NCBI GenBank assembly: GCA_030690215.1
Contig: JAUYHD010000016.1
Location: 17,681-81,680, forward strand
Direction: 5' to 3'
Length of the DNA: 64,000 nucleotides
DNA from: a bacterium
Lineage (GTDB): Bacteria; Patescibacteriota; Minisyncoccia; 1-14-0-10-42-19
Shown in pieces: positions 1 through 64,000 of the stretch. The position numbers and the translations under genes were made by a program. The notes beneath the pieces are model-generated. The model ran no database searches. It was given only the letters and a program-made list of their open reading frames with translations, and was not told the origin of the DNA. How positions within the stretch are numbered: the first letter of the stretch is position 1; every line of letters begins with the position of its first letter.

Positions 1-226
1 TTGCTTTTTTCCTGATTTCTTTTTCCTGATCTGTAATAGTATTTCTAAAAGAACAAATATACAAAGAATAATAATCAACGCAATAATACCCTTCCCTACC
101 GTCATCAAAAATTCTATCCTCGTTATCTCCTCTAACGGAGAATACTATGTGGTAGCTATTTTTGCAATTCCATCTTTTTTCGGAGAAAAAATATTTTCTC
201 AAAAACGAATTTGAACTTCCTAAGAA

Positions 227-309
227 TGTGCAAGACCGGGTCTTGCACAGAAGGAACATGCTCTGGGAATTAACATATTTTTAGATTGTGCTAGGCCGGG
301 TCTTACACA
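227..309. promoter_or_regulatory. Two palindromic operator-like sites, 57 bp apart. TGTGCAAGACC-g-GGTCTTGCACA at 227-249 is perfect with 11-bp arms; 287-309 is a degenerate copy.
   Basis: Perfect 23-bp inverted repeat read directly; second copy shares 8 of 11 positions per arm; lies in an intergenic region with terminator-like hairpins. Confidence 0.4.
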
Positions 310-402
310 TTTACCATTAAAAATAAAAACAGGCGTAGGTTGTACGCCTGTGTAAAACGATTCCGATTTCCGGAGCACAGATACGCTTCATTTAAAAAAA
401 AT

Positions 403-445
403 AACGCACGCGTACAATTCGTACGCGTGCATCTTTTTTTAGTGC
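403..445. terminator. Bidirectional rho-independent terminator hairpin (ACGCACGCGTAC...GTACGCGTGC) flanked by A-run and T-run
   Basis: GC-rich palindrome with poly-A upstream and poly-T downstream. Confidence 0.5.
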
Positions 446-711
446 GTTGCATTTACCTCAACCGGGGGAAGTAGCCATCTCGGGATAGACATACAATTCA
501 TCCCATCGGTAAGCGTTTCGTAAGGACCTCGCTTACCGTGTTTATCCATACGCCTACCCTTAAAGTGCTTCGGAAATCTTACCTCCAGACAGCTACCCCC
601 GTCGCTAGTCCTTCCCGTAAGCTCGCCGACCTGTAAATCGGGGTATTCTTCCTCTCCCCCATGCTTCTTGCATAAACTAGGAAGACATACTTGAACTTTC
701 TGTCTAGCCAT
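439..711 (-). other. GC-rich structured region with its own sigma70-like promoter (TTGACA-17-TACAAT at about 745-773, minus strand) and AGGAGG+ATG. Encodes an atypical 90-aa ORF or a structured ncRNA.
   Basis: GC content well above the flanks; internal hairpins such as CGGTAAGCG...CGCTTACCG; ORF product rich in Cys/Arg/Gly with no recognisable family. Confidence 0.3.
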
Positions 712-843
712 TATAAAACCTCCTTGTAGAAAGATTATTTTCTTAATATACTGTTTGCTATTGTACTCCTATTTATCAATTTTGTCAACCCACACATAAG
801 AGGCCCTATGTGCTGGGTCAATACATTTAAAAAAATCGATGAC

Positions 844-1362
844 CTAATCATCGATTTTTTTAATCCTTCGCACATGCCTCTCTTCTCCTTTGAATTCGGT
901 CTCAAGCCATAGTTTTACAACGCTTTTTGCTTCTTCATCGGAAAGAAACCGCGCGCCGAGAGACAATATATTTGCGTCATTGTGCTCGCGCGAAAGAACT
1001 ATAATTTCTTTATCACCTCCATAATATACCGCCGCACGAACACCTCGAATCCGATTTGCAACCATTGCCTCTCCTTGCCCGGAACCGCCCAAAACAACCC
1101 CTCGACTCTCGCCTGCGGTGCCGCCGCCAAGCGGCGAGCCTCGCCCGTTAGGCGGGAGCGCAGTCGAACCGCTCGGGGCAAGCCCCTCATCATCACGGGC
1201 TACTGCCTCGGCAACCAGGCGAATAAAATCAGGGTAATCATCCTGATCATTGAGCGAATGCGCGCCCATGTCTTCTACCTCATGCCCCTCGTCTGCAAGA
1301 TATCTTTTGAGCTTTTCTTTGAGCGCGAACCCCGCGTGATCTGTACCTAGATATACCTTCAT
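844..1362 (-). CDS. rpiB: Ribose-5-phosphate isomerase B, Glu-type active site (GGSGxGE), carrying a 27-aa in-frame low-complexity insertion
   Basis: MKVYLGTDHAGF...REHNDANILSLGARF...ETEFKGEERHVRRI matches RpiB end to end; insertion DEGLAPSGSTALPPNGRGSPLGGGTAG is encoded by GC-rich nt 1111-1191. Confidence 0.85.
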   Translation of the reverse strand: MKVYLGTDHAGFALKEKLKRYLADEGHEVEDMGAHSLNDQDDYPDFIRLVAEAVARDDEGLAPSGSTALPPNGRGSPLGGGTAGESRGVVLGGSGQGEAMVANRIRGVRAAVYYGGDKEIIVLSREHNDANILSLGARFLSDEEAKSVVKLWLETEFKGEERHVRRIKKIDD

Positions 1363-1595
1363 AATTTTTAATTTCTAATTTTTATTGAATGCTAAAATGT
1401 CTTAATTTCTAAACGATTTGAAAATTTAGTTATTAAAAAATTGATTATTCTTCAATTCTGCTCAGAATCTTAACATCTTGAGCCCATCGAAAGAAAAATT
1501 TGAAATTTAAAATTGTAAATTAATGTATACTGCATTTTGATTTTTGGATTTTGCATTAAAACATCTCTCTATATATACAGTACAGTAACCGTCAA

Positions 1596-2600
1596 TTAAA
1601 GAAGGGGTTTTAGGCTTTCAATATGCTTCATTAACATAGCGCAATACCCCCATTCGTTGTCATACCATGACAAAATTTTTACTAAATCGCCGTCAACCAC
1701 GCGGGTAAATGCCACATCTATGATAGACCCAAATGGCTCGCCTAAAATGTCGGAAGACACAAGCGGTTCCTCTGTTACCTTCATAATCCCTCCCCATTCG
1801 GGACTTTCTGCGGCTTTGCGCAATATAGTATTCACTTCTTCAACAGTAGTTGGGCGCCCTGCAACAAATGTAAAATCAATAACGGAACCCGAAATAACAG
1901 GAACACGCAAAGAAATGCCGTCAAATTTTCCTTTTATGCCGGGGATCGCTTTTTCAACCGCGTCTGCGGCTCCCGTATGCGAAGGAACAATATTTACGGC
2001 CGCAGCCCGCCCCCGGCGATAATCTTTCGCGACAGGAGAATCCACGAGCGACTGCGTCGCGGTATATCCATGAACCGTATTCAAAAGGGCTTTTTTTACC
2101 CCAAGTGCCTGCATCATAATACTCATAACAGGTGTTGTCGCGTTTGTTGTACATGATGCGTTTGACGAGATTTTCCCTTCCTGCAAAAACTGAATACCTA
2201 CATTTGGAGTTGCGGTTTTTGTTTCTCCGTCATCTTTCGCGGGTGCTGTGATTACAACGCGCTTCGCTCCGCCCTTCAGATGCGCTTCTGCCATCTGATA
2301 CGAAACAAAAATGCCGGTTGACTCAACGACAACATCAATCCCGAGCTCTTTCCAAGGAAGATGCGCGGGATCTCTTTCCTGAAAAAATTGAACGGGCTTT
2401 CCATCAATTAAAAATTCCCCATCCCTGCGAGACATTGTTTTCTCAAACCTCCCGTATACGGAATCGTATTTTAGTAAATATAAAAGATTGTCCGCATCTC
2501 CCAAGTCATTGATAGCGACGATATCAAAATCGTCATGCCCGAATGCCTGGCGAAAAAATACACGGCCAATGCGGCCAAATCCATTGATTGCAATTTTCAT
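1596..2600 (-). CDS. gap: Glyceraldehyde-3-phosphate dehydrogenase
   Basis: MKIAINGFGRIGR N-terminus, SCTTN catalytic motif, WYDNEWGY C-terminal motif. Confidence 0.95.
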   Translation of the reverse strand: MKIAINGFGRIGRVFFRQAFGHDDFDIVAINDLGDADNLLYLLKYDSVYGRFEKTMSRRDGEFLIDGKPVQFFQERDPAHLPWKELGIDVVVESTGIFVSYQMAEAHLKGGAKRVVITAPAKDDGETKTATPNVGIQFLQEGKISSNASCTTNATTPVMSIMMQALGVKKALLNTVHGYTATQSLVDSPVAKDYRRGRAAAVNIVPSHTGAADAVEKAIPGIKGKFDGISLRVPVISGSVIDFTFVAGRPTTVEEVNTILRKAAESPEWGGIMKVTEEPLVSSDILGEPFGSIIDVAFTRVVDGDLVKILSWYDNEWGYCAMLMKHIESLKPLL

Positions 2601-2685
2601 AAAAAATACTGATTAACGATAATTGTATAATTGACAGAACAAGTACATTATCTATGATAATACAAGATTAACAAAGGAGAAAAAA

Positions 2686-3318
2686 GTGCTGTACCGTACA
2701 CTATGCTTTTTTGCAATCATACTTGTTTGTATAGCAATTCTTTCGGAAACAAAAAGTCACGCGGTCTCTGCTATGCCCGGTGTGCCTGCCCCCGCCGAAA
2801 TACCGCCGAAACATGAATCAACCGAAAAAAAACCTCTTACATGCGATACCTACCATCAACGAGTGTGGAAGGATATCCAAGAAATCAATAAGAGCATGGA
2901 GGGGGGGTTTATTCATCGTACGGATCTATGGGTATTAGCGCTTTCGCTTCGTATTATCGCACACGCAGAAGGATACCATGATGCCTCGTGCAAACCATTC
3001 AACTATTTTCCTGCCAAAGCATGCGAATCAACCAAACACGCGTTTGCAAGCCATCTTCAAACATCAGAAGACAAATCAAAAAAAGAAGTCACCCGAACGG
3101 CATATTCTACGCGAGCGCGGGCAAACGCAGCAGCACTCGCCTGTTTTTGTCCCGGCACGCTTACCCCCATACAAAACACATGTGATGACTGGAAAGAAAA
3201 ATCAGGAATCATCCTTACGGATTCAGGATATACCGAAGATCGCAATACTATTCTGCTTTTTTCCACACAGACAACCACCTACGGCTTTTTATACAGAACA
3301 TTTTGCAAACCCCGTTAG
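2686..3318 (+). CDS. Secreted hypothetical protein (signal peptide, Cys-containing)
   Basis: GTG start preceded by AAAGGAGA; hydrophobic N-terminus; no recognisable domain. Confidence 0.45.
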   Translation: MLYRTLCFFAIILVCIAILSETKSHAVSAMPGVPAPAEIPPKHESTEKKPLTCDTYHQRVWKDIQEINKSMEGGFIHRTDLWVLALSLRIIAHAEGYHDASCKPFNYFPAKACESTKHAFASHLQTSEDKSKKEVTRTAYSTRARANAAALACFCPGTLTPIQNTCDDWKEKSGIILTDSGYTEDRNTILLFSTQTTTYGFLYRTFCKPR

Positions 3319-3720
3319 GCAAAATCGGACCGTCTTCCTTGCCGCGTCTACTAGCGAATTTCGACGATTTGAACAACGGACCATTGTTTCTTTAACCATA
3401 TATAGCATCCGTCAGACGTAGATGCGGCTTCCGATTTAGCCAAACGGGGCAAACCCCGTAGTGAAAAATAGCATGGTTGTTCTTACGCCTCATCGCTAAC
3501 AATACAATGAACCGCAAACTGTGGCGTTGGTGTAAAACAGAGAAACCCACACATCGAACAACAAAGGCGTTATGCTATTTTCTACTAACGGGGCAAACCC
3601 AGCTCCACTTTTGTGATAAGAACGCATAGATAAAGCGTGATTTTTCCATAGTATGAGTTTTTGGGAGCGCAGGCTCAATACAAAAGTGGGGCTGGGCAAA
3701 CCCCATTGGGCACTACTGTC
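3300..3720. repeat. Composite MITE-like repeat region (CCCCGTTAGGC / GCCAAACGGGG termini). Homologous in reverse orientation to 46200-46545 and related to 41270-41330.
   Basis: The reverse complement of 3305-3420 aligns with 46255-46370 (CGTCTGACGGAT...GCTAGTAGACGCG...GATTTTGCCTAACGGGG). Confidence 0.6.
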
Positions 3721-3783
3721 TTACGAGAAAAACAACAAAATACCCTCGCGTTTGACGCGACGGTATTTTTTATATACTCGCCA

Positions 3784-4719
3784 CTATTCATTCGGGTGGG
3801 CTTTTTCTTTTTGTAAAAGATATTGATAGGCGGAGAGCGCCGCTTTTACCGCATCTCCAGCGGAAATATTGTTCTGCTTATACATTTCGTCGGTCACGTC
3901 TCCAGCCGCCCAGATTCCCTCCTTTGAAGTAGCCGCGGTTCTGTGATCAATAATAATCTCTCCGTATTTATTTTTTTCAACCAAGGTTCCCAAAAATTCC
4001 GAATTAGGAACGGCGCCGATTTCAACAAAAACCCCGGTCACATCAAGCGTACGTTCTTCCCCGCTTACCCTATCCTTATATGTAAGCCCTTTTACAAATT
4101 TATCTCCTAATACCTTAACGGTTTGCGCATTCATAATCGCGCCTTTAAACTTTTCTGATTTTTGAATATGTTCAAATGTCACCGGATCTCCTTTAATTGA
4201 GTCGGAATATTCGAGCAAATAAATTTCGGATGCGTACGGAATTAGATCCTGTACTGCTTCAAGCCCCGCGTTTCCTCCGCCGACTACCGCAACCTTCTGT
4301 CCGGCAAAAATAGGCGCATCACACGTGGAACAAAACGCAACTCCCTTACCGTTAAATTCTTCTTCGCCGGGGATTCCCATTTTTCTCCTTCGCGATCCGC
4401 TTGCTAAAATCAGCGTCCTGGCATCATAGGTACCCGTGCCCGTCGTTACCCGAAAACCACCTTCTATTTCTTCGGCTTTTTCTACCCGCTCCGAGAGAAT
4501 CTCAATGCCTTCTTGGGCGCGCGCGTGTTCTTCTAATTTTTGAGCGAGCTCGGATCCGGGAATGCTCACCATCCCAATCCAGTTAAAAATCTCCGCGGAT
4601 ACGGACGACTGCCCGCCGAATGACTCCGCAATCATAAGCGTTTTTATTTTTTTGCGCGCGGCATATACAGCTGCCGCCACCCCTCCCGGTCCTCCGCCGA
4701 TAATAATTGTGTCGTACAT
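3784..4719 (-). CDS. trxB: Thioredoxin-disulfide reductase
   Basis: MYDTIIIGGGPGG FAD motif, CSTCDA redox-active site, GGGNAG NADPH motif. Confidence 0.9.
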   Translation of the reverse strand: MYDTIIIGGGPGGVAAAVYAARKKIKTLMIAESFGGQSSVSAEIFNWIGMVSIPGSELAQKLEEHARAQEGIEILSERVEKAEEIEGGFRVTTGTGTYDARTLILASGSRRRKMGIPGEEEFNGKGVAFCSTCDAPIFAGQKVAVVGGGNAGLEAVQDLIPYASEIYLLEYSDSIKGDPVTFEHIQKSEKFKGAIMNAQTVKVLGDKFVKGLTYKDRVSGEERTLDVTGVFVEIGAVPNSEFLGTLVEKNKYGEIIIDHRTAATSKEGIWAAGDVTDEMYKQNNISAGDAVKAALSAYQYLLQKEKAHPNE

Positions 4720-4835
4720 AATTTAGTTATGAGTTAAGAGTAATAAGTTAGGAATAATAAGTTATGAGTAATGAGTTATGAGTTAAGAATAATAAGTTAA
4801 GAGTGATGAGTGATGAGTTATTTCACAGGCAAGCA
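4707..4835. repeat. Simple-sequence repeat array of GTTATGAGTTA / AGTAATGAGT units
   Basis: Tandem near-identical 10-12 nt units read directly; the same unit recurs at 55355-55375, 59843-59870 (inside miaA) and 62888-62915. Confidence 0.7.
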
Positions 4836-5026
4836 TCAAATATCAAAATTCAAATAATTTTTGCCATTAGAATTTTGGGCTTGATTTGATATTTGAGTTT
4901 TGGAATTTGGATTTTGTAGTTTGGTATTTCGCTCTAACATTCTATACGTTATAATTTTTGAATACATGGCGGAAAGATACAAGTTTTATTATACATGCTA
5001 TATGTTGCACGCTTCAAGTTACGTGT

Positions 5027-5788
5027 TTAAAGAAAATCTAAAAGGCTTTTTTCATAATTCAACGGTTCAAGCAATCGGAATCCCCACGAAATCAGCAATG
5101 GAAATTTATCAAACAGTAAAAACACTCCTATGAGAATAAGAAACGCGCCCGCTATCCACGAAATGATACGGAGTGTTTTCTGGGATTTTTCTATCCATCG
5201 GAGTGCCCGGCTATATAAAAGAGATACCGCTAAAAACGGAATCGCGAGCCCAAAAGAAAAAATGAGAAGCAACAGCCCTCCTTCAAACGCTGTTGTTTTT
5301 GCGCCCGCAAGAATAAGGACCGACCCCAATACGGGCCCTACGCAGGGAGTCCACCCAAATGCGAATGTAGCTCCAACCAAAAGAGAACTTAATGGATTCC
5401 CCGGCCGAAACCACCTGCCAAGTCCAAATGAATGTGCGCCGGCAAGCGAGGATGTTTTGATTACGCCCAGCAAAAAAAGTCCGAAAAAAATAACAAGCGC
5501 GCCCCCAATACGCGCAAGCCAAATGCGTGAAGACCCAAGAATAGTAGACCCCAAAAAACCCGCAAGAACCCCGAACAGAATAAAAATAATACTGAAACCA
5601 GCAATATACGCAATCCCATTTATAAGTATTTTTTTACGCCGGGCAAAAGAAGATAACTGTTCTCTCCCCGAAGCAACCCCGCTTATAAAACCGAGGTATG
5701 CGGGAACCAACGGCAAGGTGCAAGGCGCAAGGAATGTCACAAGGCCCGCTATGAACGCGGGTAGAAGTAATACTTGAAATTCGGGCAT
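5027..5788 (-). CDS. ccdA: Cytochrome c-type biogenesis / thiol-disulfide transporter CcdA (DsbD family)
   Basis: LAPCTLPLVPAYLGF motif with paired Cys in TM1, about six TM helices, CVGP in a later helix. Confidence 0.8.
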   Translation of the reverse strand: MPEFQVLLLPAFIAGLVTFLAPCTLPLVPAYLGFISGVASGREQLSSFARRKKILINGIAYIAGFSIIFILFGVLAGFLGSTILGSSRIWLARIGGALVIFFGLFLLGVIKTSSLAGAHSFGLGRWFRPGNPLSSLLVGATFAFGWTPCVGPVLGSVLILAGAKTTAFEGGLLLLIFSFGLAIPFLAVSLLYSRALRWIEKSQKTLRIISWIAGAFLILIGVFLLFDKFPLLISWGFRLLEPLNYEKSLLDFL

Positions 5789-5967
5789 ACCCCGTTAGGC
5801 TAAATCGAAAAACGTCTTATTTGCAAAACCGCAGAAGATATTTCGATGTTCGCCCTTAATTGTACTTTTTAACACCACCATTTTGTGTTTCCCCATAAGA
5901 CGCAAAGGTTTTGGTTTCGATTTTGCCATACGGGGCATATATGTATAATATCACGCCTGTCGAGATA

Positions 5968-6222
5968 CTATTTTTCTTTTTTGATTTCTTCAATAGAACA
6001 ACCGATATGGGGTTCTTTTTTGGGATCGTTTCCGACCGCTTCTATATACATCGCGTCGGCTTCCAAAATACCTTCTGCTTCGCACTTAAATACGACTACC
6101 CCGCCCCGAGAGTTGTCGCGATATATAAATTTTTTTATACCACGTTCTTTGTTTGATGCAGGATTTTCTATAGACATAAAAAACGAATGGCTTGCCACGA
6201 GCGAGTGAACCGCTTGTGGCAA
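5968..6222 (-). CDS. Small hypothetical protein downstream of ccdA
   Basis: 84-aa ORF; weak thioredoxin-like context but no CxxC motif. Confidence 0.3.
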   Translation of the reverse strand: MPQAVHSLVASHSFFMSIENPASNKERGIKKFIYRDNSRGGVVVFKCEAEGILEADAMYIEAVGNDPKKEPHIGCSIEEIKKEK

Positions 6223-6284
6223 ACGAGCCGAGTGGACTTCGTATGCGTGAGTTGGAACCAGATTATTAACGATTTAAAAGTGTT

Positions 6285-6779
6285 TCAAGAAATTAGAAGT
6301 AGTATAAGCGAACCGAAAATTGCAAGATAAGACCTTGGCAGATAATATCCGTTAACTACCTTTAGCCATCGCTTGTGCCACCAAATACTTCCCTGTGGCC
6401 CCTTCAATAATTCGCTCAGTGCTGGAAAATTCCAGTTTAGCACGAACCAAGAAAAATCCTCAATTACTGTTATGGCGATGTAAATCGCCATAATGAGCAA
6501 AAAGTTGTGGAGCAGAAGGAAGTGTTCTGCTAAAAGTATCAATGGAAGCAAAAATAAATACATCAATACGGCGTAACCGAAAAAATAAGGCACCCCGAGA
6601 ACACGAGCCATTACTTTCGTTACAAAATTGTTTTCCCCGATTATCCTGCCATACCATTTATTTTTAGGCAGACCAGCGCCCCACCCCTTATCTTTTTCAA
6701 TTAAAATTTCCAAAATAGCTATTGGGATAGCAAAGACAAGTATATTGACTGCGAAAATGATAAATTTGGACTCTAACAT
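6285..6779 (-). CDS. Integral membrane protein, hypothetical
   Basis: Start placed at the internal MLESKFIIF methionine; the longer ORF-track N-terminus overlaps tRNA-derived GC-rich sequence. Confidence 0.45.
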   Translation of the reverse strand: MLESKFIIFAVNILVFAIPIAILEILIEKDKGWGAGLPKNKWYGRIIGENNFVTKVMARVLGVPYFFGYAVLMYLFLLPLILLAEHFLLLHNFLLIMAIYIAITVIEDFSWFVLNWNFPALSELLKGPQGSIWWHKRWLKVVNGYYLPRSYLAIFGSLILLLIS

Positions 6780-6833
6780 AGATATACGTAGACACAAGTG
6801 GATTGGGTAATGTGCCTGCCTAAAACAATGATG

Positions 6834-6920
6834 TGGACCCGCGGAGAATCGCCGCCCAGCATAGGGCGAGCCTCGCCCGCTCGCTACGCGAGCGAGGCGG
6901 GAACTCCGGCCTACCGGATG
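6834..6920 (-). pseudogene. Partial duplicate of the tRNA-Ala 3' half (T-arm plus acceptor 3' strand) interrupted in the T-loop by a 50-nt GC-rich palindromic insertion
   Basis: TGGACCCGCGGAGAATCG...AACTCCGGCCTACCGGATG repeats tRNA-Ala positions; insert GCCGCCCAGCATAGGGCGAGCCTCGCCCGCTCGCTACGCGAGCGAGGCGGG. Confidence 0.6.
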
Positions 6921-6935
6921 TCCCGACAGCAAAGG

Positions 6936-7006
6936 TGGACCCGCGGAGAATCGAACTCCGGCCTACCGGATGCAAACCGGTCGTTTTACCACTGAACTAC
7001 GGGCCC
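6936..7006 (-). tRNA. tRNA-Ala (anticodon TGC)
   Basis: Reverse complement GGGCCCGTAGTTCAGTGGTAAAACGACCGGTTTGCATCCGGTAGGCCGGAGTTCGATTCTCCGCGGGTCCA; G3:U70 Ala identity pair; cloverleaf folds; no encoded CCA. Confidence 0.9.
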
Positions 7007-7176
7007 CCAACTTCGCTCCGATATTCATCGGAGCTTCGATGGGCAAGCAAAATTTTTTACCTCTGCTTGTCCGTCCGAAGCCCTGAAGCATAGAGAGGCG
7101 AAGGCGGAAACTACGGACCTTTCGTTTAAACTCATTAGCAAAATATTATTCATTGTGCGTGTTTTCATATCTTCGG

Positions 7177-7225
7177 TCAACCCCGTTAGATGAGCAGAGT
7201 TTGGAACGCTCTACCTAATGGGGCA
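7177..7225. repeat. Palindromic REP-like element CCCCGTTAGATGAGC...GCTCTACCTAATGGGG
   Basis: One of at least six copies in the window (7177, 26752, 33549, 36513, 45838, 50455). Confidence 0.7.
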
Positions 7226-7249
7226 AAAATAAAATCCCGTAAACGGGAT

Positions 7250-7543
7250 TTATTCTATTATTTTCAATTTGAACCGCATGTCTATTTTGTTCATGAATTC
7301 GTCGAATGCTTTTGGTATCGATACATGAAAAGATTTGAATTTCTCATTGATGAGATCACGCGGTTTTCTTTTTTTAAAATACAAAAGAAGATTTGCCATT
7401 TCTTTTTCTTCTACAAAAACGTTTGCTTCGTTGTCTGGCCCGCGAATTGAACATTCATAAGAAATGCTTTCCGGTTTTCGTATGGAATCCTTTTGGATAT
7501 CTGTAAATACAAACTCGGGCATGTCAGATACTATCCTTCGCAA
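7250..7543 (-). CDS. Hypothetical protein
   Basis: 97-aa ORF with protein-like composition. Confidence 0.3.
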   Translation of the reverse strand: MRRIVSDMPEFVFTDIQKDSIRKPESISYECSIRGPDNEANVFVEEKEMANLLLYFKKRKPRDLINEKFKSFHVSIPKAFDEFMNKIDMRFKLKIIE

Positions 7544-7553
7544 CTATACGCCG

Positions 7554-7760
7554 TTACGCCAAGCGTTCCGCGCTGGAATTATTCCATTCTTCCTCGTCTT
7601 CGTCCTCGTCCCATTCTTCATCGTCTTCAAATTCTTCTTCGTCTTCATCCCACTCTTCTTCATCGTCGCCCGTTTCGTCTTCCTTGTCGTCGGGCGAGTT
7701 GGAATCCGGCCCTTCATCAAATGAGGGCCTACATACAATCAGATCAACAACTGATATCAT
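7554..7760 (-). CDS. Small highly acidic (Asp/Glu/Trp-rich) hypothetical protein
   Basis: 68-aa ORF; DEDEEEWDEDEEEFEDDEEW low-complexity tail. Confidence 0.25.
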   Translation of the reverse strand: MISVVDLIVCRPSFDEGPDSNSPDDKEDETGDDEEEWDEDEEEFEDDEEWDEDEDEEEWNNSSAERLA

Positions 7761-7841
7761 GTACTTTCTCCTTCCTGTACTGCTATTTTCGATAGTATAT
7801 CAAAGAATAATCAAAAAAGCAAGTCCGCCTAAAACAGCCTT

Positions 7842-8123
7842 CTATTTAAACGGAATAAAAATGATTCGTCCCATACCCACCAATACGCCATCCTCAAACA
7901 CTTCAATGTATGGCGTCGGTCCGCCTTCCTGCTCTTCGTGACAGAGATACAAGTGGCCCTCTTCCAGCTCTCCCCGCGAAATAGGGATATTGCTTATCCG
8001 CATTCCGGGAATTGTTTTTCCTTTCATGGCTTCCTCCAAATATATTTTTTGCGTCCATAACAAGGATAGCATTTTTCTCTGTAACAAAAAAGCGGAGCAC
8101 AAGCTACGCTTTCTGATTACCAA
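7842..8123 (-). CDS. Hypothetical small protein
   Basis: ORF only. Confidence 0.25.
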   Translation of the reverse strand: MVIRKRSLCSAFLLQRKMLSLLWTQKIYLEEAMKGKTIPGMRISNIPISRGELEEGHLYLCHEEQEGGPTPYIEVFEDGVLVGMGRIIFIPFK

Positions 8124-8204
8124 ATTATCAAAATAAAAATTTAATCTTCACTGCTCTCCAAAGGAACAGAAGTGCTATCCTCGGAAGCCCCAATAACCGC
8201 TGTG

Positions 8205-9521
8205 TCATTTTTTTATTTTAGGATTCCAAAAAATAAGGTTACCCAAATTCGGAATTTCTATGGATGTCGCGAGATCTAAGTCGCCGTCGCTGTCAAAATC
8301 GCGCAACGTAATATTGTCCCCCTTCGCGCCGATGGGATTAATCTGATGAAATTCCCATTCGCTCGTGTAAATATCCGGATCTTTCTGACTCAAATAATAT
8401 ATTCCTTTGCCCTTATCTTGCAGATCAACCGTTGTAACAACAATATCTATTCTGCCATCTTTATCTAAATCTACAGCATCAACATCTTTTGGATACCCTC
8501 CATATTTTCCCACTGGAATTTTAACTGCCTTCCAAGAATTGCCTTTGTTGTCCTGACGTAAGAGGATAATCGCTTCCGCAGGGCTCGTTGCCGCAACAAG
8601 AATATCCTGTTTGCCGTCCCGATTGACATCACGGAGACTTATCATGCGGACTTCTTTTCTGCGTAAAATATCGTGCCTCTGCCAATACCCCCTCTGTTTG
8701 CCCCCGACTCCTGGATTTTCAAACCACGATACGCCGGCATATGTATGACTTCCCCTATCAGATACAACAAAATCTATGTCGCCATCTCCGTCCATATCAC
8801 GACGATGAATGCCCATTTCCCAACGCATATTATTTTTATTAACCATGGGATAAAAAACCCACGCATTAACATTCAGGGGATTTTTTGGCGACTTAAACCA
8901 GCCAAAAATACCCTTGTCCCCCCCCGCGATAATATCGGGATGCCCGTCCTTATCAACATCAAACCATACCGTATCGTTCCACTCTTGCACCATATCCTTC
9001 GCAACCGACACAGAAATAGTATACGTTTTCCACAGAGATGGATTTAAATAATCTTCTTTCTTTTGTATAACATGCATCTTAATACCCCCTTTTCCTCCCG
9101 AAATAACTCCAAATGTCCCGTTTCCTAAAATCTGCGCGAGCAAAGCGAATTCCGCGCTTGAATTTTTCCCCACAGTAACGCATGACCAATTATCATACAC
9201 GCGTTTCCCTGGTGTAAGCATGCAAAGCCGTATCGTTCCCCCGCTATCTTGCCATGATGTTGCGGTGTACATCGTCCCATCTCCACCAACACGCAAACTT
9301 ATTCCGTCAGCGCCTTTTACCTTACTTGATGCGGAATCTTCAATATATGTATATGGCCACTGTTCACCTGGTTTAATCGCTTCTCCGGAACCGCCGGTAC
9401 CCGGCGAAGGGATGGGAATATTAAATCCGACACTATTTTGATCCCCCCAAAAAACCAAAAACAAAACGAATGCTATCGTAAAAAAAATACCCAACGAATG
9501 TTCATGTTTTATAAAATGCAT
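8205..9521 (-). CDS. Secreted FG-GAP / beta-propeller repeat protein (paralog 1)
   Basis: N-terminal TM/signal; repeated Dx(D/N)xDGxxD(I/L)(V/I) motifs (DVDKDGHPDII, DMDGDGDIDFVV, DVNRDGKQDILV, DLDKDGRIDIVV, DFDSDGDLDLA). Confidence 0.65.
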   Translation of the reverse strand: MHFIKHEHSLGIFFTIAFVLFLVFWGDQNSVGFNIPIPSPGTGGSGEAIKPGEQWPYTYIEDSASSKVKGADGISLRVGGDGTMYTATSWQDSGGTIRLCMLTPGKRVYDNWSCVTVGKNSSAEFALLAQILGNGTFGVISGGKGGIKMHVIQKKEDYLNPSLWKTYTISVSVAKDMVQEWNDTVWFDVDKDGHPDIIAGGDKGIFGWFKSPKNPLNVNAWVFYPMVNKNNMRWEMGIHRRDMDGDGDIDFVVSDRGSHTYAGVSWFENPGVGGKQRGYWQRHDILRRKEVRMISLRDVNRDGKQDILVAATSPAEAIILLRQDNKGNSWKAVKIPVGKYGGYPKDVDAVDLDKDGRIDIVVTTVDLQDKGKGIYYLSQKDPDIYTSEWEFHQINPIGAKGDNITLRDFDSDGDLDLATSIEIPNLGNLIFWNPKIKK

Positions 9522-9645
9522 ATAATTATATTAAAAAAATCCATATATTTATAGTACCATATAGTCTTCTAATTCTTATACACACAGAAATAGCAATAAA
9601 AAGAGCGGAACTTATAAAAAGCCCCGCTCTATTTTTTTTAATTGC

Positions 9646-11109
9646 CTAATCTTCCGGATTATCGCTTGAAAGAGCATCCGATATGTCGGTCTCTTCTTCT
9701 CCTTTCGGTTCCGCAACAAACCGGGCGTTAGGTATATTATTTTCTATGGTCGGATTCCAGTATATGATAACTCCCATGTTTGGTATCTCAACGGTGGTGA
9801 TGATATCCATATCTCCATCGCCATCAAGATCGCGCATAGTAATATTGTCGTACTTGGCTCCATTGGTATGAATGGAATGAAACTCCCATTCGCCGTGTAG
9901 ATCCGATTTCTGGGTCAGATAATAAATACCCTCGCCCTTATTCTGGAGATCTACCGTAGTAACAACGATATCCTTTCGGCCATCGTTATCCACATCGGCA
10001 AGTGCGGCATCTTTCGGAAAACCGCCGTACTGACCCACAGGAATCGTAACTATATCCCAATGAAGAGTTGGTTTGTTTATTCGTAAAGCAATAATAACTT
10101 CGGCGGGTTTTTTCCCGGCAATAACGATATCTTGCGTTCTGTCGCCGTTCGCGTCTCCGAAACCTATCATGCGAACTTCTTTGCGCCCTACGATGTAATG
10201 GCGTGGCCAGTATCCGGTATTATTTCCTGCTCCAAGATTTTCAAACCATACGACTCCGGCTTCTGCGTGCACTCCGCGATCAGGAACAATGATATCTATA
10301 TCACCATCCCAATCCATATCACGAGGATGAACGCCCATTTCCCATCCGGTTTCCTCTTTTGGAGAAATCATATGGAATACCCAGGCGTCACCGTCCAAAG
10401 GATCTCCGGTTGATTCAAACCAACCGAATATCCCTTTTCCGGGATCTCCGCTGTCCTTATCACCGCCCGCCACTATATCCCGGTCCCCGTCTCCATCAAG
10501 ATCGACAAATGCAGCGTCGTTCCATTCCTGTTTCATGCCGTCTGCGACCGAAGCGTATATGGTGTATGCTTCCCATCTATTTGGGTTAAGATAATCTTCC
10601 GTGCTCCATACGACATGAAAAATAATGCCGTCGCGCCCGGAGGAGATAACTCCGAAAATATCATCGCTTACGATTTTCGCAAGAAGTGCAAATTCAGCAT
10701 TCTTGTTTTGACCAACGGTAACGCATGGCCAAAAATCATACACGTATTCGCTCTGGCTCAAATCAAGCCTGCAAAAACGTATAACACCCCCGCTATCTTG
10801 CCATGAGGTCGCCGAATAATACGCGGCAACATTTCCCTCCTCGTCTTTCTCTTTTCGGAAACTTACGCCATCGGCGCCCTTCGCTTTGTCGGCCGAAGCA
10901 GAATCTTCTATGTAGGTGTATTGCCAAAATTCGGATTCGTCCGCTTTGCCATTGTTTCCTTTGTTTCCATTGTTCCCGGTGGCCTGTTCTATAAGCGCAT
11001 CAATGTTGCTATTAAAGCCCTGCGCCTTGTAGCTAAAAAATGACAATAGTACAAAAAGTACTATATAAACTAACAGCCAAAATACGCTTTGATTTGTTCT
11101 TGATCTCAT
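9646..11109 (-). CDS. Secreted FG-GAP / beta-propeller repeat protein (paralog 2)
   Basis: Same architecture and shared blocks (YTYIEDSAS, ATSWQDSGG(T/V)IR, GIFGWF, GVxWFEN) as 8205-9521. Confidence 0.65.
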   Translation of the reverse strand: MRSRTNQSVFWLLVYIVLFVLLSFFSYKAQGFNSNIDALIEQATGNNGNKGNNGKADESEFWQYTYIEDSASADKAKGADGVSFRKEKDEEGNVAAYYSATSWQDSGGVIRFCRLDLSQSEYVYDFWPCVTVGQNKNAEFALLAKIVSDDIFGVISSGRDGIIFHVVWSTEDYLNPNRWEAYTIYASVADGMKQEWNDAAFVDLDGDGDRDIVAGGDKDSGDPGKGIFGWFESTGDPLDGDAWVFHMISPKEETGWEMGVHPRDMDWDGDIDIIVPDRGVHAEAGVVWFENLGAGNNTGYWPRHYIVGRKEVRMIGFGDANGDRTQDIVIAGKKPAEVIIALRINKPTLHWDIVTIPVGQYGGFPKDAALADVDNDGRKDIVVTTVDLQNKGEGIYYLTQKSDLHGEWEFHSIHTNGAKYDNITMRDLDGDGDMDIITTVEIPNMGVIIYWNPTIENNIPNARFVAEPKGEEETDISDALSSDNPED

Positions 11110-11279
11110 GTAAACCCCCCGTTTTTGAATGTTTTTTTTAATGTAAACCTGGGCTCATTCTACTATAAAATTAATAAAATGTCAATACATACATTGACAA
11201 CTATAAATAAATATAGTATAGTTACTTAAATCAATTTAAACGTAGTACAATAAAAACATACCATTAAGGAGGTATCAGT

Positions 11280-11744
11280 ATGAACAAAGAATCGCCCGAT
11301 ATTAAAAACGATGCGGAAAAAATTCCAAACTATACAATGGAATTTTCTCAAACCAATTTTGAAACGGGCCCAAATGAATGTATCCTAAAAATCGTGATCA
11401 ACGAAAACGGGGAAGAAAAAACATTGGAAGCCCACTGGCCAAAGGAAGGAATCCAACTTTTTGATCCTCAAACAAAACGAGAATTGGAATTTGTATCACC
11501 CAAGACCATGAAAAAAATGTACGACCAGTTTATGTCGCTTAACCCTTCTTATCATGCTCTTATGGAGATGCGAGAAACTCGTTCCCTCCTAAAGTTTTTT
11601 TGGCTATCTCCGAAGAAACAAAAAGATCTTGTTGATCTTCTGAACATGGGGTCAACTAAGAAAGAAGCAGAACGCATCATGAAGATGCCCGAAGAAGAAC
11701 AAAAAAATATCTCTAAGGAGAACCCAGTGCATCGTCCAACATAA
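11280..11744 (+). CDS. Hypothetical protein
   Basis: AAGGAGG RBS 7 nt upstream of ATG; 154 aa; no recognised domain. Confidence 0.5.
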   Translation: MNKESPDIKNDAEKIPNYTMEFSQTNFETGPNECILKIVINENGEEKTLEAHWPKEGIQLFDPQTKRELEFVSPKTMKKMYDQFMSLNPSYHALMEMRETRSLLKFFWLSPKKQKDLVDLLNMGSTKKEAERIMKMPEEEQKNISKENPVHRPT

Positions 11745-11790
11745 AAGAGTTCCGAAAAAATCGGAACTCTTTTGCTTTTTACCTGAATTG

Positions 11791-12084
11791 TTAAAATTTT
11801 TTTATTTCTACGTGCCCGCACTTATAGCAATCCCCTCGCCATCGCCTAACGCCCCCAAGAACCAAAAATGGCGACCGTGTGTATTCTAACGTGCAGAGCA
11901 GACAATTCGGACATTGGTACGGCGTTCTCCAAATACCCAATTCTTTGCACACCCACCTATGCATGCGTAACGGCATAAAAAAAAGAAAGCCAATCAGTAT
12001 AAAAACGAGAAATAAAATTACAAAAAAAACAAACGCTACTACATTAAATCCCTCTTCGCCAAACCGCATTATTCTCTGATACAT
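11791..12084 (-). CDS. Small membrane-anchored zinc-ribbon protein, hypothetical
   Basis: Internal ATG preceded by AAAGGGGGGGAG; one TM helix; C-terminal CPNC...CYKCGH. Confidence 0.4.
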   Translation of the reverse strand: MYQRIMRFGEEGFNVVAFVFFVILFLVFILIGFLFFMPLRMHRWVCKELGIWRTPYQCPNCLLCTLEYTRSPFLVLGGVRRWRGDCYKCGHVEIKKF

Positions 12085-12147
12085 ACTCCCCCCCCCTTTA
12101 TTTAGTATTGTTTTTTTAAAATCCGATAATATGCTACCATAAAAAAT

Positions 12148-13095
12148 ATGATCGGTACATCCTTCGACAAAGCTCAGGACAGGCCCCACACGTCCCCAAA
12201 AGATGTTTTTCTCCATCTCTTAATGGTAGGGACGCTCTATGCGAGCGTCATCAGTTTTATTACGCTTCTCTTTCAATATATACAGTATTACTTTCCCGAT
12301 GTTCTTGATTATTCTGCCCCATCCCTTTCGTTTACAGCGCAAAGCTCAATGGCAACGCTTATTATTGTGTTCCCTGTTTTTTTGTTTCTTTCGCATCTCC
12401 TGCAAAAAGAATTCAAAGCGCATGAAGAAAAATCAAAATCGCGTCTCCGAAAATGGCTGCTTTCTTTCACGTTATTCGTTGCCGCGATTGTTATTATTGT
12501 TGACCTTGTAACCCTCATACAAAGTTTTCTTGGCGGAGAACTTACTGTCCGTTTTTTGCTAAAAAACGCAACTGTTCTTTTTGTCATAAGCGCTGTGTTC
12601 GGCTACTATCTCCACCAGCTCAAAAAAACAAAACCGGAAGCAACCCGCAACGAGCGGATATTTGTTTGGGCTGTATCATTCGTGGCCGTTCTTTCAATCG
12701 TGCTTGGTTTTATCCTTACCGGCTCACCCGCAACACAGCGCCTCATGCAATTTGACCAAGAACGCATCTGGAACCTCCAAACTATCCAGTCTCAACTTGT
12801 GTTTCATTTTCAGCAAAAAGGCGCTCTCCCCGAAACGCTTACGAACATATCGGATGACATTTCCGGATTTGCATTACCGCGCGATCCTGAAACCGGCAAG
12901 GAATATGAATACCAAAAAAGCGGCGAGTTTTCGTTCACGCTATGCGCCGACTTTAAAACAGAATATATAATCTCAGGAAAAATTCCTTCGCGCCCCATAC
13001 ACTCATTTGAAACGTGGGACCATGGAATCGGACACGCTTGTTTTGCCCGCACCATTGATCCGGATTTCTATCCTGTGCGAGAAAAAATATTGTAA
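12148..13095 (+). CDS. Membrane protein, hypothetical; the N-terminus contains repeat-derived sequence TSFDKAQDRP
   Basis: 4-5 TM helices then a soluble C-terminal domain; nt 12161-12183 CCTTCGACAAAGCTCAGGACAGG is identical to a 23-mer inside thrS. Confidence 0.5.
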   Translation: MIGTSFDKAQDRPHTSPKDVFLHLLMVGTLYASVISFITLLFQYIQYYFPDVLDYSAPSLSFTAQSSMATLIIVFPVFLFLSHLLQKEFKAHEEKSKSRLRKWLLSFTLFVAAIVIIVDLVTLIQSFLGGELTVRFLLKNATVLFVISAVFGYYLHQLKKTKPEATRNERIFVWAVSFVAVLSIVLGFILTGSPATQRLMQFDQERIWNLQTIQSQLVFHFQQKGALPETLTNISDDISGFALPRDPETGKEYEYQKSGEFSFTLCADFKTEYIISGKIPSRPIHSFETWDHGIGHACFARTIDPDFYPVREKIL

Positions 13096-13127
13096 AAAAG
13101 ATCTTTTACATCGGGGGAAAGATAGCC

Positions 13128-13592
13128 ATGGAAGAAAACCTCTATATTGTAAGCATCCTTGCAGTCCCCAGAAACAAAGATGACGAATCGCGAGATATCA
13201 CGATACACATTCTCTCATTCATCTCCTGCTCGGAAGAAGAAGCAGATACGATAGCGAATGAACACATTGGCGTTTCGTTTTCAGCCGTATCATGGAAAGT
13301 GGAGTATGACCTGCTAGAAATTTCTCTTGACGATATATTGGAAGATATCCAATCATATGAAGACTCCGTACAGGCGTTCGCGATAGGACTGGTGCTTTTA
13401 AATCCCGACGGAGCGGGAATGCGATACCACGTTTCTTCTCATCTTATATGCGCATATTCAAAAGAAAGCGCGGAAAAACTTGCGCTCGCCTACGCGCATG
13501 AACACTTCCCTTTCTTTAAAGACCACATCGCGAAAGTAGAAGAAATACCTCCGAATATTCGTTTTTGTACGACAACATCAAAAATTCATTAA
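13128..13592 (+). CDS. Hypothetical protein
   Basis: 154-aa ORF. Confidence 0.4.
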   Translation: MEENLYIVSILAVPRNKDDESRDITIHILSFISCSEEEADTIANEHIGVSFSAVSWKVEYDLLEISLDDILEDIQSYEDSVQAFAIGLVLLNPDGAGMRYHVSSHLICAYSKESAEKLALAYAHEHFPFFKDHIAKVEEIPPNIRFCTTTSKIH

Positions 13593-13625
13593 CCATCCCG
13601 CAGTACTGCACTGCGGGATGTTATA

Positions 13626-14753
13626 TTATTGGGAAAATATTCTGTCCATCTCTGATCGCACCTGCGTAGAAAATAAATCCCGTTTCGCAGAAATCTGCGC
13701 GCGGTATTTTTCTTGCAGGCGCTCTAATTCGTCTGCCACCGTAATGCCTTCTTCCCTATCAAGCATAAAACGACCGGTACGATTTGAAACTTCTTCGGCA
13801 AAAAGCGCGTATGTTTCATACTCGCGCAACAGAAGGATGAGAACGGTTTCTTTCGCGCCTGACGCCCGGTCAAACGCTGACACCCTGCTCTGCGCGCCTT
13901 CCTGTATAATCCTCACAACGAACTGGGGGTCAACGGGTATCATACCTCGCGACACGCTGATTTGCAGGTCAATAAAACCCGCCTTCAAAGCGCTTATTGT
14001 CTCCCCCGTCTCACCCGACGGATATTTTGGAGAACGTTCTATTTCATCAAATGATTCAAGAGTCCGCGTAATATCATTTGAAAGCAAAAAGAGAAATTCT
14101 GTTGAAGGCGCTTCTTCCCGAAGTACGGCGGAAGCAACCACATCAAATATATCTTTTATATGCGATGTAATAATGCTTGTCTCGTATTGCCGGCCGCGAT
14201 CTACTTCAATTTTTAATTTTGCAAGCCGTTCGCGAAGCGATAAAAATCCCAACTCGGATGCGTGAAGCGGACGATCGCCTGCAACCTCAAACAATAATCG
14301 CTTTTGAAGATTTCTGTCTTCTTCAAACGCGCTCTCAATGCCAACGCGCATCTGTTCGGACACTCCGTCAAGAATTTCTTCAAATACCGCAAAATGTTTC
14401 GCAAGCGATCGGAGCACCGTGCTTGCGAGCTCTGGATTATTACTGCGGTCAACCTGCTCTGCCGCTTTCTCCATGTGCGCTCCAAACCTCACTATCGTTT
14501 CATTTGTTTTGGGGTGTTTTTCATATGAAAGCACCACTGCTTCGCTCAAACGTTCTTCGGCAAGCATAATAAGCCGTTCTATTTTGCTTTCTCTCCCAAA
14601 TGTAAAAAGCGTTCCAATTGACTCAAAGGCGCGCTCAAATATATACAGCGGATTTTTTGCGGTCATCCCCGCCGGCGGCAAGAGCGCAAATTGCGCGTAC
14701 GCACTGCTTGCGATAAACAGAAACCCTATAAAAAAGAAATACGCATAACGCAT
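13626..14753 (-). CDS. Secreted hypothetical protein (signal peptide ...SSAYAQ)
   Basis: 375-aa ORF with cleavable signal-like N-terminus; helical composition. Confidence 0.5.
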   Translation of the reverse strand: MRYAYFFFIGFLFIASSAYAQFALLPPAGMTAKNPLYIFERAFESIGTLFTFGRESKIERLIMLAEERLSEAVVLSYEKHPKTNETIVRFGAHMEKAAEQVDRSNNPELASTVLRSLAKHFAVFEEILDGVSEQMRVGIESAFEEDRNLQKRLLFEVAGDRPLHASELGFLSLRERLAKLKIEVDRGRQYETSIITSHIKDIFDVVASAVLREEAPSTEFLFLLSNDITRTLESFDEIERSPKYPSGETGETISALKAGFIDLQISVSRGMIPVDPQFVVRIIQEGAQSRVSAFDRASGAKETVLILLLREYETYALFAEEVSNRTGRFMLDREEGITVADELERLQEKYRAQISAKRDLFSTQVRSEMDRIFSQ

Positions 14754-14866
14754 ACTTCTAGTATAGAAAAAAATAACCTTCCCGATAAGAGAAGGTTATG
14801 AAAAACAAAATGCTATTGCCACCTCGCAGCACGCTGCGGGGTATTGTATTTGTATTACCCGCACAC

Positions 14867-15319
14867 TCAAAAGACCACAATATCCTTATAGTATATGATG
14901 CGTATCCCTAAATGTTTCGCCTGCGCATGCTCCCATGACGCGCCGTTGGACGTTTCCCAATTCGGCAAAAAATAAAATGAATGAATAAGGCGCGATTCAA
15001 ACATGGGCAGGTACAGTTCTTTCAAAAGATGGCTATCCCCCTTGTACATGGGCCACGTTTTCATCTCAAATATTTTATTTTCAAATGGCAGCTGGCTGAA
15101 CACCGTAACCCCCTGATAGCGTAAAAACCGTATTGCTCTATGGAAGCGTTCAAGATTTTTTTCAACCGATCCCGTACCACCCGTTGATATCGGACCGCAC
15201 ACCATACCTACCGGCTGCACCATCCGTTTGAGCACTCGGATTGCGATATCGGCAAACTCTCCGAACGTAGTTGCTTTTTCTATTTCCAATATTTCATCCG
15301 CATAGCCATATCTATCCAT
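14867..15319 (-). CDS. Hypothetical protein (150 aa)
   Basis: Start chosen at MDRYGYA so it does not overlap serS; conserved-looking GMVCGPISTGG block. Confidence 0.4.
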   Translation of the reverse strand: MDRYGYADEILEIEKATTFGEFADIAIRVLKRMVQPVGMVCGPISTGGTGSVEKNLERFHRAIRFLRYQGVTVFSQLPFENKIFEMKTWPMYKGDSHLLKELYLPMFESRLIHSFYFLPNWETSNGASWEHAQAKHLGIRIIYYKDIVVF

Positions 15320-15371
15320 TGACGGCCTCCTCTGCGTAGAATCTTTGCCTTTGATAGTATATACTGAACCT

Positions 15372-16646
15372 ATGTTGGACATCAAATTCATACGAGAAAA
15401 CCCCGATTTGATTAAAGAAGCCGCGCGCAAAAAACGGGTAGATTTTAATGTCCTCAAACTCATTGACGTGGATAAAAAACGGCGGGAAGGGCTTGCCGAA
15501 ATTGAAAAACTCCGCGCGTTCCAAAACAAAGCATCAGATACTATCGCGACTATCAAAGACGAAACAAAGAAAAAAGCAGCCATTGAAGATTTGCGCGATA
15601 TAAAAGACAATCTTTCTAAAAAAGAATCCGAACTCAAAAAAATAGTGCCCGAATGGGAAAAACTCATGCATGATGTTCCGAACATCCCCGATCTCTCCGT
15701 ACCCGAAGGAACAACCGATGAAGAAAATACGGAAGTGCGCCAAAGTTCTAAGCCAAAACCATTCGGCTTCCCGGCGAAAGACCATGTTGAATTGCTGGAG
15801 TCCTTGGGTCTTGCCGACCTTGAGCGCGGGACGAAAGTTTCCGGATTTCGCGGATATTTTCTCAAACAAGAAGCGACCCTTCTCTCCATGGCGCTCTGGC
15901 AATTTACCATGGATACCGTAACAAAAAAGGGATATGAACCGGTTCTCGCTCCCGCGTTAGTGCGTGAAGAAAATCTTTTTGGAACGGGGCATTTTCCCCA
16001 AGCGCGCGAGGATGTATACAAGCTTGAACATGACGAATTATATCTTTCTGCAACTGCAGAAATCCCACTCATGGGATATTATCGCGATGAAATATTGGAA
16101 GAAGATATACTCCCTAAAAAATTTGTTGCGTTTTCTCCATGCTTCCGCAGAGAGGCGGGATCGCACGGCAAAGACACAAAAGGCATTTATCGCTTGCATG
16201 AATTTTTTAAAGTAGAACAATTGATTTTTGCGCCAAACGATCATGAGCTGTCTGTCCAACTGCATGAGGAATTAACCGCAAACTCGGAAAGCATTCTTCA
16301 GGCATTAGAATTGCCGTACCGGGTAGTGACGGTAGCCGCAGGACAGCTTGGGCGGGCACACGTAAAAACATACGATCTTGAGGTCTGGATTCCGTCAGAA
16401 AAACGTTATCGCGAATCCCATTCGTCTTCGTATTACCATGATTTTCAAACACGCCGGCTCAACATCCGCTACCGCGCCAAAGATGGCGAGATGCGTTTTT
16501 GCCATTCCCTTAACAACACGGCAATTGCAACCCCCCGCATTCTTATTTCTATCCTTGAAAATTATCAGCAAAAAGACGGGAGCGTGCGCATCCCGGCCGT
16601 ACTCCAAACATATCTCGGGAAAACAGCAATCAAACCAAAAAATTAA
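15372..16646 (+). CDS. serS: Seryl-tRNA synthetase
   Basis: MLDIKFIRENPD N-terminal coiled-coil arm; class II motifs (FRRE, GxGxGxxR-like) in the C-terminal half. Confidence 0.9.
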   Translation: MLDIKFIRENPDLIKEAARKKRVDFNVLKLIDVDKKRREGLAEIEKLRAFQNKASDTIATIKDETKKKAAIEDLRDIKDNLSKKESELKKIVPEWEKLMHDVPNIPDLSVPEGTTDEENTEVRQSSKPKPFGFPAKDHVELLESLGLADLERGTKVSGFRGYFLKQEATLLSMALWQFTMDTVTKKGYEPVLAPALVREENLFGTGHFPQAREDVYKLEHDELYLSATAEIPLMGYYRDEILEEDILPKKFVAFSPCFRREAGSHGKDTKGIYRLHEFFKVEQLIFAPNDHELSVQLHEELTANSESILQALELPYRVVTVAAGQLGRAHVKTYDLEVWIPSEKRYRESHSSSYYHDFQTRRLNIRYRAKDGEMRFCHSLNNTAIATPRILISILENYQQKDGSVRIPAVLQTYLGKTAIKPKN

Positions 16647-16730
16647 ATTTTTAATTTATAATTTCTAATTAATTTTTAATGATTCAATTTTGAAAACAGT
16701 TTAAAAATTTAAAATTGAAAATTAAAAATT

Positions 16731-17540
16731 ATGACTAAAGACCCCCTTCGCCGATCGCGGCGCTTTAAACGAAACAGACTTTTTAAGCGTTTTGCCCTGT
16801 TTGGAGGAGGGATTTTGGTTTGCTCAGCACTCGGCGTAGGATTTTTTTATATTCCCTATTTTTCCATTACCGCGGTCTCCCTTGAAGATCTCCGAACCCT
16901 TCCGGAAAAAGATATTACCGTGGAAATAAGCGCTCATCTGGATAGAAAAACGTGGGGGTTGCTTCCTCAAAATAATTTTTTTGTTTTTCTTTTTACCGCA
17001 TCCCGTCTGGAACAAACACTCAAACAAAAATTCCCTAAAATAAAATCAATAACAATCAAAAAACGCCCCCCCCATGCCATTGCCGTGCTGTTTGAGGAAC
17101 GGAAAATTTGGGCAACAATCTGCAAAGACGCATCTTGCTTTTACGCTGATGAGGAGGGTTTTCTTTTTGGAAAGTCATCGCGTATTTCAGGGTCGCTCTT
17201 TTTTAGCATTGAAGACAGGCGGAACGTCACCCATGCGATAGGAACGACCATCGCGAGCCCCGAAGAATTTAAAAATATAAAAACGCTCCTCCAGCGAATA
17301 GAAACCGTTACCGGCGCTTCTTTTTCAGCCCTCATGCTTTCTGGGTCAGAAGACCTTATCTCAAAATATGAAATAAAAACAAAAGATGGATGGCGCATTA
17401 TTCTTGATTCAAAAACAAACGGCGAGCTTGCCGCCGCAAACTTCATTTCCGCATTTGAGGGCATTCTCCAAAAAAATATGGAAGGTATTGATTATATTGA
17501 TGTGCGTCTAGAAAATAAAATTTTCTATAAATATAAATAA
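16731..17540 (+). CDS. FtsQ/DivIB-like cell division protein (basic N-terminus, one TM, POTRA-like)
   Basis: RRSRRFKRNR then a TM helix then a periplasmic domain; call based on topology only. Confidence 0.35.
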   Translation: MTKDPLRRSRRFKRNRLFKRFALFGGGILVCSALGVGFFYIPYFSITAVSLEDLRTLPEKDITVEISAHLDRKTWGLLPQNNFFVFLFTASRLEQTLKQKFPKIKSITIKKRPPHAIAVLFEERKIWATICKDASCFYADEEGFLFGKSSRISGSLFFSIEDRRNVTHAIGTTIASPEEFKNIKTLLQRIETVTGASFSALMLSGSEDLISKYEIKTKDGWRIILDSKTNGELAAANFISAFEGILQKNMEGIDYIDVRLENKIFYKYK

Positions 17541-17848
17541 ACGAAGCCTCCATACCTGTGAAACCCCTTAAGCGTACGCTTAAGGTTTTTCAAAAGTTTT
17601 TCGTTTGGAATATAAACACTTTAATACTTTAAAGTATTAAAGTGATGCTCCATAGGCTTATTCGGCCTTCATAGCCGAATCTGCTTTGGTCTTCTACCCT
17701 CCGTATCCTCAGCGACCGAGTACGAAGTAGACGGGCAGTAGTCTTCTGCGAAAGTGTAGGTGCCATGGAATCTTGACAACGTGTACAATTCCACATACCC
17801 TTTGTGTAGTAAATACATCCTGAAAGGAGATTCGGAATGGAATTTGGA

Positions 17849-18520
17849 ATGGAACGGACATTGGTTTTGATAAAGCCTGACGCGCTTGAAAAGAATTGCG
17901 CGGATGAAATTCTTAACCGCTTTTTAACAAACACATTTGAAATCGCTGCAGTCAAAAAAATTACGGCTACTCCGCTATTGATTGATCGGCATTATCAGAA
18001 AAAGTTCTTAGAAGCCCCCGATGTACGCAATGATGTTGTTGCGTACATAACGTCGGGCCCGATTGTTGCGCTTATTCTTAAACGCCCTGACGCGATTGCC
18101 GGCGCGCGGCTCATCATCGGCCCCCTTCATAAAGCGCCCAAGGGAACAATTCGGGGAGATTTTCCGACAGATGTATTGCGTAATTTGGCGCATGGATCAG
18201 ATTCTCCGGAAGCCGCAGAACACGAAATAGCAGTTTGGTTTGGCGATACTGAAAAGCAAGAAAAATTTTCACAATTGAACCCCGCCGAACGACTATTTAT
18301 CTTAACGGAGATATTCCAAAAAGAAGGCCTTTGTGAAAGCGCGGTTACCGTAGCGGCTCATTGCCTGCGAGAGCTCAAAGAAGTTAATTCATACGAAGAG
18401 ACTGCATCCGGACATGTAGTCAAATACACCGGGCATATCATATGCCTCCCCGACTTCCTGCATAGTGAGACCGCACAGAAACGCTTTGCTGAAATGGGAA
18501 TCCAATCCCCGATACATTAA
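17849..18520 (+). CDS. ndk: Nucleoside diphosphate kinase with a roughly 85-aa C-terminal extension
   Basis: ERTLVLIKPDA, GDFxxDxxRNxxHGSDSPEAAxxEIAxWF motifs. Confidence 0.85.
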   Translation: MERTLVLIKPDALEKNCADEILNRFLTNTFEIAAVKKITATPLLIDRHYQKKFLEAPDVRNDVVAYITSGPIVALILKRPDAIAGARLIIGPLHKAPKGTIRGDFPTDVLRNLAHGSDSPEAAEHEIAVWFGDTEKQEKFSQLNPAERLFILTEIFQKEGLCESAVTVAAHCLRELKEVNSYEETASGHVVKYTGHIICLPDFLHSETAQKRFAEMGIQSPIH

Positions 18521-18529
18521 AAAGGGGGC

Positions 18530-19252
18530 GTGCCGATCATGAAATTTTCTGAACTGTATGAACATTTTTTTGGATTGTACGGAGAACGCAATAGGTACTT
18601 TATGCCCGACTTGGGTGATCGAATAGACTTTCTAGCAATCGCCATTGGTGACCTGCAAGATGCGATTCGCAAAAACGCGCATACGGATTTAATCGGACTG
18701 GCGCTTGCGCGGGTTGTATCAAGAATTTTTTGCATAGCTGAGTATTTTAATTTTTACACAATTCATAGGCTTAATTTTGCAAACGCTCTTGCAAGCAAAT
18801 ATCCGCACGTATGCGCGTATTGCAAAACCAAGCCATGCAATTGCCCGGGTGGAGTGCGGCCGGCATATGACCTCAACCTAAGTCATGGCAACCAAGATGA
18901 GTGGGCATTGCGCGATTGGTGCAATCATTTAAACGAATTGTACGGTGCAAACAACAAACAAAAAGGGATTGAAAACCTCATAAACCGGCTTTCAAAAGAA
19001 GTGCTTGAGATGGTCATTCTTCGGTTCAATATGGAACGCAGAAAGATTGACCGGATCGAAATGATTAAAGAAGTCGGACTAGAGCTTGCAGATGCGCTGG
19101 CATGGACGATCGCTGTAGCTAATTATTTGGAAATAAACCTAGAACATTGTGTGCTGTCCCGCTACGGCTCCGGTTGCTGGAATTGCAAAGCAAAACCTTG
19201 TGTCTGCGATGATTTTGTAATCCGCCAAATTGATTGGGTGCAGTTTAAATAA
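18530..19252 (+). CDS. Tandem MazG-like NTP pyrophosphohydrolase domains, each ending in a CxxCKxKPCxC motif
   Basis: EVGLELADALAWTIAVANYL resembles the MazG EExGD helix; CAYCKTKPCNCPG and CWNCKAKPCVCDD follow the first and second halves. Confidence 0.4.
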   Translation: MPIMKFSELYEHFFGLYGERNRYFMPDLGDRIDFLAIAIGDLQDAIRKNAHTDLIGLALARVVSRIFCIAEYFNFYTIHRLNFANALASKYPHVCAYCKTKPCNCPGGVRPAYDLNLSHGNQDEWALRDWCNHLNELYGANNKQKGIENLINRLSKEVLEMVILRFNMERRKIDRIEMIKEVGLELADALAWTIAVANYLEINLEHCVLSRYGSGCWNCKAKPCVCDDFVIRQIDWVQFK

Positions 19253-19368
19253 TAGAAAAGACCTAAAACACGCTTGTGCGTTTTAGGTCTTTATTTTTTT
19301 AGAAACCTGGGACTTCACAAAATTGTTTATATACGGTATAAAAATTACATACGCATTAAAGAATTTGC

Positions 19369-19388
19369 GAGTGTAGTTCAGTGGTACC
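19369..19388 (+). pseudogene. tRNA 5' fragment (acceptor strand plus D-arm, GCGAGTGTAGTTCAGTGGTA) immediately upstream of tRNA-Ile
   Basis: D-arm identical to the downstream tRNA-Ile; no matching 3' half found. Confidence 0.4.
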
Positions 19389-19403
19389 CCGCACTAAAAA
19401 TTT

Positions 19404-19475
19404 GGGCACATAGTTCAGTGGTAGAACGCTGTCCTGATAAGACAGAGGTGCTAGGTTCGATTCCTAGTGTGCCCA
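19404..19475 (+). tRNA. tRNA-Ile (anticodon GAT)
   Basis: GGGCACATAGTTCAGTGGTAGAACGCTGTCCTGATAAGACAGAGGTGCTAGGTTCGATTCCTAGTGTGCCCA; cloverleaf folds; no encoded CCA. Confidence 0.9.
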
Positions 19476-19489
19476 TAAATTTTCCCAAA

Positions 19490-19640
19490 TTTTAGTACGG
19501 GGCAGGAAACGCTGCCCGCCCCGCATCAAGCTTTGTTTTGATGCGGGGTCCTGATAAGACAGAGGCCGAAGGTTCGCCCGATTATCCAATCGGGCGACCG
19601 GTCGAATGACCGGTCGATTCCTTCCGCGCTAAAAAGGAGG
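19490..19640 (+). pseudogene. Structured remnant carrying an exact 18-nt copy of the tRNA-Ile anticodon arm (GTCCTGATAAGACAGAGG) and a T-arm-like GGTTCG; degenerate tRNA-Ile duplicate
   Basis: Hairpins CCCCGCATCAA...TTGATGCGGGG and GCCCGATTATCCAATCGGGC; internal duplication GACCGGTCGA x2. Confidence 0.4.
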
Positions 19641-19700
19641 AGCCAAAGAGTTTTGGACCAGTAATTCTTTACCTGATAATGCGCTCTAAGTGGGGTCTGC

Positions 19701-20351
19701 TTGAATAATTTTTTACACCTCCGTGAGAAGTATTTTAGGAAAAGAAAATTTTTTAATCATATGAACCTAGAGAGACAAAATTTTAATACAGAACCTCTTT
19801 CACAAGAACAAGGAGAGCAAATTAAATCGGAACAAAAAATTGCGTGGGAGAAAAAACGCAAAGAAGTAGATACCATTACTGACCGTCTCGGTCTTGGTAT
19901 TGATGAAAAAATTAAGGAGTCGGTTACAGCTTTTCAAGTTCACGAATTTACTACCAGCCAATCTTGCGAAGGTCATACTGGGGAGGAAGAAAAACATGGA
20001 GCTTCTTTTCCTTGGGTAGAAGTTTATGCTCCTGGACCGAAAGGGTGGATAGACGCAAAGGGTGAAAAGAAAAAAGAATTGGATCGTGAATGGACAATTA
20101 AAAATTTGGAACAGCAACAAAAGATGATGGGCTATTTCACGGAATTTTACCAAGACAGGGAAACGCCATTTGATGCAAGATTGGCGTTTGACCGCATTGG
20201 GGCCTTCGGTGGCTTCCGAGTCCAAAGTTTTGGAGCAGAAATAATGAGACTGTTGTCGCCCAAAGAACAAATCAAAAAACTTGAGCTTTATAGAAAAGAG
20301 ATGGACGATTTTACTGAATTTTTGAAAAGTAAGCATTTCGCAAAAGAATAA
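19701..20351 (+). CDS. Hypothetical protein
   Basis: 216-aa ORF; charged, no motif recognised. Confidence 0.4.
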   Translation: MNNFLHLREKYFRKRKFFNHMNLERQNFNTEPLSQEQGEQIKSEQKIAWEKKRKEVDTITDRLGLGIDEKIKESVTAFQVHEFTTSQSCEGHTGEEEKHGASFPWVEVYAPGPKGWIDAKGEKKKELDREWTIKNLEQQQKMMGYFTEFYQDRETPFDARLAFDRIGAFGGFRVQSFGAEIMRLLSPKEQIKKLELYRKEMDDFTEFLKSKHFAKE

Positions 20352-20386
20352 TTTAATCCCCTCCTTCTAGAAAGAGGGGATTTTAT

Positions 20387-21337
20387 TCAATCATTCATTA
20401 GTTCGCCAAGCCGCGGAAGATGCTTTTGAAACGCATCAAAGAGCTTTTTTGAATCCTTATCATAATGTATCCACGCTTCGTACATCCGCGGAAAATGACG
20501 GGTGTAGGTAATATCAAGCGCCAGCCCCGCATTGTTTAATACAGCAGGACACGCATTAAATGTTTTAGGCTGAGGAGTGATAGTACCGCACTCTCTTTGT
20601 AATTCGTTGAATAATTCTCTTTTTCTGTTCAGCGTATCGGCTTCCGATATTTGGAATCTATAGAAATCCGCATATAACGATTTCAGCTGTACGTAATATT
20701 TGTTTACGATAACTGCTTTTTGCATGAAAAACGCAGGCTCTAAAAAAAGATTTTTATATATCTCCGAATCTTCTCCATATTTCTCTCGTGCAAAATCAAT
20801 TGCCCCGGCAAGTCCCATCATGGTTGCCGCGGCTTCGTCTATATCCGAAGAAAGCTGGACTTCAGGAGAGACCTCTTCATGGTAATCCTCGTGAACTATG
20901 ACTGTTATAAAACGTTCGAGAGAAGCATCCGTAAGAAAACGTGTGGTGGAGGCGTTATTCCGCCCTATTCCCTCTACCTTGGAAACAAAAACATCTTTCC
21001 CTAGCGGATTGATATTACATCCCCCCTTTTTTCCTTGGGTTACACTCATACCAAAATACGTATACGGCAAAAAGAATCGTCCCGTAGAATAACAAATATA
21101 ATATGCGTCCTGCAAGAAGCTCTCCGGATGAAAGTTTTCATCTTTCCGATACCCCATGCGCTTTTCAAACTTTTTGATCTCCGCTATTACATCCTTGCGC
21201 GGAAAATCTTCTACTCCACGCGCCTTATGAACTCTGCAAGAACCGAATAAAGTATACGCAAGAATGCCAAAAAATAAAGCAATTATAATTATCCTACGCG
21301 CTATCGTTCTCAATGTATGCTCCTTTTTGCCACCCAT
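20387..21337 (-). CDS. Membrane-anchored putative zinc metallopeptidase (HEDYH, HExxH-type)
   Basis: N-terminal TM; IVHEDYHE motif. Confidence 0.45.
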   Translation of the reverse strand: MGGKKEHTLRTIARRIIIIALFFGILAYTLFGSCRVHKARGVEDFPRKDVIAEIKKFEKRMGYRKDENFHPESFLQDAYYICYSTGRFFLPYTYFGMSVTQGKKGGCNINPLGKDVFVSKVEGIGRNNASTTRFLTDASLERFITVIVHEDYHEEVSPEVQLSSDIDEAAATMMGLAGAIDFAREKYGEDSEIYKNLFLEPAFFMQKAVIVNKYYVQLKSLYADFYRFQISEADTLNRKRELFNELQRECGTITPQPKTFNACPAVLNNAGLALDITYTRHFPRMYEAWIHYDKDSKKLFDAFQKHLPRLGELMND

Positions 21338-21508
21338 GTCTCACATTTTTGAATGTGCTTTTCTTTAGAATACACCACACACACGCTAGCCACAAAACCC
21401 CACGCGCTTGACTCAAAAGACATATTTTGCTATAATGGCGGTCAATAGTAGTAGAGTCGAACTACTGCAATGAATGAAAATTCCAAATTAGAGTTAACTT
21501 AGGCACAT

Positions 21509-21841
21509 ATGGCTACTAAGAACTTAGACCAGGAGTTCCTTGAGTTTGTCGTAAAATCGCTCGTTGACAACCCGTCAGACGTAAAAGTTGAGCGGAAAGT
21601 TGACGAAATGGGAGTACTTTTGACTCTCAACATCCATGCCGAAGATATGGGTAAAATCCTTGGGCGCCAAGGAAACACGGCAAAGTCAATCCGGACACTC
21701 TTGCGAATCGTTGGCTTGAAAAACAATGCCCGCGTAAATCTCAAGATTGCGGAACCGGAAGGCGGAAAAGGACCCCGCGGAGGCCGAGATGAAAATCGAG
21801 GCGCATCTATGGACCAAGTCATGGACGATTTAAAGCTCTAA
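21509..21841 (+). CDS. KH-domain RNA-binding protein (YlqC/UPF0109-like) with a basic C-terminal tail
   Basis: EFVVKSLVDNPSDVKVE...EDMGKILGRQGNTAKSIRTLL matches the KH_4 family. Confidence 0.75.
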   Translation: MATKNLDQEFLEFVVKSLVDNPSDVKVERKVDEMGVLLTLNIHAEDMGKILGRQGNTAKSIRTLLRIVGLKNNARVNLKIAEPEGGKGPRGGRDENRGASMDQVMDDLKL

Positions 21842-22055
21842 CCTTGTCCGATACTTTCAAAAGAAAGTATGTAGGAACGACCTATTACTTTTCTAAAGTA
21901 ATACAACGCAAAAATCCCGAACGCGCGCGACGCGACGGGATTTTTGTTTATAAATACAATATATGAAACACTCGGTGTTTAATAAAATTCCACGTCCGCA
22001 CTTTTTATAAAAATAAAAAAGCGCTATATCTTTGCCGATACAACGCTTTCAAAAT

Positions 22056-22448
22056 TTATTTATTAAAATCAGACACTGAAACAAAATCAATATCTTCTTG
22101 TCCTAATTCATGTACCCGAATTTCTGCGATATCCTCGGCTTCTGAATCTATCTTATACTCGGCTACTTTTTCTGAATCTATCATATATCCGGCTACTTTC
22201 TGATCTTCACCGGGCCACAACAATGGCTCATAGACATAAGAATACTTCTTCAAAATATGTCTTCTTAAAACCTGGCTAGCAGTAACCTCGCTACTGTCCT
22301 CTTTAAGAATGACTAAGCTGTGACGAATTTCTTCATCTTCTTCAAGAAATTCTATTATTAAAAATATCCTCATTTTAATTCCTCCTTTCAAACAACTTGA
22401 ATTTTCCCAAAAGATAGCGTACGTTTTTCCCCCTGTTTTAATTTCCAA
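22056..22448 (-). CDS. Hypothetical protein
   Basis: 130-aa ORF. Confidence 0.35.
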   Translation of the reverse strand: MEIKTGGKTYAIFWENSSCLKGGIKMRIFLIIEFLEEDEEIRHSLVILKEDSSEVTASQVLRRHILKKYSYVYEPLLWPGEDQKVAGYMIDSEKVAEYKIDSEAEDIAEIRVHELGQEDIDFVSVSDFNK

Positions 22449-22646
22449 AAATTTCTTTCACTTCATCAACAACTTCGGAAGGGTTTTCACCGCCCTCTAT
22501 TCTGCGCAAAACATCCTCATAAATATTAATCCTTTTTTCAAGGTCCTTCGTGGTTGGGGGTCCCCAAATCACCGGATCACACGATATGTGCAACATATAT
22601 TGCCTCCATCTTGAAGTTTTTCTTAAACTAGCATATATTTCATACT

Positions 22647-23405
22647 ATGTCAATAAGATTCGACATCATCACAATATTTCCCGGATTATTCGCCCCGTAC
22701 TTAAACGAGTCCATATTAAAACGCGCCCAAAAGAACAAATTAATAGATATTCGCGTCCACAATCTACGTGATTTTACGAAAGCAAAACACAAAAAAGTGG
22801 ACGATAAAGCATACGGCGGAGGACCCGGCATGGTGCTCCAGGCAGAACCAATCATAAAAGCAATACGCTCAATCTTAAATTCCAAATTCCAAAATCCAAA
22901 ATCCAAACAAATTCCAAAACTAAAAATTAAAAAAACGAAAATAATTTTGTTCACTCCTGCCGGGAAACAATTTGATGCTAAAATAGCGCAAAATTTTGCA
23001 TCACGCTATGATCATATCATTATGATCGCCGGCCGTTACGAAGGTGTTGACCATAGAATTTATAAAGTGCTTAAAAATATGCTTATTACTCATAACTCAT
23101 CACTTACAACTCTTTCCATAGGACCGTATGTCCTCACAGGAGGCGAACTCCCCGCCCTCATTATGATTGATGCCATAAGCCGTCATATTCCCGGCGTACT
23201 CGGTAAAAACGAATCGCTCGAAGAAAAACGCGGGGGCGCAGGCATTCCCGCGTATACTCGGCCGGAAAAAATCACTTGGAACAAGAAAACATATGCTGTC
23301 CCAAAAATACTCCTTTCGGGCAATCATAAAAAAATTGCCGCTTGGCTTGCCGCCAAGCGAGCCTCGCCAAAAATGCCAAGGAATATGAGAAGAAAAGGAG
23401 CGTAA
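22647..23405 (+). CDS. trmD: tRNA (guanine37-N1)-methyltransferase with an in-frame AT-rich simple-repeat insertion (nt about 22876-22920)
   Basis: MSIRFDIITIFP...YGGGPGMVL; insert encodes NSKFQNPKSKQIPKLKIKK from AAATTCCAAATTCCAAAATCCAAAATCCAAA. Confidence 0.9.
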   Translation: MSIRFDIITIFPGLFAPYLNESILKRAQKNKLIDIRVHNLRDFTKAKHKKVDDKAYGGGPGMVLQAEPIIKAIRSILNSKFQNPKSKQIPKLKIKKTKIILFTPAGKQFDAKIAQNFASRYDHIIMIAGRYEGVDHRIYKVLKNMLITHNSSLTTLSIGPYVLTGGELPALIMIDAISRHIPGVLGKNESLEEKRGGAGIPAYTRPEKITWNKKTYAVPKILLSGNHKKIAAWLAAKRASPKMPRNMRRKGA

Positions 23406-23432
23406 ACAAAAATAAAATGAGGTGGTATACTG

Positions 23433-24356
23433 TTGTATATGCTCTGGATACCCATTACGGTGAGTGCGTATTTTTTTCTGGCACTTGTCGCGCTCGTGGA
23501 TAAAAAGCTTCTTACCCATCGTGTGCCGGAACCAATCGCATATGCTTTTTACGTAGGACTTTTAAATATAGTAACTTTTGTCCTTATCCCATTCGGGTTT
23601 AACATGCTGGCTGCCCCGCTTGCCCTCTTTGCATTAAGCGCGGGTATAGCTTTTGTTGTCGGTATTTATTTTTTATATTCCACATTGCGCCGATCCGAAG
23701 CATCGCGCGCAATCCCCCTTATTGGCGCTACGACCCCGCTCTTTATCATTTTTTTTACAACCGTCATTTCGAAAACCCCGATTACAACGCATGAACTTTT
23801 TGCTATCGGGTTTTTTATTTTGGGAGGACTGCTTCTTTCTTCCCGACAATCAGACGGAGATCCGCTATTCCGCATAAACGGCAATACCATAAATGTAAAA
23901 ATTGTAGTCCCCGGCATTCTTGCCGCGTTTTTTTTCGCGTGCTCTTTTTTTCTCACCGAAGAGGTATTCAACCAAACCGAGTTTATCCCGGGGTTTATAT
24001 GGATGCGAGCAGGTAACGTGCTCGCCGCGCTCTTTATTTTACTTTTGCCGACCGCCCGAAAGATAATTTTCCAAACATCAAAACATCTTGCCCCATCTTC
24101 TAAAAAAATATTTCTCGCAAATCAATTTATGGGGGGCAGTGGTAATCTTCTTTTAAATATCGCAATTTTTCTTGGTCCTGTAACTGTTATTAATGCCATG
24201 CAGGGAGTCCAATATTTTTTCATATTTCTTTTGGCGCTCTTTTTTACGGCATTTTATCCGCGCGTTATTCGCGAATCGTTTACTCCGCGTGTTCTTTTTA
24301 GCAAACTCGCTGGTATCTTCCTCATTATTGCCGGATTTGCGGTTCTTTTTCTATAA
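23433..24356 (+). CDS. Polytopic membrane protein (about 10 TM; EamA/DMT-like, uncertain)
   Basis: Hydrophobicity pattern only. Confidence 0.4.
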   Translation: MYMLWIPITVSAYFFLALVALVDKKLLTHRVPEPIAYAFYVGLLNIVTFVLIPFGFNMLAAPLALFALSAGIAFVVGIYFLYSTLRRSEASRAIPLIGATTPLFIIFFTTVISKTPITTHELFAIGFFILGGLLLSSRQSDGDPLFRINGNTINVKIVVPGILAAFFFACSFFLTEEVFNQTEFIPGFIWMRAGNVLAALFILLLPTARKIIFQTSKHLAPSSKKIFLANQFMGGSGNLLLNIAIFLGPVTVINAMQGVQYFFIFLLALFFTAFYPRVIRESFTPRVLFSKLAGIFLIIAGFAVLFL

Positions 24357-24358
24357 CC

Positions 24359-25378
24359 ATGGCAGTCATTAAAAAACATCCGATTCTTGCCGGCATAGGA
24401 ATAGGAGCGCTTCTCCTAGTAACTATCTTTCTGGTACTTATCTCGCTTACCCCCGCAAAAACCCCAAAAACATACGGTGTCACCTTCTCCCCCTTTTACG
24501 CGGAACGTTTCAATGTTCATTGGAAAGATGCGTATATTGCAATTCTTGACGATCTTGGCGTAAAGCACATTCGCCTTTCTGCGTATTGGAACGAGGTAGA
24601 AAAAACAGAACGTGTTTTTAATTTTTCCGATCTTGACTGGCAAATTCAAGAGGCGGAAAAACGGAATGTGGATATTGTGCTCGCCATCGGCAAAAAACTC
24701 CCTCGCTGGCCGGAGTGCCACATCCCCGAGTGGATAGAGGGCCTTACGCCCGAAGAACAACATGAAAAACTGCTTCGTTATATTTCAGAAACCATTCTTC
24801 GCTATAGGGACTCTCCGGCAATCACTCTATGGCAAATTGAAAATGAACCATTACTGCCATTCGGCGAATGTGTCCATATTTCTGAACAAGAGCTGGAAAA
24901 TGAACTGGCATTCGTGCGCGCGCTTGATTCGCGCCCCATACTTATCACCGCGTCAGGAGAACTCTCATTCTGGACAAAGGAAATAAAATACGCCGATGTA
25001 TTCGGCTCTACTCTCTATCGCATTGTATGGAACGATTCTCTCAAAAGACATATCACCTACCCCCTCCCCTCGTCCTTTTATCGCGCAAAACAAACTATCG
25101 CGCGCCTATTTGGAGGCAATAAACCGATGCTCGTTATAGAACTTCAGGGAGAATCTTGGAACAAAAAAATGACATACGAACTCCCCATAGAAGAACAGTA
25201 TATATCCATGAATCCCGAACGATTCCAGGGTGTTCTTTCGTATGCCTCGCGCACCGGCTTTGACACATTTTATCTATGGGGTGTTGAGTGGTGGTATTGG
25301 TTAAAAGTTACGCAAGATAAACCCGAAATGTGGGATATAGCGAAAGAAGCGATATATAATGCGAATATAGAAAAATAA
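24359..25378 (+). CDS. Membrane-anchored GH-A clan glycoside hydrolase (GH5-like, IENEP acid/base motif)
   Basis: N-terminal TM; WQIENEP; TIM-barrel-like length. Confidence 0.5.
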   Translation: MAVIKKHPILAGIGIGALLLVTIFLVLISLTPAKTPKTYGVTFSPFYAERFNVHWKDAYIAILDDLGVKHIRLSAYWNEVEKTERVFNFSDLDWQIQEAEKRNVDIVLAIGKKLPRWPECHIPEWIEGLTPEEQHEKLLRYISETILRYRDSPAITLWQIENEPLLPFGECVHISEQELENELAFVRALDSRPILITASGELSFWTKEIKYADVFGSTLYRIVWNDSLKRHITYPLPSSFYRAKQTIARLFGGNKPMLVIELQGESWNKKMTYELPIEEQYISMNPERFQGVLSYASRTGFDTFYLWGVEWWYWLKVTQDKPEMWDIAKEAIYNANIEK

Positions 25379-25393
25379 TATGGCCATAACGCA

Positions 25394-25490
25394 AAGCGTA
25401 AAACGAAAAGTTCAAAACTAATGTGAAATAATTTCAACAAAGTTGAAATTATTATTCCTAAGTTTTACGTTTTTATTTTTGAGCTTTTAG
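25394..25490. repeat. 95-bp AT-rich hairpin element (GTAAAACGAAAAGTTCAAAAC...GTTTTACGTTTTTATTTTTGAGC); near-identical copy inside 16S rRNA V1 at 34063-34170
   Basis: About 95% identity over about 95 nt read directly. Confidence 0.8.
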
Positions 25491-25537
25491 CTATACTGTG
25501 TGTTATTCACTTACTTAATAATTAAGTTTAACATTTT

Positions 25538-26740
25538 ATGAAATACGCTTTCCCTGATGGTTTTCTATGGGGTGCTTCTACCTCCTCTCATCAAGTAGAA
25601 GGCGGGAACACAAACCAATGGTCTGAATGGGAGAAAAAAAATGCAACGCGGCTCGCATCTGAAGCAACCAAAAAACATGGCACATTACCATCGTGGAACG
25701 ATATCCGAAAAGAAGCCAAAAATCCGCAAAATTATATTTCAGGAATTGCCTGCGACCACTATAACCGTTTTGAAGAAGATTTTGATATCGCAAAATCTCT
25801 AGGACATACGGCGCATCGCCTTTCTATAGAATGGTCGCGCGTTGAACCTCGCGAGGGATTTTTTGACGAAAAAGAAATCGCCCACTATCAACGCGTGATA
25901 CAAGCGCTTCGCGCGCGGAACATTGAGCCGTTTGTCACTCTTTGGCACTGGACGCTTCCATTCTGGGTTTCAAAACAGGGCAGTTGGGAAAACAAAAAAA
26001 CAATTTCGGATTTTGTCCGATACGCAAAAAAACTTGCGGAATCGCTACCGGAGGTACGGTTCTGGGTGACGCTCAACGAACCGCTCATTTATACCGGCAT
26101 GTCGTACATGGTTGGGACGTGGCCTCCACAAAAAAAATCGGTTATCGCTTACATTCGGGTAATACATAACCTCATAACGGCGCATAAGGACGCCTACCGT
26201 GTCATGCGCACCTCCGATAACCATATTGGCATCGCAAAACACAATATTGCATTTACCGGAATCGGTGCGATGTCTGCGCGCTGGTGGTTTAACCGATATT
26301 TTTTGGAAAAAATTAAAAATCATCAAGATTTTATCGGGTTAAATTATTACCAGCACAAAAACATGTTGTTTGGGAAAAATAATAAAAAAAACCCCACCGA
26401 TGTCGGCTGGGAAATATACCCCGAAGGAATATATCGAGTTCTTAAAGAACTCGCGCCCTACAAAAAACCAGTCTATATTACTGAAAACGGAATCGCAGAC
26501 GCGCACGATACAAAAAGGACGCAATTCATAAAAGACCATCTTATATGGATACACAAAGCAATCGCAGAGGGAGTTGGTGTGCGGGGGTATCTGTATTGGT
26601 CGCTCTTGGACAATTTTGAATGGAGTGATGGATTCTGGCCGCGATTCGGACTCGTAGAAGTTGACCGCCAAACCCTTGAACGGCGCATCCGTCCAAGCGC
26701 TCATGAGTACGCAAAAATTATAAAAAATAATGGTTTTTAA
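25538..26740 (+). CDS. Glycoside hydrolase family 1 beta-glucosidase
   Basis: FLWGASTSSHQVEGG N-terminus, TLNEP acid/base, ITENG nucleophile. Confidence 0.85.
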   Translation: MKYAFPDGFLWGASTSSHQVEGGNTNQWSEWEKKNATRLASEATKKHGTLPSWNDIRKEAKNPQNYISGIACDHYNRFEEDFDIAKSLGHTAHRLSIEWSRVEPREGFFDEKEIAHYQRVIQALRARNIEPFVTLWHWTLPFWVSKQGSWENKKTISDFVRYAKKLAESLPEVRFWVTLNEPLIYTGMSYMVGTWPPQKKSVIAYIRVIHNLITAHKDAYRVMRTSDNHIGIAKHNIAFTGIGAMSARWWFNRYFLEKIKNHQDFIGLNYYQHKNMLFGKNNKKNPTDVGWEIYPEGIYRVLKELAPYKKPVYITENGIADAHDTKRTQFIKDHLIWIHKAIAEGVGVRGYLYWSLLDNFEWSDGFWPRFGLVEVDRQTLERRIRPSAHEYAKIIKNNGF

Positions 26741-26744
26741 ATTT

Positions 26745-26960
26745 AGAGCATTGCCCCCGTTAGATAGGGCGTTGCGAAGCCCGCTCATCTAACGGGGTTG
26801 ACCCCGTAGAGCAATATCGTATGATGCATTCTTATACGTCATTTTATCAAACAACATTTATGAAAAAGCAAGAAAACAAACTAATGCATGTGTCGCTGGC
26901 GGCGAACGCATGACGTATTATGCGATATTGTCTAACGGGGCTGGGTTGACATAAATAAAA
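26745..26960. repeat. Composite palindromic repeat (CCCCGTTAGAT...CTAACGGGG plus GACCCCGTAGAGCAATATCG...), homologous to 46360-46545
   Basis: Shared blocks CCCCGTAGAGCAATATCG(T/C)ATGAT and TTATGCGAT...CTAACGGGG. Confidence 0.6.
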
Positions 26961-27012
26961 AAATAGTGTAGCATAACCCCAGTTTTTAAAAAGTGAAAGG
27001 GGGAATAGTACG

Positions 27013-27558
27013 TTGAAAAAAATACTACCCGGGATTATTTTACTTGTACTTTTTTTAGGATGTAGCGGAGCGGGAAATAATTTTCCCATACATGACAACT
27101 CGCACATAACAGACTATGGAATTGAATTTTTCCATAATGAATTCTACACAACCGACGAATTAAACGAGGCAGCACATACAGTGGACGTATATTTTGAAAT
27201 GGCTCAAGAGTGCGCAAAATCTATATATCCTGATATGACCGACGCGATTTACAGCTTGCCCGCTGAAGATATGCAAATTGTTGTACAGTTTCCTGACAAA
27301 TATAATCCGCAAACGGGACAAGAGGCTTTTTCATGTAAGTTTTCTAAAAAAGGATGCGCGGGAATATACTATATAGGCGGCACAATTGATATAACCCCGT
27401 CCCTTGACGCGCTCGGCCATGAAATGTCCCATTGGATAAATTTTATGCTCTTCGGAGAAACGAGTGACGATAACCCAAGTGACTTATCACAGGTATGCAA
27501 ATTTTCTTCAATCTGCCATCTCTATTCGCAAAACCGAAACCTCATAGCATGCCGATGA
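27013..27558 (+). CDS. Lipoprotein, putative zinc metalloprotease (HEMSH)
   Basis: Lipobox LFLGCSG; LGHEMSHW HExxH motif. Confidence 0.45.
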   Translation: MKKILPGIILLVLFLGCSGAGNNFPIHDNSHITDYGIEFFHNEFYTTDELNEAAHTVDVYFEMAQECAKSIYPDMTDAIYSLPAEDMQIVVQFPDKYNPQTGQEAFSCKFSKKGCAGIYYIGGTIDITPSLDALGHEMSHWINFMLFGETSDDNPSDLSQVCKFSSICHLYSQNRNLIACR

Positions 27559-27852
27559 TCTAAAATAAACACTCTATTTTTTGGGAAATAGGGTGTTTTT
27601 AATTACCCAGAAGTTATCAACAGTTAGTAAGTGCTGGGGGGGGGTAAAACATTATACTTATATAAAGGTCATTTTTCGTAATTGTATCTTCGTTCGCATA
27701 TTTTTATACTTTCGTAGCCTCGTTTCTATTTTCATAATTTTATTATCATTAACTGTCAAAACCATTTAATTTGGTAAAATCGTATATTTTTTAAAACAAA
27801 TACTGTGTATTGTTTTTTATAATTTTTATTTCAGTAATCTACTAATAATTGC

Positions 27853-30800
27853 ATGAAAAAAAATCTGTTCGGGGTTCTGACACTTGGAATCCTGGTTATT
27901 GTATCAAGTTTCGTTTCTACATCCGATGTTGCCGTAGCAGCACCTGTCCCTGGCAGCATAACCGTGTTTGCTTCTGATACTGGTGTTAACGACGCAACCG
28001 TGGGTACGCGAATTTGGGGCAATCCTCAAAATGTTTCAAGCAGTGATGACGTGTCCGCCCAGGCAAACTTCATAGAGGACCAGGATTTGATTACGCGGTA
28101 TCTCCGCGTTGCTCCTCAATCACTATCTGCAATCCCCGCAGGAAGCACTATTACCGGCATACAAGTTAGCGTTGAAAAGAAAAGGGGGGCAGCGGTTACT
28201 GTTAGGGATTATTCTATACGCCTTTATAAATCGGCGGGTTTTATAGGAAACAACAAAGCCGATACTGGCACTAACTGGCCCGCGTCAGACCAAACCTTCA
28301 CGTATGGGGGGTCGGGAGACTTATGGGGCGCCACATGGACAAGAGACGAAGTAGTAAATAATTTGCAGGTTGGGATTTCCGCCCAAAATACTTTTAACGG
28401 AGGGGCAGGGGCCGTCATTGATTCTATTCAATTCACTATTTGGTATGAATACACTCCGCCCGCCCCAACCGTAATTGAAGCAGACAACACCGTGTTTGCT
28501 GCAACTACCGGCGTCAACGACACAACCGTGGGTACAAAAATTTGGGGTACTACCAATAATATCGCGGCAAGCGATGATGCGTACTCACAAGTAAACCTTT
28601 TGACAGGCGGAGATATATCAAGGTATCTCCGTGTTGCTCCGCAGTCACTTTCTTCAATTCCTGAAGGGAGCACAATTAAAGGCATACAAGTCAGCATTGA
28701 GAAAAGTAGAGGTACGCAATTTGTTAAAGATTATTCTATACGCCTCTACAAATCCGGAACGGGCTACATAGGCAGCGACAAAGCTAACACAAGCGTTAAC
28801 TGGCCTGCTTTAGATGAAATAGTTACCCATGGAGGTAATGGTGATTTGTGGGGGACCACATGGACCAGAGATGAAGTGGTTAATAATTTGGAAGTGGGAA
28901 TTTCCGCCCAAAACCAAACTACCACTTCAGCAGGAGCAAAGATCGATTCCATACAGTTTACTATTTGGTATGAATACACTCCGCCCGCCCCAACCGTTGA
29001 CCTAAAAGCAAACAGCGCCAACGGACCAATATCAATTGACTACAACACAGGTGCAACACTTTCGTGGGCTTCGACAAACGCAACATCGTGTGCCGCATCA
29101 AACGCATGGTCCGGAACAAAAGGCACATCAGGGTCAGAATCAACCGGAAATCTTACAGCATCAAAAACATACACGATAACGTGTACAGGGACAGGGGGAA
29201 GCGCAAATGATAGCGTTACAATAAATGTCCTCGCACCACCGCCCCCACCTCCTCCGCCACCGCCTCCTCCGCCTCCTCCGGCAACAACTGTATGCCAAGG
29301 CTCTGTAACTCTCTATCAACACATCAACTATATCGGTTATTCAGCGGGTTTTGATGTTGGCACCTACACCCTTGCACAACTTCAAGCATGCGGAGTTATT
29401 AACAACGACATATCTTCAATGAAGGTACCGAATGGCTACCAGGCAACGTTATATGATGGAGACAACTATTCAGGAATAAGTCTTACGCGAACTACTGACG
29501 ACAGCACATTGGTAGATGACGGGTTTAATGATTTAACTACATCGCTACGCGTAACAACCATTTCAACAACACCCACTCCTCCACCTCCGCCACCTCCATC
29601 GCCGGAACCTTCTCCAACTCCCCCACCGCCACCTCCTCCAACAAGCAACCTTGCTTTCCAAATTAATGACAAAATCCAAGTAACATCAGGACCTCTCAAT
29701 GTAAGAAGTTGCGCAAGCTTATCTTGCAACTCTCTTGGTATACAACCAACAGGTTCTTTGGGGTCAATTATCGGAGGCCCAACATTTGCAGATGGATTTT
29801 TCTGGTGGAATATCAATTACGATAACGCTCCGGATGGTTGGTCGGTTGAAAATTTCTTAACTCTCGTAACCTCAACTCCTCTACCACCTCCTCCACCGCC
29901 ACCGCCTCCAGCACCAGAACCTTCTCCAGCTCCACCGCCGCCACCTCCTCCAACAAGCAACCTTGCTTTCCAAATTAATGACCGTATTCAAGTAAACACA
30001 GGGAGCTCGGAATTTAATCTTAATGTCCGATCAACAGCAAATGGCACGATCGTTGGACAGCAATCAAACGGTGCGTTGGGAACTATTATCGGTGGGCCTC
30101 AAAGTGCTGGCAGCCACACATGGTGGAATGTTAATTTTGATGTAGCGCCTGATGGATGGGTTGCTGGAGATTTTCTTGTCACCAGTTCATCTCCTTCTCC
30201 AACACCTCCACCTCCGCCACCTCCTCCAGCACCGGAACCTTCTCCAACTCCCCCACCGCCACCTCCTCCAACAACAACCCTACTTTCTATTCCCGGAACC
30301 ATACAAGCAGAAAGCTATAAAGTAGGGGGCGAGGGTATTGGGTATCATGACACTACCCCAACAAACGATGGGGGCGCCGGGACTCGCAATGATGGAGTGG
30401 ATATAAAAGATGTCCCGGGTGAAGGTTTGACTATCGGATTTACAAATATCGGCGAATGGCTTGCATACGATGTAAGTGTCTCCCAAGGAGGGACATACTC
30501 TATTGATCTCCGCATCGCAAACGGAGAAACAACAAATCGTTCTCTCCACCTGGAAATAGACGGAACAAATAAAACCGGTTCGGTTACCGTGCCATCTACC
30601 GGATCATGGAACACACAAACAACTATTACAGTGCCCAATGTTTCCCTTACCCAAGGAACTCATGTATTGCGCGTTGTGTTTGACAATACCCCGCTTGATC
30701 TCAATTGGATGTTGTTTAATTTTGTTTCTTCCGGAAGTCCGTCTGCGCCTTCTGTGTCCACAAAATTCCAGATAAACGACCGCGTGCAAACAACAGACAA

Positions 30801-32835
30801 TCTTAATGTCCGCTCAATACCTTCAACTGTAACTGGGGTGGTGCTCGGCACGCACCAAACGGGATCACTCGGGACAATTATTGGCGGACCCGTTTTTGCA
30901 AACAATATTTGGTGGTGGCAAGTAAATTACGATAACAATCCTGACGGCTGGTCTGCTGAAAACTTTTTAACAAAATCAACAACGTCAGCACCACCGCCGC
31001 CGCCTCCTCCGACAACCATAGACATCAAAGCAAATAGCTCCGATGGACCAATATCCATTGCGTATAATTCAAGCGCAACACTTAGTTGGACTTCCTCAAA
31101 CACAACATCTTGCACCGCATCAAACGCATGGTCCGGAACAAAAAGCACATCGGGATCAGAATCAACCGGAAATCTTACGGAATCAAAAACATACACAATG
31201 ACCTGCACAGGAACTGGAGGAAGCGCAAATGACAGTGTCACGGTTAATGTAAATCCTCTGTCGACTCCTCCGCCTCCTCCCCCACCACCTCCATCTTCTA
31301 GCAATGAAGCACTCATATATGTAGATAATCAAAATTCCTCTGCTTCAGATTCTAACCCAGGAACAGTAACAAGCCCGCTAAGAACTATCGGCAAAGCCGC
31401 TCAACTAGCAAACTCAAAAAATAAGAGCGGAATTCCGGTACGAATTATTGTAAAAGCAGGCACATATCGAGAGTCGGTTGCATTCAATGATGAAACCGGC
31501 ATCACAACATCACCTATTACTATTGAGGGATCCCCCATCGGACAAGCAATTATTTCAGGATCAGATGTATGGACAGGATGGACTTCTACATCAGGTCTCT
31601 GGGTTCATGACTGGCCTTATGACTGGGGCGCGGTTTCCTGGCTTGGCGTACCCTCCGGAGAACTCGCAAGACGCCGCGAAATGGTATTCGTAAACGGTGA
31701 ACACTACATGCAAGCTCTTTCAACGGGAGAACTGACGGACAAAACCTTTTATGTAGATGAGGTCAACAATAAAATCTATGTAAAATCTTCCACCAATCTG
31801 AACACCTCAAAAGTAGAAGTCGGCACCCGGAAAGGAATATTCTATGCAAAGAATAGGCAAAACTTTACAATACGGGGCATGATATTCCAACACGATACCA
31901 CTGCCGGTGATTTATCTGGTGTTAATTTCGTCCTCATGAAAAACCTTGTCATAGAAGACAGTAAATTTTTGTGGAATAACTGGGGTGGGATGCAAATTAC
32001 AAGAGGTGAGGGAATTACCGTACGCAGACTCGTTGGTAATTATAATGGCGGGAAAGGAACAGAAATGGTGTTTAGCAAAAATGCCTTATGGGAAGATATA
32101 GAAAGTTCATATAACAACTGGCGCGGAGATTCGGGAGGGTTCAACCAATGGAGTGTCGCAGGTTCAAAGCACTTAAGGAACCGAGATGTTACATATCGTA
32201 ATTTTGTCGTCGCCAACAACAAAGCGAGAGGATTTTGGCTCGATTATGATAACTCTGGCATTGTTTTTGACGGTCTTATTTCTATTAATAATTATGAGAG
32301 CGGTATCTCTCTTGAAGCCAACCAGGGTCCGATACTTGTAAAAAATAGCGCAATCTGTGGGAACGGCGACTATGACGGAGTAAGAACCTCAACTTCATGG
32401 GGCGGACTTATTTCTGCAAACTCCATGAACATTACTATCCAGGATAGTGTTTTCTATCGGAACGTTGTTACTAATATTCGGACTCACGGAGCAAACATCC
32501 GACCGATCAACGATTTCGTAACAGGAGGGGTGCATGACGGAATATCGAAAAATTGGACATGGACGGGCATCGTTGATGTGGGCCAAGGCACAAATGAGTT
32601 GCTTGTGTATAGAGTAGATGACGCTACTGAATTTTTGGATACCCTTACGGTAAACAACAATATTTATTGGAACCCTACTGACCCAAATACATTCAATGCT
32701 AATGGGAGAACAGATTTTGCCGGATGGAAAACTAAAACCGGTCAAGAGCAAAACTCGGTATTTGCCGATCCAAATACTCTTTCTTTGACCAGCCAACAAA
32801 GAGCACTGCTAGACAGATGCATTGCTAGCTACTAA
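27853..32835 (+). CDS. Giant secreted multidomain surface protein (1660 aa). Signal peptide; 2x about 175-aa repeat; 2x Ig-like; poly-Pro linkers; beta/gamma-crystallin; 3x SH3b-like; CBM6-like; C-terminal right-handed beta-helix.
   Basis: Duplicated NxNGPISIxYNxxATLSWxSxNxTSCxASNAWSGTK Ig-like units (29000-29235, 31017-31255); Greek-key CQGSVTLYQHINYIGY...; CBM6-like LSIPGTIQAESYKVGGEGIGYHD...GEWLAYDV...LNWMLF; beta-helix NFTIRGMIFQHD... Confidence 0.7.
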   Translation: MKKNLFGVLTLGILVIVSSFVSTSDVAVAAPVPGSITVFASDTGVNDATVGTRIWGNPQNVSSSDDVSAQANFIEDQDLITRYLRVAPQSLSAIPAGSTITGIQVSVEKKRGAAVTVRDYSIRLYKSAGFIGNNKADTGTNWPASDQTFTYGGSGDLWGATWTRDEVVNNLQVGISAQNTFNGGAGAVIDSIQFTIWYEYTPPAPTVIEADNTVFAATTGVNDTTVGTKIWGTTNNIAASDDAYSQVNLLTGGDISRYLRVAPQSLSSIPEGSTIKGIQVSIEKSRGTQFVKDYSIRLYKSGTGYIGSDKANTSVNWPALDEIVTHGGNGDLWGTTWTRDEVVNNLEVGISAQNQTTTSAGAKIDSIQFTIWYEYTPPAPTVDLKANSANGPISIDYNTGATLSWASTNATSCAASNAWSGTKGTSGSESTGNLTASKTYTITCTGTGGSANDSVTINVLAPPPPPPPPPPPPPPPATTVCQGSVTLYQHINYIGYSAGFDVGTYTLAQLQACGVINNDISSMKVPNGYQATLYDGDNYSGISLTRTTDDSTLVDDGFNDLTTSLRVTTISTTPTPPPPPPPSPEPSPTPPPPPPPTSNLAFQINDKIQVTSGPLNVRSCASLSCNSLGIQPTGSLGSIIGGPTFADGFFWWNINYDNAPDGWSVENFLTLVTSTPLPPPPPPPPPAPEPSPAPPPPPPPTSNLAFQINDRIQVNTGSSEFNLNVRSTANGTIVGQQSNGALGTIIGGPQSAGSHTWWNVNFDVAPDGWVAGDFLVTSSSPSPTPPPPPPPPAPEPSPTPPPPPPPTTTLLSIPGTIQAESYKVGGEGIGYHDTTPTNDGGAGTRNDGVDIKDVPGEGLTIGFTNIGEWLAYDVSVSQGGTYSIDLRIANGETTNRSLHLEIDGTNKTGSVTVPSTGSWNTQTTITVPNVSLTQGTHVLRVVFDNTPLDLNWMLFNFVSSGSPSAPSVSTKFQINDRVQTTDNLNVRSIPSTVTGVVLGTHQTGSLGTIIGGPVFANNIWWWQVNYDNNPDGWSAENFLTKSTTSAPPPPPPPTTIDIKANSSDGPISIAYNSSATLSWTSSNTTSCTASNAWSGTKSTSGSESTGNLTESKTYTMTCTGTGGSANDSVTVNVNPLSTPPPPPPPPPSSSNEALIYVDNQNSSASDSNPGTVTSPLRTIGKAAQLANSKNKSGIPVRIIVKAGTYRESVAFNDETGITTSPITIEGSPIGQAIISGSDVWTGWTSTSGLWVHDWPYDWGAVSWLGVPSGELARRREMVFVNGEHYMQALSTGELTDKTFYVDEVNNKIYVKSSTNLNTSKVEVGTRKGIFYAKNRQNFTIRGMIFQHDTTAGDLSGVNFVLMKNLVIEDSKFLWNNWGGMQITRGEGITVRRLVGNYNGGKGTEMVFSKNALWEDIESSYNNWRGDSGGFNQWSVAGSKHLRNRDVTYRNFVVANNKARGFWLDYDNSGIVFDGLISINNYESGISLEANQGPILVKNSAICGNGDYDGVRTSTSWGGLISANSMNITIQDSVFYRNVVTNIRTHGANIRPINDFVTGGVHDGISKNWTWTGIVDVGQGTNELLVYRVDDATEFLDTLTVNNNIYWNPTDPNTFNANGRTDFAGWKTKTGQEQNSVFADPNTLSLTSQQRALLDRCIASY

Positions 32836-32881
32836 TCTTTATTCTCCGCAACGATCTCTGGGTTGTCAGAGTGATTAGGAA

Positions 32882-32925
32882 AAATACCCTGCATTTTATG
32901 CGGGGTATTTTTTGATTCCTCCGTA
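32882..32925 (+). terminator. Rho-independent terminator after the giant gene (ATACCCTGCATTTTATGCGGGGTATTTTTTG)
   Basis: GC stem followed by T-run. Confidence 0.6.
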
Positions 32926-32960
32926 GACAAATACTCGGCAGAACTATATAATAAAATTGT

Positions 32961-33071
32961 ATGAAAAAAGTCATAACAGGAAAGCCCGAGGATGACACGA
33001 AACCTCACAGATTGCCTCCAGTCCCATTTGCGCCAGTCAATTGGAACCCGCCCATCAAACCGGAATTCTAA
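32961..33071 (+). CDS. Small ORF A (36 aa): MKKVITGKPEDDTKPHRLPPVPFAPVNWNPPIKPEF
   Basis: One of three tandem related Pro/Gly/Trp-rich small ORFs; below the ORF-track cutoff; translated by hand. Confidence 0.35.
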   Translation: MKKVITGKPEDDTKPHRLPPVPFAPVNWNPPIKPEF

Positions 33072-33246
33072 TTTTATCGCAACATTCGGAAGTCCGACTT
33101 CCGAATTTGGACTAATGCGCAAAACCCGACCTAGCACATTTTTATTAACACGAGCGGTGTTTCGGTGTAGACACATATCTTTTAAAAAGCTATAATGAGG
33201 GTGTAATAAAAGTCGATTATTTAAATATTTAATTATTGAAAAATAT

Positions 33247-33336
33247 ATGAAAGCAAAAACTGGAAACGACCCATTTTGGCCTGGTGGTCATGGAGGACAC
33301 AAATTACCCCCAGTTGGGTGGGGTCCATTAATGTAA
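33247..33336 (+). CDS. Small ORF B (29 aa): MKAKTGNDPFWPGGHGGHKLPPVGWGPLM
   Basis: Shares LPPV and W/G/P composition with ORFs A and C. Confidence 0.35.
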   Translation: MKAKTGNDPFWPGGHGGHKLPPVGWGPLM

Positions 33337-33361
33337 GAATTAACTTTTATTTATATTTATT

Positions 33362-33541
33362 ATGAAACCTGAATTTGATATTATCTTGTTTGGACATCCA
33401 AAAAGAGACCCGGTGGATTATTTTGGCCTTGGCCGTACTGGCGGTGGAGGTCCGTCAGGACCTTGGCAGCAAGCGCCAGGCCCAGGACCCTTAGGTCCAT
33501 TGAATGGCCCGGTAGTCCCTGGGATAAAACCGGAGGATTAA
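33362..33541 (+). CDS. Small ORF C (59 aa): MKPEFDIILFGHPKRDPVDYFGLGRTGGGGPSGPWQQAPGPGPLGPLNGPVVPGIKPED
   Basis: Begins MKPEF and ends IKPED, mirroring ORF A's C-terminal IKPEF; partially collagen-like G-P-X triplets. Confidence 0.4.
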   Translation: MKPEFDIILFGHPKRDPVDYFGLGRTGGGGPSGPWQQAPGPGPLGPLNGPVVPGIKPED

Positions 33542-33548
33542 TCACCTC

Positions 33549-33598
33549 TTGACCCCGTTAGATGAGCGAGCTTTGAGAAGCTCTATCTAATGGGGCTT
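33549..33598. repeat. Palindromic REP-like element followed by a promoter-like TTGACC-17-TATACT
   Basis: CCCCGTTAGATGAGCGAGCTTTGAGAAGCTCTATCTAATGGGG then GCTTGACCTCAATAATAAAAGGATTATACT. Confidence 0.6.
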
Positions 33599-33960
33599 GA
33601 CCTCAATAATAAAAGGATTATACTGATACTTGGTATGAAAGACCCAATAATTGTTTAGCTTAATACGTTTTGTTTTTAACAAGTAAACCCACTGCTGTCT
33701 TTGGAGACAGTTTTTGTTTTCCAAAATAGCAGCGGGAGTACTTGGACCAGCAATTTTACAAAAGAGATTAATAAAGTAAGAATCTTTTAAAAACAAAAGA
33801 AAAAGAAATATGCGTTTTCTTTTGTTCCGTTCACATATTTCGCTTGCGCTGCGCGCAATCGCGAAATAAAGTGCCCCGTCGAATGACGGGGCGCGAGAGT
33901 GCGAGAAACTTTGAACGTCCGGTCATCCGACCGGACTCAAAAAGACTCGCTCACTCTCGT

Positions 33961-36192
33961 CTTTTTGAGAGTTTGATCCTAGCTCAGGATGAACGCTGGC
34001 GGCGTGGATAAGGCATGCAAGTCGTACGGTCGTGCCTCTCTATCGCTCAGCACTCCCTAAGCTCAAAGTGTAAAACGAAAAGTTCAAAACTAATGTGAAA
34101 TAATTTCAACAAAGTTGAAATTATTATTCCTCAGTTTTACGTTTTTATTTTTGAGTTTTTAGTTTGAGTGCCGAACGGCAGTGAGGCACGACAGTGGCAG
34201 ACGGGGTAGTAACACGTAGGTACATACCACTGAGACAAGAATAACCCAGAGAAATCTGGGATAATACTTGATAGTCTAGTGATCGATTTTCCCTCACAAG
34301 ATGTTTTAATTTTTAATTCTCAATTATCAATTTTCAATAAAAATTTGGAAATTGAAACTTTCTCGCCTCGCCGTAGCTTTAGCGAAGCGGAAACATTGTC
34401 CGCCAGAGGCGGATCCTCCTCCGGAGGAAAAATTCAAAACAGTCCTTGCGGGTAAAAATCGGTTACTAGTAAAGGTTCGTAAGAACCGCTCGGTGAATGG
34501 CCTGCGGGCTATCAGCTTGTTGGTGAGGTAACGGCTCACCAAGGCTATGACGGCTAGGGGGTGTGAGAGCATGGCCCCCACCAATGGAACTGAGACACGG
34601 TCCATACATCTACGGATGGCTGCAGTCGAGAATATTGGGCAATGGGCGAAAGCCTGACCCAGCGACGCCGCGTGCAGGATGAAGGCCTTCGGGCTGTAAA
34701 CTGCTTTTATGGGGGAGGAATCCCCTCCTTGAGGTTGAGTGTGGTACAATCACGCTATGTATTATGTATATATCCTGAAATTAAATAATGAAAAATTATA
34801 CATCGGATACACTGTGGATTTAAAAAGGCGTATTGTTGAACACGAAACAGGAATGAGTATGCATACTAAAAAATTTTTACCTTGCATGCTTGTTTATTAT
34901 GAAGCATACAAATCACGAAAAGATGCGATGAAGCGTGAGAAAAATCTAAAAAAATTCAAAAGTTCATACAGACAATTAAAAATACGTATTGCTTCAAGTA
35001 TATTCGACACCAAGGAGGGGATGACGTTACCCCATGAATAAGGGCTTGCTAACCTCGTGCCAGCAGCCGCGGTAATACGAGGGGCCCAAGCGTTATCCGG
35101 AATCACTGGGCGTAAAGGGTTCGTAGGGGGTTGTATTAGTCCTATGTTAAAGCCTTCGGCTTAACCGAAGAAATGCATAGGAAACGGTATAACTGGAGGG
35201 TGTGAGAGGCTGATGGAACTCACGGTGTAGGGGTGAAATCCGTTGATATCGTGGGGAACACCAAATGCGAAGGCAATCAGCTGGCGCATTCCTGACCCTG
35301 AAGAACGAAAGCGTGGGGATCGAAAAGGATTAGATACCCTTGTAGTCCACGCCCTAAACGTTGATGACTAGCTATTGGAAGTATCGACCCTTCCAGTGGC
35401 GTAGCTAACGCGTTAAGTCATCCGCCTGGGAATTACGATCGCAAGATTAAAACTCAAAGGAATAGACGGGGACTCGCACAAGCGGTGGAGCATGTGGTTC
35501 AATTCGATGATAAGCGAAAAACCTTACCAGGGCTAGAAATTCTAGTGAAGTCGACCCGAAAGGGACGATGTCTCACAAGGACACTAGGACAGGTGCTGCA
35601 TGGTTGTCGTCAGTTCGTGGTTTGAACTGTTCCCTTAAGTGGGTCAACGAACGCAACCCCCGTTGCCTGTTATACATGTCAGGCAAGACTGCCCCTCACT
35701 TTGCGCACAAGCGCAAAGTGAGTTTACTAGTTACGCCTTGCTCTAGTTTGCTAGTTTAAATTTTACAACTAGAAAACTAAAGTGAGCAGAGCGAACGTAA
35801 CTAGAAAACTCACTTTGTTCGTTTGCGAACAAAGTGAGGGGAGGAAGGTGGGGATGACGCCAAATCAGCATGGCCCTCGACGTCCTGGGCTACACACATG
35901 CTACAATGGCACGTACAAAGGGCCGCAAAAGAGCAATCTGGAGCAAATCCCATCAAAACGTGCCCTAGTTCGGATTGAGGTCTGCAACTTGACCTCATGA
36001 AGCTGGAATCGCTAGTAATCGCAGATCAGCACGCTGCGGTGAATACGTTCTCGAGTCTTGTACTCACCGCCCGTCAAGTCAGGGAAGTCGGGAGTACCCG
36101 AAGTGCCAGGTATCTGGCCCGAAGGTAAGCTCGATAACAAGGACTAAGTCGTAACAAGGCACGGCTAGCGGAAGCTGGTCGTGGATCATTAT
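33961..36192 (+). rRNA. 16S rRNA gene, about 2.23 kb, with four insertions. (a) 34063-34170 hairpin element; (b) about 34275-34480 V2 expansion; (c) about 34720-35020 GIY-YIG ORF; (d) about 35694-35848 palindromic insertion. The 3' end is ...GGATCATTATCT and lacks CCUCC.
   Basis: Conserved blocks AGAGTTTGATCCTAGCTCAG, GTGCCAGCAGCCGCGGTAATAC, GGATTAGATACCCTTGTAGTCC, GCATGTGGTTCAATTCGATG, TACACACCGCCCGTCA, AAGTCGTAACAAGG read in order. Confidence 0.9.
34757..35041 (+). CDS. GIY-YIG nuclease-family ORF embedded in the 16S rRNA V3 insertion (possible intron-encoded homing endonuclease)
   Basis: MYYVYILKLNNEKLYIGYTVDLKRRIVEHETG is a canonical GIY-YIG motif; the ORF 3' end runs into the conserved TGACGTTACC rRNA sequence. 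Confidence 0.7.
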   Translation: MYYVYILKLNNEKLYIGYTVDLKRRIVEHETGMSMHTKKFLPCMLVYYEAYKSRKDAMKREKNLKKFKSSYRQLKIRIASSIFDTKEGMTLPHE

Positions 36193-36338
36193 CTAAACTA
36201 TTTCCGATATTCATTTGATTTTTATCAAAAGAAGAAGCGGAACAGTTAGGCGATACTCCCACTGGGAGTAATAGGTGTTAGTCGCGGAGCCTTTAAATCG
36301 CGACTTGAACGGAGCAAAAGAAAACGCACATACACAAA

Positions 36339-36376
36339 GACCCCGAATCGCGTTTGACGCGACGGGGTTTTTGTTT
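36339..36376 (+). terminator. Rho-independent terminator downstream of 16S (GACCCCGAATCGCGTTTGACGCGACGGGGTTTTTG)
   Basis: The same CGCGTTTGACGCGACGG hairpin recurs at 3742-3770 and 21905-21945. Confidence 0.55.
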
Positions 36377-36378
36377 GC

Positions 36379-36507
36379 TTGACAAATAAAATAATCTTTG
36401 CTATCATGCGAGCACCTCACGTTTGAGGCCTATTTGATCGGATGACCTGTAGACCCAGGTCACACGGGGCGAGTTGCTGTAAAAAGCAAGCGCCCCTATT
36501 TTTTTTA
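36379..36507 (+). ncRNA. Candidate about 90-nt small RNA: sigma70-like promoter (TTGACA 36379-36384, 17-bp spacer, TATCAT 36402-36407) then internal hairpin then GGGGCGAGTTGCTGTAAAAAGCAAGCGCCCC + T8 terminator
   Basis: Promoter and terminator read directly; no family assignment possible. Confidence 0.3.
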
Positions 36508-36512
36508 CTTTT

Positions 36513-36590
36513 CATTGACCCAGTTAGATGAGCAAGCTTTGCGAAGCTCTATCTAACGGGGTTGACAATACTCCCCCATTCTGTAGAATA
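36513..36590 (+). promoter_or_regulatory. REP-like palindrome whose 3' arm supplies a -35 (CTAACGGGGTTGACA) for a TTGACA-17-TAGAAT promoter; about 200-nt structured leader upstream of the MoxR-vWA gene
   Basis: Sequence read directly; leader contains hairpin TGCCTTTTTCTATGCATAAAAGGCA. Confidence 0.45.
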
Positions 36591-36798
36591 AACTCCGAAC
36601 TGAATAATTCCCTATCAGAAAGGAAAGGGCAAGTTAGGTTACCAACCTGACCCATTCTATCCCTAGGTAGACCGGAAAAGAGCAGCGTTCTTTTCCCTAC
36701 TTTGAGGACAAAGAATATGTCAGAACCTACCTTGCCTTTTTCTATGCATAAAAGGCAAAGAACATTAAAAATAAAAATAGAACCACACGGAGGATATC

Positions 36799-39363
36799 AT
36801 GGAAGTAACCGCAATAGGAAAGTTTCTCTATGAAGCTCTTGATAAATTTATTGAAGGGCAGGAAGGATTAAAAAAATTCCTCCCCATAAGCTTCCTCGCA
36901 AAAGAAAGCATGCTTATTATCGGTCCCACGGGAACCGCTAAAACCCTCTCGAGCGAATTGATAGCTCACGCAACAGACTTACACCTTCATCATGTACAGG
37001 GCACAAATGAGATGACCATAAATCAGATCATTGGGCCTGCGGTACTCATCCGTGAAAAAACCGATCTCGGCCACGGAAAGGAAGAAGAAAAAATATTTGA
37101 GGGATTTGAGCCAGGCTGTTTTCTTCGGTGTGATACCGGATTTTTTGACGAAATCACGCGAGCGCCTGACGAGATAATGAATGTTCTTCTCCCTATCCTG
37201 AATGAAGGAAGATATGAATATTTCAATCCATCAACCAAAAAGGAAGAATGGACACATTCTTCTATGCGCCAGCTTATTGCCGCGGCAAACCCGAAAAGCA
37301 GGTCTTCAAAACTCTTGGAAGAACAGGTTGTAGACCGGTTCTCCTTGGGAGTTATCTGCAGAAACCTCATATTCAAAAAGAGGTTTAAAAATTTGCGTGA
37401 AGCAATGAGACGGTCGCGTACATGGCCCGAAAATCTTCTTGAAGCCCCGATAAGCAAGGAAATGAAAGGAAGGGTAAGCAAAAGCGATCTGGACAAAGCG
37501 TATGAATGCGTCGGCGGGAGCGATCCTCGGATAAAAATACCTCTTATCGTAACATGGGCTCTTGTGTCTCTCCTCGATATCATCATAGAGACGCGTAATC
37601 TCCAGGAAGACGACGCGGTGTTCACCGACCGAGCCGCTATCGCAAAACTTCATAAGCTTTTGCGGGCGCACGCGCTTTTTGAAGGACGCCTGAAAGTTTC
37701 ATGGGATGACTTCCGCGTATTTTATGGCTACATCACTCACCGAGTGGAAAAAATCCACAGGAAACCGATAAATCATCTGGTTGAGCTGTTTATAGACACG
37801 CTGAAACATCATGTCTATACAAAAGAAATAGCGCAAACTCTTGATGAGCTGGACAAATTAAAAGAAACTATTGACCACAGCTTAGCTGAAGAGAAACAGC
37901 GGGAAGAAAATCTAACGCACGCTCAAGCGCTTGAAACAAAAGCGGAGGCATTTTTCGAAGAGATAAAATCTTTTTTTATAACGGCAAAGGACGCGCTCGC
38001 ACAGATCAACACCTATGAAGAATTGCGCGACGCAACATCCGAAAAGCCCTTTGAAGGAAGTTTTAAGGATGTCCCTTCGCCTGATAAAAAAGAGAGCGCT
38101 CCCCCCGCAGACCAACTCAAAAATCAGGAGCCAAAGAAAGAAGACCAAAACCCTGCGCCGAAAGACAAAGAACCGCAGGGGCACCGAGAACAGGGAGCAA
38201 AAGACAAAAAAATGACGTTTAATGATTTTTTTCTTGATCAGCAAGAACCAACCATTGAGCTCTCCACCTCTCAAACGCATGAAGCGGGCCCTGAAACCGA
38301 TATAGATCTGCGCGGTATAAAAAACTTTGAGACTGCCGAAAGTGTGAATATCTTCCTTGTAGAGATAGGACGCCTTAAAGAAAGTTTTCGGGTGCAGAGA
38401 AAGAAAGAGCACCCTCGCCGGGGCGAAATATCCCACAGAAAACCAATAAAAAATCTTGAGGATATAAAAAAAGCGGAACCTTCGCGGATTCCCGAATATA
38501 TTGATTCGGGCGCGCCAAAACCACTGATAAAAATACGAACGGTCCCCGACATATGCCTATTTACCGCGCGGGATGTTTCGTATTCTATGGCAGGTGAAGT
38601 GGCGGGCAAAGGAACGCTTGCGACAAAAGGGAATCTGGCACGCTGGGCATCCCAGATTGATATTGCAATCTGCCATGAAGGACAGCAAAGAGATTTCTCC
38701 TATGCTCATATGGACTTCAGCGAGCGGCAGTATTTCTCAACAGAACAGAGGATTGCTCTTGCCGAACAGATGAGACTCATCTCCCCTGATATTTCAAAAA
38801 TAGAAAAGCTCATACACTCTACCGATTGCAAAGGAGCTACCGACATTGAATTCATGATAGAGACGGCACTATCCCATATTGAGGAACGCACCAAACGGTA
38901 TGGAGAAATGCTTACCTTTCTTGTCCCTATAACTGACGGGATAGAAACTATCCGCCACGGAAAACTTGATGCACTGCTTGCGGCATGCGTCAAAAAATCT
39001 ATCGTTATTACGCCGGTATTCATTTTTGACCCATTGGGTATAAAGGGTCAGGAATATATCGTCTATAAAAACGGACGGATGACAGATCTGAAAGCTCCGA
39101 GCACCATCAGCCATATGGCTGAGGAAACGGAAGGTATGATCTTTTGGGGAATACAGGACAGCGAGCACGACAGAGTCGCATTCGCGACAAAGGATACTGC
39201 GCTTAGAATAATACGGGCGCTCGCGCATACCAGCAAGATAGAAGCTCCCCGATTTTCCTCCACGGGAAAGAACTATCGGTCTTTCGGAAACAATATGAGT
39301 ACTGACGGAGAAAAACAAAAAACTCCGTTCAATACTGAAAATCTTTATAAGACAGGTACATAA
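36799..39363 (+). CDS. Fused MoxR-like AAA+ ATPase (N-terminus) and von Willebrand factor A domain with MIDAS (C-terminus), 854 aa
   Basis: Walker A GPTGTAKT; Walker B and sensor FFDEITRAPDEIMNVLLPILNEGRY; C-terminal ARDVSYSMAG (DxSxS MIDAS) and ITDGIE; long charged linker. Confidence 0.65.
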   Translation: MEVTAIGKFLYEALDKFIEGQEGLKKFLPISFLAKESMLIIGPTGTAKTLSSELIAHATDLHLHHVQGTNEMTINQIIGPAVLIREKTDLGHGKEEEKIFEGFEPGCFLRCDTGFFDEITRAPDEIMNVLLPILNEGRYEYFNPSTKKEEWTHSSMRQLIAAANPKSRSSKLLEEQVVDRFSLGVICRNLIFKKRFKNLREAMRRSRTWPENLLEAPISKEMKGRVSKSDLDKAYECVGGSDPRIKIPLIVTWALVSLLDIIIETRNLQEDDAVFTDRAAIAKLHKLLRAHALFEGRLKVSWDDFRVFYGYITHRVEKIHRKPINHLVELFIDTLKHHVYTKEIAQTLDELDKLKETIDHSLAEEKQREENLTHAQALETKAEAFFEEIKSFFITAKDALAQINTYEELRDATSEKPFEGSFKDVPSPDKKESAPPADQLKNQEPKKEDQNPAPKDKEPQGHREQGAKDKKMTFNDFFLDQQEPTIELSTSQTHEAGPETDIDLRGIKNFETAESVNIFLVEIGRLKESFRVQRKKEHPRRGEISHRKPIKNLEDIKKAEPSRIPEYIDSGAPKPLIKIRTVPDICLFTARDVSYSMAGEVAGKGTLATKGNLARWASQIDIAICHEGQQRDFSYAHMDFSERQYFSTEQRIALAEQMRLISPDISKIEKLIHSTDCKGATDIEFMIETALSHIEERTKRYGEMLTFLVPITDGIETIRHGKLDALLAACVKKSIVITPVFIFDPLGIKGQEYIVYKNGRMTDLKAPSTISHMAEETEGMIFWGIQDSEHDRVAFATKDTALRIIRALAHTSKIEAPRFSSTGKNYRSFGNNMSTDGEKQKTPFNTENLYKTGT

Positions 39364-39438
39364 AATCAATAAGCCCAGACATCTTGTCTGGGCTCTTTTC
39401 TTGCCTTTTTTTGTATTTTTGGTATCATAGTACCTATC

Positions 39439-39831
39439 ATGTTAATGATCAGACTACAGCGAGTAGGACGTAAAAATGACCCAAGTTTTCGGGTTGTTAT
39501 TACCGAAAAGGCAAATGCGGCAAAATCAGGCGCCTTTCTTGAAATTGTCGGGTCATATGATGCCCGCAAAGACCGTGTCCAACTCAAACAAGATCGCATC
39601 CAGCATTGGCTTTCGCATGGGGCAAAAACATCAGCCACGGTCCACAATATGCTGGTAAATGCAAAAATAATCAACGCGCCAAAAGTAAACGCATTACCCT
39701 CAAAAAAAATCAAACCGGAAGAAGCAAAAACAGAAGCCCCGGCACCAGCACAAAAAGCTGAAGAAATGGCGCCAACAGCAACAGCCGAAGCACCCGCGGA
39801 AGCAAAAGCGGAGGAGGATCCAACAGCATAA
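39439..39831 (+). CDS. rpsP: 30S ribosomal protein S16 with an Ala/Lys/Glu-rich C-terminal extension
   Basis: MLMIRLQRVGRKNDPSFRVVITE... Confidence 0.9.
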   Translation: MLMIRLQRVGRKNDPSFRVVITEKANAAKSGAFLEIVGSYDARKDRVQLKQDRIQHWLSHGAKTSATVHNMLVNAKIINAPKVNALPSKKIKPEEAKTEAPAPAQKAEEMAPTATAEAPAEAKAEEDPTA

Positions 39832-39900
39832 TATATATCTTATAAAAAAATCGCCACACTCTTTGGGAGTGTGGCGATTGGTTTTAGTCGTTTTGCCCTA

Positions 39901-40245
39901 TTATTTTTGTTCAATCCGTGTCCCGTTTTTATCATAATGCTGGATAAAAACATCTTCACTTATAAGATAATACATAATTGCCTCTTGTTTATAATGCTGT
40001 GCTGTAATATCTGCGATCATTTCAATTTGCGAACATGTGCACATAATACGCACCGGAATCATTTCTTCGGTAAACAGCTTGTTATCAGGACTCACCCACT
40101 GCCCTTTCGCGGTCCGGAATATTGTCAAACCAGAGGATATGCCTCGTACCATCTCATCCCATTTATTATGGTACGAAATCTCAATCTTGCTTCCATCCGA
40201 AAAAATTTTGGGTACAAGAATCTCCCACAGTGCGATCTTTTCCAT
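39901..40245 (-). CDS. Hypothetical protein
   Basis: 114-aa ORF. Confidence 0.35.
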   Translation of the reverse strand: MEKIALWEILVPKIFSDGSKIEISYHNKWDEMVRGISSGLTIFRTAKGQWVSPDNKLFTEEMIPVRIMCTCSQIEMIADITAQHYKQEAIMYYLISEDVFIQHYDKNGTRIEQK

Positions 40246-40252
40246 TTTTTAT

Positions 40253-40747
40253 CTACGCCTTTAATCCATCCAAAGGAAGAATAACGGGATCGGGATTCCC
40301 GCATAAAAAAATCTTTCCGTCCTGCCTTTCTCGGACCTGAAGCATATTGAGATAATTCATAATCCCCTGGATAAAAGTCTCCAAAATTATTTCCTTTGTT
40401 TTGGTGAGCTCTTTTTTCTTGGCAAAATCTTCAAAATCATCCATTAAATCAGATACAAGTACGGAAAGGAATGCCTGAATTTGATTTGAATTTTGTTCAT
40501 AGCGGAAAACACTATTAAAAACCTCAAGCGTCCTTGAAAGGACGTCTCGAATACTGACACTTTTTTCGGGGATATTACAAATTTTTGCGATTATAGTACG
40601 AAGATCGCTAACCGTATCTTCCCTTTTATAATGTCCCTTCGCATAGAGTATAAAGTGCCTTATAAATTCATCTTTAAATTCTACCGTTTCCTCAATTGCC
40701 GGACTAATAAGCTCCATTGTACTTCCTCCTTTTTTATCAAAAATCAA
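40253..40747 (-). CDS. Hypothetical protein
   Basis: 164-aa ORF; helical composition. Confidence 0.35.
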   Translation of the reverse strand: MIFDKKGGSTMELISPAIEETVEFKDEFIRHFILYAKGHYKREDTVSDLRTIIAKICNIPEKSVSIRDVLSRTLEVFNSVFRYEQNSNQIQAFLSVLVSDLMDDFEDFAKKKELTKTKEIILETFIQGIMNYLNMLQVRERQDGKIFLCGNPDPVILPLDGLKA

Positions 40748-40845
40748 TTTTGCAAATTATACTTTAAAAAAATATGAATGTCAATAGATTGCAAAAAGCA
40801 GAAAAATAAAAAGAAGGAGGGTGATTTCCTTCTTTGGGCCAAACT

Positions 40846-41223
40846 TTATAGAGTATGTATGAATTGATTCGCTAAATTTTTAAAAAAACTTTCGTATTTA
40901 GGCAAAACTCCTCTTTCGGTAAGTTCTTTTGAAATCGAGGCTGGAATCTGTTTATGTACTAAGTACATATCGCCCCAACTTTCAAAAAATTGTCCCATTT
41001 CAAAAAAAGTTAAAGAATCCCGAATAGCTTCGCTATAAAAATCCCCGTTTGATCTCTTTTTAATCCCGTAGCGAATGCGATCGTCAGTCATGGCAAAAAA
41101 ATTATATAAAGCCTGTTCGTCAAAACTATAACCGCCCAAATTCATCAGAAGTCCCATCAAAATTTCTGAAATAGATAATTCTTCAACTAAAATTTTTTGC
41201 ATACATCTATCTCCCTCTGACAA
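40846..41223 (-). CDS. Hypothetical protein
   Basis: 125-aa ORF. Confidence 0.35.
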   Translation of the reverse strand: MSEGDRCMQKILVEELSISEILMGLLMNLGGYSFDEQALYNFFAMTDDRIRYGIKKRSNGDFYSEAIRDSLTFFEMGQFFESWGDMYLVHKQIPASISKELTERGVLPKYESFFKNLANQFIHTL

Positions 41224-41589
41224 AGTCCTATTCTAAAAAATCAAAACTTATAATATAAAAATAAATCCCTCGTGTCAACCCAGCCCCACTTTCACATAAA
41301 AAGGTGGGGCTGGGCCAACCCCATACTTGCAAAAATCTTAGCTTTCTGCTAAAGTTTCGAATAGTGAGTACAAATCGCTCCATAAGCTGAGAGGGCGAAA
41401 ATGAGTCATCTTGATCCCCCATTCCTAATCGCTTGCGCGAGGGAATGGGGTGTTTTTTTTGTTTACGAAAAATAAAAAATGGGCCACCCGAAGGCGACCC
41501 TGTACTTGTTGTTTAAAACGGCTCTTGTACCCTAGCCGAGTTTGTAATATGGGCCTATTATAGTGCTCTCGCCTACTGCTGTAAAGAGC

Positions 41590-41690
41590 AAACACAGATT
41601 AAAACTAATTACAGCTTTTTGCTTTACGTTGTAGTTTTGCGCTTTGAACTTTGCGTTTTTAGCCTTACTTGTCTTTATATTATTTAAAAT
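41590..41690. repeat. Intergenic repeat (GCTTTACGTTGTAGTTTTGCGCTTTGAACTTTGCGTTTT) present in inverted orientation at 44795-44890
   Basis: Reverse complement aligns with CTCAAAACGCAAAGTTTAAAGCGTAAAACTACAACGTAAAGC at 44800-44842. Confidence 0.6.
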
Positions 41691-41705
41691 TTGTATATTC
41701 GTTCC

Positions 41706-43955
41706 TTACTTGCTGTATTGAACTGCTTCCTCAAGCTTCAACGACAATATTTTTGAGACACCTTCGCTCCCCATCGTGACACCATACAAAATACCCGCGT
41801 GTCTCATGGATTCGCGATTGTGAGTGATGATAACCAATTGGGTCCCCTTAGAAAGAAGCCCAAGCATCTGCCCATATTTCCGGGAATTGTTTTCGTCCAA
41901 TGCCGCATCCATTTCATCCAACACCAAAAATGGAGGCGGGTTAACACTTGAAAGAGCAAACAAAAGCGCGATAGACGTAAGAGCGCGCTCTCCGCCCGAA
42001 AGCATATCAAGCCCGCGTATGCGTTTTTTAGGCAAATTCACATATACATCAAGACCTGTCATATAATGCGCATGCCTACCCGATGCCCCGTCTTCTTCGA
42101 GCATATCTTCCCCGACAGAAACATCCTGTTCGGCGCCTTCCCCAGAGTCAATTAACTCCGTCGGAACTTTAATTTTTAAAAGTTTCAGTTCTGCTTTTCC
42201 TCCCCCAAAAATAGTTTCAAAATGCTTTTGGAATTCGTGATTTATCTTAGAAATGCCTTTTTCAAATTCGCTTTCTAATTTCCCGGAAAGCTCTTCAGAC
42301 AAATGCTTCAGACCAGAAGATGCTTTCTTTAAATCGCCGAGTTCCTTTTCAAAAAAAGCGTCGCGCTCCCCCACCTCATCAAGTTCCTTTAATATCGTCT
42401 CGTCCACCCCGCCCGCGTCTTCCAGCTTAAACTTGAGCCGAGCAATATCCCGCAATATTTTTTCGCGGTCTTGTCCCCGCAACTGTTCGCTCGCGGGAGT
42501 AAGCGAATCAACAGAAATATAATGAGATGCTTCCTGTTTTTCTCTGACATATTCTTCACGGCGCAAGCGTAAACGCTCTTCTTCAATGGATACGCTGCGG
42601 AGAGCATCTTTCATCCGGTTCCCTTGCCCGTCAAGCTCGTAGAGCGCGCGTTCAAGTTCCCGTAATTTTTTTTCATAGCCATGCAGACTGCCTCCCATTT
42701 CTTTTTCTTGCCGTACAAGCGCTCCTTCCTTTTTTTCTATCTCCTGTATTCCGTCTTCAACATGCTTTTTCTCCTGCAGTAGTTTCTGCGTATCCATTCC
42801 GGTTTTTTTTGGTCTTTCTTTTGCATCCGACGAATCAACGCGCGAAAAAAATGACGTAATACGCTCAAGCGCTTCGTGAATAAATGACTGTATCTGGTCT
42901 ATCGCGTCCTCTTCTATCGCGGATGCAAGAATCCCTTCCACCTCGGCAAACAATTCCTCTACATCCTCGCGAGGCACCACCTCATCCATTGACACCCCCT
43001 GTGTTGGGGATTTTGCGGCTTCTATCATTCCTTCAAGCCGCCCCAGATCGTGCGACAAGCGAGATTTTTTATCCCGCAATTCAACAAGTTCGCGGGTAAT
43101 GTTCTGAAACGCGCTCTCATCTGATGCGCTGGCGCTCTTTCGTTCCTTGGCTATAGCGCTTTCAATATCTTTTCTCTTTTTTTCTATCTGCCCCAGCTCT
43201 TTTTGGGGCTCTCCTTTTTTGTCGGCAATATCTTTCTCTAACGCGGCAAGAGATGCTTCTTCCCGCATCAAATAATCCTTATATGCCGCTTCAAGCTCTG
43301 ATCTAAGCTCTTCCGTTTTTTGGAACTTCACCGCTTGTGTCTTCAAGAACTTCAAATGCGGCTGGATTTCTTTGCGCAACGCCTCAACTTGCTTCATATT
43401 TTCAGCGGTGCGTTCAAGCTTCCTATCCGCCTCCGCACGCTTAATTTGGTATATCTTGAGGCCTAACGCGTCTTCAACCATCTCTTTGCGCTCTTTGGAA
43501 GACGCGTACAAAATTCTGTCCGCCTCTCCCTGCCCGATAATATGGTGTTGCGAAGATCCAAGGCCAACATGCGCTAAAAGCTCCATAATATCTTTGAGAC
43601 GCACAATAGAACCGTTAATCATATATTCGTTTACGCCGTCGCGATACACATTGCGCGAAAGTATCACTTCATTAAATTCAACAGGAAATTGGTTTTTTGT
43701 ATTATCAAATACCAGTGTTGCTGACGCCTTGGACATGCGCGGTATTGAATGCGAACCGCTAAATATCAAATCCTCTCCCTTCTTTCCGCGAAGGGACTTC
43801 ATTGATTGCTCGCCAAGCACCCACCTAATTGCTTCGGCGCAATTACTTTTCCCCGAACCATTCGGGCCTACGATTGCGGTAACGGGTGACGGCAATTCAA
43901 ATACCGTGTTCTTCGCGAATGATTTAAAACCGTTTAGTTCTAATCTCTTTAAATA
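41706..43955 (-). CDS. smc: SMC-family chromosome segregation ATPase, unusually short (about 750 aa, no recognisable hinge)
   Basis: N-terminal LKRLELNGFKSF...IVGPNGSGKSN; C-terminal LSGGERALTSIALLFAL...LVLDEMDAALD signature and D-loop. Confidence 0.75.
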   Translation of the reverse strand, partial: YLKRLELNGFKSFAKNTVFELPSPVTAIVGPNGSGKSNCAEAIRWVLGEQSMKSLRGKKGEDLIFSGSHSIPRMSKASATLVFDNTKNQFPVEFNEVILSRNVYRDGVNEYMINGSIVRLKDIMELLAHVGLGSSQHHIIGQGEADRILYASSKERKEMVEDALGLKIYQIKRAEADRKLERTAENMKQVEALRKEIQPHLKFLKTQAVKFQKTEELRSELEAAYKDYLMREEASLAALEKDIADKKGEPQKELGQIEKKRKDIESAIAKERKSASASDESAFQNITRELVELRDKKSRLSHDLGRLEGMIEAAKSPTQGVSMDEVVPREDVEELFAEVEGILASAIEEDAIDQIQSFIHEALERITSFFSRVDSSDAKERPKKTGMDTQKLLQEKKHVEDGIQEIEKKEGALVRQEKEMGGSLHGYEKKLRELERALYELDGQGNRMKDALRSVSIEEERLRLRREEYVREKQEASHYISVDSLTPASEQLRGQDREKILRDIARLKFKLEDAGGVDETILKELDEVGERDAFFEKELGDLKKASSGLKHLSEELSGKLESEFEKGISKINHEFQKHFETIFGGGKAELKLLKIKVPTELIDSGEGAEQDVSVGEDMLEEDGASGRHAHYMTGLDVYVNLPKKRIRGLDMLSGGERALTSIALLFALSSVNPPPFLVLDEMDAALDENNSRKYGQMLGLLSKGTQLVIITHNRESMRHAGILYGVTMGSEGVSKILSLKLEEAVQYSK

Positions 43956-43959
43956 CATA

Positions 43960-44095
43960 ACATTAAAAACCAAATTCCAAATAACAAATATCAAACAATA
44001 TCCAATTTTCAATAGGCAAGCCCCAAACCGTGTTTTAAATTTGTAATTTTGAATTTGTTTGAGATTTGGATTTTGGTATTTGTCATTTTATCAAA
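43960..44095. repeat. AT-rich simple-sequence region of CAAAT/ATTCCAAA-type units (family shared with 4845-4930, the trmD insert, the 16S V2 insert and 62200-62260)
   Basis: Read directly. Confidence 0.55.
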
Positions 44096-44783
44096 TCCAC
44101 CCTTTTACCTCCAGCGCTTTCCGTGCCGCCTCTTCCTGCGCTATCTGCTTTGACGGGCCTTCGCCCTCCGCGACTTTCTCCTCATCCAAAAAAATACCGA
44201 TAACAAAATGCTTATCGTGGTCAGGCCCCCACTCTTTGATAACGCTGTATGTCGGCGTAACACCGTGTCTATCCTGCGCTTCTTCCTGAAACATGCTCTT
44301 TGGGTCTTTGTATAATTTTTTCTCAATAATTTCGTCTAACTGCGGCATGAGTACGCGCTCCAAAAAATCCTTTACTTCACCATATCCCCGGTCCAGATAC
44401 AAAGCGCCCGAAAGCGCCTCAAACGTATTTGCAAGAATATATTGGCGCGCGCGTCCCATATCCTTTGACTCTCCGCGTGAAAGGAGAAGGTGGTCGCCTA
44501 CATGCAGAATGCCTGCGACTTCCGCGAGCATCTTGGTATTCACAAGAGCAGCCCGAAAGCTCGTGAGTTCCCCTTCGGGCTTTTCAGGAAAACGCAAAAA
44601 CAAAGCTTCGGTAATAACAAGCTCAATGACCGCATCGCCCAAAAATTCAAGGCGTTCATTATGCGGGTATTTCCAATCGGTGTTCTCGTTTAAATACGAA
44701 CGATGCGTAAGGGCTTCATATAACAGACTCTTGTTTATAAAGCTGACGCCGAGACTCTGCTCAAGACCGGATAAATCTTTCAT
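44091..44783 (-). CDS. rnc: Ribonuclease III
   Basis: ERLEFLGDAV signature; C-terminal dsRBD. Confidence 0.9.
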   Translation of the reverse strand: MKDLSGLEQSLGVSFINKSLLYEALTHRSYLNENTDWKYPHNERLEFLGDAVIELVITEALFLRFPEKPEGELTSFRAALVNTKMLAEVAGILHVGDHLLLSRGESKDMGRARQYILANTFEALSGALYLDRGYGEVKDFLERVLMPQLDEIIEKKLYKDPKSMFQEEAQDRHGVTPTYSVIKEWGPDHDKHFVIGIFLDEEKVAEGEGPSKQIAQEEAARKALEVKGWI

Positions 44784-44897
44784 CGTTGAAACTCAAAACG
44801 CAAAGTTTAAAGCGTAAAACTACAACGTAAAGCTAAAAGGTTTTTTGTTTTAAGCTGTAGTTTTGACTTTTGAGCTCTAAACTTTGAGCTTTTTAAA

Positions 44898-45794
44898 TTA
44901 CTTTAATAATATCTTTAATGCTTTTTCTAATAATGGCTTAATATCAGGGTAGGTTTTTACGCCAACAACCTCATCCTGCCCGAACCAGCGCACATCATCA
45001 AGCCCCCCCGATTCTTTAAGGTGCAATTCTTTCTCTTTCGTCTCTATCAAAAAATATGTCACCCGCTTTCTGATTTTTCCTTTTTCGGGGTCGGAGGCGA
45101 CATATTCGTTCGTGCCCATCTCTTCTCCCATGCGCACATCCGCAATACCAAGCTCCTCCCGAATTTTACGCGCCGTTCCTTTTTCCACATCAACCTTGCC
45201 CGTGCCCAACTTTCCCTTGGAAAGCGTCCAGTACCCGAACACGTCATGCACAAGGGCAAACAAAAGCACATCACCCTCTCTGCGGTACACCACGCCCCCG
45301 CCAAGATGCTCTACCGGAAGTTTTGACATATCTCCCTCAAACAGCTTTTTACCGGTGTCATCTTTGCCCGGCTCGCCTATCTCTTTATATACAGTCCCCA
45401 AAACGCCATTTACAAAACGGCCGGACGATTCTCCGCCAAAGTTCTTTGCAAGCTCAATTGCTTCGTTAATCGCGACTTTCGGAGGCACCTCGTCGCGCTT
45501 GCCGAACAAAAGCTCCCATAAACCAAGGCGCAATACGTTGCGGTCCACTCGCGCGACCTGTTCAATGGGCCACTCGGGTGCCGCCTTTTCAATAATAGAA
45601 TCTATTTTTTTTCTTTTCTTGAGAACACCGTACACAAGCACCTCTGCAAAATCATCGTCATCTTCAACACCGGGCGCGAATTCCCTTGTATTACGCAGAA
45701 GCATTTCTTTTATCTGGGCGTCGTCATACCCAGTAAAATCCCATTCAAAAAGGGTTTGCATCGCGATTGATCGTGAAAGATGTCGGTTGGCCAT
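44898..45794 (-). CDS. NusB-like antitermination domain fused to a C-terminal NUDIX hydrolase domain
   Basis: N-terminus MANRHLSRSIAMQTLFEWDF...NFGGESSGRFVNGVLG (NusB); C-terminus GGGVVYRR...GKLGTGKVDVEKGTARKIREELGI (Nudix box-like). Confidence 0.65.
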   Translation of the reverse strand: MANRHLSRSIAMQTLFEWDFTGYDDAQIKEMLLRNTREFAPGVEDDDDFAEVLVYGVLKKRKKIDSIIEKAAPEWPIEQVARVDRNVLRLGLWELLFGKRDEVPPKVAINEAIELAKNFGGESSGRFVNGVLGTVYKEIGEPGKDDTGKKLFEGDMSKLPVEHLGGGVVYRREGDVLLFALVHDVFGYWTLSKGKLGTGKVDVEKGTARKIREELGIADVRMGEEMGTNEYVASDPEKGKIRKRVTYFLIETKEKELHLKESGGLDDVRWFGQDEVVGVKTYPDIKPLLEKALKILLK

Positions 45795-45912
45795 AGTTGA
45801 TTTTGTTAAATGAACGAAGAGAGTTTTTCAAAATCCTTACCCCGTTAGATGAAAATTGTTGCAATAATTTTCTATCTAATGGGGTTCCCAAAAAATATAG
45901 TTGCTTCGCTCC

Positions 45913-46194
45913 TTATTTTTTGGAAAGCTCCGCCGCCTCCATCGGCTTATCTCCTGCTTCCTGCTCTTCTTGAGCCCGTAATTCCTTCTCTTTGTGTTTT
46001 TTCTCTTTTTTATTGAGTTTCGCGAGCACGTCTATTACTTCGCGCTTGTTGTATGTTCCGCAGTTTTCGCAAATCCGATGCGGAAGTTTTGCCTGATTGC
46101 ATTTTGCGCACACCGAAAGCGCCCCCGGCTTTAGCGCATGATGCGACCGGCGGTTATTTGTGTGTGACTTGGTGTGCCTCATTCGTACTACCAT
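45913..46194 (-). CDS. rpmF: 50S ribosomal protein L32 with a charged C-terminal extension
   Basis: [21 protein letters not shown]...C..C...H..C..CG. Confidence 0.8.
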
Positions 46195-46199
46195 ATTGT

Positions 46200-46545
46200 T
46201 CTATAGTAACGAAAAAGGGGCGGTATGTAAAGCCCCGTTTGGCTAAATCGAAAGCCGCGTCTACGTCTGACGGATACTATACCCGATTAAAGAAACAGCA
46301 GTCCATTGTCTGGGCTATCGAGGTTCGCTAGTAGACGCGACAAGGAAGACGATTCGATTTTGCCTAACGGGGTAAAGCCCCGTAGAGCAATATCGCATGA
46401 TATGTCATGCGTTCGCCTTTGGGGAGAAAAGACCACCGCGCTCGCTTATTTTTCTTGCATTAGGCATTTCCGCACAATGACCCATAAGAATGCATTATGC
46501 GATTTTGCCTAACGGGGTAAAGCCCCGTTTGGCTAAATCGTCATG
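46200..46545. repeat. Composite MITE-like repeat cluster (two nested element families) homologous to 3300-3720 and 26745-26960
   Basis: See 3300-3720 and 26745-26960. Confidence 0.6.
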
Positions 46546-46583
46546 CCAAAGGCAGATCTGCCTCCGGCAGAGAAGCAAAGCAT

Positions 46584-47930
46584 CTACAATGTACACTTCG
46601 GCATCTTCCATTCTTTGACCATGGCATCAACCGCCGCTTGCCCCATCGCTGTTTTTACCCCTTTTTCAAAATTGCACAATGCTATGCGGGGCCCCTTCAC
46701 AAGCCCGGGAATACTTAATGCCGAAAAGAGATTTTTCATTTTAGCTGTCCCGTATTTATTGTGGAGCCCATCAAGCACCACCGCCATAATGTCCCATGGG
46801 ATTATTTCCGTATCATTCCTTTTCACCGTCTTGCCCGCATTCGTATCAATATACACATCAAGCAATGTCAAAGAGAAATCGCTCTTGAACGCCGCGACCT
46901 CTTTTGAAAATCCGGGAAAGTTATTATTAGTCGCGAATACATTAACGCCTACCGCGCGCCCGCACCGAAGAGCCGTATAATGAGGAGTAAACGCTCCCGG
47001 ATAAAGCACGTCCATATGATCATAAAATGGGAATTTCGTTCCTCTGCCCATCTCGTAATACGCTATCCAATGATCCCCCGGATTTGTAATATCAAATTGA
47101 TTCCATACGCTCTGGAGAATCTCTGCTTTCATACCCGCACCGCACCCTGCACCGCACGTGGTCGGCGCAACCCCAACTATCGCCGTCTTTACCCCGCGAT
47201 GATCGTCAAAATAAGGGCCCGCAACCGAACCATAGAGCGTGGTATATGTTTGCCTACATACCGCATACCACTTCATAAACCTAGTAACATCTCCCAGTGA
47301 ATATTTGCTTGTGGGTGGCGCGTAGAATGAGACAAGCGGCAACGAATAACCATGTCGGGTAAATGTCCCTTTGTGCCCATCATATGTGACTATTCCATGG
47401 TCTTTAGCAAGCCCCGCTGTCGTATTTGAAGGTGGAGGCGGGGTCACGGTAGAAGAAAACGATTCTACTTTCATAGAAGACATCTTGTCGTTCCATCCAT
47501 CGTCTACCAATGTTGAATCACCTACGGTCCGCTTGATTGAAGCTCCGCCAAAATTATCAAGATTATACAAAATAACACGATACCCCGACGGAACCCGAAA
47601 GGAAGAAATTGTATTATTTGAAATCCCACACGCTTTGAGTTTTGCGAGCGTGTATTCTCCTGGGCCGAATCCTGCCGAAGCCCCCTTAAAATTGATATCT
47701 ACATACACTCGTACTGGGCCGTTACATACCTTCAATGAGGGTTGCTCTATAGCTGACGGGAATGAAAATCTAAGGAACCAAGGTACGGCCGAGTAATTAA
47801 ATGGACCATTAAAATTCATCTGAATAAAAATGCTGATCCCTATCAAGACAGAAAATGCAAAAAAAACAAGCGTGTGTTTCCCCGTATTTTTAATATTTTT
47901 ATCCAAAAATTTTTTTAGCGCCTTGAACAT
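46584..47930 (-). CDS. Secreted/membrane-anchored protein with a beta/gamma-crystallin domain paralogous to that of the giant protein, plus a 290-aa C-terminal domain of unknown function
   Basis: VCNGPVRVYVDINFKGASAGFGPGEYTLAKLKACGISNNTISSFRVPSGYRVILYNLDNFGGASIKRTVGDSTLVDDGWND against giant-protein ...DDSTLVDDGFND. Confidence 0.55.
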   Translation of the reverse strand: MFKALKKFLDKNIKNTGKHTLVFFAFSVLIGISIFIQMNFNGPFNYSAVPWFLRFSFPSAIEQPSLKVCNGPVRVYVDINFKGASAGFGPGEYTLAKLKACGISNNTISSFRVPSGYRVILYNLDNFGGASIKRTVGDSTLVDDGWNDKMSSMKVESFSSTVTPPPPSNTTAGLAKDHGIVTYDGHKGTFTRHGYSLPLVSFYAPPTSKYSLGDVTRFMKWYAVCRQTYTTLYGSVAGPYFDDHRGVKTAIVGVAPTTCGAGCGAGMKAEILQSVWNQFDITNPGDHWIAYYEMGRGTKFPFYDHMDVLYPGAFTPHYTALRCGRAVGVNVFATNNNFPGFSKEVAAFKSDFSLTLLDVYIDTNAGKTVKRNDTEIIPWDIMAVVLDGLHNKYGTAKMKNLFSALSIPGLVKGPRIALCNFEKGVKTAMGQAAVDAMVKEWKMPKCTL

Positions 47931-47951
47931 GTCCCTTTTACTAAGTATATC

Positions 47952-48575
47952 CTATATAAACTTACCGCAAAATGAGCGCCTATGGATGTCGCATAATCCG
48001 TACTTTCTTAGGGCTTTTTCATGTGCTCGTGTGCCGTACCCTTTATGAATATCAAAACCGTATTTGGGGTAAACTTTTGCAAGACGCACCATTCTCCTAT
48101 CGCGCGTTACTTTTGCCATGATTGAAGCGGCGGCAATAATAGGCATCCGCCTATCTCCTCCTATAATAGTCTGCTGATTTTTGTATTCTTGAGGCGCTCG
48201 TAACCCTCCGTCTAATAAAATACGGGAATTATGAATCAAGAATCTAGAATCAAGAAGCGCTATTTTTCTTAACGAACGACGAATCGCAAGATGAGTTGCT
48301 CTCGCAATGCCAATCTTATCAATCACCGAATGGCTTACCGAAGAAGTAGCATAAAACAATCTATTCTCACGCGAATGCCTGCGCAAAACCTTAAACCATT
48401 CTTCCCGCTTCTTAACCGAAAGCGCCTTGGAATCTTTAATTCCCCTAAACAGTTTCGAATTTCGTGCTTCATATTTCGAATTTACCATTGTCGCTACTGC
48501 GCAAATGGTTATCGGTCCCGCGAGCGGTCCTCTCCCCACTTCGTCTATACCGAGAATAAATCTATGCTTTGCCAT
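47952..48575 (-). CDS. rnhB: Ribonuclease HII
   Basis: ILGIDEVGRGPLAGP motif; start set at MAKHRF. Confidence 0.85.
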   Translation of the reverse strand: MAKHRFILGIDEVGRGPLAGPITICAVATMVNSKYEARNSKLFRGIKDSKALSVKKREEWFKVLRRHSRENRLFYATSSVSHSVIDKIGIARATHLAIRRSLRKIALLDSRFLIHNSRILLDGGLRAPQEYKNQQTIIGGDRRMPIIAAASIMAKVTRDRRMVRLAKVYPKYGFDIHKGYGTRAHEKALRKYGLCDIHRRSFCGKFI

Positions 48576-48638
48576 TGTTTTTATTATACCACCCATGCTA
48601 TTCTCAAGAATGAAATTGAAAATACAGAAGGAGGAAAA

Positions 48639-49019
48639 GTGCAGAAATTTTCGAAAGAATCCATTGAAAAAATGGTGAAGACAAAATCCCAAGAGATACA
48701 AAAGAAATGGGAACAGCCGGCAAAACCCCCAAAGCTATGGGGAACCATAATGCTTCAGATGTTCCATAGAGCGCATATCATTGTTAATAATCTTGGCCTT
48801 TGTAAAAATCCGGTTTCTCTCACGGCGAATGTCGCACTAATTATTACCGACCTGCACATGGAATTTTCGGGGAAGGTCCCGTCAGACGAAGATGAATTTA
48901 AAAAGGCTATCAAAAAAACCACAAGAAAATGGGCAAAACAGGGCAGTAAAAAGAGATTCTGCCATGGAACTACTACTGGCCTTGTCTGTTATTGTGACGA
49001 AAAGGAGACGAATAGATGA
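48639..49019 (+). CDS. Small Cys/His-motif protein, paralog 1 (126 aa; C-terminal KKRFCHGTTTGLVCYCDE)
   Basis: GTG start with AGGAGG 5 nt upstream; shares the MxKF N-terminus and C-H-x7-C-x-C-D-E tail with 49016-49396 and 50037-50414. Confidence 0.5.
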   Translation: MQKFSKESIEKMVKTKSQEIQKKWEQPAKPPKLWGTIMLQMFHRAHIIVNNLGLCKNPVSLTANVALIITDLHMEFSGKVPSDEDEFKKAIKKTTRKWAKQGSKKRFCHGTTTGLVCYCDEKETNR

Positions 49020-49396
49020 AAAAATTTACAACCTCATGGCTTAATCAGGAAGCAAAAAAGCTCCCTCAAGAAACGCAAGATGGGTGGAAAGCAGAATGGC
49101 CGCCCGAATCATTTGATGCACTGTTAGAAGAAACAAAGAAACGGATAGAGATTGTTGCTGATCTTACAGGGTGCGCTTCCCGGGACATAATGATACAAGA
49201 AGCAACAGAGGTAATAGAAACGCTACGACAGCAATACAACGATCAAATACCCGTAGACGGCATCGAAACATTTGATGTTGTGGCAAGCGGGATATCCCGA
49301 AAAATCGCCAAGGAATACGAAGACAAAAAGCTCTGCCATGGCGCCCCCGAATATATGCTGTGTTTCTGTGACGAAAAACAAGGAGACGCAATTTGA
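49016..49396 (+). CDS. Small Cys/His-motif protein, paralog 2 (126 aa; KKLCHGAPEYMLCFCDE)
   Basis: ATGA overlap with the upstream gene; clear homology to paralog 3 (KLPQ, WPPESFD(A/T)LL, RIVA.L.GC, AKEYxxK(K/R)LCH...CFCDE). Confidence 0.55.
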   Translation: MKKFTTSWLNQEAKKLPQETQDGWKAEWPPESFDALLEETKKRIEIVADLTGCASRDIMIQEATEVIETLRQQYNDQIPVDGIETFDVVASGISRKIAKEYEDKKLCHGAPEYMLCFCDEKQGDAI

Positions 49397-50025
49397 AAAT
49401 TAAATTATCGCCCGAAGAAGAAACAACGCTCAAGACGTATGCAAAAATGGCAAAAAACAGAAATAAGCAAATCGGCGGTCAGCCATTTGACCCCGATTTT
49501 TGGGCCGACCAATTTGAAGAATTCAAACGGCTTTTACCCGCAGGAAATATTCTTGAAATCGGTTGTGGAAACGGCAGGGATGCGCGATTTTTCTGCAAAG
49601 ACACCGAATATAATTATTTTGGGATTGATGCCTGCCAGGGACTGCTTGATGAAGCAAAAATATGGGCGCCAAACGCAAACACGCATCAAATGAACCTCTA
49701 TTCGCTTTTCTTTCCGGATCATTCCTTTGACGGCTTTTGGGCGGCATCGGTATATGTCCACATCCCCCGAACGACTATCATGCGGGCGCTTGCTGAATTA
49801 AAACGCGTAATAAAGCCCGAAGGCATAGGATTTGTCGTTATGCGCGAAGGCAAAGGAGAAACAACGCCCCAAGACAAAAAAACGGGACTTAAGCGTTTTT
49901 ACGCCCTTTATCCGGACGATGAATTCAGCGATATTCTTTTATGGTCCGGATTTGAAATAATATCAAAATCAAAAGACACAAGAAACAAGCCCGAACTTAT
50001 ATATTTTGTGCGGACATGGATGTGA
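49393..50025 (+). CDS. Class I SAM-dependent methyltransferase
   Basis: Motif I ILEIGCGNGRDARFF; post-I acidic residue; overlaps the stop of paralog 2 (TTGA) and the start region of paralog 3. Confidence 0.65.
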   Translation: MKIKLSPEEETTLKTYAKMAKNRNKQIGGQPFDPDFWADQFEEFKRLLPAGNILEIGCGNGRDARFFCKDTEYNYFGIDACQGLLDEAKIWAPNANTHQMNLYSLFFPDHSFDGFWAASVYVHIPRTTIMRALAELKRVIKPEGIGFVVMREGKGETTPQDKKTGLKRFYALYPDDEFSDILLWSGFEIISKSKDTRNKPELIYFVRTWM

Positions 50026-50036
50026 GGGAAAAACAG

Positions 50037-50414
50037 ATGAAAGAATACACAAACGGGTGGTTTGACCAGCAGGTAGAAAAACTTCCCCAGCATATACAAG
50101 ACATCTGGAACAAATGGACCTGGCCACCCGAATCGTTTGATACGCTTTTGAAAGACGCCCAGGAACGCGCACGCATTGTCGCCTACCTTGTAGGATGCAA
50201 CAGCCTAGACACATTACTACAAAACATGCTGGACATAACCGAAAGTCTGCGGAATCTATACAAAAACAAGATACCGCAAACGACTGAGGAGTTGCTCGTA
50301 TTCCGACAAATGATAATGGACGTAGTGGACATGTTCGCAAAAGAGTACCAAGAAAAACGCCTATGCCACGACGGATTCGGATATGCGGTGTGTTTCTGCG
50401 ACGAAATACAATAA
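50037..50414 (+). CDS. Small Cys/His-motif protein, paralog 3 (125 aa; KRLCHDGFGYAVCFCDE)
   Basis: Start at MKEYTNGW, which aligns with paralog 2's MKKFTTSW; GAGGG SD upstream. Confidence 0.55.
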   Translation: MKEYTNGWFDQQVEKLPQHIQDIWNKWTWPPESFDTLLKDAQERARIVAYLVGCNSLDTLLQNMLDITESLRNLYKNKIPQTTEELLVFRQMIMDVVDMFAKEYQEKRLCHDGFGYAVCFCDEIQ

Positions 50415-50587
50415 CCAAAAGAGCCCCACGGGCTCTTTTTTGTGCCTGCTTGCAGGACACACCCCATTAGATAGAGCCCAAAAAAATCGCTCATCTAACG
50501 GGGTGAGGGTACTCATTCCGCCATTATTTTCCGCATACTAAAAGTGCCCCAGATTATCAAAAAATGATACAATAAAAAAATATCATC

Positions 50588-51556
50588 ATGTCTATGGAAC
50601 AGAACAAAGAAAAAGAGGAATTTTCTCCTCCGCGCTCTGCTGAACTTCTGCAGAGATTTGAAGAAAAAGAAGCTCCCCCCATCGGGGAGAAGTTGCGGTT
50701 TTCAGGCGTCGGCGAAAAAGATGTATATAATATCTCGCCACCTTTCCGGATTGGGAACGCAACCGTTATCGCCGGGCGCGTTGAGGCACGAAAGGCATGG
50801 GCGGATTCCCAGGTTCTCTTTTTTGAAGAAAAGAAAGACGTATGGGTTCCGGCCAACGGCGCGCCAACCTTACAATTGGAAGACGGTTTCGCAACACGCT
50901 TCAAAGACGAAACGATTATCGGCGGTGTTGAGGTGTACCCCCATCCCTTTGTGTCCGGTGGCGTTGGCTACCGAACAGTTTTTTATCGCGGACACGATTT
51001 TTCATCACTTAAAAAATTCGCTGCCGGTCCGGACATGATGAAAGATATCCGGCTTACCCCTCTTGCAAACGAGCAAATAGGCGTCTTCACGCGCCCTCAA
51101 GGCGGGAGTAATGGGAAAGGCACGATAGGATATACGGAGCTACAGCACCTGGAGGATCTAAACGCAGAGAATATCCTTAATGCGAAAATAATTGAGAATC
51201 AATTCGCTCCTGAAGAATGGGGCGGCGCAAATGAATTGCATCCGTTACAAAATGGCAAAATCGGCGTCATTGGACACATTGCCTATCAAGAAGCAGAAAA
51301 CAATAAGCATTACTACGCAATGTCATTCGTGTATGACCCTCATACGCATCACGCTTCCCCAATTGAGATTATCGCAACGAGAAAAAACTTCCCCGCAGGT
51401 GACGCAAAAAAATCAGAGCTTGAAGATGTTATTTTCCCCGGCGGTTTGATCCGCCACGGCGACGGTACTGCAACACTCTATGCGGGTTTGAGTGATGCAG
51501 AAACCGGAAAACTCACCCTGCCAGATCCCTTTGCCGCAGAAGAAAAACATAGTTAA
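50588..51556 (+). CDS. Conserved hypothetical protein (possibly beta-propeller glycosidase/phosphorylase-like; uncertain)
   Basis: 322-aa ORF; Gly/aromatic-rich repeats. Confidence 0.35.
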   Translation: MSMEQNKEKEEFSPPRSAELLQRFEEKEAPPIGEKLRFSGVGEKDVYNISPPFRIGNATVIAGRVEARKAWADSQVLFFEEKKDVWVPANGAPTLQLEDGFATRFKDETIIGGVEVYPHPFVSGGVGYRTVFYRGHDFSSLKKFAAGPDMMKDIRLTPLANEQIGVFTRPQGGSNGKGTIGYTELQHLEDLNAENILNAKIIENQFAPEEWGGANELHPLQNGKIGVIGHIAYQEAENNKHYYAMSFVYDPHTHHASPIEIIATRKNFPAGDAKKSELEDVIFPGGLIRHGDGTATLYAGLSDAETGKLTLPDPFAAEEKHS

Positions 51557-51605
51557 CCCCATTGAATTACTAAAATAGAAAAAATGATATGATGGAAGTC
51601 ATTAA

Positions 51606-52145
51606 ATGAAAAATCTTTTAAAAAAATACGAAGCTGGAAAAACCAACAAACAAATTTTGGCGAACAGAGCAATTGCGCGTGCCGAATCTTGCCTTAATTT
51701 TTTAGACGAATGTCTCCAGCTGGTTCATAGGGGCAGCGGAACCGACCCTGCCTATTCTCGATCAATATATATTTTATTTTCTTATAGTTTTGAGCTAATC
51801 TTAAAATCCCGCTTATTACTAGCAAGCAAACAGGTGGAAAGAGACGATTTAATAAAAGAAATTAAATCTCACGACCTTGAAAAATTATCAAAAAAACTTT
51901 CAAAAACTGAATTAAATAACATTAGTATAAAAAATATCAAAAAACAAAAAACTTTAAATTTTGAAGAATATAAAATAGAAATGACCGGAGGGGGCGATTT
52001 TATTATCCAAGATCTAACTGATGTTCGGTATGATTTTGCAAAAGATAACCTCCGTAATAATAATCTGGATGAGTGGAACCAATTGCAAGAAATGAAAGAG
52101 GTTATGTTTTACATGATAAAATTCATTAGAGAAATGATAAAATAA
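51606..52145 (+). CDS. Hypothetical protein, markedly AT-rich gene abutting dnaE
   Basis: 179-aa ORF; Lys/Asn/Ile-rich; GC clearly below neighbours. Confidence 0.35.
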   Translation: MKNLLKKYEAGKTNKQILANRAIARAESCLNFLDECLQLVHRGSGTDPAYSRSIYILFSYSFELILKSRLLLASKQVERDDLIKEIKSHDLEKLSKKLSKTELNNISIKNIKKQKTLNFEEYKIEMTGGGDFIIQDLTDVRYDFAKDNLRNNNLDEWNQLQEMKEVMFYMIKFIREMIK

Positions 52146-52149
52146 CTCC

Positions 52150-55100
52150 ATGTCCTTCGTCCACCTCCATGTTCATAGCCACTATAGTTTGCTGGACGGA
52201 CTCGCAAAAATTGACGAGCTTGTTCGCGAGGCAAAAGAACTTGGCATGCCCGCAATCGCCCTTACCGATCACGGCAATATGTACGGCGCGATAGAATTCT
52301 ATAAAAAAGCAAAAAAGGCAGGCATCAAACCCATCATCGGCATAGAGGCATACATCGCAGCGCGAAACGCTTCCGACAGAGTGCACGGGGTGGACGACAA
52401 GCGCTATCACCTCATTTTGCTCGCCAAGAACAACACGGGCTACGAAAATCTGCTCAAGCTTGTAACACTCTCAAATCTTGAAGGGTTTTACTACAAACCC
52501 CGCATTGATAAAGAAATGCTCCGCAAACACTCCGAAGGATTGATCGCCCTTTCTGCCTGTTTGACTGGTGAAATATCCCGCGCGCTCCTTGCAAAAAATT
52601 GGGACAATGCAAAAGCGTTGGCACTCGAGTACCAGGATATTTTCGGCAAAGACAATTTTTATATTGAACTTTCGCACCATCCGAATATTCCAAACCATGT
52701 TGAAGTCCAAGAGGGATTAAAAAAACTCGCGCGAGAATTAAAAATTCCCATGGTCGCAACGCAAGATGTCCATTACTTAAAAAAAGAAGACCAGCAAGCC
52801 CAAGACATTTTGGTCGCGGTACAGACAAACACAAAAGTGGATGACGAAGACCGCATGACAATGAAAGCGGATGATTTTTCGCTTACTTCGCCCGACGAAA
52901 TGAAAGAAGCGTTCAACGATGTTCCCGAAGCAATAGCAAACACGCTCAAAATTGCAAACCAAATTGATCTGCAAATCCATTTGGGCGAAATTAAACTCCC
53001 CCACTTTGAAGTCCCCTCGGGTCACACACCCGATACATATCTAAAAGAACTCGCCGAAGCGGGCCTCATGCGCCGTTTTAACAACAAACCGTCGCGTGAA
53101 GCGCGCGACCGCCTCGCCTACGAACTTGATGTTATAGAAAAAACAAAATTTTCGTCATACTTTTTGATTGTGCAGGACTTTGTAAACTGGGCAAAAAACA
53201 ACGGCATTGTCGTGGGGCCGGGTAGAGGTTCGGCTGCGGGCTCGCTTATCGCATACTCCCTCAACATCACAAACGTTGACCCGCTCCAATACGGATTGCT
53301 CTTTGAGCGGTTTATGAACCCCGAGCGTATCAGCCCTCCCGATATTGATATAGACTTTGCCGACACCAGGCGCGACGAAGTTATTGAATACGCGCGCAAA
53401 AAATACGGAGACGACCATGTAGCCCAAATCATCACGTTCGGAACGATGGCGGCGCGCGCTGCAATCCGCGATACAGGCCGCGCGTTGGGAATGGAATATG
53501 GTTTTTGCGACAAGGTTGCAAAAATGATTCCGTTTAGCGTAGGAATGACGCTCGCAAAAGCCCTCAAAGCAAATCCCGAATTCGCCGAAGAATACAGAGA
53601 CAACGAACAGGCGCGCCGACTCGTTGATTCCGCGCGAAAACTTGAGGGAGTCGTACGCCATGCTTCCGTACACGCCTGCGGAGTGGTGATCACCAAAGAC
53701 CCTCTCACCGATACCGTACCGCTTCAATACGCGGTATCACGCGACGCGTCAGGCGAAAAACAAATAATCGTAACACAATACTCAATGAATGTGATTGAAG
53801 ATTTAGGACTTTTAAAAATGGACTTTTTGGGACTCAAAAACTTAAGCATTATTGAAGAAGCAATTAATCTGGTGGAAACTCGCACGGGAAAACGCATTGA
53901 TATTGATGCCATCCCGATCGACGACGCAAAAGTATACAAAGGACTCGCTGACGGAAACACCGTAGGCGTATTCCAGCTTGAATCGGGCGGAATGACGCGC
54001 TACTTAAAAGATTTAAAACCAACAACCATTGAAGACATTATCGCAATGGTCGCATTATACCGCCCGGGCCCCATGGAACTTATCCCGTCATTCATCAAGC
54101 GAAAACAAGGCGAGGAAAAAATAACCTACCTCCATCCAAAGCTCGCGCCTATTTTAGAAAACACATATGGCATCGGCGTTTATCAAGAACAAATGATGCG
54201 TATTGCCCGCGACCTTGCGGGATACACCCTGCCCGAAGCAGATACGTTGAGAAAAGCAATCGGAAAGAAAATAAAATCTCTTTTGGACGAACAGCAAGAA
54301 AAATTAATAGACGGAATGATAAAAAATAAAATTGATAAGCATACGGCAAATCAAATCTGGGAACTTTTTCCGCCATTTGCGCGTTACGGATTTAACCGGT
54401 GCCATGCCGCCCCCTACGCCATTATCGCCTACCAGACAGCCTGGCTCAAAACACACTATCCGCTGGAATTTATGACGGCATTTATGAACGCGGACGAAAA
54501 AGATGTAGACCGCATCGCCTATCTCGTAAAAGAATGCCAAAACCTCGGCATTAAAGTCCTCCCGCCTGATCTTAACCGAAGCAACGCGGGATTTACTCCA
54601 CAGCGCGAAAAAGACGAACTCGCTATCCGGTTTGGCCTGCGCACTATTAAAAATGTTGGCTCAAATGTCGTGGACATGATTATGCAGGAACGCGACCGAA
54701 ATGGGCCCTACCAGACGCTTGCAGGGCTTTTGGAGCGCATCCCAACAAAAGACATCAACAAAAAATCAATGGAATCGCTCGTAAAATCGGGCGCTATGGA
54801 TTCGCTCGGTGAACGAAACCAGATGCTAGAGAATATGGATACCATTCTTGCTTTCCACAAAGAATCAAGCAAAGGCAAACAAACGGGACAAAATTCTCTT
54901 TTCGGAATGCAGGGCGGGCCGTCATACACTCCGACACTTCAATTAAAAGAAGTAAAAGCCGCGGCTTCCGAAGACCGCCTCAAATGGGAAAAGGAATTAC
55001 TGGGATTATATATTTCGGGGCACCCGCTTGATAAGTTCCGCGGGCTTTTAGAAACAAAAAAAATAAACACCGAATTCGCGAAAGCGCTCAAAGAAGAGAC

Positions 55101-55365
55101 GCCTATCATTATTGGGGGCATTATTGAAAGCGTTAAAAAGATAACAACAAAAAAGGGGGAACCAATGGTATTTTTATCGCTTCTTGACCTTGCGGGCTCA
55201 ATTGAAGTTGTTGTATTCCCGCGCGTTCTAAAATCATGCGGGCAGTTTATAGAAGCGGACAAGGGAATCGCGCTCAAAGGCAAGATATCGCACCGAAACG
55301 GCAATGTGAGCATTATTGCCGACGGAATCAAATCTATTGAACCACCAGAAACGAGTAATGAGTAA
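52150..55365 (+). CDS. dnaE: DNA polymerase III alpha subunit
   Basis: PHP N-terminus FVHLHVHSHYSLLDG, polymerase core, OB-fold C-terminus; 1071 aa. Confidence 0.95.
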   Translation: MSFVHLHVHSHYSLLDGLAKIDELVREAKELGMPAIALTDHGNMYGAIEFYKKAKKAGIKPIIGIEAYIAARNASDRVHGVDDKRYHLILLAKNNTGYENLLKLVTLSNLEGFYYKPRIDKEMLRKHSEGLIALSACLTGEISRALLAKNWDNAKALALEYQDIFGKDNFYIELSHHPNIPNHVEVQEGLKKLARELKIPMVATQDVHYLKKEDQQAQDILVAVQTNTKVDDEDRMTMKADDFSLTSPDEMKEAFNDVPEAIANTLKIANQIDLQIHLGEIKLPHFEVPSGHTPDTYLKELAEAGLMRRFNNKPSREARDRLAYELDVIEKTKFSSYFLIVQDFVNWAKNNGIVVGPGRGSAAGSLIAYSLNITNVDPLQYGLLFERFMNPERISPPDIDIDFADTRRDEVIEYARKKYGDDHVAQIITFGTMAARAAIRDTGRALGMEYGFCDKVAKMIPFSVGMTLAKALKANPEFAEEYRDNEQARRLVDSARKLEGVVRHASVHACGVVITKDPLTDTVPLQYAVSRDASGEKQIIVTQYSMNVIEDLGLLKMDFLGLKNLSIIEEAINLVETRTGKRIDIDAIPIDDAKVYKGLADGNTVGVFQLESGGMTRYLKDLKPTTIEDIIAMVALYRPGPMELIPSFIKRKQGEEKITYLHPKLAPILENTYGIGVYQEQMMRIARDLAGYTLPEADTLRKAIGKKIKSLLDEQQEKLIDGMIKNKIDKHTANQIWELFPPFARYGFNRCHAAPYAIIAYQTAWLKTHYPLEFMTAFMNADEKDVDRIAYLVKECQNLGIKVLPPDLNRSNAGFTPQREKDELAIRFGLRTIKNVGSNVVDMIMQERDRNGPYQTLAGLLERIPTKDINKKSMESLVKSGAMDSLGERNQMLENMDTILAFHKESSKGKQTGQNSLFGMQGGPSYTPTLQLKEVKAAASEDRLKWEKELLGLYISGHPLDKFRGLLETKKINTEFAKALKEETPIIIGGIIESVKKITTKKGEPMVFLSLLDLAGSIEVVVFPRVLKSCGQFIEADKGIALKGKISHRNGNVSIIADGIKSIEPPETSNE

Positions 55366-55653
55366 TAAGTTATGTCCCGCTATTTACTTTAAATATTTTT
55401 AAATTATTGTATAGCGGGATCCCGCCATTCTATACGTTATAATCTTTGAATAAATGGCGGGAAGTTATGGGTTATTTAAAAATATAAAAAACCGAGCGCA
55501 GTGCTCGGTTTTTTTGTTTAAAAAGAACCATTAGCATAAAAGTATACGACTGCCCCGATAGCAGCGATCAGAACTATAGAAACAAAAAAAACGATAAGCG
55601 CTACTCTTGTCTGCCTATTAAGTTCCGAGTCTTCGTCTTCATCGCCCCACATT

Positions 55654-55872
55654 TTATTTCTCCTTTTTAGAATATCTTTTGATTATTTTCCGCATCTTTC
55701 CCATCCCCTCGTCCCACCTGTGAAAATCTAGATCGTCCAAAAGTTTTTGGATTAATTCAAACTCTTCTACCGTAAAATTCGAAATGGACATCGCACATAC
55801 CGTTTTTCTCATTCTGCGAGACTCCTTTTCCCCAACATAATCCCGACCCCTTGAACCATCATTGCAACCCAT
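55654..55872 (-). CDS. Small hypothetical protein
   Basis: 72-aa ORF in an AT-rich intergenic cassette. Confidence 0.25.
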   Translation of the reverse strand: MGCNDGSRGRDYVGEKESRRMRKTVCAMSISNFTVEEFELIQKLLDDLDFHRWDEGMGKMRKIIKRYSKKEK

Positions 55873-55887
55873 AGTATTGCCCCCCCC

Positions 55888-56268
55888 CTAGAGCTCAATT
55901 TTCTTGATATTTTCAAAAAACGAACCATTTGCTATTTCTTTCCAACGATTCCTTACATCTGAATGAACATGGCCAGAAGAATGACTCTCTAATGACAGGT
56001 GCGCTAATTCTTGTAACCAATCTCGATTCTTAATTATAAAATCTATGAACTGCCCATCATACTGAGGAAATAAAAAATCGCCGCAATCAAAAATAAGGAT
56101 TGGCGATCCCTCCTCCTGTAAGAAATAATCTACACGAGCACAATCATTATTGTTAAGAATTCCTTTTATGCTCTCCTTGCGTTTTTCTAAACTTTCCTGA
56201 AGCTTAATTATCTCTTCCAGCCTTCTTCCTAACTCCTTGCGTTCTTCTTTTGTGAATCTTGTTCTCAA
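55888..56268 (-). CDS. Hypothetical protein
   Basis: 126-aa ORF. Confidence 0.3.
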   Translation of the reverse strand: MRTRFTKEERKELGRRLEEIIKLQESLEKRKESIKGILNNNDCARVDYFLQEEGSPILIFDCGDFLFPQYDGQFIDFIIKNRDWLQELAHLSLESHSSGHVHSDVRNRWKEIANGSFFENIKKIEL

Positions 56269-56328
56269 GATAAACCTCCTTTATTACATTATTTTTAACG
56301 TACTTATTCGATTTCTAAAAAAATTATT

Positions 56329-56761
56329 TTAATATAATACAAGAAGGCTATTTTTAATATCATATTGATTTAGGCTTTTGAAAGAAAAATAATCATACCC
56401 CTGAGCCGAAACTATGTCCATCTTCCATCCAGCCTTGCGAAATTCTTCCATTACAAATTCTTTGATCTTTTTTATCTTGAAATAACGAATTATTTTTGGG
56501 TGAATTTTTCCCAAAGGAAACATGCAAGAAAGCGATCTCGGCCCCGACTCATGCGGGCCCCTTTTTTCTATGCCCAAAAGCTAATCTTCGAATACAAGAC
56601 TCTTTGGGCCGCCCAAATAATCAGCAAAATAGGAAATAATAGCTTTTGCTTTCAACAAGCTCTTGTTATCCAGTTTCTTGCTTGTTGGTAATGCGCCCAA
56701 AGACAGCTTCTTATTCCTGCTTAAAAGCTCTTCCGGAGTAATGATTTGATATACACACATG
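56329..56761 (-). pseudogene. Possible frameshifted gene: 59-aa ORF (56582-56761, MCVYQIITPEELL...) followed 4 nt later by an 82-aa ORF (56329-56577) in another frame
   Basis: Two adjacent same-strand ORFs separated by a stop and a frame change; no family recognised. Confidence 0.2.
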
Positions 56762-56809
56762 ACTTGCCTCCTTTATTAAATTTCATTCCGCTGATACTAT
56801 AGTATTTAT

Positions 56810-58624
56810 ATGCCAAAAAATCAAGCAGACATTGACCATATCCGCCATTCCCTTTCGCACCTATTGGCGATGGCGGTACTCAAAAAATTCCCTAAGGCAA
56901 AACTCGGTATCGGCCCCACAATAGAACATGGGTTTTATTATGATTTCTTGTTTCAGAATCATGAATCTGCCCTTCGACAAAGCTCAGGACAGGGAATCAA
57001 GAATCAAGACCTCAAAGACATAGAAAAGGAAATGAAAGAACTCATAAAAAGAAACCTCTTATTTTCAGGAAAAAAGATAACAGCAAAAGACGCTGAAAGT
57101 ATCTTTAAAAACCAGCCATTTAAAAAAGAATTGGCAAAGGATTTTAAAAAAGAAAAGAGGACGCTTACCGCATACGCAACATGCCCCCCTAATTCTAAAT
57201 TCATAATTCATAATTCCACAAATCAACAAAATGACTGTTTTGTTGATTTGTGCAAGGGCGGACATGTTACAAACACCAACGAAATAAATCCCGATGGATT
57301 TACGCTCACCAAAATTGCTGGTGCCTATTGGAAGGGAGACGAAAAAAAACCCCAGCTTACGCGCATCTATGGTGTCGCGTTCGCATCCAAAAAAGAATTG
57401 GATGATTATCTTGCGATGCAAGCGGAAGCGGAACGCCACGACCATAAAAAACTTGGACCCGAACTTGATTTGTTTACATTCTCCGAGCTTGTAGGGCCCG
57501 GATTGCCTCTCTGGACTCCAAAGGGAACGCTCCTGCGAAACATTCTTGATGATTTTGTATGGGAACTCCGCAAAAAAGCGGGATACGCTCAAGTAGACAT
57601 CCCCCATATCACCAAAAAAGCGCTGTACGAAAAAAGCGGTCACTGGGAAAAATTCCAAAACGAACTATTTAAAATAGAAACCCGCGAAGGGCATATTTTT
57701 GCGATGAAACCGATGAACTGCCCGCACCACACCCAGATTTACGCGCGAAAGCTTTGGAGCTGGCGCGAACTCCCCCAACGATACGCATCCACCACAAAAG
57801 TCTACCGCGACGAGCAATCGGGCGAACTTGCGGGGCTCTCCCGCGTACGCGCGATTACACAGGACGATGCGCATGTTTTTTGCCGCGCAGATCAGGCAAT
57901 TGGAGAAATGGAAAAAATTTGGGATATCATAACCGAATTTTATAAAAAATGCGGATTTTCCGATTTCACCATACGGCTTTCAACACATGATCCCAAACAC
58001 CCAAAAAACTATCTCGGCAAGCCTAACGTATGGAAAAAGACCGAAGCGCAATTAAAAGAGCTTATTGCAAAAAAACACGGCAAAGATTTTGTCTCTCTCC
58101 CCGAAGCCGCTTTTTACGGCCCTAAAATAGATTTTATGTTCCGCGACTCGCTCGGACGGCGTTGGCAATTAGCAACAATACAGCTTGATATGAATCTGCC
58201 CGAACGCTTTGATTTGTATTGCATTGACGAAGCAGGCAAAAAAGAACGGATTGTAATGATTCATGCCGCCATCATGGGTTCTATTGAGCGCTTCCTTGCG
58301 ATTTTAATTGAGCATACCGCAGGCGTATTTCCTTTTTGGCTCGCGCCAACGCAAATCCAAATCCTCACCGTCAACGACAAAGTATCGGCATACGCGGAGT
58401 CTGTTAAAAAAGAATTGGAAGCTCGTAATATCCGCGTAACGCTTGACGACAGAAACGAATCCATCGGGAAAAAAATCCGCGAAGCGGAAATGCAAAAAAT
58501 TCCTTATAGTTTTATCCTCGGCGAAAAAGAAAAAGACGCCGGCACCATCTCGGTTCGTGCACACGGCAAAAAAGATATGGGCGTAATGACTCTCCCGGCG
58601 TTTCTCAAACAGGCAGAAAAATAA
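56810..58624 (+). CDS. thrS: Threonyl-tRNA synthetase (lacks the N-terminal TGS domain) with a short in-frame repeat-derived insertion (NHESALRQSSGQG)
   Basis: HSLSHLLAMAV...GPTIEHGFYYDF; class II catalytic core; anticodon-binding C-terminus; nt 56971-56993 identical to 12161-12183. Confidence 0.9.
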   Translation: MPKNQADIDHIRHSLSHLLAMAVLKKFPKAKLGIGPTIEHGFYYDFLFQNHESALRQSSGQGIKNQDLKDIEKEMKELIKRNLLFSGKKITAKDAESIFKNQPFKKELAKDFKKEKRTLTAYATCPPNSKFIIHNSTNQQNDCFVDLCKGGHVTNTNEINPDGFTLTKIAGAYWKGDEKKPQLTRIYGVAFASKKELDDYLAMQAEAERHDHKKLGPELDLFTFSELVGPGLPLWTPKGTLLRNILDDFVWELRKKAGYAQVDIPHITKKALYEKSGHWEKFQNELFKIETREGHIFAMKPMNCPHHTQIYARKLWSWRELPQRYASTTKVYRDEQSGELAGLSRVRAITQDDAHVFCRADQAIGEMEKIWDIITEFYKKCGFSDFTIRLSTHDPKHPKNYLGKPNVWKKTEAQLKELIAKKHGKDFVSLPEAAFYGPKIDFMFRDSLGRRWQLATIQLDMNLPERFDLYCIDEAGKKERIVMIHAAIMGSIERFLAILIEHTAGVFPFWLAPTQIQILTVNDKVSAYAESVKKELEARNIRVTLDDRNESIGKKIREAEMQKIPYSFILGEKEKDAGTISVRAHGKKDMGVMTLPAFLKQAEK

Positions 58625-58682
58625 AAAAACCGACATAGAAGCCTGTGCCGGTTTAAGAAACTACTCTGGATTACTCAAAACT

Positions 58683-58910
58683 TTATACGTATCCTTGTTC
58701 CCCTTTTTTATAAATGAATGCTGCCCAATAAACGAGATACGATCCTACAAAAAAACCAAGACTAATGAACGACCAAATAACTCCTCCTGGCAACCTCCCT
58801 AAATAAAAGCTGCCCATTCCTATCAAACCGAAAAAAATAGTAAGAGCAAGAAACGTGCTCATGACAAGCACCGCATAAACACGTTCCCCCAAATCATCTT
58901 TTAATAGCAT
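58683..58910 (-). CDS. Small membrane protein (2 TM)
   Basis: 75-aa ORF, hydrophobic. Confidence 0.3.
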   Translation of the reverse strand: MLLKDDLGERVYAVLVMSTFLALTIFFGLIGMGSFYLGRLPGGVIWSFISLGFFVGSYLVYWAAFIYKKGEQGYV

Positions 58911-58931
58911 TTCTGATCCTCCTCCATTTTC

Positions 58932-59249
58932 TTAAACAAATGCAAATTGAGCTGCGTGCATGCCGTTTTCTTCGGTTATAATTCGTATTTCATGCACCTC
59001 ATGACTTGGTATAATGCGCATTTCGCCTTTTCTTTGAACAAAAAGGTTCCAGCGAGGGTAATGCGTTGCTAAATTGTACCTAAAATCTGCTATGTGCTGC
59101 ACTATGTCTTCTATCGTTTTTACACCAATCCATGAAGAAAATTCAAAATAAGAAACTTCAGAAAGGTCAATAGAGTCATTATTCGATAAACATATGAGAA
59201 CGCGCACTTTTTGTGCATGCTCTTGGTTGTTTCTACCCGATATGTCCAT
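58932..59249 (-). CDS. Hypothetical protein
   Basis: 105-aa ORF. Confidence 0.3.
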   Translation of the reverse strand: MDISGRNNQEHAQKVRVLICLSNNDSIDLSEVSYFEFSSWIGVKTIEDIVQHIADFRYNLATHYPRWNLFVQRKGEMRIIPSHEVHEIRIITEENGMHAAQFAFV

Positions 59250-59305
59250 ATCAACAATCCCCCTGACATGTTTTTAATTATCTTCCGAAAGAGTATCATA
59301 CATTC

Positions 59306-60238
59306 ATGAACAAGTCAAGAAACCAAAAACTTATTGTCCTCCTCGGCCCCACCTCATCCGGTAAATCCGCGTTGGGGATAAAACTTGCGCGCAGATTCAA
59401 CGGCGAGATTGTTTCGGCCGATTCGCGTCAGGTCTACAAAGGGTTGAATATATCTTCGGGTAAAATCACAAAAAAAGAAATGGGGGGTATTTCGCATTAC
59501 TGCCTTGACCTCGTCTCCCCAAAAACACACTACACGGTAATCCAATTTAAAAAAGAAGCGGAGAAAACCATTAAAAAAATAGAAAAAAGAGGTAAGATTC
59601 CTTTTGTTGTGGGGGGTAGCGCGTTTTATATCAAAGCGCTCGCCGATAATCCTGCCGTTCCCGAAGTGCCGGCAAACTGGAAATTGCGCCGAACGCTTGA
59701 AAAAAAATCAGCAGACGTGCTTTTTGCCATGCTCAAAAAATTGGACCCCCGCCGTGCGCGTACTATTGAAGCAAAAAATAAACGCCGTCTCATCCGCGCA
59801 ATAGAAATTGTGAAGACTACGGGCAAGCCCGTGCCTCCAAAAGTTATGAGTTATGAGTTAAGAGTTAAAAACAATGACTTGTTATTTCTTGGGATAAAGA
59901 TAGACGACAAAATACTTAAGAAAAAAATAGAGAAACGGCTGGATGAGCGCCTGCGCAAAGGAATGATACAAGAAATCAAAAAACTCCACGCTAGTCCGCC
60001 GGCTGGCGGAGGCGTGAGCTGGAAACGGCTTGATGAATTAGGGCTTGAACCTCGCTGGATAAGCAAATTTTTACAGAAAGAAATCACAAAAAAAGAAATG
60101 CGCGATAAACTCCTCCGCGATATATTCCGCTTTGTAAAACACCAGTACACCTGGTGGAAAAAAGAAAAGCGCATCCACTGGATACGCTCGCAAAGAGAGG
60201 CCGAGAAGCTGATACAAAAATTTCTAATTATCCGATGA
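59306..60238 (+). CDS. miaA: tRNA dimethylallyltransferase with an in-frame GTTATGAGTTA repeat insertion (VMSYELRV, nt 59843-59870)
   Basis: LIVLLGPTSSGKSALGIKLA P-loop; SADSRQVYKGLNI. Confidence 0.85.
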   Translation: MNKSRNQKLIVLLGPTSSGKSALGIKLARRFNGEIVSADSRQVYKGLNISSGKITKKEMGGISHYCLDLVSPKTHYTVIQFKKEAEKTIKKIEKRGKIPFVVGGSAFYIKALADNPAVPEVPANWKLRRTLEKKSADVLFAMLKKLDPRRARTIEAKNKRRLIRAIEIVKTTGKPVPPKVMSYELRVKNNDLLFLGIKIDDKILKKKIEKRLDERLRKGMIQEIKKLHASPPAGGGVSWKRLDELGLEPRWISKFLQKEITKKEMRDKLLRDIFRFVKHQYTWWKKEKRIHWIRSQREAEKLIQKFLIIR

Positions 60239-60430
60239 AAACGGATCAGACCCTTGGCGTTCGTGCGCTTTTTTAAGGGCTTCATCTAGCTTTTGGGGCG
60301 TCAATTCCCGTCCAAGCTCCTCTTCCAGCGCTTTTTTCATTTCATCTTGTTTATCAAGTTCTTTTTCTATTGCCCGCTCATCGGGTGTAGAAGCGTCTTT
60401 TTTCTGGGGAACGGGTTGTCCTTGATCCAT
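60224..60430 (-). CDS. Small charged coiled-coil protein
   Basis: 68-aa ORF. Confidence 0.3.
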   Translation of the reverse strand: MDQGQPVPQKKDASTPDERAIEKELDKQDEMKKALEEELGRELTPQKLDEALKKAHERQGSDPFSSDN

Positions 60431-60463
60431 GATAAAAAATAAATTTAATAGTAATGCCGACCC

Positions 60464-60670
60464 CTATTCCCCGTACGGGGGGCGAGTGTCTTTGGCTTTT
60501 CTTGCGACCTCTTTTGCAAGTTCTGCTTCGTCTTCCGTGAGCTCCCCGATCACTTTCTGAAGTTCTGCGTCTGCTTCTTCGGTCTTTTGCATTTTTTTCT
60601 CAAACGCTTTGCGTTTTTCTTTTTTGACCCCTTCTATGCGCTTTTCAAACGGATCTGATATTCGTTCCAT
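60464..60670 (-). CDS. Small charged coiled-coil protein
   Basis: 68-aa ORF; same size and composition as its neighbour. Confidence 0.3.
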   Translation of the reverse strand: MERISDPFEKRIEGVKKEKRKAFEKKMQKTEEADAELQKVIGELTEDEAELAKEVARKAKDTRPPYGE

Positions 60671-60694
60671 ATGTATTTTTATACTTAATGGTAA

Positions 60695-62179
60695 TTATGA
60701 TAACATCTTTTTCAATAATTCCTGAAGCATCGCGGGGTTGGCTGATCCTTTTGTCGCCCTCATCGTCTGCCCCACCAAAAACTTAAACGCATTTTCTTTG
60801 CCTTTTTTAATATCGGCGACAGCGTCGGGGTTTTCTTCAATAATTTTCTTAATTATTTTTTCTAGCTCGCCCGTGTCGCTCACCTGGCGCAATCCTTTTT
60901 CATCAACAATTTGCGATGGATCACCTCCTTTTTCAACCATCTCTAACAACACGTCTTTTGCAACACGGGAAGATACTTCGTTCGCGTGTATCATCTTTAT
61001 TAGTTCTGCAAAATTTTCGGGGGTTACCAAAAGCTCTCCCCACGGGATTTCTTTTTCTTTTACAATCCCCCGCAGGTCAGAGGTTAAATAATTCAGCGCG
61101 GTTTTCTTTATTTTTTCCTTATTTCCGCCCGTCACCCATTCAGATAATTCAGAAAGGCCTGCCTCTAAAAACGCGAGGAACGCCGTATCGTCAAGCGCCA
61201 TGATAAGCGCGTCATCCGAAAGCCCGTATTCGGCAGTAAGGCGCGCGCGCCTCTGGTATGGAAGCTCCGGCAATTCCGCTTTGAGTATTTCTATATCAAA
61301 TTCTTTGTGCGGATACACGGGAGGCAGGTCGGGTTCGGGAAAATACCGATAATCATGCGCTTCTTCTTTTGAGCGCTGGGAAAATGTTTTTTGTTTTTCT
61401 TCATCCCATCCGCGCGTCTCTTGTGTTACTTTTTCTCCTTTCTCCAACAATTCCCCTTGGCGCTTAATTTCGTAGGTGATTGCGCGTTCCACCGCACGAA
61501 ATGAATTTAAATTTTTTACCTCCACCTTCGTTCCAAGTTTTATTTTTGAAGTTTGATCATTAGCATTTGTTTGAAAATTGTCTGCCGGAAGCAGACTGAT
61601 ATTCGCTTCAATCCGGAGTTGCCCTTTTTCCATATCGGCATCAGACGCACCCAAATACCGCAACAACCGTTGGAACTCTTCGGAAAATTCGCGGACTTCA
61701 GAAGCGCTCGTAAAGTCGGGCTCCGTTACCATTTCCATCAACGGAACGCCTGCGCGATTAAAATCAACGAGAGTCGCCTGTTTTTCGTGCACAAGTTTGC
61801 CCGCGTCTTCTTCCAGGTGCACTCGCGTAATGCGGATTTCTTTTTGGACTTTCGAAAGATAAAGTTTGCCGTGCTCTACGAACGGATGCTTATACTGCGA
61901 AATTTGGTATCCTTTCGGCAAATCGGGATAAAAATAATTTTTACGATCAAACTGGGAATATTCGGATATCGTGCCATCAAGCGCAAGACCGATTCGCAAC
62001 ACATGGCGGATTGCTTCTTTATTTGCGACAGGCAATATACCCGGATGACCCATACACACAGGACAGACATTGATATTAGGATGCGCCTCATTCGGATCAT
62101 TTAAAGAATCGCAAAACATCTTTGTTTTGGTCTTGAGTTCCGCATGTATTTCTAGTCCAATTGTGGGTTGATATCCCAT
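60695..62179 (-). CDS. gatB: Asp-tRNA(Asn)/Glu-tRNA(Gln) amidotransferase subunit B
   Basis: MGYQPTIGLEIHAEL...CPVCMGHPG zinc site; C-terminal YqeY-like domain. Confidence 0.9.
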   Translation of the reverse strand: MGYQPTIGLEIHAELKTKTKMFCDSLNDPNEAHPNINVCPVCMGHPGILPVANKEAIRHVLRIGLALDGTISEYSQFDRKNYFYPDLPKGYQISQYKHPFVEHGKLYLSKVQKEIRITRVHLEEDAGKLVHEKQATLVDFNRAGVPLMEMVTEPDFTSASEVREFSEEFQRLLRYLGASDADMEKGQLRIEANISLLPADNFQTNANDQTSKIKLGTKVEVKNLNSFRAVERAITYEIKRQGELLEKGEKVTQETRGWDEEKQKTFSQRSKEEAHDYRYFPEPDLPPVYPHKEFDIEILKAELPELPYQRRARLTAEYGLSDDALIMALDDTAFLAFLEAGLSELSEWVTGGNKEKIKKTALNYLTSDLRGIVKEKEIPWGELLVTPENFAELIKMIHANEVSSRVAKDVLLEMVEKGGDPSQIVDEKGLRQVSDTGELEKIIKKIIEENPDAVADIKKGKENAFKFLVGQTMRATKGSANPAMLQELLKKMLS

Positions 62180-62323
62180 ATAATCTTTAGTATACTAGGA
62201 AAATATTCAATTATCAATTTACAATTTTCAATCAATTTTCGATGTTTAAAAATTAAAAATTGTCCCTCGATTCTGCTCTGGACCCTGAGCTTATCGAAGG
62301 GGAAATTAAAAATTCTTAATTTT

Positions 62324-62893
62324 ATGTTAAGCTACACCGACCTCACCAAAGGAACCGTTTTTGTAATGAACGGCGAACCATACGAAATCCTTGAAACAAA
62401 TTTTGTTCGCATGCAGCAACGAAAGCCGGTTGTTCAGGGAAAAATAAAAAATCTTCTCACGGGGAAGGTTGTTTCGCGCACATTCCACCAAAGCGAAACA
62501 TTTGAAGAAGCCGAGATAGAAAAAAAGGAAGCGGTCTTTGTCTACGAGCATCGGGGAAAGTTTATATTCACCGAACCGGATAGTCCGAGCGCGCGATTTG
62601 AATTAGACGAAGGTGCCATCGGAGAGCAAAAAAAGTTTCTAAAACCGAACCTCATCGTTACCCGCTATATTTTTAACGATACAGTCATCAATATCGCGCT
62701 CCCAATCAAAATAGACTATCTCGTAAAAGAAGCCCCGCCGAATGTTAAAGGAGATACCGCAACAGGCGGAAATAAAATCGTAACGCTCGAAAATGGACTT
62801 GAAATGGCGGTTCCTATGTTTATCAACCAGGGGGATGTGATACGAGTGAATACTGTAACAGGAGAATACACCGAACGCGTGGAAAAAAAATAA
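62324..62893 (+). CDS. efp: Elongation factor P
   Basis: MLSYTDLTKGTVFVMNGEPYEILE...NLLTGKV; three OB/KOW-like domains. Confidence 0.85.
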   Translation: MLSYTDLTKGTVFVMNGEPYEILETNFVRMQQRKPVVQGKIKNLLTGKVVSRTFHQSETFEEAEIEKKEAVFVYEHRGKFIFTEPDSPSARFELDEGAIGEQKKFLKPNLIVTRYIFNDTVINIALPIKIDYLVKEAPPNVKGDTATGGNKIVTLENGLEMAVPMFINQGDVIRVNTVTGEYTERVEKK

Positions 62894-63063
62894 TGAGTTG
62901 TGGGTTATGGGTTATCGGCCCACAAACAAAAAACAAAAACTCTCGGCGCACTGCCCGGGGGTTTTTTATTTCCAAAAACACCCCATAATTCTCTCTTTGT
63001 CTACATATCATGTGGGTTTTTCGCGTGATATAATAAAAAAAGTTCATTTACAAGGAGACAGAC

Positions 63064-63576
63064 ATGCAAGAAAGAGCCCTCTTTTTACGCTGGCTTCTAT
63101 TTGCGACTCTGCTTTGTTTAGGGGCGATCATCGCTACCAAAAAAGGCTTACTCGCTTTTATCGCGTCGGCAGACCCCACAAAAATAAGCTTTGGTATATT
63201 TCTTATTTTTACGTGCGCTATTCTCTTTTGCGGCCTCCTAGCATGGCGCATGAAAAATGATAAAGAGCGCTACATTAAAAACGATGCCAAGCACGAAGCA
63301 GAAGAGACTGAATTAAAAATAGACGACATGTGGTTCGTCGCTGACATTTGTGAATACCTCGGACTTGGAGGAACTATCCTTGGATTTATACTTTTGTTTG
63401 TCGGGGTAGATCTCCAAAACATAAGCGTCGACAAGCTCAAACCGTTGTTTAGCGCTTTTTGGAGGGGCGCCGGGACCGCGTTCCTCACAACCATTGTCGG
63501 CATCTTCTGCATGCTATTAATCAAAATAAAAGCACGGGGTCTCGAAAAAGCCCTGATACGGAAACGACGCCAATGA
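63064..63576 (+). CDS. MotA/TolQ/ExbB-family proton-channel-like membrane protein (short, 170 aa)
   Basis: 3 TM helices; LGLGGTILGF resembles the TolQ/ExbB GLxGT motif. Confidence 0.4.
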   Translation: MQERALFLRWLLFATLLCLGAIIATKKGLLAFIASADPTKISFGIFLIFTCAILFCGLLAWRMKNDKERYIKNDAKHEAEETELKIDDMWFVADICEYLGLGGTILGFILLFVGVDLQNISVDKLKPLFSAFWRGAGTAFLTTIVGIFCMLLIKIKARGLEKALIRKRRQ

Positions 63577-64000
63577 AAAAACGGGCATATTTTACCCGAA
63601 CGGCATTCTTTGACGTTTTCCTGAATATGCTCCTTATATTTATTTTTCTTTTCCTCCTGGCAATACTCCAGGTAAACCCGGAGAAAAAGAAAGACGAGGG
63701 CATCAAGCTCAACGAAAAATTTTTTATTGTCATGACCTGGAATAATGACCTGCATGACGACATAGATCTCTATGTAAAAGACCCCGAAGACCACCTTGTT
63801 TATTTTAACCGACGCGAAGATGGCCTCATGCATTTGGATCGGGATGATCTTGGGCAGTTGAATGATACTGTAATCACAAAAGACGGAAGGAAAATAGTTG
63901 TAGAAAAAAATGAAGAAAAAGTCGCGCTTCGCGACACCATCCCGGGAGAATATATTGTCAATGTTCATCTGTTCCGCAAAACAAGCAACGAATCGGTTGC
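63573..64000 (+). CDS. ExbD/TolR-like protein (partial, runs off the window)
   Basis: ATGA overlap with the upstream gene; N-terminal cytoplasmic stretch then single TM FFDVFLNMLLIFIFLFLL, as in ExbD/TolR. Confidence 0.4.
   Translation, partial: MKKRAYFTRTAFFDVFLNMLLIFIFLFLLAILQVNPEKKKDEGIKLNEKFFIVMTWNNDLHDDIDLYVKDPEDHLVYFNRREDGLMHLDRDDLGQLNDTVITKDGRKIVVEKNEEKVALRDTIPGEYIVNVHLFRKTSNESV

Follow-up and report, generated by a model that had tools for sequence, protein, structure and literature searches.

Tandem small reading frames upstream of a patescibacterial 16S rRNA gene probably encode a narrowly distributed family of Pro/Gly/Trp-rich proteins

In this patescibacterial genome, three short open reading frames follow one another on the same strand between the gene for a giant surface protein and the 16S rRNA gene, and the locus raises the question of whether they encode related peptides maintained by selection or are simply frames left open in spacer DNA. 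A sequence-only reading of the window (the whole 64-kb stretch of DNA that was analyzed) had described frames of 36, 29, and 59 codons, here designated sORFs A, B, and C, and this description proved exact in coordinates, lengths, strand, and sequence (Table 1).

Three small reading frames in one intergenic spacer

The frames A, B, and C occupy a 1125-nt spacer, each in a different reading frame, with C beginning 25 nt past B. The protein encoded on the upstream side contains CBM35, SH3_3, beta-helix, and crystallin-like domains with poly-Pro linkers between them, and the 16S rRNA gene on the other side is expanded by insertions. With its DUF5671 and DUF5667 domains, the expanded 16S rRNA gene, and housekeeping neighbors, the window resembles a CPR (Patescibacteria) genome. 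The GC content of the window is 43%, and thus the earlier characterization of the genome as AT-rich holds only in a mild form.

Table 1. Positions in the window of the small reading frames, their neighbors, and predicted signals
Feature	Position	Strand	Description
Surface-protein gene	27853-32835		1660 aa
Antisense ORF	32832-33176	antisense to A	114 aa; rejected
Intrinsic terminator of the 1660-aa gene	32880-32912	+	15-bp stem and T-run; inverted repeat, 93% complementary
Promoter-like P1	32924-32952	+	TAGACA-17-TATAAT; consensus 11/12
sORF A	32961-33071	+	36 aa; MKKVITGKPEDDTKPHRLPPVPFAPVNWNPPIKPEF
Hairpin after A	33084-33106	+	perfect 11-bp stem, 100% complementary, followed by TTT only; weak terminator-like
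Promoter-like P2	33168-33196	+	TAGACA-17-TATAAT; consensus 11/12; 50 nt ahead of B
sORF B	33247-33336	+	29 aa; MKAKTGNDPFWPGGHGGHKLPPVGWGPLM
sORF C	33362-33541	+	59 aa; MKPEFDIILFGHPKRDPVDYFGLGRTGGGGPSGPWQQAPGPGPLGPLNGPVVPGIKPED
47-nt hairpin element	33549-33595	+	directly 3′ of C; z = -4.4
Promoter-like P3	33597-33624	+	TTGACC-16-TATACT; likely 16S rRNA promoter
boxA-like motif	~33675-33685	+	TTTTTAACAA; downstream of P3
Pre-16S processing stem	33808-33833 with 36306-36331		26 nt, 92% complementary; brackets the 16S rRNA gene
16S rRNA gene	33961-36196		
Second copy of the 47-nt hairpin element	36515-36561		91% identical to the first; past the 16S rRNA gene

As the sequence-only reading had also observed, the peptides are enriched in proline, glycine, and tryptophan, which account for 21%, 17%, and 3.2% of their residues, compared with 4.7%, 7.2%, and 1.5% in the proteins of the window. 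The motifs shared among them had been judged unlikely to arise by chance, and their distribution bears this out. Four of the five occurrences of KPE[DF] in a six-frame translation of the 64-kb window fall within A and C, and H[KR]L[PS]P occurs in that translation only twice, in A and in B. When pairwise similarities were evaluated against composition-preserving shuffles, A and B were significantly similar (z = 3.5), A and C marginally so (z = 1.8), and B and C showed no similarity (z = -1.3). From the window alone, the proposed relatedness of all three frames is therefore demonstrable only partly.

Existing annotations include some of these frames. Among the three, NCBI annotates C alone (MDP2676384.1, hypothetical protein). 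On a Logan contig identical to the window, the gene caller recognized B and C and placed a 114-aa antisense ORF where A resides. This antisense frame was rejected, since the third positions that vary in A would be first codon positions there, and no family matches it. A six-frame motif scan of the 64 kb yielded no additional family copies; an exact occurrence of GATCACCTCCTT at position 60919 lies antisense within gatB and is coincidental.

A relative in a second organism and selection on the frames

An exhaustive phmmer search of 1.84 billion representative proteins revealed one true relative, a 57-aa protein (P0003, E = 2.9e-6) with the sequence MKKVITGKPEFDIIMLGHPKRDPIGGWPFGLGGGGPSGPWNDTKPHRLPPRLDGPLM. 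It is encoded on a 342-nt contig (L002) of assembly GCA_900218215.1 (ORJL01), which represents a New York State environmental metagenome (10.1101/2021.01.19.427289). The contig comes from a soil metagenome whose source is independent of that of the window.

This protein is a mosaic of the modules present in the window: it opens like A (MKKVITGKPE), carries the main part of C (KPEFDII..GHPKRDP..GGGGPSGPW) and the central segment of A (DTKPHRLPP), and closes like B (GPLM before the stop codon). Its identity to C is 62%, with KPEFDII, GHPKRDP, and GGGGPSGPW in common, and the two modules that it shares with A are identical in sequence. Upstream of P0003, the contig contains the 3′ end of a partial sORF (U), terminating in PKRKSPGPGPLNPRRDPFWFSDGDYGRHKLSPVPGAKEGRTTI at its stop codon, in which C-like modules (PKR, PGPGPL) are joined with B-like modules (DPFW...HKL.PV); the corresponding segments are DPFW...HKLPPV in B and RDPFW...HKLSPV in U. 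The arrangement on the contig also reproduces that of the window, with a B-like sORF, a stop codon, an AT-rich spacer of ~20-25 nt, an ATG, and a C-like sORF.

All five peptides (A, B, C, P0003, and U) can be aligned over their whole length with indels, and shuffle tests yield z-scores of 15 for C and P0003, 7.4 for A and P0003, 5.9 for B and U, 4.2 for C and U, and 3.5 for B and P0003. Because P0003 and U statistically bridge all three frames of the window, A, B, and C can be tied together as one family, and the earlier proposal of their relatedness, which stands within the window only for A and B, is extended to C through this second locus. The alignment of A with P0003 contains an in-frame indel of 30 columns that sets D11 of A opposite N41 of P0003, and A terminates in IKPEF, a C-terminus that differs from that of P0003. 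On this basis, A looks like a P0003-type gene after the in-frame loss of 30 codons.

We propose that the members of the family would derive from one ancestor of ~57 aa with the module order MK(KVITG)KPE[FD]D - II..GHPKRDP..W - GLGGGGPSGPW - (DTKP)H[RK]LPPV, ending in ..GP[LV]M or P.IKPE[FD] at the stop codon. They may have diversified through tandem duplications in which the promoter was copied along with the gene, and through loss or gain of modules in frame.

The second locus also permits an evaluation of whether the frames are read as protein. The window and the outside contig were compared over six ungapped nucleotide blocks totaling 213 nt and 71 codons, of which blastn alone recovered three; the codons were selected in part by amino-acid similarity. 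These blocks contain 48 differences, distributed as 13, 9, and 26 over codon positions 1, 2, and 3. In the proposed frames, which are stop-free, pS is 0.47 and pN is 0.15, giving a pN/pS of 0.33 (Fisher p = 1.1e-5), a statistic that rests on one comparator and 71 codons. Four of the five alternative frames yield pN/pS values of 1.1 to 2.7. The remaining one, the antisense frame whose third positions coincide with those of the proposed frame, gives 0.37, a value attributable to this geometry, and contains 4 stops. Between A and P0003, there are 5 synonymous and 0 non-synonymous differences across 19 codons (Fisher p = 2e-4), and C and P0003 exhibit an omega of 0.23 across 34 codons; for B and U alone, omega is 0.47 and not significant. 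The dS between the two loci is ~0.7. Thus, a homologue exists in another organism, the frame is kept, and the ratio of non-synonymous to synonymous change is below 1 specifically in that frame. The sequence-only reading had named the joint absence of homologues and of purifying selection as the outcome that would count against coding; a homologue and a sign of such selection were both found. Given the small sample, this is good evidence that selection acts on the peptides and not on DNA or RNA, and A, B, and C are probably protein-coding genes of a family with a very narrow distribution.

Searches of other collections indicate how narrow this distribution is. When C, P0003, and a five-sequence profile were each searched by word index against 5.8 billion protein clusters, only known sequences were returned, and no member was found in GTDB representative genomes, including with the C/P0003 alignment as query. 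In the genome scan, a concatenated query picked junction-spanning patterns, and the five-sequence alignment was too variable to serve as a query. The C/P0003 alignment had no match in JGI metagenomes. The sole match there to the A/P0003 alignment (L003) lies in GC-rich DNA, where the end of a 285-aa ORF spells DDTKPHRL by chance when read in an alternative frame, and was discarded. A HMMER match to a 660-aa protein with 7 repeats of PVDGFGLIKMGIRAPTSGW (P0002) was likewise set aside, as this protein is unrelated and its repeats inflate the score. Neither alignment (C/P0003 or A/P0003) matched viral contigs, and tblastn searches of plasmids and phages were also without a match. The earlier suggestion of a mobile micro-gene family therefore finds no support in these collections or in additional copies within the window. 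A literature search for comparable families produced none. The window proteins that were tested are all singletons at 90% identity clustering, and the genes at the window edges, when used as queries, retrieved nothing beyond short Logan contigs from that same sample. The scarcity of the family is partly explained by an organism that has no close sequenced relative, although young or dispensable ORFs would show the same scarcity.

Predicted promoters and the boundary with the 16S rRNA unit

The intrinsic terminator that follows the 1660-aa gene separates it from the sORF cluster. Two promoter-like sites of identical core sequence, TAGACA-N17-TATAAT, occur in the 64 kb, where 0.03 are expected, and one of these precedes A and the other precedes B. 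The ATG of A starts 9 nt past the -10 box of P1, a spacing that implies a leaderless or near-leaderless mRNA (predicted). Such an arrangement is plausible because a -10-like box located 5-10 nt ahead of the start codon is common among the genes of the window. The second site, P2, would drive a bicistronic B-C transcript with an AT-rich leader of ~44 nt; no Shine-Dalgarno sequence was found for B or C. The two sites have further bases in common (GTAGACA.ATA ... CTATAAT), and P2 is closely followed by what may be the remnant of an MKKV start; together, these features suggest that promoter and gene were duplicated as a cassette. We therefore envisage two transcription units that would be served by near-consensus promoters of the sigma-70 type, with P1 driving A as a leaderless-type mRNA and P2 driving B and C, both of them upstream of and apart from the transcription unit of the 16S rRNA.

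The hairpin element directly 3′ of C has a second copy on the far side of the 16S rRNA gene, and both copies adjoin promoter-like sites. This element probably bounds or insulates the B-C unit on its 3′ side, or alternatively acts as an operator of the next promoter. That promoter, P3, is likely to be the 16S rRNA promoter. Because the predicted P3, the boxA-like motif, and the pre-16S processing stem all lie downstream of C, the sORFs fall outside the rRNA unit and are not part of its processed leader, which would extend from the rRNA promoter to the mature 5′ end of the 16S rRNA within the stem. The sequence-only reading had raised transcription solely as an rRNA leader as an alternative to coding, and the placement of these elements makes this unlikely.

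The position of the sORFs on the same strand directly upstream of the 16S rRNA gene also invites a regulatory interpretation, in which they would be leader peptides whose Pro-rich translation is coupled to read-through of hairpins into the 16S rRNA gene, forming a sensor of translation capacity. The motifs LPPV and NPPI, which contain EF-P-dependent PP pairs, occur in A and B, and the hairpins after A and C have no proper U-tract. There is, however, no PP motif in C, the 16S rRNA gene has its own predicted promoter and a boxA-like motif, the hairpin element is also found ahead of a MoxR-like gene that is unrelated, and conservation spans the whole peptides instead of a stalling motif. We regard this as very improbable and the least probable of the readings considered here.

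Scarcely more probable is the idea that the frames are open by chance in GC-rich spacer DNA, or form part of a structured noncoding RNA or rRNA leader, with the shared motifs representing DNA-level repeats. ORF C does lie in a patch of 58-60% GC where both strands have several open frames, the sORFs are near the 16S rRNA gene, and the RNA of ORF C by itself folds somewhat better than shuffled sequences (z = -2.4). Including the downstream hairpin brings the z-score to -5.1, but a structured RNA at C was rejected in view of the weaker value for the ORF by itself and of the outside contig, which does not preserve the predicted fold (z = -1.3, with different pairing). Rfam searches of the region gave only sub-threshold noise. 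Moreover, the codon-position pattern and the frame-specific pN/pS argue against noncoding DNA, and the motifs are differently coded in the paralogues: the codons for L, P, and V differ between HRLPPV of A and HKLPPV of B, and the KPE motifs are likewise encoded by differing codons. Together with the rRNA promoter, boxA-like motif, and stem located downstream, these observations largely refute the chance-frame and RNA interpretations.

A third alternative concedes that the frames are or were genes and holds that they are ORFs, either young or in decay, that do little or nothing. In this scenario, a P0003-like gene was duplicated before the 16S rRNA gene, A (with its internal deletion) and B (a shortened version) are remnants, and function is left to C alone or to none of the three. 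The extreme rarity of the family, the derivation of A by deletion from a P0003-type gene, the possible MKKV relic just past P2, the weak similarity of C to A and B within the window, and the lack of significance for B against U are all in keeping with this scenario. Decay would not, however, be expected to leave exclusively synonymous differences between A and P0003 and a deletion that is in frame, nor near-consensus promoters intact at both A and B-C. It also does not accord with the retention in a second organism, at a dS of ~0.7, of a B-like and C-like pair with its stops and starts in place. We consider this scenario improbable, although somewhat less so than any other alternative to functional genes that is discussed here. 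The interpretation that we favor, and hold to be likely, is that A, B, and C belong to a real family of small proteins, disordered, rich in Pro, Gly, and Trp, and restricted to one lineage, which would be expressed from two dedicated strong promoters (predicted) and would have evolved by tandem duplication and in-frame gain and loss of modules.

Peptide properties and comparison with known systems

The properties of the peptides bear on what such proteins might do. None of the five contains a hydrophobic signal or transmembrane segment (maximum 11-residue Kyte-Doolittle mean ≤ 0.67), their GRAVY values range from -0.5 to -1.3, they have no Cys, and their net charge is -1 to +3, except for +5 in the partial U. 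An AlphaFold2 model computed with the family alignment is of low confidence, with a pLDDT of 54 and no secondary structure. The window also encodes EF-P, on which the translation of Pro-rich sequence depends, in keeping with the coding interpretation. In agreement with the earlier statement that no known peptide family fits, Pfam, NCBIfam, PHROGs, and PADLOC gave zero matches at E ≤ 10, and a family-profile search of the PDB also found none. The collagen-like triplets that had been pointed out are present but weak. Runs of G-x-x reach at most 4 triplets in C and 1-2 in the other two, which falls short of the long (G-X-Y)n arrays of the collagen model (PF01391), and no Pfam match was obtained at E ≤ 10.

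The sequence-only reading had also envisaged secreted or modified peptides. In the more detailed form considered here, A, B, and C would be secreted and possibly modified precursors (RiPPs, bacteriocins, pheromones, or host-directed effectors of an episymbiotic CPR cell), with their machinery encoded elsewhere and perhaps acting with the giant neighbor. A tandem array of small paralogues whose ends are conserved and whose cores vary would suit this role, several peptide natural-product cores are rich in Pro, Gly, and Trp, as are these peptides, and the cluster adjoins a surface protein with SH3_3, CBM35, and beta-helix domains. Neither a signal peptide nor a double-glycine leader context is present, however, and the cores are not rich in Cys, Ser, or Thr. 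No maturation, protease, peptidase, or export genes were found in the 64 kb, including genes for a radical-SAM enzyme, a cyclase, lasso B/C proteins, a prolyl oligopeptidase, or a peptidase-ABC exporter; Pfam annotation of 39 of the larger ORFs of the window identified only housekeeping, glycoside hydrolase, surface-protein, and DUF genes. At a lasso-type junction (Thr at -2, Gly/Ala/Ser/Cys at core position 1, and Asp/Glu at core positions 7-9), C reads ..GRT-GGGGPSGPWQQ with no D/E at positions 7-9, whereas P0003 offers a possible G...D9 ring with no Thr at -2, and the pattern is not conserved among the paralogues. Secreted precursors are thus an improbable reading, and it is equally doubtful that, as this reading would have it, the conserved ends MK..KPE[FD]D and IKPE[FD] (at the stop codon) are recognition sequences. 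The sequence-only reading had further suggested surface-layer components acting with the adjacent 1660-aa protein; the only other locus, at 342 nt, covers U and P0003 and no flanking genes with which to compare this neighborhood, and such a role is conjectural.

Returning to a family of functional proteins, the lack of export signals, modifiable residues, and partner enzymes, together with a best-conserved core, H-[RK]-L-P-P-V, that is of the polyproline-II type (hydrophobic-P-x-hydrophobic-P), points toward peptides that would act unmodified as soluble linear-motif ligands and modulate a protein partner. We offer this mode of action tentatively and consider it unlikely, though less so than secretion, given that it is drawn from motif resemblance, and the claim that the frames are coding is much stronger. 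More speculative still, and improbable to about the same degree as secretion, is a new class of strongly expressed, modular micro-proteins, specific to one CPR lineage, that have a dedicated role and acquire new specificities through in-frame module shuffling between tandem paralogues. If this were true, the peptides might be effectors or ligands in episymbiont-host or cell-surface interactions with the giant SH3/CBM/beta-helix neighbor, or His/Gly/Trp metal-binding peptides.

CPR bacteria (Patescibacteria) have tiny genomes in which a large fraction of the genes has no known function. To our knowledge, the small-protein complement of these organisms is essentially unexplored, as annotation pipelines skip ORFs this short, and the present locus provides a clean example of real, mostly unannotated sORFs in a CPR genome. 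It illustrates that such frames can be validated from sequence alone through frame-specific synonymous-site patterns and dedicated promoters, and it contributes a family of micro-proteins, new in sequence, disordered, and rich in Pro, Gly, and Trp, that appears to diversify by module shuffling. Its importance is limited by the fact that the family is known in two organisms only and has no tie to a function.

Several known systems resemble the family in part. RiPP precursor arrays (lasso, cyanobactin, and MSDIN-type) share with it the adjacent paralogous small ORFs, conserved termini, variable middles, and Pro/Gly/Trp-rich composition; the sORF cluster differs in having no maturation, protease, or export genes within the 64 kb and no conserved leader/core junction, and its peptides contain no Cys and few Ser and Thr residues. 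Proline-rich antimicrobial peptides of the apidaecin/oncocin type and Trp/Pro-rich ones of the indolicidin/tritrpticin type are short, unstructured, and strongly cationic. The sORFs recall these in their basic residues beside PP (KPHRLPPVPF) and their Trp-Pro motifs (PFWP, GPW), but differ in charge, in having no PRP repeats or export signal, and in their bacterial chromosomal origin. The HRLPPVP of A fits the core of class I SH3 ligands (+x-hydrophobic-P-x-hydrophobic-P) with its preceding basic residue, a resemblance of motif and not homology; SH3_3 (bacterial SH3b) domains such as those of the giant neighbor are known for binding cell walls and not PxxP motifs. In composition, the PGGHGGH...GWG of B is similar to the Cu-binding octarepeats of PrP (PHGGGWGQ), with no repeat regularity and no homology, and a likeness of GGPSG..PP to the Trp-cage is also compositional only. 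Like bacterial collagen-like proteins, C contains GPSGPW and GPGPLGPLNGP, although it is far too short to form a triple helix.

The closest parallel is with lineage-restricted bacterial small proteins, which are likewise shorter than 60 aa, mostly missed by annotation, detected through conservation and synonymous sites, furnished with their own promoters (predicted here), and devoid of known domains. Characterized bacterial small proteins are mostly single-copy and hydrophobic (membrane-associated), whereas A, B, and C are tandem, hydrophilic, disordered paralogues. Judged from these comparisons, the family is new at the level of sequence and, as a kind of object, would be another lineage-specific family of bacterial micro-proteins.

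Reading frames and start-like sequences around the small ORFs

An ORF of 114 aa lies antisense to sORF A, the first of the three small Pro/Gly/Trp-rich peptide ORFs, and was called as a gene in a Logan assembly from the same sample; it matched no family. When sORF A is compared with P0003, its 57-aa relative encoded on a metagenome contig, the substitutions land on first codon positions of the antisense frame, which argues that the antisense ORF is probably a spurious call masking the real sORF A.

Shortly 3′ of the −10 box of P2, the promoter-like site upstream of sORF B, the sequence TGTAATAAAAGTCGAT resembles the start of sORF A (TGTATGAAAAAAGTCATA). It may be the decayed relic of a leaderless MKKV start, left behind when a promoter-plus-gene cassette was duplicated. 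The repeat search also revealed that the ATG context of a mini-ORF (TTGGTATGAAA) loosely echoes that of sORF C, a similarity that is probably coincidental.

In the giant surface protein upstream of the cluster, a repeat of about 190 aa occurs twice in the N-terminal part, an Ig-like "ANSANGPISIDYN..." module twice and an SH3-like FQIND... module four times. Long poly-Pro linkers connect these units, and a CBM35 domain and a right-handed beta-helix come after them.

Features of the window (window coordinates)
Feature	Position	Strand	Description
Giant protein gene	27853-32835		1660 aa; internally duplicated modules
Antisense ORF	32832-33176	−	114 aa; overlaps sORF A
Start-like sequence	33197-33225		
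47-nt direct repeat	33549-33595, 36515-36561		hairpin-forming; copies 91% identical
Promoter-like site	abuts repeat copy before 16S		TTGACC-16-TATACT
Mini-ORF MKDPIIV*	33636-33659		7 codons; just past putative 16S promoter
Long-range stem	33808-33833 / 36306-36331		26 nt, 92% complementary; brackets 16S
16S rRNA	33961-36196		3′ end about 36180-36200
16S trailer terminator	about 36341-36378		
Promoter-like site	region about 36380-36510		TTGACA-17-TATCAT; 3′ of trailer terminator
Promoter-like site	abuts other repeat copy		TTGACA-17-TAGAAT; before MoxR-like gene at 36799
RNase III and NusB genes	44091-44783, 44898-45794		
Second beta/gamma-crystallin-containing protein	46584-47930		
Starts with close −10-like box	13626-14753(−), 39439, 56810, 59306, 60695-62179(−)		examples

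Elements flanking the 16S rRNA gene

The 16S gene is flanked by the two copies of a hairpin repeat that occurs only twice in the 64 kb window. Both copies begin with TTGACC and each is immediately adjoined by a promoter-like site; the repeat could serve as a common operator or as an insulator/terminator, or it could be a mini-repeat element. Within this interval, the long-range stem is expected to serve as the RNase III processing stem of 16S. Downstream of the TTGACA-17-TATCAT site, within about 36380-36510, some 100 nt are strongly structured (z −4.45), with a canonical GC-stem and T8 terminator at their end and no match in Rfam. We consider this segment a candidate small RNA gene. No 23S, 5S or tRNA gene was found downstream of 16S within the window.

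The 16S rRNA and translation starts

Many confident genes in the window carry a TAnnnT −10-like box just 5-10 nt before the ATG and lack a Shine-Dalgarno sequence, an arrangement suggesting that leaderless mRNAs are widespread in the source organism. The 16S rRNA exceeds the bacterial model by about 700 nt and must therefore contain several insertions. In the 3′ tail, GGATCATTATCTAAAC takes the place of GGATCACCTCCTT, such that the CCUCC anti-Shine-Dalgarno appears to be absent; despite this apparent absence, GGAGG-like Shine-Dalgarno sequences precede about 9 of 37 window genes.

Follow-up and report, generated by a model that had tools for sequence, protein, structure and literature searches.

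Hairpin-type insertions in the 16S rRNA gene of a Parcubacteria bacterium, including one that carries a predicted Slx1-like GIY-YIG open reading frame

The occurrence of GIY-YIG open reading frames (ORFs) in non-intron insertions of rRNA genes from CPR bacteria is already published (Brown et al., 2015; Tsurumaki et al., 2024, PMC11270868). In a survey of such insertions, 15 GIY-YIG ORFs were recorded in 16S rRNA and 15 in 23S rRNA, all of them in non-intron insertions, and the insertions bearing these ORFs were described as sparse and as lying "outside the context of homing" (PMC11270868). The locus considered here, which is part of a stretch of DNA of 64,000 nt (64 kb) that was analyzed as a whole and is referred to below as the window, is similar to these published cases in its CPR host, in a 16S gene that is interrupted by several stretches of 100 nt or more, in having a PF01541 ORF without group I or group II intron features, and in the location of the insertions in poorly conserved regions at the tops of stem-loops (Brown et al., 2015; Tsurumaki et al., 2024, PMC11270868). 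As a bare observation, a GIY-YIG ORF in an insertion-bearing CPR 16S gene is one more example in the published catalogue; an earlier note on this sequence fairly described the combination of such an ORF with non-coding insertions as less usual, but in view of the surveyed 16S cases it is not new. PMC11270868 and PMC9297842 contain no mention of bracketing inverted repeats, of an Slx1-like affiliation or of an internal leaderless promoter signal. They likewise describe neither repeated insertion at helices h6, h9, h17 and h44 nor members of the ORF family within RNase P RNA or at the genes for tRNA and tmRNA.

The insertions also resemble the intervening sequences (IVSs) that are excised from rRNA by RNase III, such as that of Coxiella burnetii, as in both cases a peripheral helix is capped by a hairpin whose terminal inverted repeats form a stem of approximately 20–28 bp and whose loop contains an ORF. 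The elements are in both cases considered selfish, and RNase III is present in the host. IVSs that are excised by this enzyme are also carried by the rRNA of Salmonella and Leptospira. The C. burnetii IVS, which is found in helix 45 of the 23S rRNA, forms a hairpin with a 28-bp stem and an S23p ORF in its loop, and it is cut by RNase III (PMC4990558). In contrast to these IVSs, which are located in h25 and h45 of the 23S rRNA, the present insertions are in h6, h9, h17, and h40 of the 16S rRNA; their ORF is not a decaying S23p gene but a GIY-YIG gene under purifying selection, it reads through the 3′ arm of the hairpin into the rRNA sequence, and excision, which has been seen for the IVSs, is a prediction here.

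At the protein level, the closest described counterparts are the UPF0213 proteins 1zg2 (BH0048) and 1ywl (EF2693), which are alike in size, consist of only the catalytic domain, and have neither an auxiliary domain nor an invariant C-terminal Asn. These proteins are encoded by ordinary chromosomal genes of uncertain role, unlike the ORF in h17, which resides within an RNA gene, and we know of no UPF0213 protein that has been reported inside an RNA gene or between inverted repeats. The GIY-YIG homing endonucleases include I-TevI, found in group I introns, and the free-standing Seg proteins of phage T4, of which SegB is located in a tRNA gene cluster. They share with the h17 ORF the catalytic fold, a tie to conserved RNA or other conserved genes and a presumed selfish nature; however, the h17 ORF is 94 aa long compared to approximately 245 aa, it lacks a DNA-binding domain, it is of another lineage (PMC1564403), and it is present neither in an intron nor in a phage.

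The region 33961–36196 on the plus strand of the window was identified as a full-length 16S rRNA gene of 2236 nt by its match to the Rfam model RF00177, which extends over model positions 1–1533 with a score of 1340.9 bits, far above the gathering score of 50 bits. The gene exceeds the model by 703 nt, in agreement with the length of about 2.23 kb and the excess of about 700 nt that had been claimed for it previously. In the alignments to RF00177, the 530 and 790 loops and the 926, 1400, and 1492 regions were all found to be intact. The closest 16S genes retrieved were from Kaiser-, Giovannoni- and Ryanbacteria, with a core identity of 80–85%, which bears out the CPR-like host that had been suspected. 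The gene is flanked by the two halves of a candidate pre-16S processing stem and by promoter-like and terminator-like sites (Table 1), which, as far as sequence features indicate, are signs of a functional 16S transcription unit, and no 23S gene was detected downstream of the terminator-like site in a scan with Rfam covariance models. The locus probably represents a working, single-copy 16S gene of a Parcubacteria (CPR/Patescibacteria) bacterium.

Table 1. Positions within the window of the features of the 16S locus and of other features discussed in the text.
Feature	Position	Strand	Remarks
Second copy of 99-nt repeat	25392–25490	+	Between glycoside-hydrolase genes 24359–25378 and 25538–26740
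Promoter-like site 5′ of 16S	33597–33624	+	TTGACC-16-TATACT, consensus match only
Pre-16S processing stem, 5′ half	33808–33833	+	26-nt inverted repeat, 92% complementary to 36306–36331
Insertion 1, h6 tip (V1), non-coding long hairpin	34041–34182	+	142-nt cmscan insert, model positions 81–83
99-nt palindromic repeat core within h6 insertion	34064–34162	+	97% identity to 25392–25490
Insertion 2, h9 tip (V2 region), non-coding	34287–34459	+	173-nt cmscan insert, model positions 188–192
Insertion 3, h17 tip (V3), hairpin cassette with GIY-YIG ORF	34721–35021	+	288 nt by cmscan (34729–35016); absent from seven relatives
h17 stalk, 5′ arm (TCCCCTCCTTG..TTGAGTGTGG)	34721–34744	+	Pairs with 34998–35021
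Extended −10-like box TGgTACAAT	34742–34750	+	6 nt 5′ of ATG, leaderless layout
GIY-YIG ORF, 94 aa + stop	34757–35041	+	PF01541, E 9.7e-14
h17 stalk, 3′ arm, doubles as ORF codons	34998–35021	+	Pairs with 34721–34744
Insertion 4, h40 loop, non-coding near-perfect palindrome	35696–35837	+	139-nt cmscan insert (35705–35843), model positions 1157–1162
Pre-16S processing stem, 3′ half	36306–36331	+	Partner of 33808–33833
Terminator-like hairpin and T-run 3′ of 16S	36348–36372	+	Sequence signals only
RNase III gene (rnc), candidate stalk-cutting enzyme	44091–44783	−	tblastn with E. coli rnc, 42% identity, E 6e-39

Four insertions, as had been claimed previously, were placed in this gene by the cmscan alignments, and alignment with seven insertion-free Parcubacteria 16S genes, in which these sites are empty, gave slightly wider limits for them (34025–34194, 34278–34486, 34721–35021, and 35696–35837). 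In the consensus structure of RF00177, the insertion points correspond to the loops of h6, h9, h17, and h40, which are the tips of peripheral helices; the insertion in the V2 region is assigned to h9, as it occupies the hairpin preceding the AAAG-h10 element. All four insertions fold far better than their shuffled versions (z-scores from −6.8 to −9.4, with no shuffle as good), and in the predicted folds every one of them prolongs its host helix as a long stalk, comprising 11 bp plus 10 bp at h17, an outer 15 bp at h9 and more than 30 bp at h40. The pairing of the insertion ends is supported by the computed folds in all four cases and also by compensatory changes at h17. In the pre-rRNA the paired ends would continue the host helix, and the folding of the 30S subunit would therefore be left undisturbed. 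The 16S gene would have been colonized at four peripheral helix tips by hairpin-type, non-intron IVSs. In relatives L011 and L015, the h6 and h40 loops hold unrelated insertions, and the near relative L001, with 97–98% identity to the window across the conserved segments, has a GIY-YIG ORF at each of h6, h9, and h17; the occupants of h6 and h9 are wholly different between close relatives. In the stretch 34195–34277 the identity to L001 is 75%, compared to 97–98% on both sides of it, and a mosaic or recombinant origin of the 16S gene was considered and rejected, as this stretch is the normally hypervariable V2 region.

The h17 insertion is present at the identical site in relatives L001/L002, L003–L005, and L030. 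The compensatory changes in its stalk are seen in L003, and the stalk of L030 is wholly different in sequence, yet still perfect. The insertion is bracketed by conserved inverted repeats of the type CCCC[C/T]C(A)C... / ...GTG[A/G]GGGG, and inspection of the alignments and the stalk revealed no convincing target-site duplication. We propose that it may be a mobile "ORF-in-a-hairpin" cassette, in which inverted repeats surround an Slx1-like GIY-YIG gene. The ORF is intact and its C-terminus runs into conserved rRNA sequence, as was stated in the earlier note: the stop codon TAA (35039–35041) is within the conserved 16S core, and past the conserved domain, whose end is close to residue 82, the protein has a tail that is a read-through of the rRNA sequence. 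In the family alignment all of the family-invariant residues are kept in this ORF, and its dN/dS values (0.12 relative to L001 and 0.07 relative to L003) are indicative of purifying selection. The view of this protein as a canonical GIY-YIG enzyme does not hold in the sense of a homing endonuclease, as the 94-aa product contains the catalytic domain only, with no C-terminal DNA-binding domain, its score with TIGR01453 is 18.1 bits, below the cutoff of 56.05, and the best matches among solved structures are 1zg2 (E 6e-8) and 1ywl (E 6e-7), both of which have been placed in the Slx1 family (PMC1564403). Additionally, no invariant Asn is found after E61 in the family alignment. Judging from these comparisons, the ORF belongs to the Slx1-like/UPF0213 minimal GIY-YIG lineage and not to the lineage of the homing endonucleases.

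The ORF also appears to have an internal leaderless promoter, as suggested by the extended −10-like box close to its start codon. A TAnnnT motif is present 6–7 nt before the ATG in 11 of the 13 16S-embedded ORFs (background 9%), and eight of these 11 also have the TGn extension (background 0.7%). The 16S-embedded relatives with this layout of −10 box and ATG include copies at h6, h17, and h44, and the window's own genes share the leaderless layout. A counter-example is provided by L003, where the ATG that follows the −10 box at a distance of 6 nt is not in the reading frame of the ORF. The extended −10 box would serve as a promoter of the ORF itself and give rise to a leaderless mRNA; the idea that it passively rides on the transcription of the host RNA without a promoter was revised in view of the extended −10 box in nearly all of the 16S-embedded copies.

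The distribution of the ORF family is not limited to 16S genes. Approximately 40 of the 80 metagenomic relatives are located inside or adjoining 16S, 23S, RNase P RNA, tRNA, or tmRNA genes, all of them in the same orientation as the RNA gene, and about half of the family has no adjoining detected RNA gene. The RNA-gene sites include h6, h9, h17, and h44 of 16S, 23S, P3 and P12 of RNase P RNA, the 5′ edge of tRNA, and tmRNA. Inverted repeats of 12 nt or more bracket the ORF in 74 of the 91 family members, the 95th percentile in the control being 11 nt. The tRNA-adjacent copies are flanked by a 10–11-nt duplication of the tRNA 5′ end, and multiple copies are seen per locus, with three in the 16S gene of L001 and two in a single RNase P RNA gene (L034). 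An incomplete literature search yielded no relevant report that linked GIY-YIG proteins to RNase P RNA or tRNA genes in Patescibacteria, nor one on UPF0213/YhbQ.

The insertion in h6 (MFE −64.2 kcal/mol, z −7.96), which is absent from relatives L013–L016, appears to be built around a dispersed palindromic repeat of the same genome. A hairpin of 95 bp had been claimed for V1; the hairpin was confirmed, and its size was corrected to a 99-nt core within an insertion of 142–170 nt. This core is one of two copies in the window, of which the intergenic one also folds as a hairpin (z −4.26). The near-identical intergenic copy and the hairpin folds are reminiscent of MITE/REP-like repeats, from which the h6 repeat differs in that only two copies were seen and no target-site duplication is visible; no exact match to its central 27-mer was found in the metagenome contig collection. 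To our knowledge, insertion into an rRNA helix is unusual for repeats of this kind.

The h9 insertion (MFE −71.6 kcal/mol, z −7.21) consists of its outer stalk, an AT-rich stretch and three GC-rich hairpins, and it is about 175–210 nt long; an expansion of V2 had been correctly noted before, with its size underestimated at about 130 nt. The h40 insertion (MFE −78.2 kcal/mol, z −9.42) is the palindrome that had been located near E. coli position 1130, the actual site being the h40 loop, at about E. coli 1165–1170. The possibility that the h6, h9, and h40 insertions are degraded copies of the ORF was dropped, as a search of their six-frame translations with the family HMM revealed no ORF remnant, the scores being no better than those of 600 shuffles. 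The ORF-less hairpins at h9 and h40 may, however, be relatives of the h17 cassette, as the terminal motif of the cassette occurs within the former (CCCTCAC, then AAG and ATG, at 34291–34303) and at the borders of the latter, which is bounded by CCCCTCAC / GTGAGGGG; the link is a weak one. For h40, the link is countered by the possibility that CCCCTCAC is a native tetraloop hairpin, as relative L014 has CTCCC-TCAC-GGGAG.

Whether the insertions are spliced introns or retained expansion segments had been left open in the earlier note, which suggested a search for group I and group II introns with Rfam models. In this search, no match to RF00028 (group I) or RF00029 (group II) was obtained at E ≤ 10 over positions 33700–36500, where the permissive threshold gave only chance matches to miRNA-like hairpins; as positive controls, group I introns were detected at conserved core sites in relatives L003, L006, and L008 with scores of 63–80 bits. 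Self-splicing introns, with the ORF as an intron-borne homing endonuclease, might have been expected, as such introns are common in CPR 16S genes (PMC11270868) and L003 and L006 carry true group I introns elsewhere in their 16S. Nevertheless, this explanation is highly improbable, as in addition to the lack of intron matches the sites are tips of variable-region helices instead of conserved core positions, the insertions (139–288 nt, mostly plain hairpin or ORF) have no space for a ribozyme core, the sole ORF, a 94-aa GIY-YIG domain, is not the usual protein encoded by group II introns, and every GIY-YIG-bearing insertion in the published survey is non-intron (PMC11270868). In their helix-tip sites and long closing stems, the four insertions have the anatomy of RNase III-type IVSs or expansion segments and not that of introns. 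We give equally little credence to a dead rRNA pseudogene or a mis-assembly, such as a join through the 99-nt repeat, although the gene is unusually long and a 97% identical copy of the repeat lies 8.7 kb away. The full-length, high-scoring covariance-model match with intact functional sites and the processing stem, promoter-like and terminator-like sites around the gene argue against a pseudogene; a mis-join would not yield complementary flanks that restore the host helix at each insertion, nor the same junctions of the h17 insertion in independent assemblies (L001/L002, L003–L005). The window encodes an RNase III with the Pfam domains Ribonucleas_3_3 (5e-35) and dsrm (5.8e-14), and this enzyme would cut the stalks without religation, which would give a fragmented but functional 16S rRNA. 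Such excision would be the likeliest outcome for the insertions; if the h17 stalk is cut, the released fragment would lack the stop codon of the ORF, and this counts against the account. The insertions could instead be retained expansion segments, extra helices on the 30S surface that are never removed, as all four prolong peripheral helices, the three non-coding ones (140–175 nt) are of typical expansion-segment size, and the solvent-exposed bottom of the 30S body, where eukaryotic expansion segments are also found, is the place where the tips of h6, h9, h17, and h44 come together. This alternative is fairly unlikely, since the long, near-perfect duplexes are substrates of the RNase III type and the window has a gene for this enzyme, the complete difference in h6 and h9 occupants between close relatives speaks against their having a structural function in the ribosome, and a comparison of CPR genes with transcripts indicated that most rRNA insertions are absent from the RNA (Brown, 2015, as cited in PMC9297842).

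The ORF could also be an ordinary cellular Slx1-like repair nuclease that resides by chance in RNA genes, perhaps gaining strong transcription there, with no role in moving the insertion. An ancient origin, vertical inheritance and a link to repair are ascribed to its lineage (PMC1564403), approximately half of its relatives are free-standing among protein-coding genes, and no further GIY-YIG gene is present within the 64-kb window. This explanation is nonetheless improbable in view of the several copies in the L001 and L034 loci, the different insertion sites among close relatives, the conserved inverted repeats that accompany the ORF in unrelated contexts and the duplication of the tRNA 5′ end that flanks the tRNA-adjacent copies. 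The account as a whole, viz. a working 16S gene with four non-intron hairpin insertions that are cut by RNase III and with a mobile cassette in h17, is in our judgment reasonably probable. The nuclease might help the cassette to spread into hairpin-forming DNA by recognizing structure rather than a long sequence; the small size of the catalytic domain (83–94 aa) and the lack of a DNA-binding domain count against self-directed mobility. More tentatively, and with somewhat greater doubt than confidence, these observations could indicate that Parcubacteria harbor mobile elements of a class not described before, in which a minimal Slx1-like GIY-YIG gene is situated in the loop of a conserved inverted-repeat hairpin, usually with a leaderless promoter in the 16S-embedded copies examined, and is targeted by DNA or RNA structure instead of a long recognition sequence to the loops or edges of stable-RNA genes, with the ORF-less hairpins as derivatives or relatives.

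The h17 cassette provides a concrete architecture for CPR rRNA insertions that had been left uncharacterized as neither intron nor homing. The occurrence of its ORF family inside RNase P RNA and at the genes for tRNA and tmRNA suggests a selfish element that has adapted to genes for structured RNAs, and the promoter signal suggests an independently transcribed leaderless protein gene nested in an rRNA gene. In practical terms, insertions of this kind defeat 16S primers and length filters. RNase P RNA genes interrupted by the cassette escaped detection with Rfam at the gathering threshold: in searches of 40 "unexplained" family loci at this threshold, RNase P RNA genes split at P3 had been missed and were later recovered by a motif search.

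The earlier note had read this region as a 16S rRNA gene that is too long and carries four insertions. This is borne out by the Rfam bacterial SSU model, which matches positions 33961-36196 of the forward strand from its first to its last position (1340.9 bits), the gene being 2236 nt long, or 703 nt longer than the model. In view of the Rfam match, the alignments and the flanking signals, the description of the insertions was also correct overall, with small corrections: their sizes were slightly off, the insertion in V2 lies in h9, and the fourth is located around E. coli 1165-1170 rather than near 1130. In the model alignments, the 530, 790, 926, 1400 and 1492 regions were of normal sequence. 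No 23S or 5S gene was found in the window and the 16S gene is solitary. The genes for tRNA-Ala(UGC) and tRNA-Ile(GAU), whose usual place is the rRNA spacer, are scattered elsewhere in the window. A 47-nt hairpin repeat (TTGACCCCGTTAGATGAGC...GCTCTATCTAATGGGG) is present on either side of the 16S transcription unit, directly followed at 33597 and 36562 by a promoter-like TTGAC(C/A)-N16-TAnAnT, and a related family (CCCCGTTAGGC) was observed at 3309-3450 and 46232-46540.

Features of the 16S rRNA gene and its surroundings (limits by comparison with relatives lacking the insertions)
Feature	Position	Limits by comparison	Free energy (kcal/mol)	Remarks
Insertion 1	34041-34182	34025-34194	-64.2	142 nt by cmscan; h6 (V1)
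Insertion 2	34287-34459	34278-34486	-71.6	173 nt by cmscan; h9 (V2 region), hairpin preceding the AAAG-h10 element
Insertion 3	34729-35016	34721-35021	-96.7	288 nt by cmscan; h17 (V3)
Insertion 4	35705-35843	35696-35837	-78.2	139 nt by cmscan; h40 loop
GIY-YIG ORF	34757-35041			94 aa
Leader/trailer inverted repeat of the 16S gene	33808-33833 with 36306-36331			26 nt, 92% complementary
Promoter-like site	33597-33624			upstream of 16S
Terminator-like hairpin	36348-36372			after 16S
Gene for 854-aa AAA-type protein	start 36799			downstream of 16S
47-nt hairpin repeat	33549-33595, 36515-36561, 7177-7223 (+), 26755-26803 (-)
tRNA-Ala(UGC)	6934-7006 (-)
tRNA-Ile(GAU)	19403-19476 (+)
RNase III gene	44091-44783 (-)			complete

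Seven GTDB genomes (labels Kaiserbacteria, Giovannonibacteria, Ryanbacteria and others) were retrieved with a 33-nt lineage-specific 16S pattern; their 16S cores show 80-85% identity to that of the window, and all four insertions are missing from them. Both h6 and h40 carry unrelated insertions in L011, as does h40 in L015, and the loops of h6 and h40 are therefore recurrent insertion points.

The insertion before the 515F site does encode a GIY-YIG protein (Pfam, E 9.7e-14), and its C-terminus, as had been noted, runs into conserved rRNA: the final ~12 codons result from reading on through the 3' arm, the 3' strand of h17 and the conserved GAATAAG. The protein has every residue that does not vary across a 16-member family alignment. 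It scored 18.1 bits against the NCBIfam group I intron endonuclease model, below the cutoff of 56.05, and its best solved relatives are 1zg2 (E 6e-8) and 1ywl (E 6e-7), both placed in the bacterial Slx1-like lineage, a minimal GIY-YIG domain paralogous to the UvrC/homing-endonuclease lineage (Dunin-Horkawicz et al., PMC1564403). The closest homolog (P0001, 82% identity) occupies the identical h17 site in a 16S fragment (L001/L002) with 97-98% identity to the window in conserved segments; another (P0002, 69%) occupies this site in a less closely related 16S that was recovered in three assemblies (L003-L005), and L030 encodes a third at h17 (53%). The dN/dS values are 0.12 between the window and L001 and 0.07 between the window and L003, and the protein is therefore under purifying selection, now or until recently. 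Around the ORF, a stalk is formed by TCCCCTCCTTG..TTGAGTGTGG (34721-34744) pairing with 34998-35021. L003 retains this type of stalk by changes on both strands (CCTTG/CAAGG to CTTTG/CAAAG, T-A to G-C, and one extra C-G pair), and that of L030 is perfect, about 20 bp long and wholly unlike the window's in sequence.

The earlier note had left it open whether the insertions are spliced introns or retained segments. No group I or group II intron was detected when 33700-36500 was searched against Rfam at a permissive threshold (E<=10); the sole hits were miRNA-type hairpin models that matched insertions 1 and 4 by chance. This negative result is meaningful because the same tool detects genuine group I introns in related loci at 63-80 bits, where they occupy conserved positions of the core, around E. 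coli 788 and close to the 3' end. Upon folding, every insertion was found to continue its host helix and to be far more stable than shuffled sequence (z -6.8 to -9.4). These results favor hairpin-type intervening sequences (IVSs) over introns, the closest characterized analog being the IVS of Coxiella 23S rRNA. The insertions would most likely be excised without religation; a complete RNase III gene is present in the window. The long 16S gene with its insertions and GIY-YIG ORF is real, and in the form first described it is of a kind already known: Tsurumaki et al. (PMC11270868) described GIY-YIG ORFs in 15 16S and 15 23S insertions of CPR bacteria, none of them an intron and all at sites of low conservation, and suggested that some CPR insertions are IVS-like. 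Most CPR insertions are missing from transcripts according to Brown et al. (2015), as relayed in PMC9297842.

A census was made of 80 metagenomic loci encoding the closest relatives of the window ORF, classified by BLAST against the window 16S, ARAGORN, 23S and RNase P motifs, and Rfam. About 40 of these lie within or directly adjoin stable-RNA genes: seven are inside 16S (h6 in L071, L097 and L102; h9 in L080; h17 in L030; the h44 tip in L044 and L068), two inside 23S (L101, probably L099), seven inside or abutting RNase P RNA (e.g., the P3 loop in L028, L032, L034, L049 and L103, and the P12 loop in L043), two at tmRNA (L092, L046) and 18 at a tRNA gene on the same strand, where the start of the tRNA falls between -10 and +20 nt relative to the stop, or the tRNA overlaps the ORF end by read-through. 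The adjoining tRNAs are tRNA-Ala, Val, Ser, Trp, Pro, Lys and Gly, and loci outside this set add sites in h44 (L006) and h6 (L021). All stable-RNA associations are co-oriented with the ORF. The RNase P RNA gene with the P12 ORF spans L043 208-849, and two GIY-YIG ORFs share one such gene in L034; the RNase P RNA of the P3-split loci L028, L032 and L049 was unreported by Rfam at the gathering threshold.

Inverted repeats 12 nt or longer (median 17 nt) bracket the ORF in 74 of 91 distinct elements, compared with a 95th percentile of 11 nt in 3000 control placements, and an arm consensus, CCCC[C/T]C(A)C.../...GTG[A/G]GGGG, is common to different contexts. In ten tRNA-adjacent copies, a repeat of the tRNA's initial 10-11 nt immediately precedes the 5' arm; the duplicated stretch varies with tRNA identity and resembles a duplication of the att or target-site type. 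These observations point to an architecture shared across the family, a "nuclease gene in a hairpin" tied to stable-RNA genes, no description of which was found in the literature searched, the coverage of which was incomplete. Such cassettes would spread by nuclease-driven, structure-directed mobility. In the tRNA-abutting cassettes L026, L029, L039, L045, L053, L054, L067 and L085 (also L088 and L098) the initial Gs of the tRNA form the end of the 3' arm, and in some copies the ORF stops 10 nt inside the tRNA or reads through it.

The occupants of the 16S insertion sites differ between relatives. The 16S gene of L001 holds three GIY-YIG ORFs (h6, h9 and h17), whereas in the window h6 and h9 hold non-coding hairpins unrelated to them. 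The three L001 ORFs (1085-2572, also in L002) are distinct, with 82, 89 and 94 aa and a mutual pN of 0.37-0.43. The core of the h6 insertion (34064-34162) shows 97% identity to 25392-25490, a hairpin-forming copy between two glycoside-hydrolase genes, so a dispersed palindromic repeat of this genome forms the nucleus of this insertion. No coding remnant of a GIY-YIG ORF was detectable in the other insertions of the window. The ORF-less hairpins may nonetheless be related to the cassette: the + strand of the 64-kb window has just two copies of CCCTCAC, each in a 16S insertion, at 34291 (h9, with AAG and next ATG after it) and 35693 (h40). The shared motif hints faintly at a kinship of both insertions with the cassette, and its h40 copy may be a native tetraloop hairpin. 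Elsewhere, a 48-nt inverted repeat (41615-41662 and 44792-44839, 92% complementary) brackets the smc-rnc gene pair and resembles the arms of the h6 repeat in sequence style (AAAGTTCAAAG, GTAAAAC). In its AT-rich part, the h9 insertion is similar to AT-rich periodic repeats of intergenic regions in this genome; 34307-34337 is 87% complementary to 16701-16731 over 31 nt, and further such stretches are 1363-1428 and 16646-16711. Long internal repeats (families D1, D3-D5, D9, D14) are present in a 1660-aa protein with CBM35, SH3 and beta-helix domains (27853-32835, +).

The window ORF is preceded by TGgTACAAT (34742-34750), with a 6-nt gap before the ATG. TAnnnT is found 6-7 nt before the ATG in 11 of 13 distinct 16S-embedded ORFs (background 9%), eight of these 11 additionally having TGn (background 0.7%); L003 is discordant, the ATG after its -10 box being out of frame with the ORF. 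Among the window's own long ORFs, 13 of 63 show a -10-like TAnnnT at a distance of 5-8 nt upstream of the first ATG, against a background of 6.8%, and TGn accompanies it in several of them; examples are the ATGs at 52150, 23439, 56810 and 15372 (+) and 14753 (-). Shine-Dalgarno sequences are hardly used (an SD-like 4-mer in 7 of 50 long ORFs, background 8.5%). Both features fit a 16S 3' end (36185-36196, GGATCATTATCT) without the CCUCC anti-Shine-Dalgarno, a loss already published for part of the Parcubacteria (PMC9297842), and the layout suggests that leaderless mRNAs are common in this genome. Given the -10 box, its spacing and this habit, the ORF would be transcribed from an internal promoter as a leaderless mRNA. 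Among relatives the 16S 3' end differs (TTCTCC, AATTCC, ATATCC).

In two Kaiserbacteria-like contigs (L017 1762-2970 and 4001-4252; L019 1577-2476 and 4001-4252), the uvrC product has UvrC_M, UVR and RNaseH-like domains without the N-terminal GIY-YIG domain, and about 1 kb downstream, immediately ahead of tRNA-Ala, there is a stand-alone gene for a GIY-YIG protein of 83 aa; this could be either a gene-calling artefact or a split arrangement.

Follow-up and report, generated by a model that had tools for sequence, protein, structure and literature searches.

Ribosomes of Bacteroidetes reportedly sequester the anti-Shine–Dalgarno (anti-SD) sequence of their 16S rRNA: the rRNA keeps CCUCC, hidden by proteins, translation of most genes involves no SD pairing, and SD-like sequences are found before a minority of them. 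In other bacteria the sequence itself has gone. Bacteria without an anti-SD in the surveys of Lim et al. 2012 and Amin et al. 2018 include some Flavobacteriales, Mycoplasma, Carsonella and Blattabacterium. They keep helix 45 (h45) and the adjoining GAUCA but have CCUCC replaced; no new complementary SD has arisen, no SD is enriched before their ORFs, and in both surveys the organisms without an anti-SD were also without SDs. Such cases are few, since only 128 of 20,648 prokaryotic taxids were found to be without CCUCCU (Amin et al. 2018, PMC6107228). The closest described system is that of the Parcubacteria, in just 48% of which an anti-SD motif was detected according to the portion of Tsurumaki et al. 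2022 (RNA 28:1041, PMC9297842) that deals with this motif; that portion gives the detection rate and its correlation with loss of uL1, and contains no tail sequences, trailer anatomy or mRNA SD content.

Here we describe a 16S gene that belongs with this last group. It lies in a 64-kb stretch of DNA, the whole of which was analysed and is called the window below. An earlier note, made from the same sequence, had claimed that the 3' terminus of this 16S carries no CCUCC while many genes nearby have strong SDs, and had proposed an intron or insertion, a second rRNA copy or a non-functional copy to account for it.

The 16S gene and its 3' end

The window contains a single 16S gene, with the following parts:

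33961–36196, + strand: 16S rRNA gene, 2236 nt (Rfam RF00177, 1340.9 bits, model positions 1–1533)
34041–34182, 34287–34459 and 34729–35016, + strand: large insertions in the 16S
about 35700–35833, + strand: variable block of the 16S
36160–36183, + strand: helix 45, CACGGCUAGC-GGAA-GCUGGUCGUG, 10 pairs including two G-U, model positions about 1497–1520
36183–36188, + strand: GGAUCA conserved linker, from the alignment
36189–36200, + strand: variant 3' tail UUAUCUAAACUA, from the cmscan alignment

The RF00177 match obtained with cmscan is full-length and far above the gathering score of 50. The 3' minor domain is complete, with h44, AAGUCGUAACAAGG, h45 with its GGAA loop and GGAUCA all recognized by alignment and pattern match, and the well-formed h45 of the earlier description is borne out by the alignment as a stem of 10 pairs. 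Beyond h45 and GGAUCA, where the usual bacterial sequence is CCUCCUUU, the window 16S reads UUAUCUAAACUA. In the 3' part of the cmscan alignment GGAUCAUUAUCUAA is placed opposite GGAUcACCUCCUUu of the model with posterior probability '*', and at the anti-SD positions (36189–36193) UUAUC stands for CCUCC, so that four of the five nucleotides differ. No CCUCC directly follows GGAUCA in the RF00177 alignment, which confirms the absence noticed earlier; the companion statement that no CCTCC occurs in the following 300 nt is also correct, as the first copy 3' of the tail on the + strand is found at 36879, within the downstream coding gene. CCUCC does occur inside the 16S, at 34415, 34418 and 34724, in each case within or at the edge of an insertion. 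A GIY-YIG ORF is present at 34757–35041, in the third large insertion.

The same tail is found in related genomes

Sequence comparison indicates that the window organism is a Candidatus Niyogibacteria-type bacterium of the Parcubacteria (CPR). The ATPase encoded next to the 16S is 77% identical to that of Ca. Niyogibacteria CG10, and GatB is 78% identical to that of CG10 and 76% to that of a second MAG named Ca. Niyogibacteria; aligned blocks of the 16S are 92–97% identical to CG10 and the locus is syntenic. The NCBI lineage runs through the Patescibacteria group to the Parcubacteria group.

The same 39 nt of h45 plus tail are common to four related taxa, namely the window organism, CG10 and two relatives from Logan, so that the deviation from CCUCC is not due to chance. 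The tail UUAUCUAAACUA is identical in the window and in L121, L122, L124, L125 and L249 (Logan SRR22387798), and is one A shorter in L127 (Logan SRR22387992); Logan SRR13727534, from the same organism as the window, has an identical h45 and tail. For CG10 the tail was seen in three assemblies (NCBI, JGI and ENA, one each); two more, from JGI and ENA, have a 16S match of equal score and length. Taxa that share the tail differ at 54 of 111 third codon positions (∼49% synonymous-site divergence). The tail is thus a fixed trait of the lineage and, as it recurs in at least six assemblies representing the four taxa, it is not an assembly error.

These data also bear on the idea that the 16S is a decaying, non-functional copy, one of the three explanations proposed earlier, or that its tail is an assembly chimera. 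The odd tail and the many insertions in the gene might be taken that way, but we give this hardly any credence. The window 16S scores 1340.9 bits against 1392 for a relative without the three large insertions; its decoding centre, h44, h45 and the other core motifs are all in place, and processing stem, terminator and predicted promoter are all present around it. A pseudogene was rejected as core sequence and structure are kept and relatives conserve the gene (∼92–97% identity to CG10 in aligned blocks), with conserved processing elements on its flanks and a trailer hairpin that covaries (see below). Misassembly is contradicted by the conservation of the tail across assemblies and taxa.

The transcription unit closes just downstream of the tail

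The elements flanking the gene are:

33597–33624, + strand: predicted sigma-70-like promoter, TTGACC-16-TATACT (consensus scan, 10 of 12 matches; presumed to be functional)
33811–33833, + strand: 5' strand of the leader–trailer processing stem, UGCGUUUUCUUUUGUUCCGUUCA (RNAduplex with the trailer)
36193–36249, + strand: trailer hairpin 1, inner stem UUCCG/CGGAA, beginning 10 nt 3' of h45
36255–36269, + strand: trailer hairpin 2, ACUCCC-ACU-GGGAGU, whose pairing survives changes in CG10 and L127
36281–36304, + strand: trailer hairpin 3, GUCGCG...CGCGAC, unchanged among relatives
36306–36328, + strand: 3' strand of the leader–trailer processing stem, UGAACGGAGCAAAAGAAAACGCA, conserved in CG10, L127 and L249
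36341–36373, + strand: intrinsic terminator, end of the 16S transcription unit (by terminator scan and from the sequence itself)

The two strands of the processing stem form 23 contiguous pairs (about −40 kcal/mol by RNAduplex). The trailer hairpins were judged by single-sequence folds, MAFFT having misaligned the tails. MFE z-scores for hairpin 1 are −3.3 in the window, −2.9 in CG10 and −1.7 in L127, and its inner stem covaries, being UUCCGAU/AUCGGAA in CG10, UUCCCGG/CCGGGA in L249 and UCCUCU/GGAGGA in L127. The covarying hairpin, the 3' strand of the processing stem and the terminator are all located within 180 nt past the tail: the unit closes there and nothing is displaced.

According to another of the earlier explanations, a 3'-terminal intron or insertion parts h45 from the true CCUCC tail, which splicing would rejoin. 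This had something to recommend it, since there are other large insertions in the window 16S, one of them encoding a GIY-YIG endonuclease, and some relatives have group II intron domains close to the 3' end of the 16S. It is nevertheless next to impossible. No CCTCC is met before the one at 36879, itself in a coding gene; the processing stem and terminator end the unit by 36373; no Rfam intron family matches 36190–36810 at E ≤ 10; and CG10, in which the three large insertions are absent, ends in the identical tail and is devoid of CCUCC over the full 16S (1558 nt) plus 200 nt. The sole copy of GGATCACCTCCTTT in the window (60919–60932) was rejected as a detached 16S tail and is attributed to chance: it is antisense inside gatB and encodes EKGGDPS, residues that are not conserved (EGGGDPS, EENGDPS or EKNGDPS in relatives), and no convincing promoter was found for it. 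A scan of contigs (596 Gb) for GGAAG-N8-GGATCATTATC proved uninformative, the pattern being too short, and yielded no 16S end among the 120 matches listed. The matches listed are due to chance or correspond to an apparent Bacteroidota rRNA segment.

The anti-SD could also have moved rather than disappeared, if the mature 16S kept a longer 3' extension in which pyrimidines 17–21 nt past h45 (UUUCC in the window, UCCUC in L127) pair with the SD. Extended tails can indeed pair with the SDs present, at about −5 to −11 kcal/mol in the window and at −4.5 to −12 in L127, and the window and CG10 agree at each of the 32 nt past GGAUCA. However, the stretch is the 5' strand of hairpin 1, both strands of which covary in the four taxa, which indicates that it is selected to pair in cis. 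GGAAA, the Watson–Crick complement, is not enriched before starts (6 of 219 versus a background of 4.2%), and the AA of the AAGGAGG consensus matches CCUCCUU, not UUUCCGA. CCUC or CUCC within 40 nt is at chance level in 88 distinct non-canonical tails (7 versus 5.0 ± 2.1). Because of the hairpin covariation, the absence of GGAAA enrichment and the absence of a clade-wide CCUC signal, an anti-SD displaced into the trailer was rejected, and we regard it as very improbable.

Decay of the anti-SD across Parcubacteria

The 3' ends of 120 metagenomic 16S sequences with the same h45 closing pairs were then compared; over aligned stretches of at least 200 nt, none exceeds 85% identity to CG10. Only 23 keep CCUCCUUU (19% canonical); the tails of 92 are A/U-rich and varied, and the other 5 represent one-step intermediates. 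The window tail thus exemplifies the clade-wide anti-SD decay in Parcubacteria. Like the anti-SD-less Parcubacteria in the relevant portion of Tsurumaki et al. 2022 (PMC9297842), the window organism has no CCTCCT at the 16S 3' end (no CCUCCU after h45) and an insertion-bearing rRNA gene, and it belongs to the same clade. The best-supported reading, not considered in the earlier note, is that the lineage as a whole has naturally lost the anti-SD, as has been reported before for part of this clade. We think it likely that the window 16S is functional, is probably the sole 16S of its Ca. Niyogibacteria-type host, and has naturally lost the anti-SD from its 3' tail.

Canonical Shine–Dalgarno motifs persist

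SD motifs were located at these positions, among others:

11266–11272, + strand: AAGGAGG, 7 nt before ATG 11280
36789–36793, + strand: GGAGG, 5 nt before the ATG of a bpMoxR-type ATPase gene (36799–39363); canonical SD kept in five taxa
40725–40730, − strand: AGGAGG, 7 nt before the ATG (40717) of a small hypothetical gene
56275–56281, − strand: AAGGAGG, 6 nt before the TTG (56268) of a 126-aa hypothetical gene

The three motifs cited earlier as strong ribosome binding sites are real: AAGGAGG before 11280, as listed; AGGAGG before 48639, at 48629–48634 and 4 nt 5' of GTG; and AGGAGG before 711, which is part of an AAGGAGG at 719–725 (− strand), 7 nt 5' of ATG. The AGGAGG at 40725–40730 is conserved in the L248 orthologue, and a similar motif precedes a candidate counterpart in CG10. 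Start sites were called crudely in the window and, for fetched loci, taken from gene callers with a possible bias towards starts preceded by an SD; in the first-start test by which SD use was judged, AGGAG or GGAGG was found at 8 of 52 first starts versus 8 of 406 controls (P = 1e-4). AGGAG and AAGGA rank first and second among the 1024 pentamers before ORF-opening starts. An annotation-free pentamer test over all metagenome loci pooled could not rank SD use, as noise, probably from unmasked rRNA and tRNA, was too high. Complementarity of at least 6 nt to the canonical tail was observed for 26 of 94 lineage genes (8.1 ± 4.8 with shuffled tails), and canonical SD motifs are conserved among the taxa that are ∼49% diverged at synonymous sites. 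The genes led by an SD are mostly small hypothetical ORFs, together with the bpMoxR ATPase, NDK and a methyltransferase. These patterns suggest that AAGGAGG motifs are under selection before about 15–25% of genes, without a partner in the window 16S. No new SD complementary to the variant tail has taken their place: there is no enrichment, none of 53 genes reaches ΔG ≤ −6, and complementarity to this tail in the window lineage is at chance (9 genes versus 7.9 ± 3.4).

The tension between SD and anti-SD seen in the earlier note therefore stands, and its SD side is strengthened by the enrichment, whereas the intron and the non-functional copy put forward to relieve it do not. The remaining proposal was a second rRNA copy; a divergent 16S gene ending in canonical CCUCC, whose ribosomes would read the SD-led genes, has a precedent in Alteromonas, where two 16S types have different anti-SDs (Amin et al. 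2018, PMC6107228). The SDs are canonical, stand at 4–8 nt spacing and are both enriched and conserved; those of the window genes pair at −8 to −18 kcal/mol with the canonical tail but reach just −1 to −5 when paired with the 13-nt tail actually present. Against this, contigs of 64–150 kb and de Bruijn unitigs from three Logan runs cross h45 and the tail into the flanks without branching, which excludes a near-identical second copy. CPR genomes generally have one rRNA copy. The sole near-canonical tail in the metagenome of CG10 (L136, CCUUC) has the same h45 and was tried as the second copy, but with 34% GC and 82% 16S identity it comes from another organism. As several assemblies run unbranched through gene and tail, a second copy is disfavoured, and we consider it improbable.

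The conserved and enriched motifs suggest that some CCUCC-bearing partner exists. Either they act without rRNA pairing or they are read by an RNA encoded outside the window. It is conceivable, although on balance unlikely, that the canonical SD is kept under selection before small lineage-specific ORFs and the MoxR-type ATPase in an organism with a single 16S lacking the anti-SD, GGAGG being recognized by other means. It might be read by a specialized second small-subunit rRNA, a trans-acting RNA, a 3' extension that is retained, or a protein, unless the SD sequence serves some function unrelated to ribosome docking.

A signal of possible leaderless starts

The −10-like motif TANNNT is present 5–10 nt 5' of the first start in 15 of 52 genes (∼29%) compared with 25 of 406 internal controls (P = 4.5e-6), and in loci with non-canonical tails the corresponding figures are 95 of 353 and 127 of 1752 (P = 1e-22). 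Housekeeping genes have no SD and look leaderless. A −10-like hexamer at this distance in about a quarter of its genes makes the window lineage resemble Actinobacteria, Deinococcus, haloarchaea and mitochondria; however, the leaderless-dominated bacteria among these (Actinobacteria, Deinococcus) retain the anti-SD, whereas the apparently leaderless window lineage does not.

Discussion

Under the preferred reading, natural loss of the anti-SD, the RNA past GGAUCA would consist of UUAUCUAAACUA followed by the structured trailer, the RNase III-type leader–trailer stem and the terminator, and the mature 16S would end at or near 36196–36200, with UUAUCUAA. Ribosomes with such an end would be unable to form the classical SD helix and would probably initiate mainly on leaderless or AU-rich SD-less mRNAs; it is this low dependence on SD pairing that could have allowed the anti-SD to decay.

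The window lineage shares with the bacteria of Lim et al. 2012 and Amin et al. 2018 the conserved h45 and GAUCA, the replaced CCUCC and the absence of a new complementary SD, but differs from them in that AAGGAG is top-ranked upstream of its genes and conserved between taxa. It differs likewise from the Parcubacteria as treated in the relevant portion of Tsurumaki et al. 2022 (PMC9297842), where SD helices are thought not to form, since in the window lineage SD motifs persist. In having most genes apparently translated without SD pairing and SD-like sequences in a minority it is comparable to Bacteroidetes, although the window 16S has lost the sequence that they only hide. What is new is the mismatch: selection still maintains canonical SDs ahead of a subset of genes, even though they find no pairing partner in the known 16S.

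Few bacteria overall have lost the anti-SD, yet this loss is apparently the majority state in a large part of Parcubacteria. The window provides a clean example, with a complete 16S unit (promoter, processing stem, structured trailer and terminator) and a tail fixed across several taxa. If the mismatch between SD and 16S holds, the lineage would be a natural system for finding out what the SD does without an rRNA partner; if a second rRNA gene exists, it would mean specialized ribosomes in a minimal genome.

The 16S gene and its 3' end

The segment 33961–36196 (+) matches the Rfam bacterial small-subunit (SSU) model from end to end (1340.9 bits). Its length of 2236 nt is due to large insertions at 34041–34182, 34287–34459 and 34729–35016 and to a variable block at about 35700–35833. 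The third insertion, flanked by a 10-bp stem (CCCCUCCUUG/CAAGGAGGGG), contains the ORF of a GIY-YIG protein (34757–35041; Pfam E = 8.5e-14). In the 3' alignment to the SSU model, helix h44, AAGUCGUAACAAGG, h45 (36160–36183, with a GGAA loop) and GGAUCA (36183–36188) are intact. The ACCUCCUUu of the model is aligned to AUUAUCUAA, and UUAUC (36189–36193) occupies the site expected for the CCUCC anti-Shine-Dalgarno (anti-SD) sequence. The first CCTCC downstream lies at 36879, within the next coding gene. The earlier note's description of a 16S end devoid of anti-SD stands as written.

Neither 23S nor 5S was found in the window (up to 34 kb upstream and 28 kb downstream of 16S), and tRNA-Ile(GAU) and tRNA-Ala(UGC), usually located in the rRNA spacer, are solitary at 19403–19476 and 6934–7006 (minus strand), respectively; this 16S is therefore an unlinked gene. 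The gene directly upstream (27853–32835) codes for a protein of 1660 aa that combines CBM35, beta-helix and SH3-like domains; a sizeable part of the window's CCTCC strings comes from the repeated CCACCTCCTCC segments of this gene (29246–30260).

Closure of the 16S transcription unit

The following features were found downstream of h45:
36193–36249, trailer hairpin beginning 10 nt past h45 (z = −3.3)
36255–36269 (+), second trailer hairpin
36281–36304 (+), third trailer hairpin
36306–36328, trailer UGAACGGAGCAAAAGAAAACGCA, pairing with the 5' leader at 33811–33833 (23 contiguous bp, about −40 kcal/mol)
36341–36373 (+), intrinsic terminator of the 16S unit
36379, start of a new promoter (11/12 consensus matches) just past that terminator

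The leader-trailer pairing is the usual processing stem, a type that RNase III cleaves; this enzyme is encoded in the window (44091–44783). An Rfam search (E ≤ 10) of 36190–36810 detected no intron or other family. From the hairpins, the processing stem, the terminator and the lack of an Rfam intron it follows that the unit ends about 180 nt past h45, without a second exon; we therefore reject the proposal that a 3'-terminal intron or insertion displaces the true tail. A perfect copy of the canonical, CCUCC-bearing tail, GGATCACCTCCTTT, does occur at 60919–60932 (+), but inside gatB (minus strand, codons EKGGDPS); not conserved in the GatB of relatives and lacking a convincing promoter, it was dismissed as a chance or coding coincidence.

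Two other RNA elements were noted nearby. At 36379–36510, the 11/12 promoter, which has an extended −10 TG, precedes a roughly 90-nt unit with a strong terminator at its end and no Rfam match; the related Candidatus Niyogibacteria bacterium CG10 has, at the same place, two promoter-terminator units unrelated to it in sequence. Between another 11/12 promoter (36562–36589) and the bpMoxR ATPase gene lies a roughly 190-nt structured RNA (36598–36790), which is conserved in four taxa and has a closing helix of 15 bp formed by AAAGGGCAAGUUAGG and CCUAxCUUGCCyUUU; in L127 (a relative from Logan SRR22387992) some 110 nt are inserted at its apex. No Rfam family matched this RNA at E ≤ 10, and it may represent a small RNA or a new cis-regulatory leader.

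Conservation of the tail in Niyogibacteria

Through the bpMoxR-type ATPase gene (36799–39363) adjoining 16S, a Logan contig from the same organism was found; this contig begins within h45 and carries the identical tail. The ATPase homologue of CG10 (NCBI lineage Patescibacteria group > Parcubacteria group) is 77% identical. Gene order is common to all five CG10-species assemblies (NCBI, two JGI, two ENA); the three aligned across the 16S 3' end carry identical AAGGCACGGCUAGCGGAAGCUGGUCGUGGAUCAUUAUCU, and the other two, compared by their 16S match only, agree in score and length. The CG10 16S (1558 nt) is without the three large insertions, contains no CCUCC in the whole gene and is 92–97% identical to the window 16S in aligned blocks. 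Both h45 and tail are also unchanged in L127 and L249 (a relative from Logan SRR22387798), which were reached via the ATPase and S16. GatB matches to named Ca. Niyogibacteria (78% and 76% identity) support the placement in this group.

In one small gene shared by the window organism and L127, there are 12/10/54 differences at codon positions 1/2/3 (third: 54/111); neutral sites are therefore near saturation while the tail is unaltered. Logan unitigs from three runs are continuous from h45 through the tail to the flanks, and in these three samples no 16S with the same h45 has another tail at assembly-relevant depth. A near-canonical tail from CG10's metagenome, considered as a second CG10 copy, belongs to a different organism. 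Misassembly was rejected, the tail being identical across assemblies and taxa and unitigs running through it, and the suggestion of a non-functional copy was abandoned in favour of a functional 16S.

Anti-SD loss in the wider clade

Metagenome contigs were scanned with the pattern GUCGUAACAAGG-CAC-N7-GGAAG-N6-GUG-GAUCA, the tail being left free, and at least 120 16S ends matched. Among the 120 listed, CCUCCUUU follows in 23, one-step variants in 5 (UCUCC twice, CCUUC, CCUCA, CUUCC) and assorted A/U-rich tails in 92, including AUUAAACU (20), UUUUUUUA (13) and CUACAUUU (7). All those listed share no more than 85% identity with the CG10 16S (aligned stretches ≥200 nt) and so represent deep lineages. 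For the non-canonical tails listed, displaced CCUC/CUCC within 40 nt was at chance level (7/88 versus 5.0 ± 2.1 in shuffles). Group II intron D1–D4 domains were seen in two metagenomic relatives whose h45 is the same (L200, 464–578; L193, 243–327), lying just 3' of the 16S end in one and some 300 nt before h45 in the other.

Our survey agrees with the anti-SD rate given by Tsurumaki et al. 2022 (PMC9297842), where the motif is detected in only 48% of Parcubacteria, its absence is largely in step with uL1 loss, and it is inferred that no SD helices form in such organisms. The literature search yielded no other paper on the matter. Anti-SD loss is thus already known in outline for Parcubacteria, and the window is a well-documented further case.

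A probable leaderless translation signal

For every long non-overlapping ORF the first start codon was used (an SD-blind rule), and the hexamer TANNNT was sought 5–10 nt upstream.

TANNNT upstream of first starts and internal controls
Set; first starts; controls; P
Window; 15/52; 25/406; 4.5e-6
Canonical-tail metagenome loci; 17/73; 31/573; 3.5e-6
Non-canonical-tail metagenome loci; 95/353; 127/1752; 1e-22

This layout is found at S16, TrmD, RNase HII, DnaE, GatB and MiaA in the window, relatives or both. At many housekeeping genes a −10-like hexamer (TATCAT, TATACT, TATAGT, TACCAT) stands 5–10 nt before ATG with no 5' UTR signal, for example upstream of 39439, 59306, 62179 (minus strand), 56810 and 12148, and a set of 353 genes from related metagenomic loci shows the same tendency. 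The pattern points to leaderless mRNAs being abundant across the clade, which may have weakened selection on the anti-SD and would in turn have allowed its repeated decay.

Shine-Dalgarno motifs persisting without a partner in this 16S

The GGAGG-type sites reported before window genes were confirmed. AGGAG or GGAGG stands 4–18 nt before 8/52 first starts versus 8/406 internal controls (odds ratio 9, P = 1e-4), and before 13/52 genes if any start within the first 30 codons is allowed. Independently of annotation, AGGAG and AAGGA take first and second place among the 1024 pentamers upstream of ORF-opening starts (P = 4e-5 and 7e-5). The consensus AAAGGAG[GA] matches CUCCUUU, with canonical spacing to the start (4–8 nt). 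In five Niyogibacteria taxa, perfect complementarity of at least 6 nt to the canonical tail occurs at 26/94 genes versus 8.1 ± 4.8 for shuffled tails, a count that gene calls in the fetched loci, which may prefer SD-preceded starts, could affect; for the real tail the figure is 9/94 versus 7.9 ± 3.4. The canonical tail gives predicted pairing energies of −8 to −18 kcal/mol, and the actual 13-nt tail, for window genes, −1 to −5 kcal/mol.

In all five taxa the ATPase gene is preceded by GGAGGA, whose flanks vary, and the SD of the 40253–40717 family is retained in the orthologue at locus L248. Of ten SD-led genes, eight match no Pfam family; the remaining two encode NDK and a methyltransferase. 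SD frequency in the window (8/52) exceeds that in other anti-SD-less loci (16/353, P = 0.006) and is not below that of canonical-tail relatives (5/73). Organisms without CCUCCU were found also to lack SD (Amin et al. 2018, PMC6107228; Lim et al. 2012), a rule that the Niyogibacteria lineage breaks.

Clusters of small ORFs (47–161 aa, no Pfam match), some with hydrophobic N-termini, lie beside rpsP (S16) at 39901–41202 (minus strand), L248 2889–5099 and L249 3486–4706. Nearly all have strong AAGGAGG-type sites and the adjoining housekeeping genes none; at least one family bears a clear signature of purifying selection (codon-position differences 12/10/54). Immediately before the ATG of the small conserved gene 39901–40245, UAGAUAAAAA (40246–40255, minus strand) is invariant in four taxa while third codon positions of the gene differ by 49%. 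The variant tail UUAUCUA is perfectly complementary to UAGAUAA, and a related UAGAU precedes gene 40846–41202 and its L248 orthologue; motifs of this type show no genome-wide enrichment, so the complementarity may be coincidence.

Could the SDs pair with a relocated anti-SD? UUUCC at 36202–36206 (UCCUC in L127) is a candidate, but an unlikely one: it forms one strand of the trailer hairpin, both strands of which covary in four taxa (UUCCG/CGGAA, UUCCGAU/AUCGGAA, UUCCCGG/CCGGGA, UCCUCU/GGAGGA), and its Watson-Crick complement GGAAA is not enriched. Three explanations of the mismatch remain: a second, divergent 16S gene, a retained 3' extension of 16S, or SD function independent of the 16S tail. 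For the tail itself, the best explanation, and quite probably the correct one, is that a functional Parcubacteria 16S gene has lost its anti-SD naturally and that this loss is fixed in the lineage. The one surprising element is that selected canonical SDs exist alongside a 16S without anti-SD.
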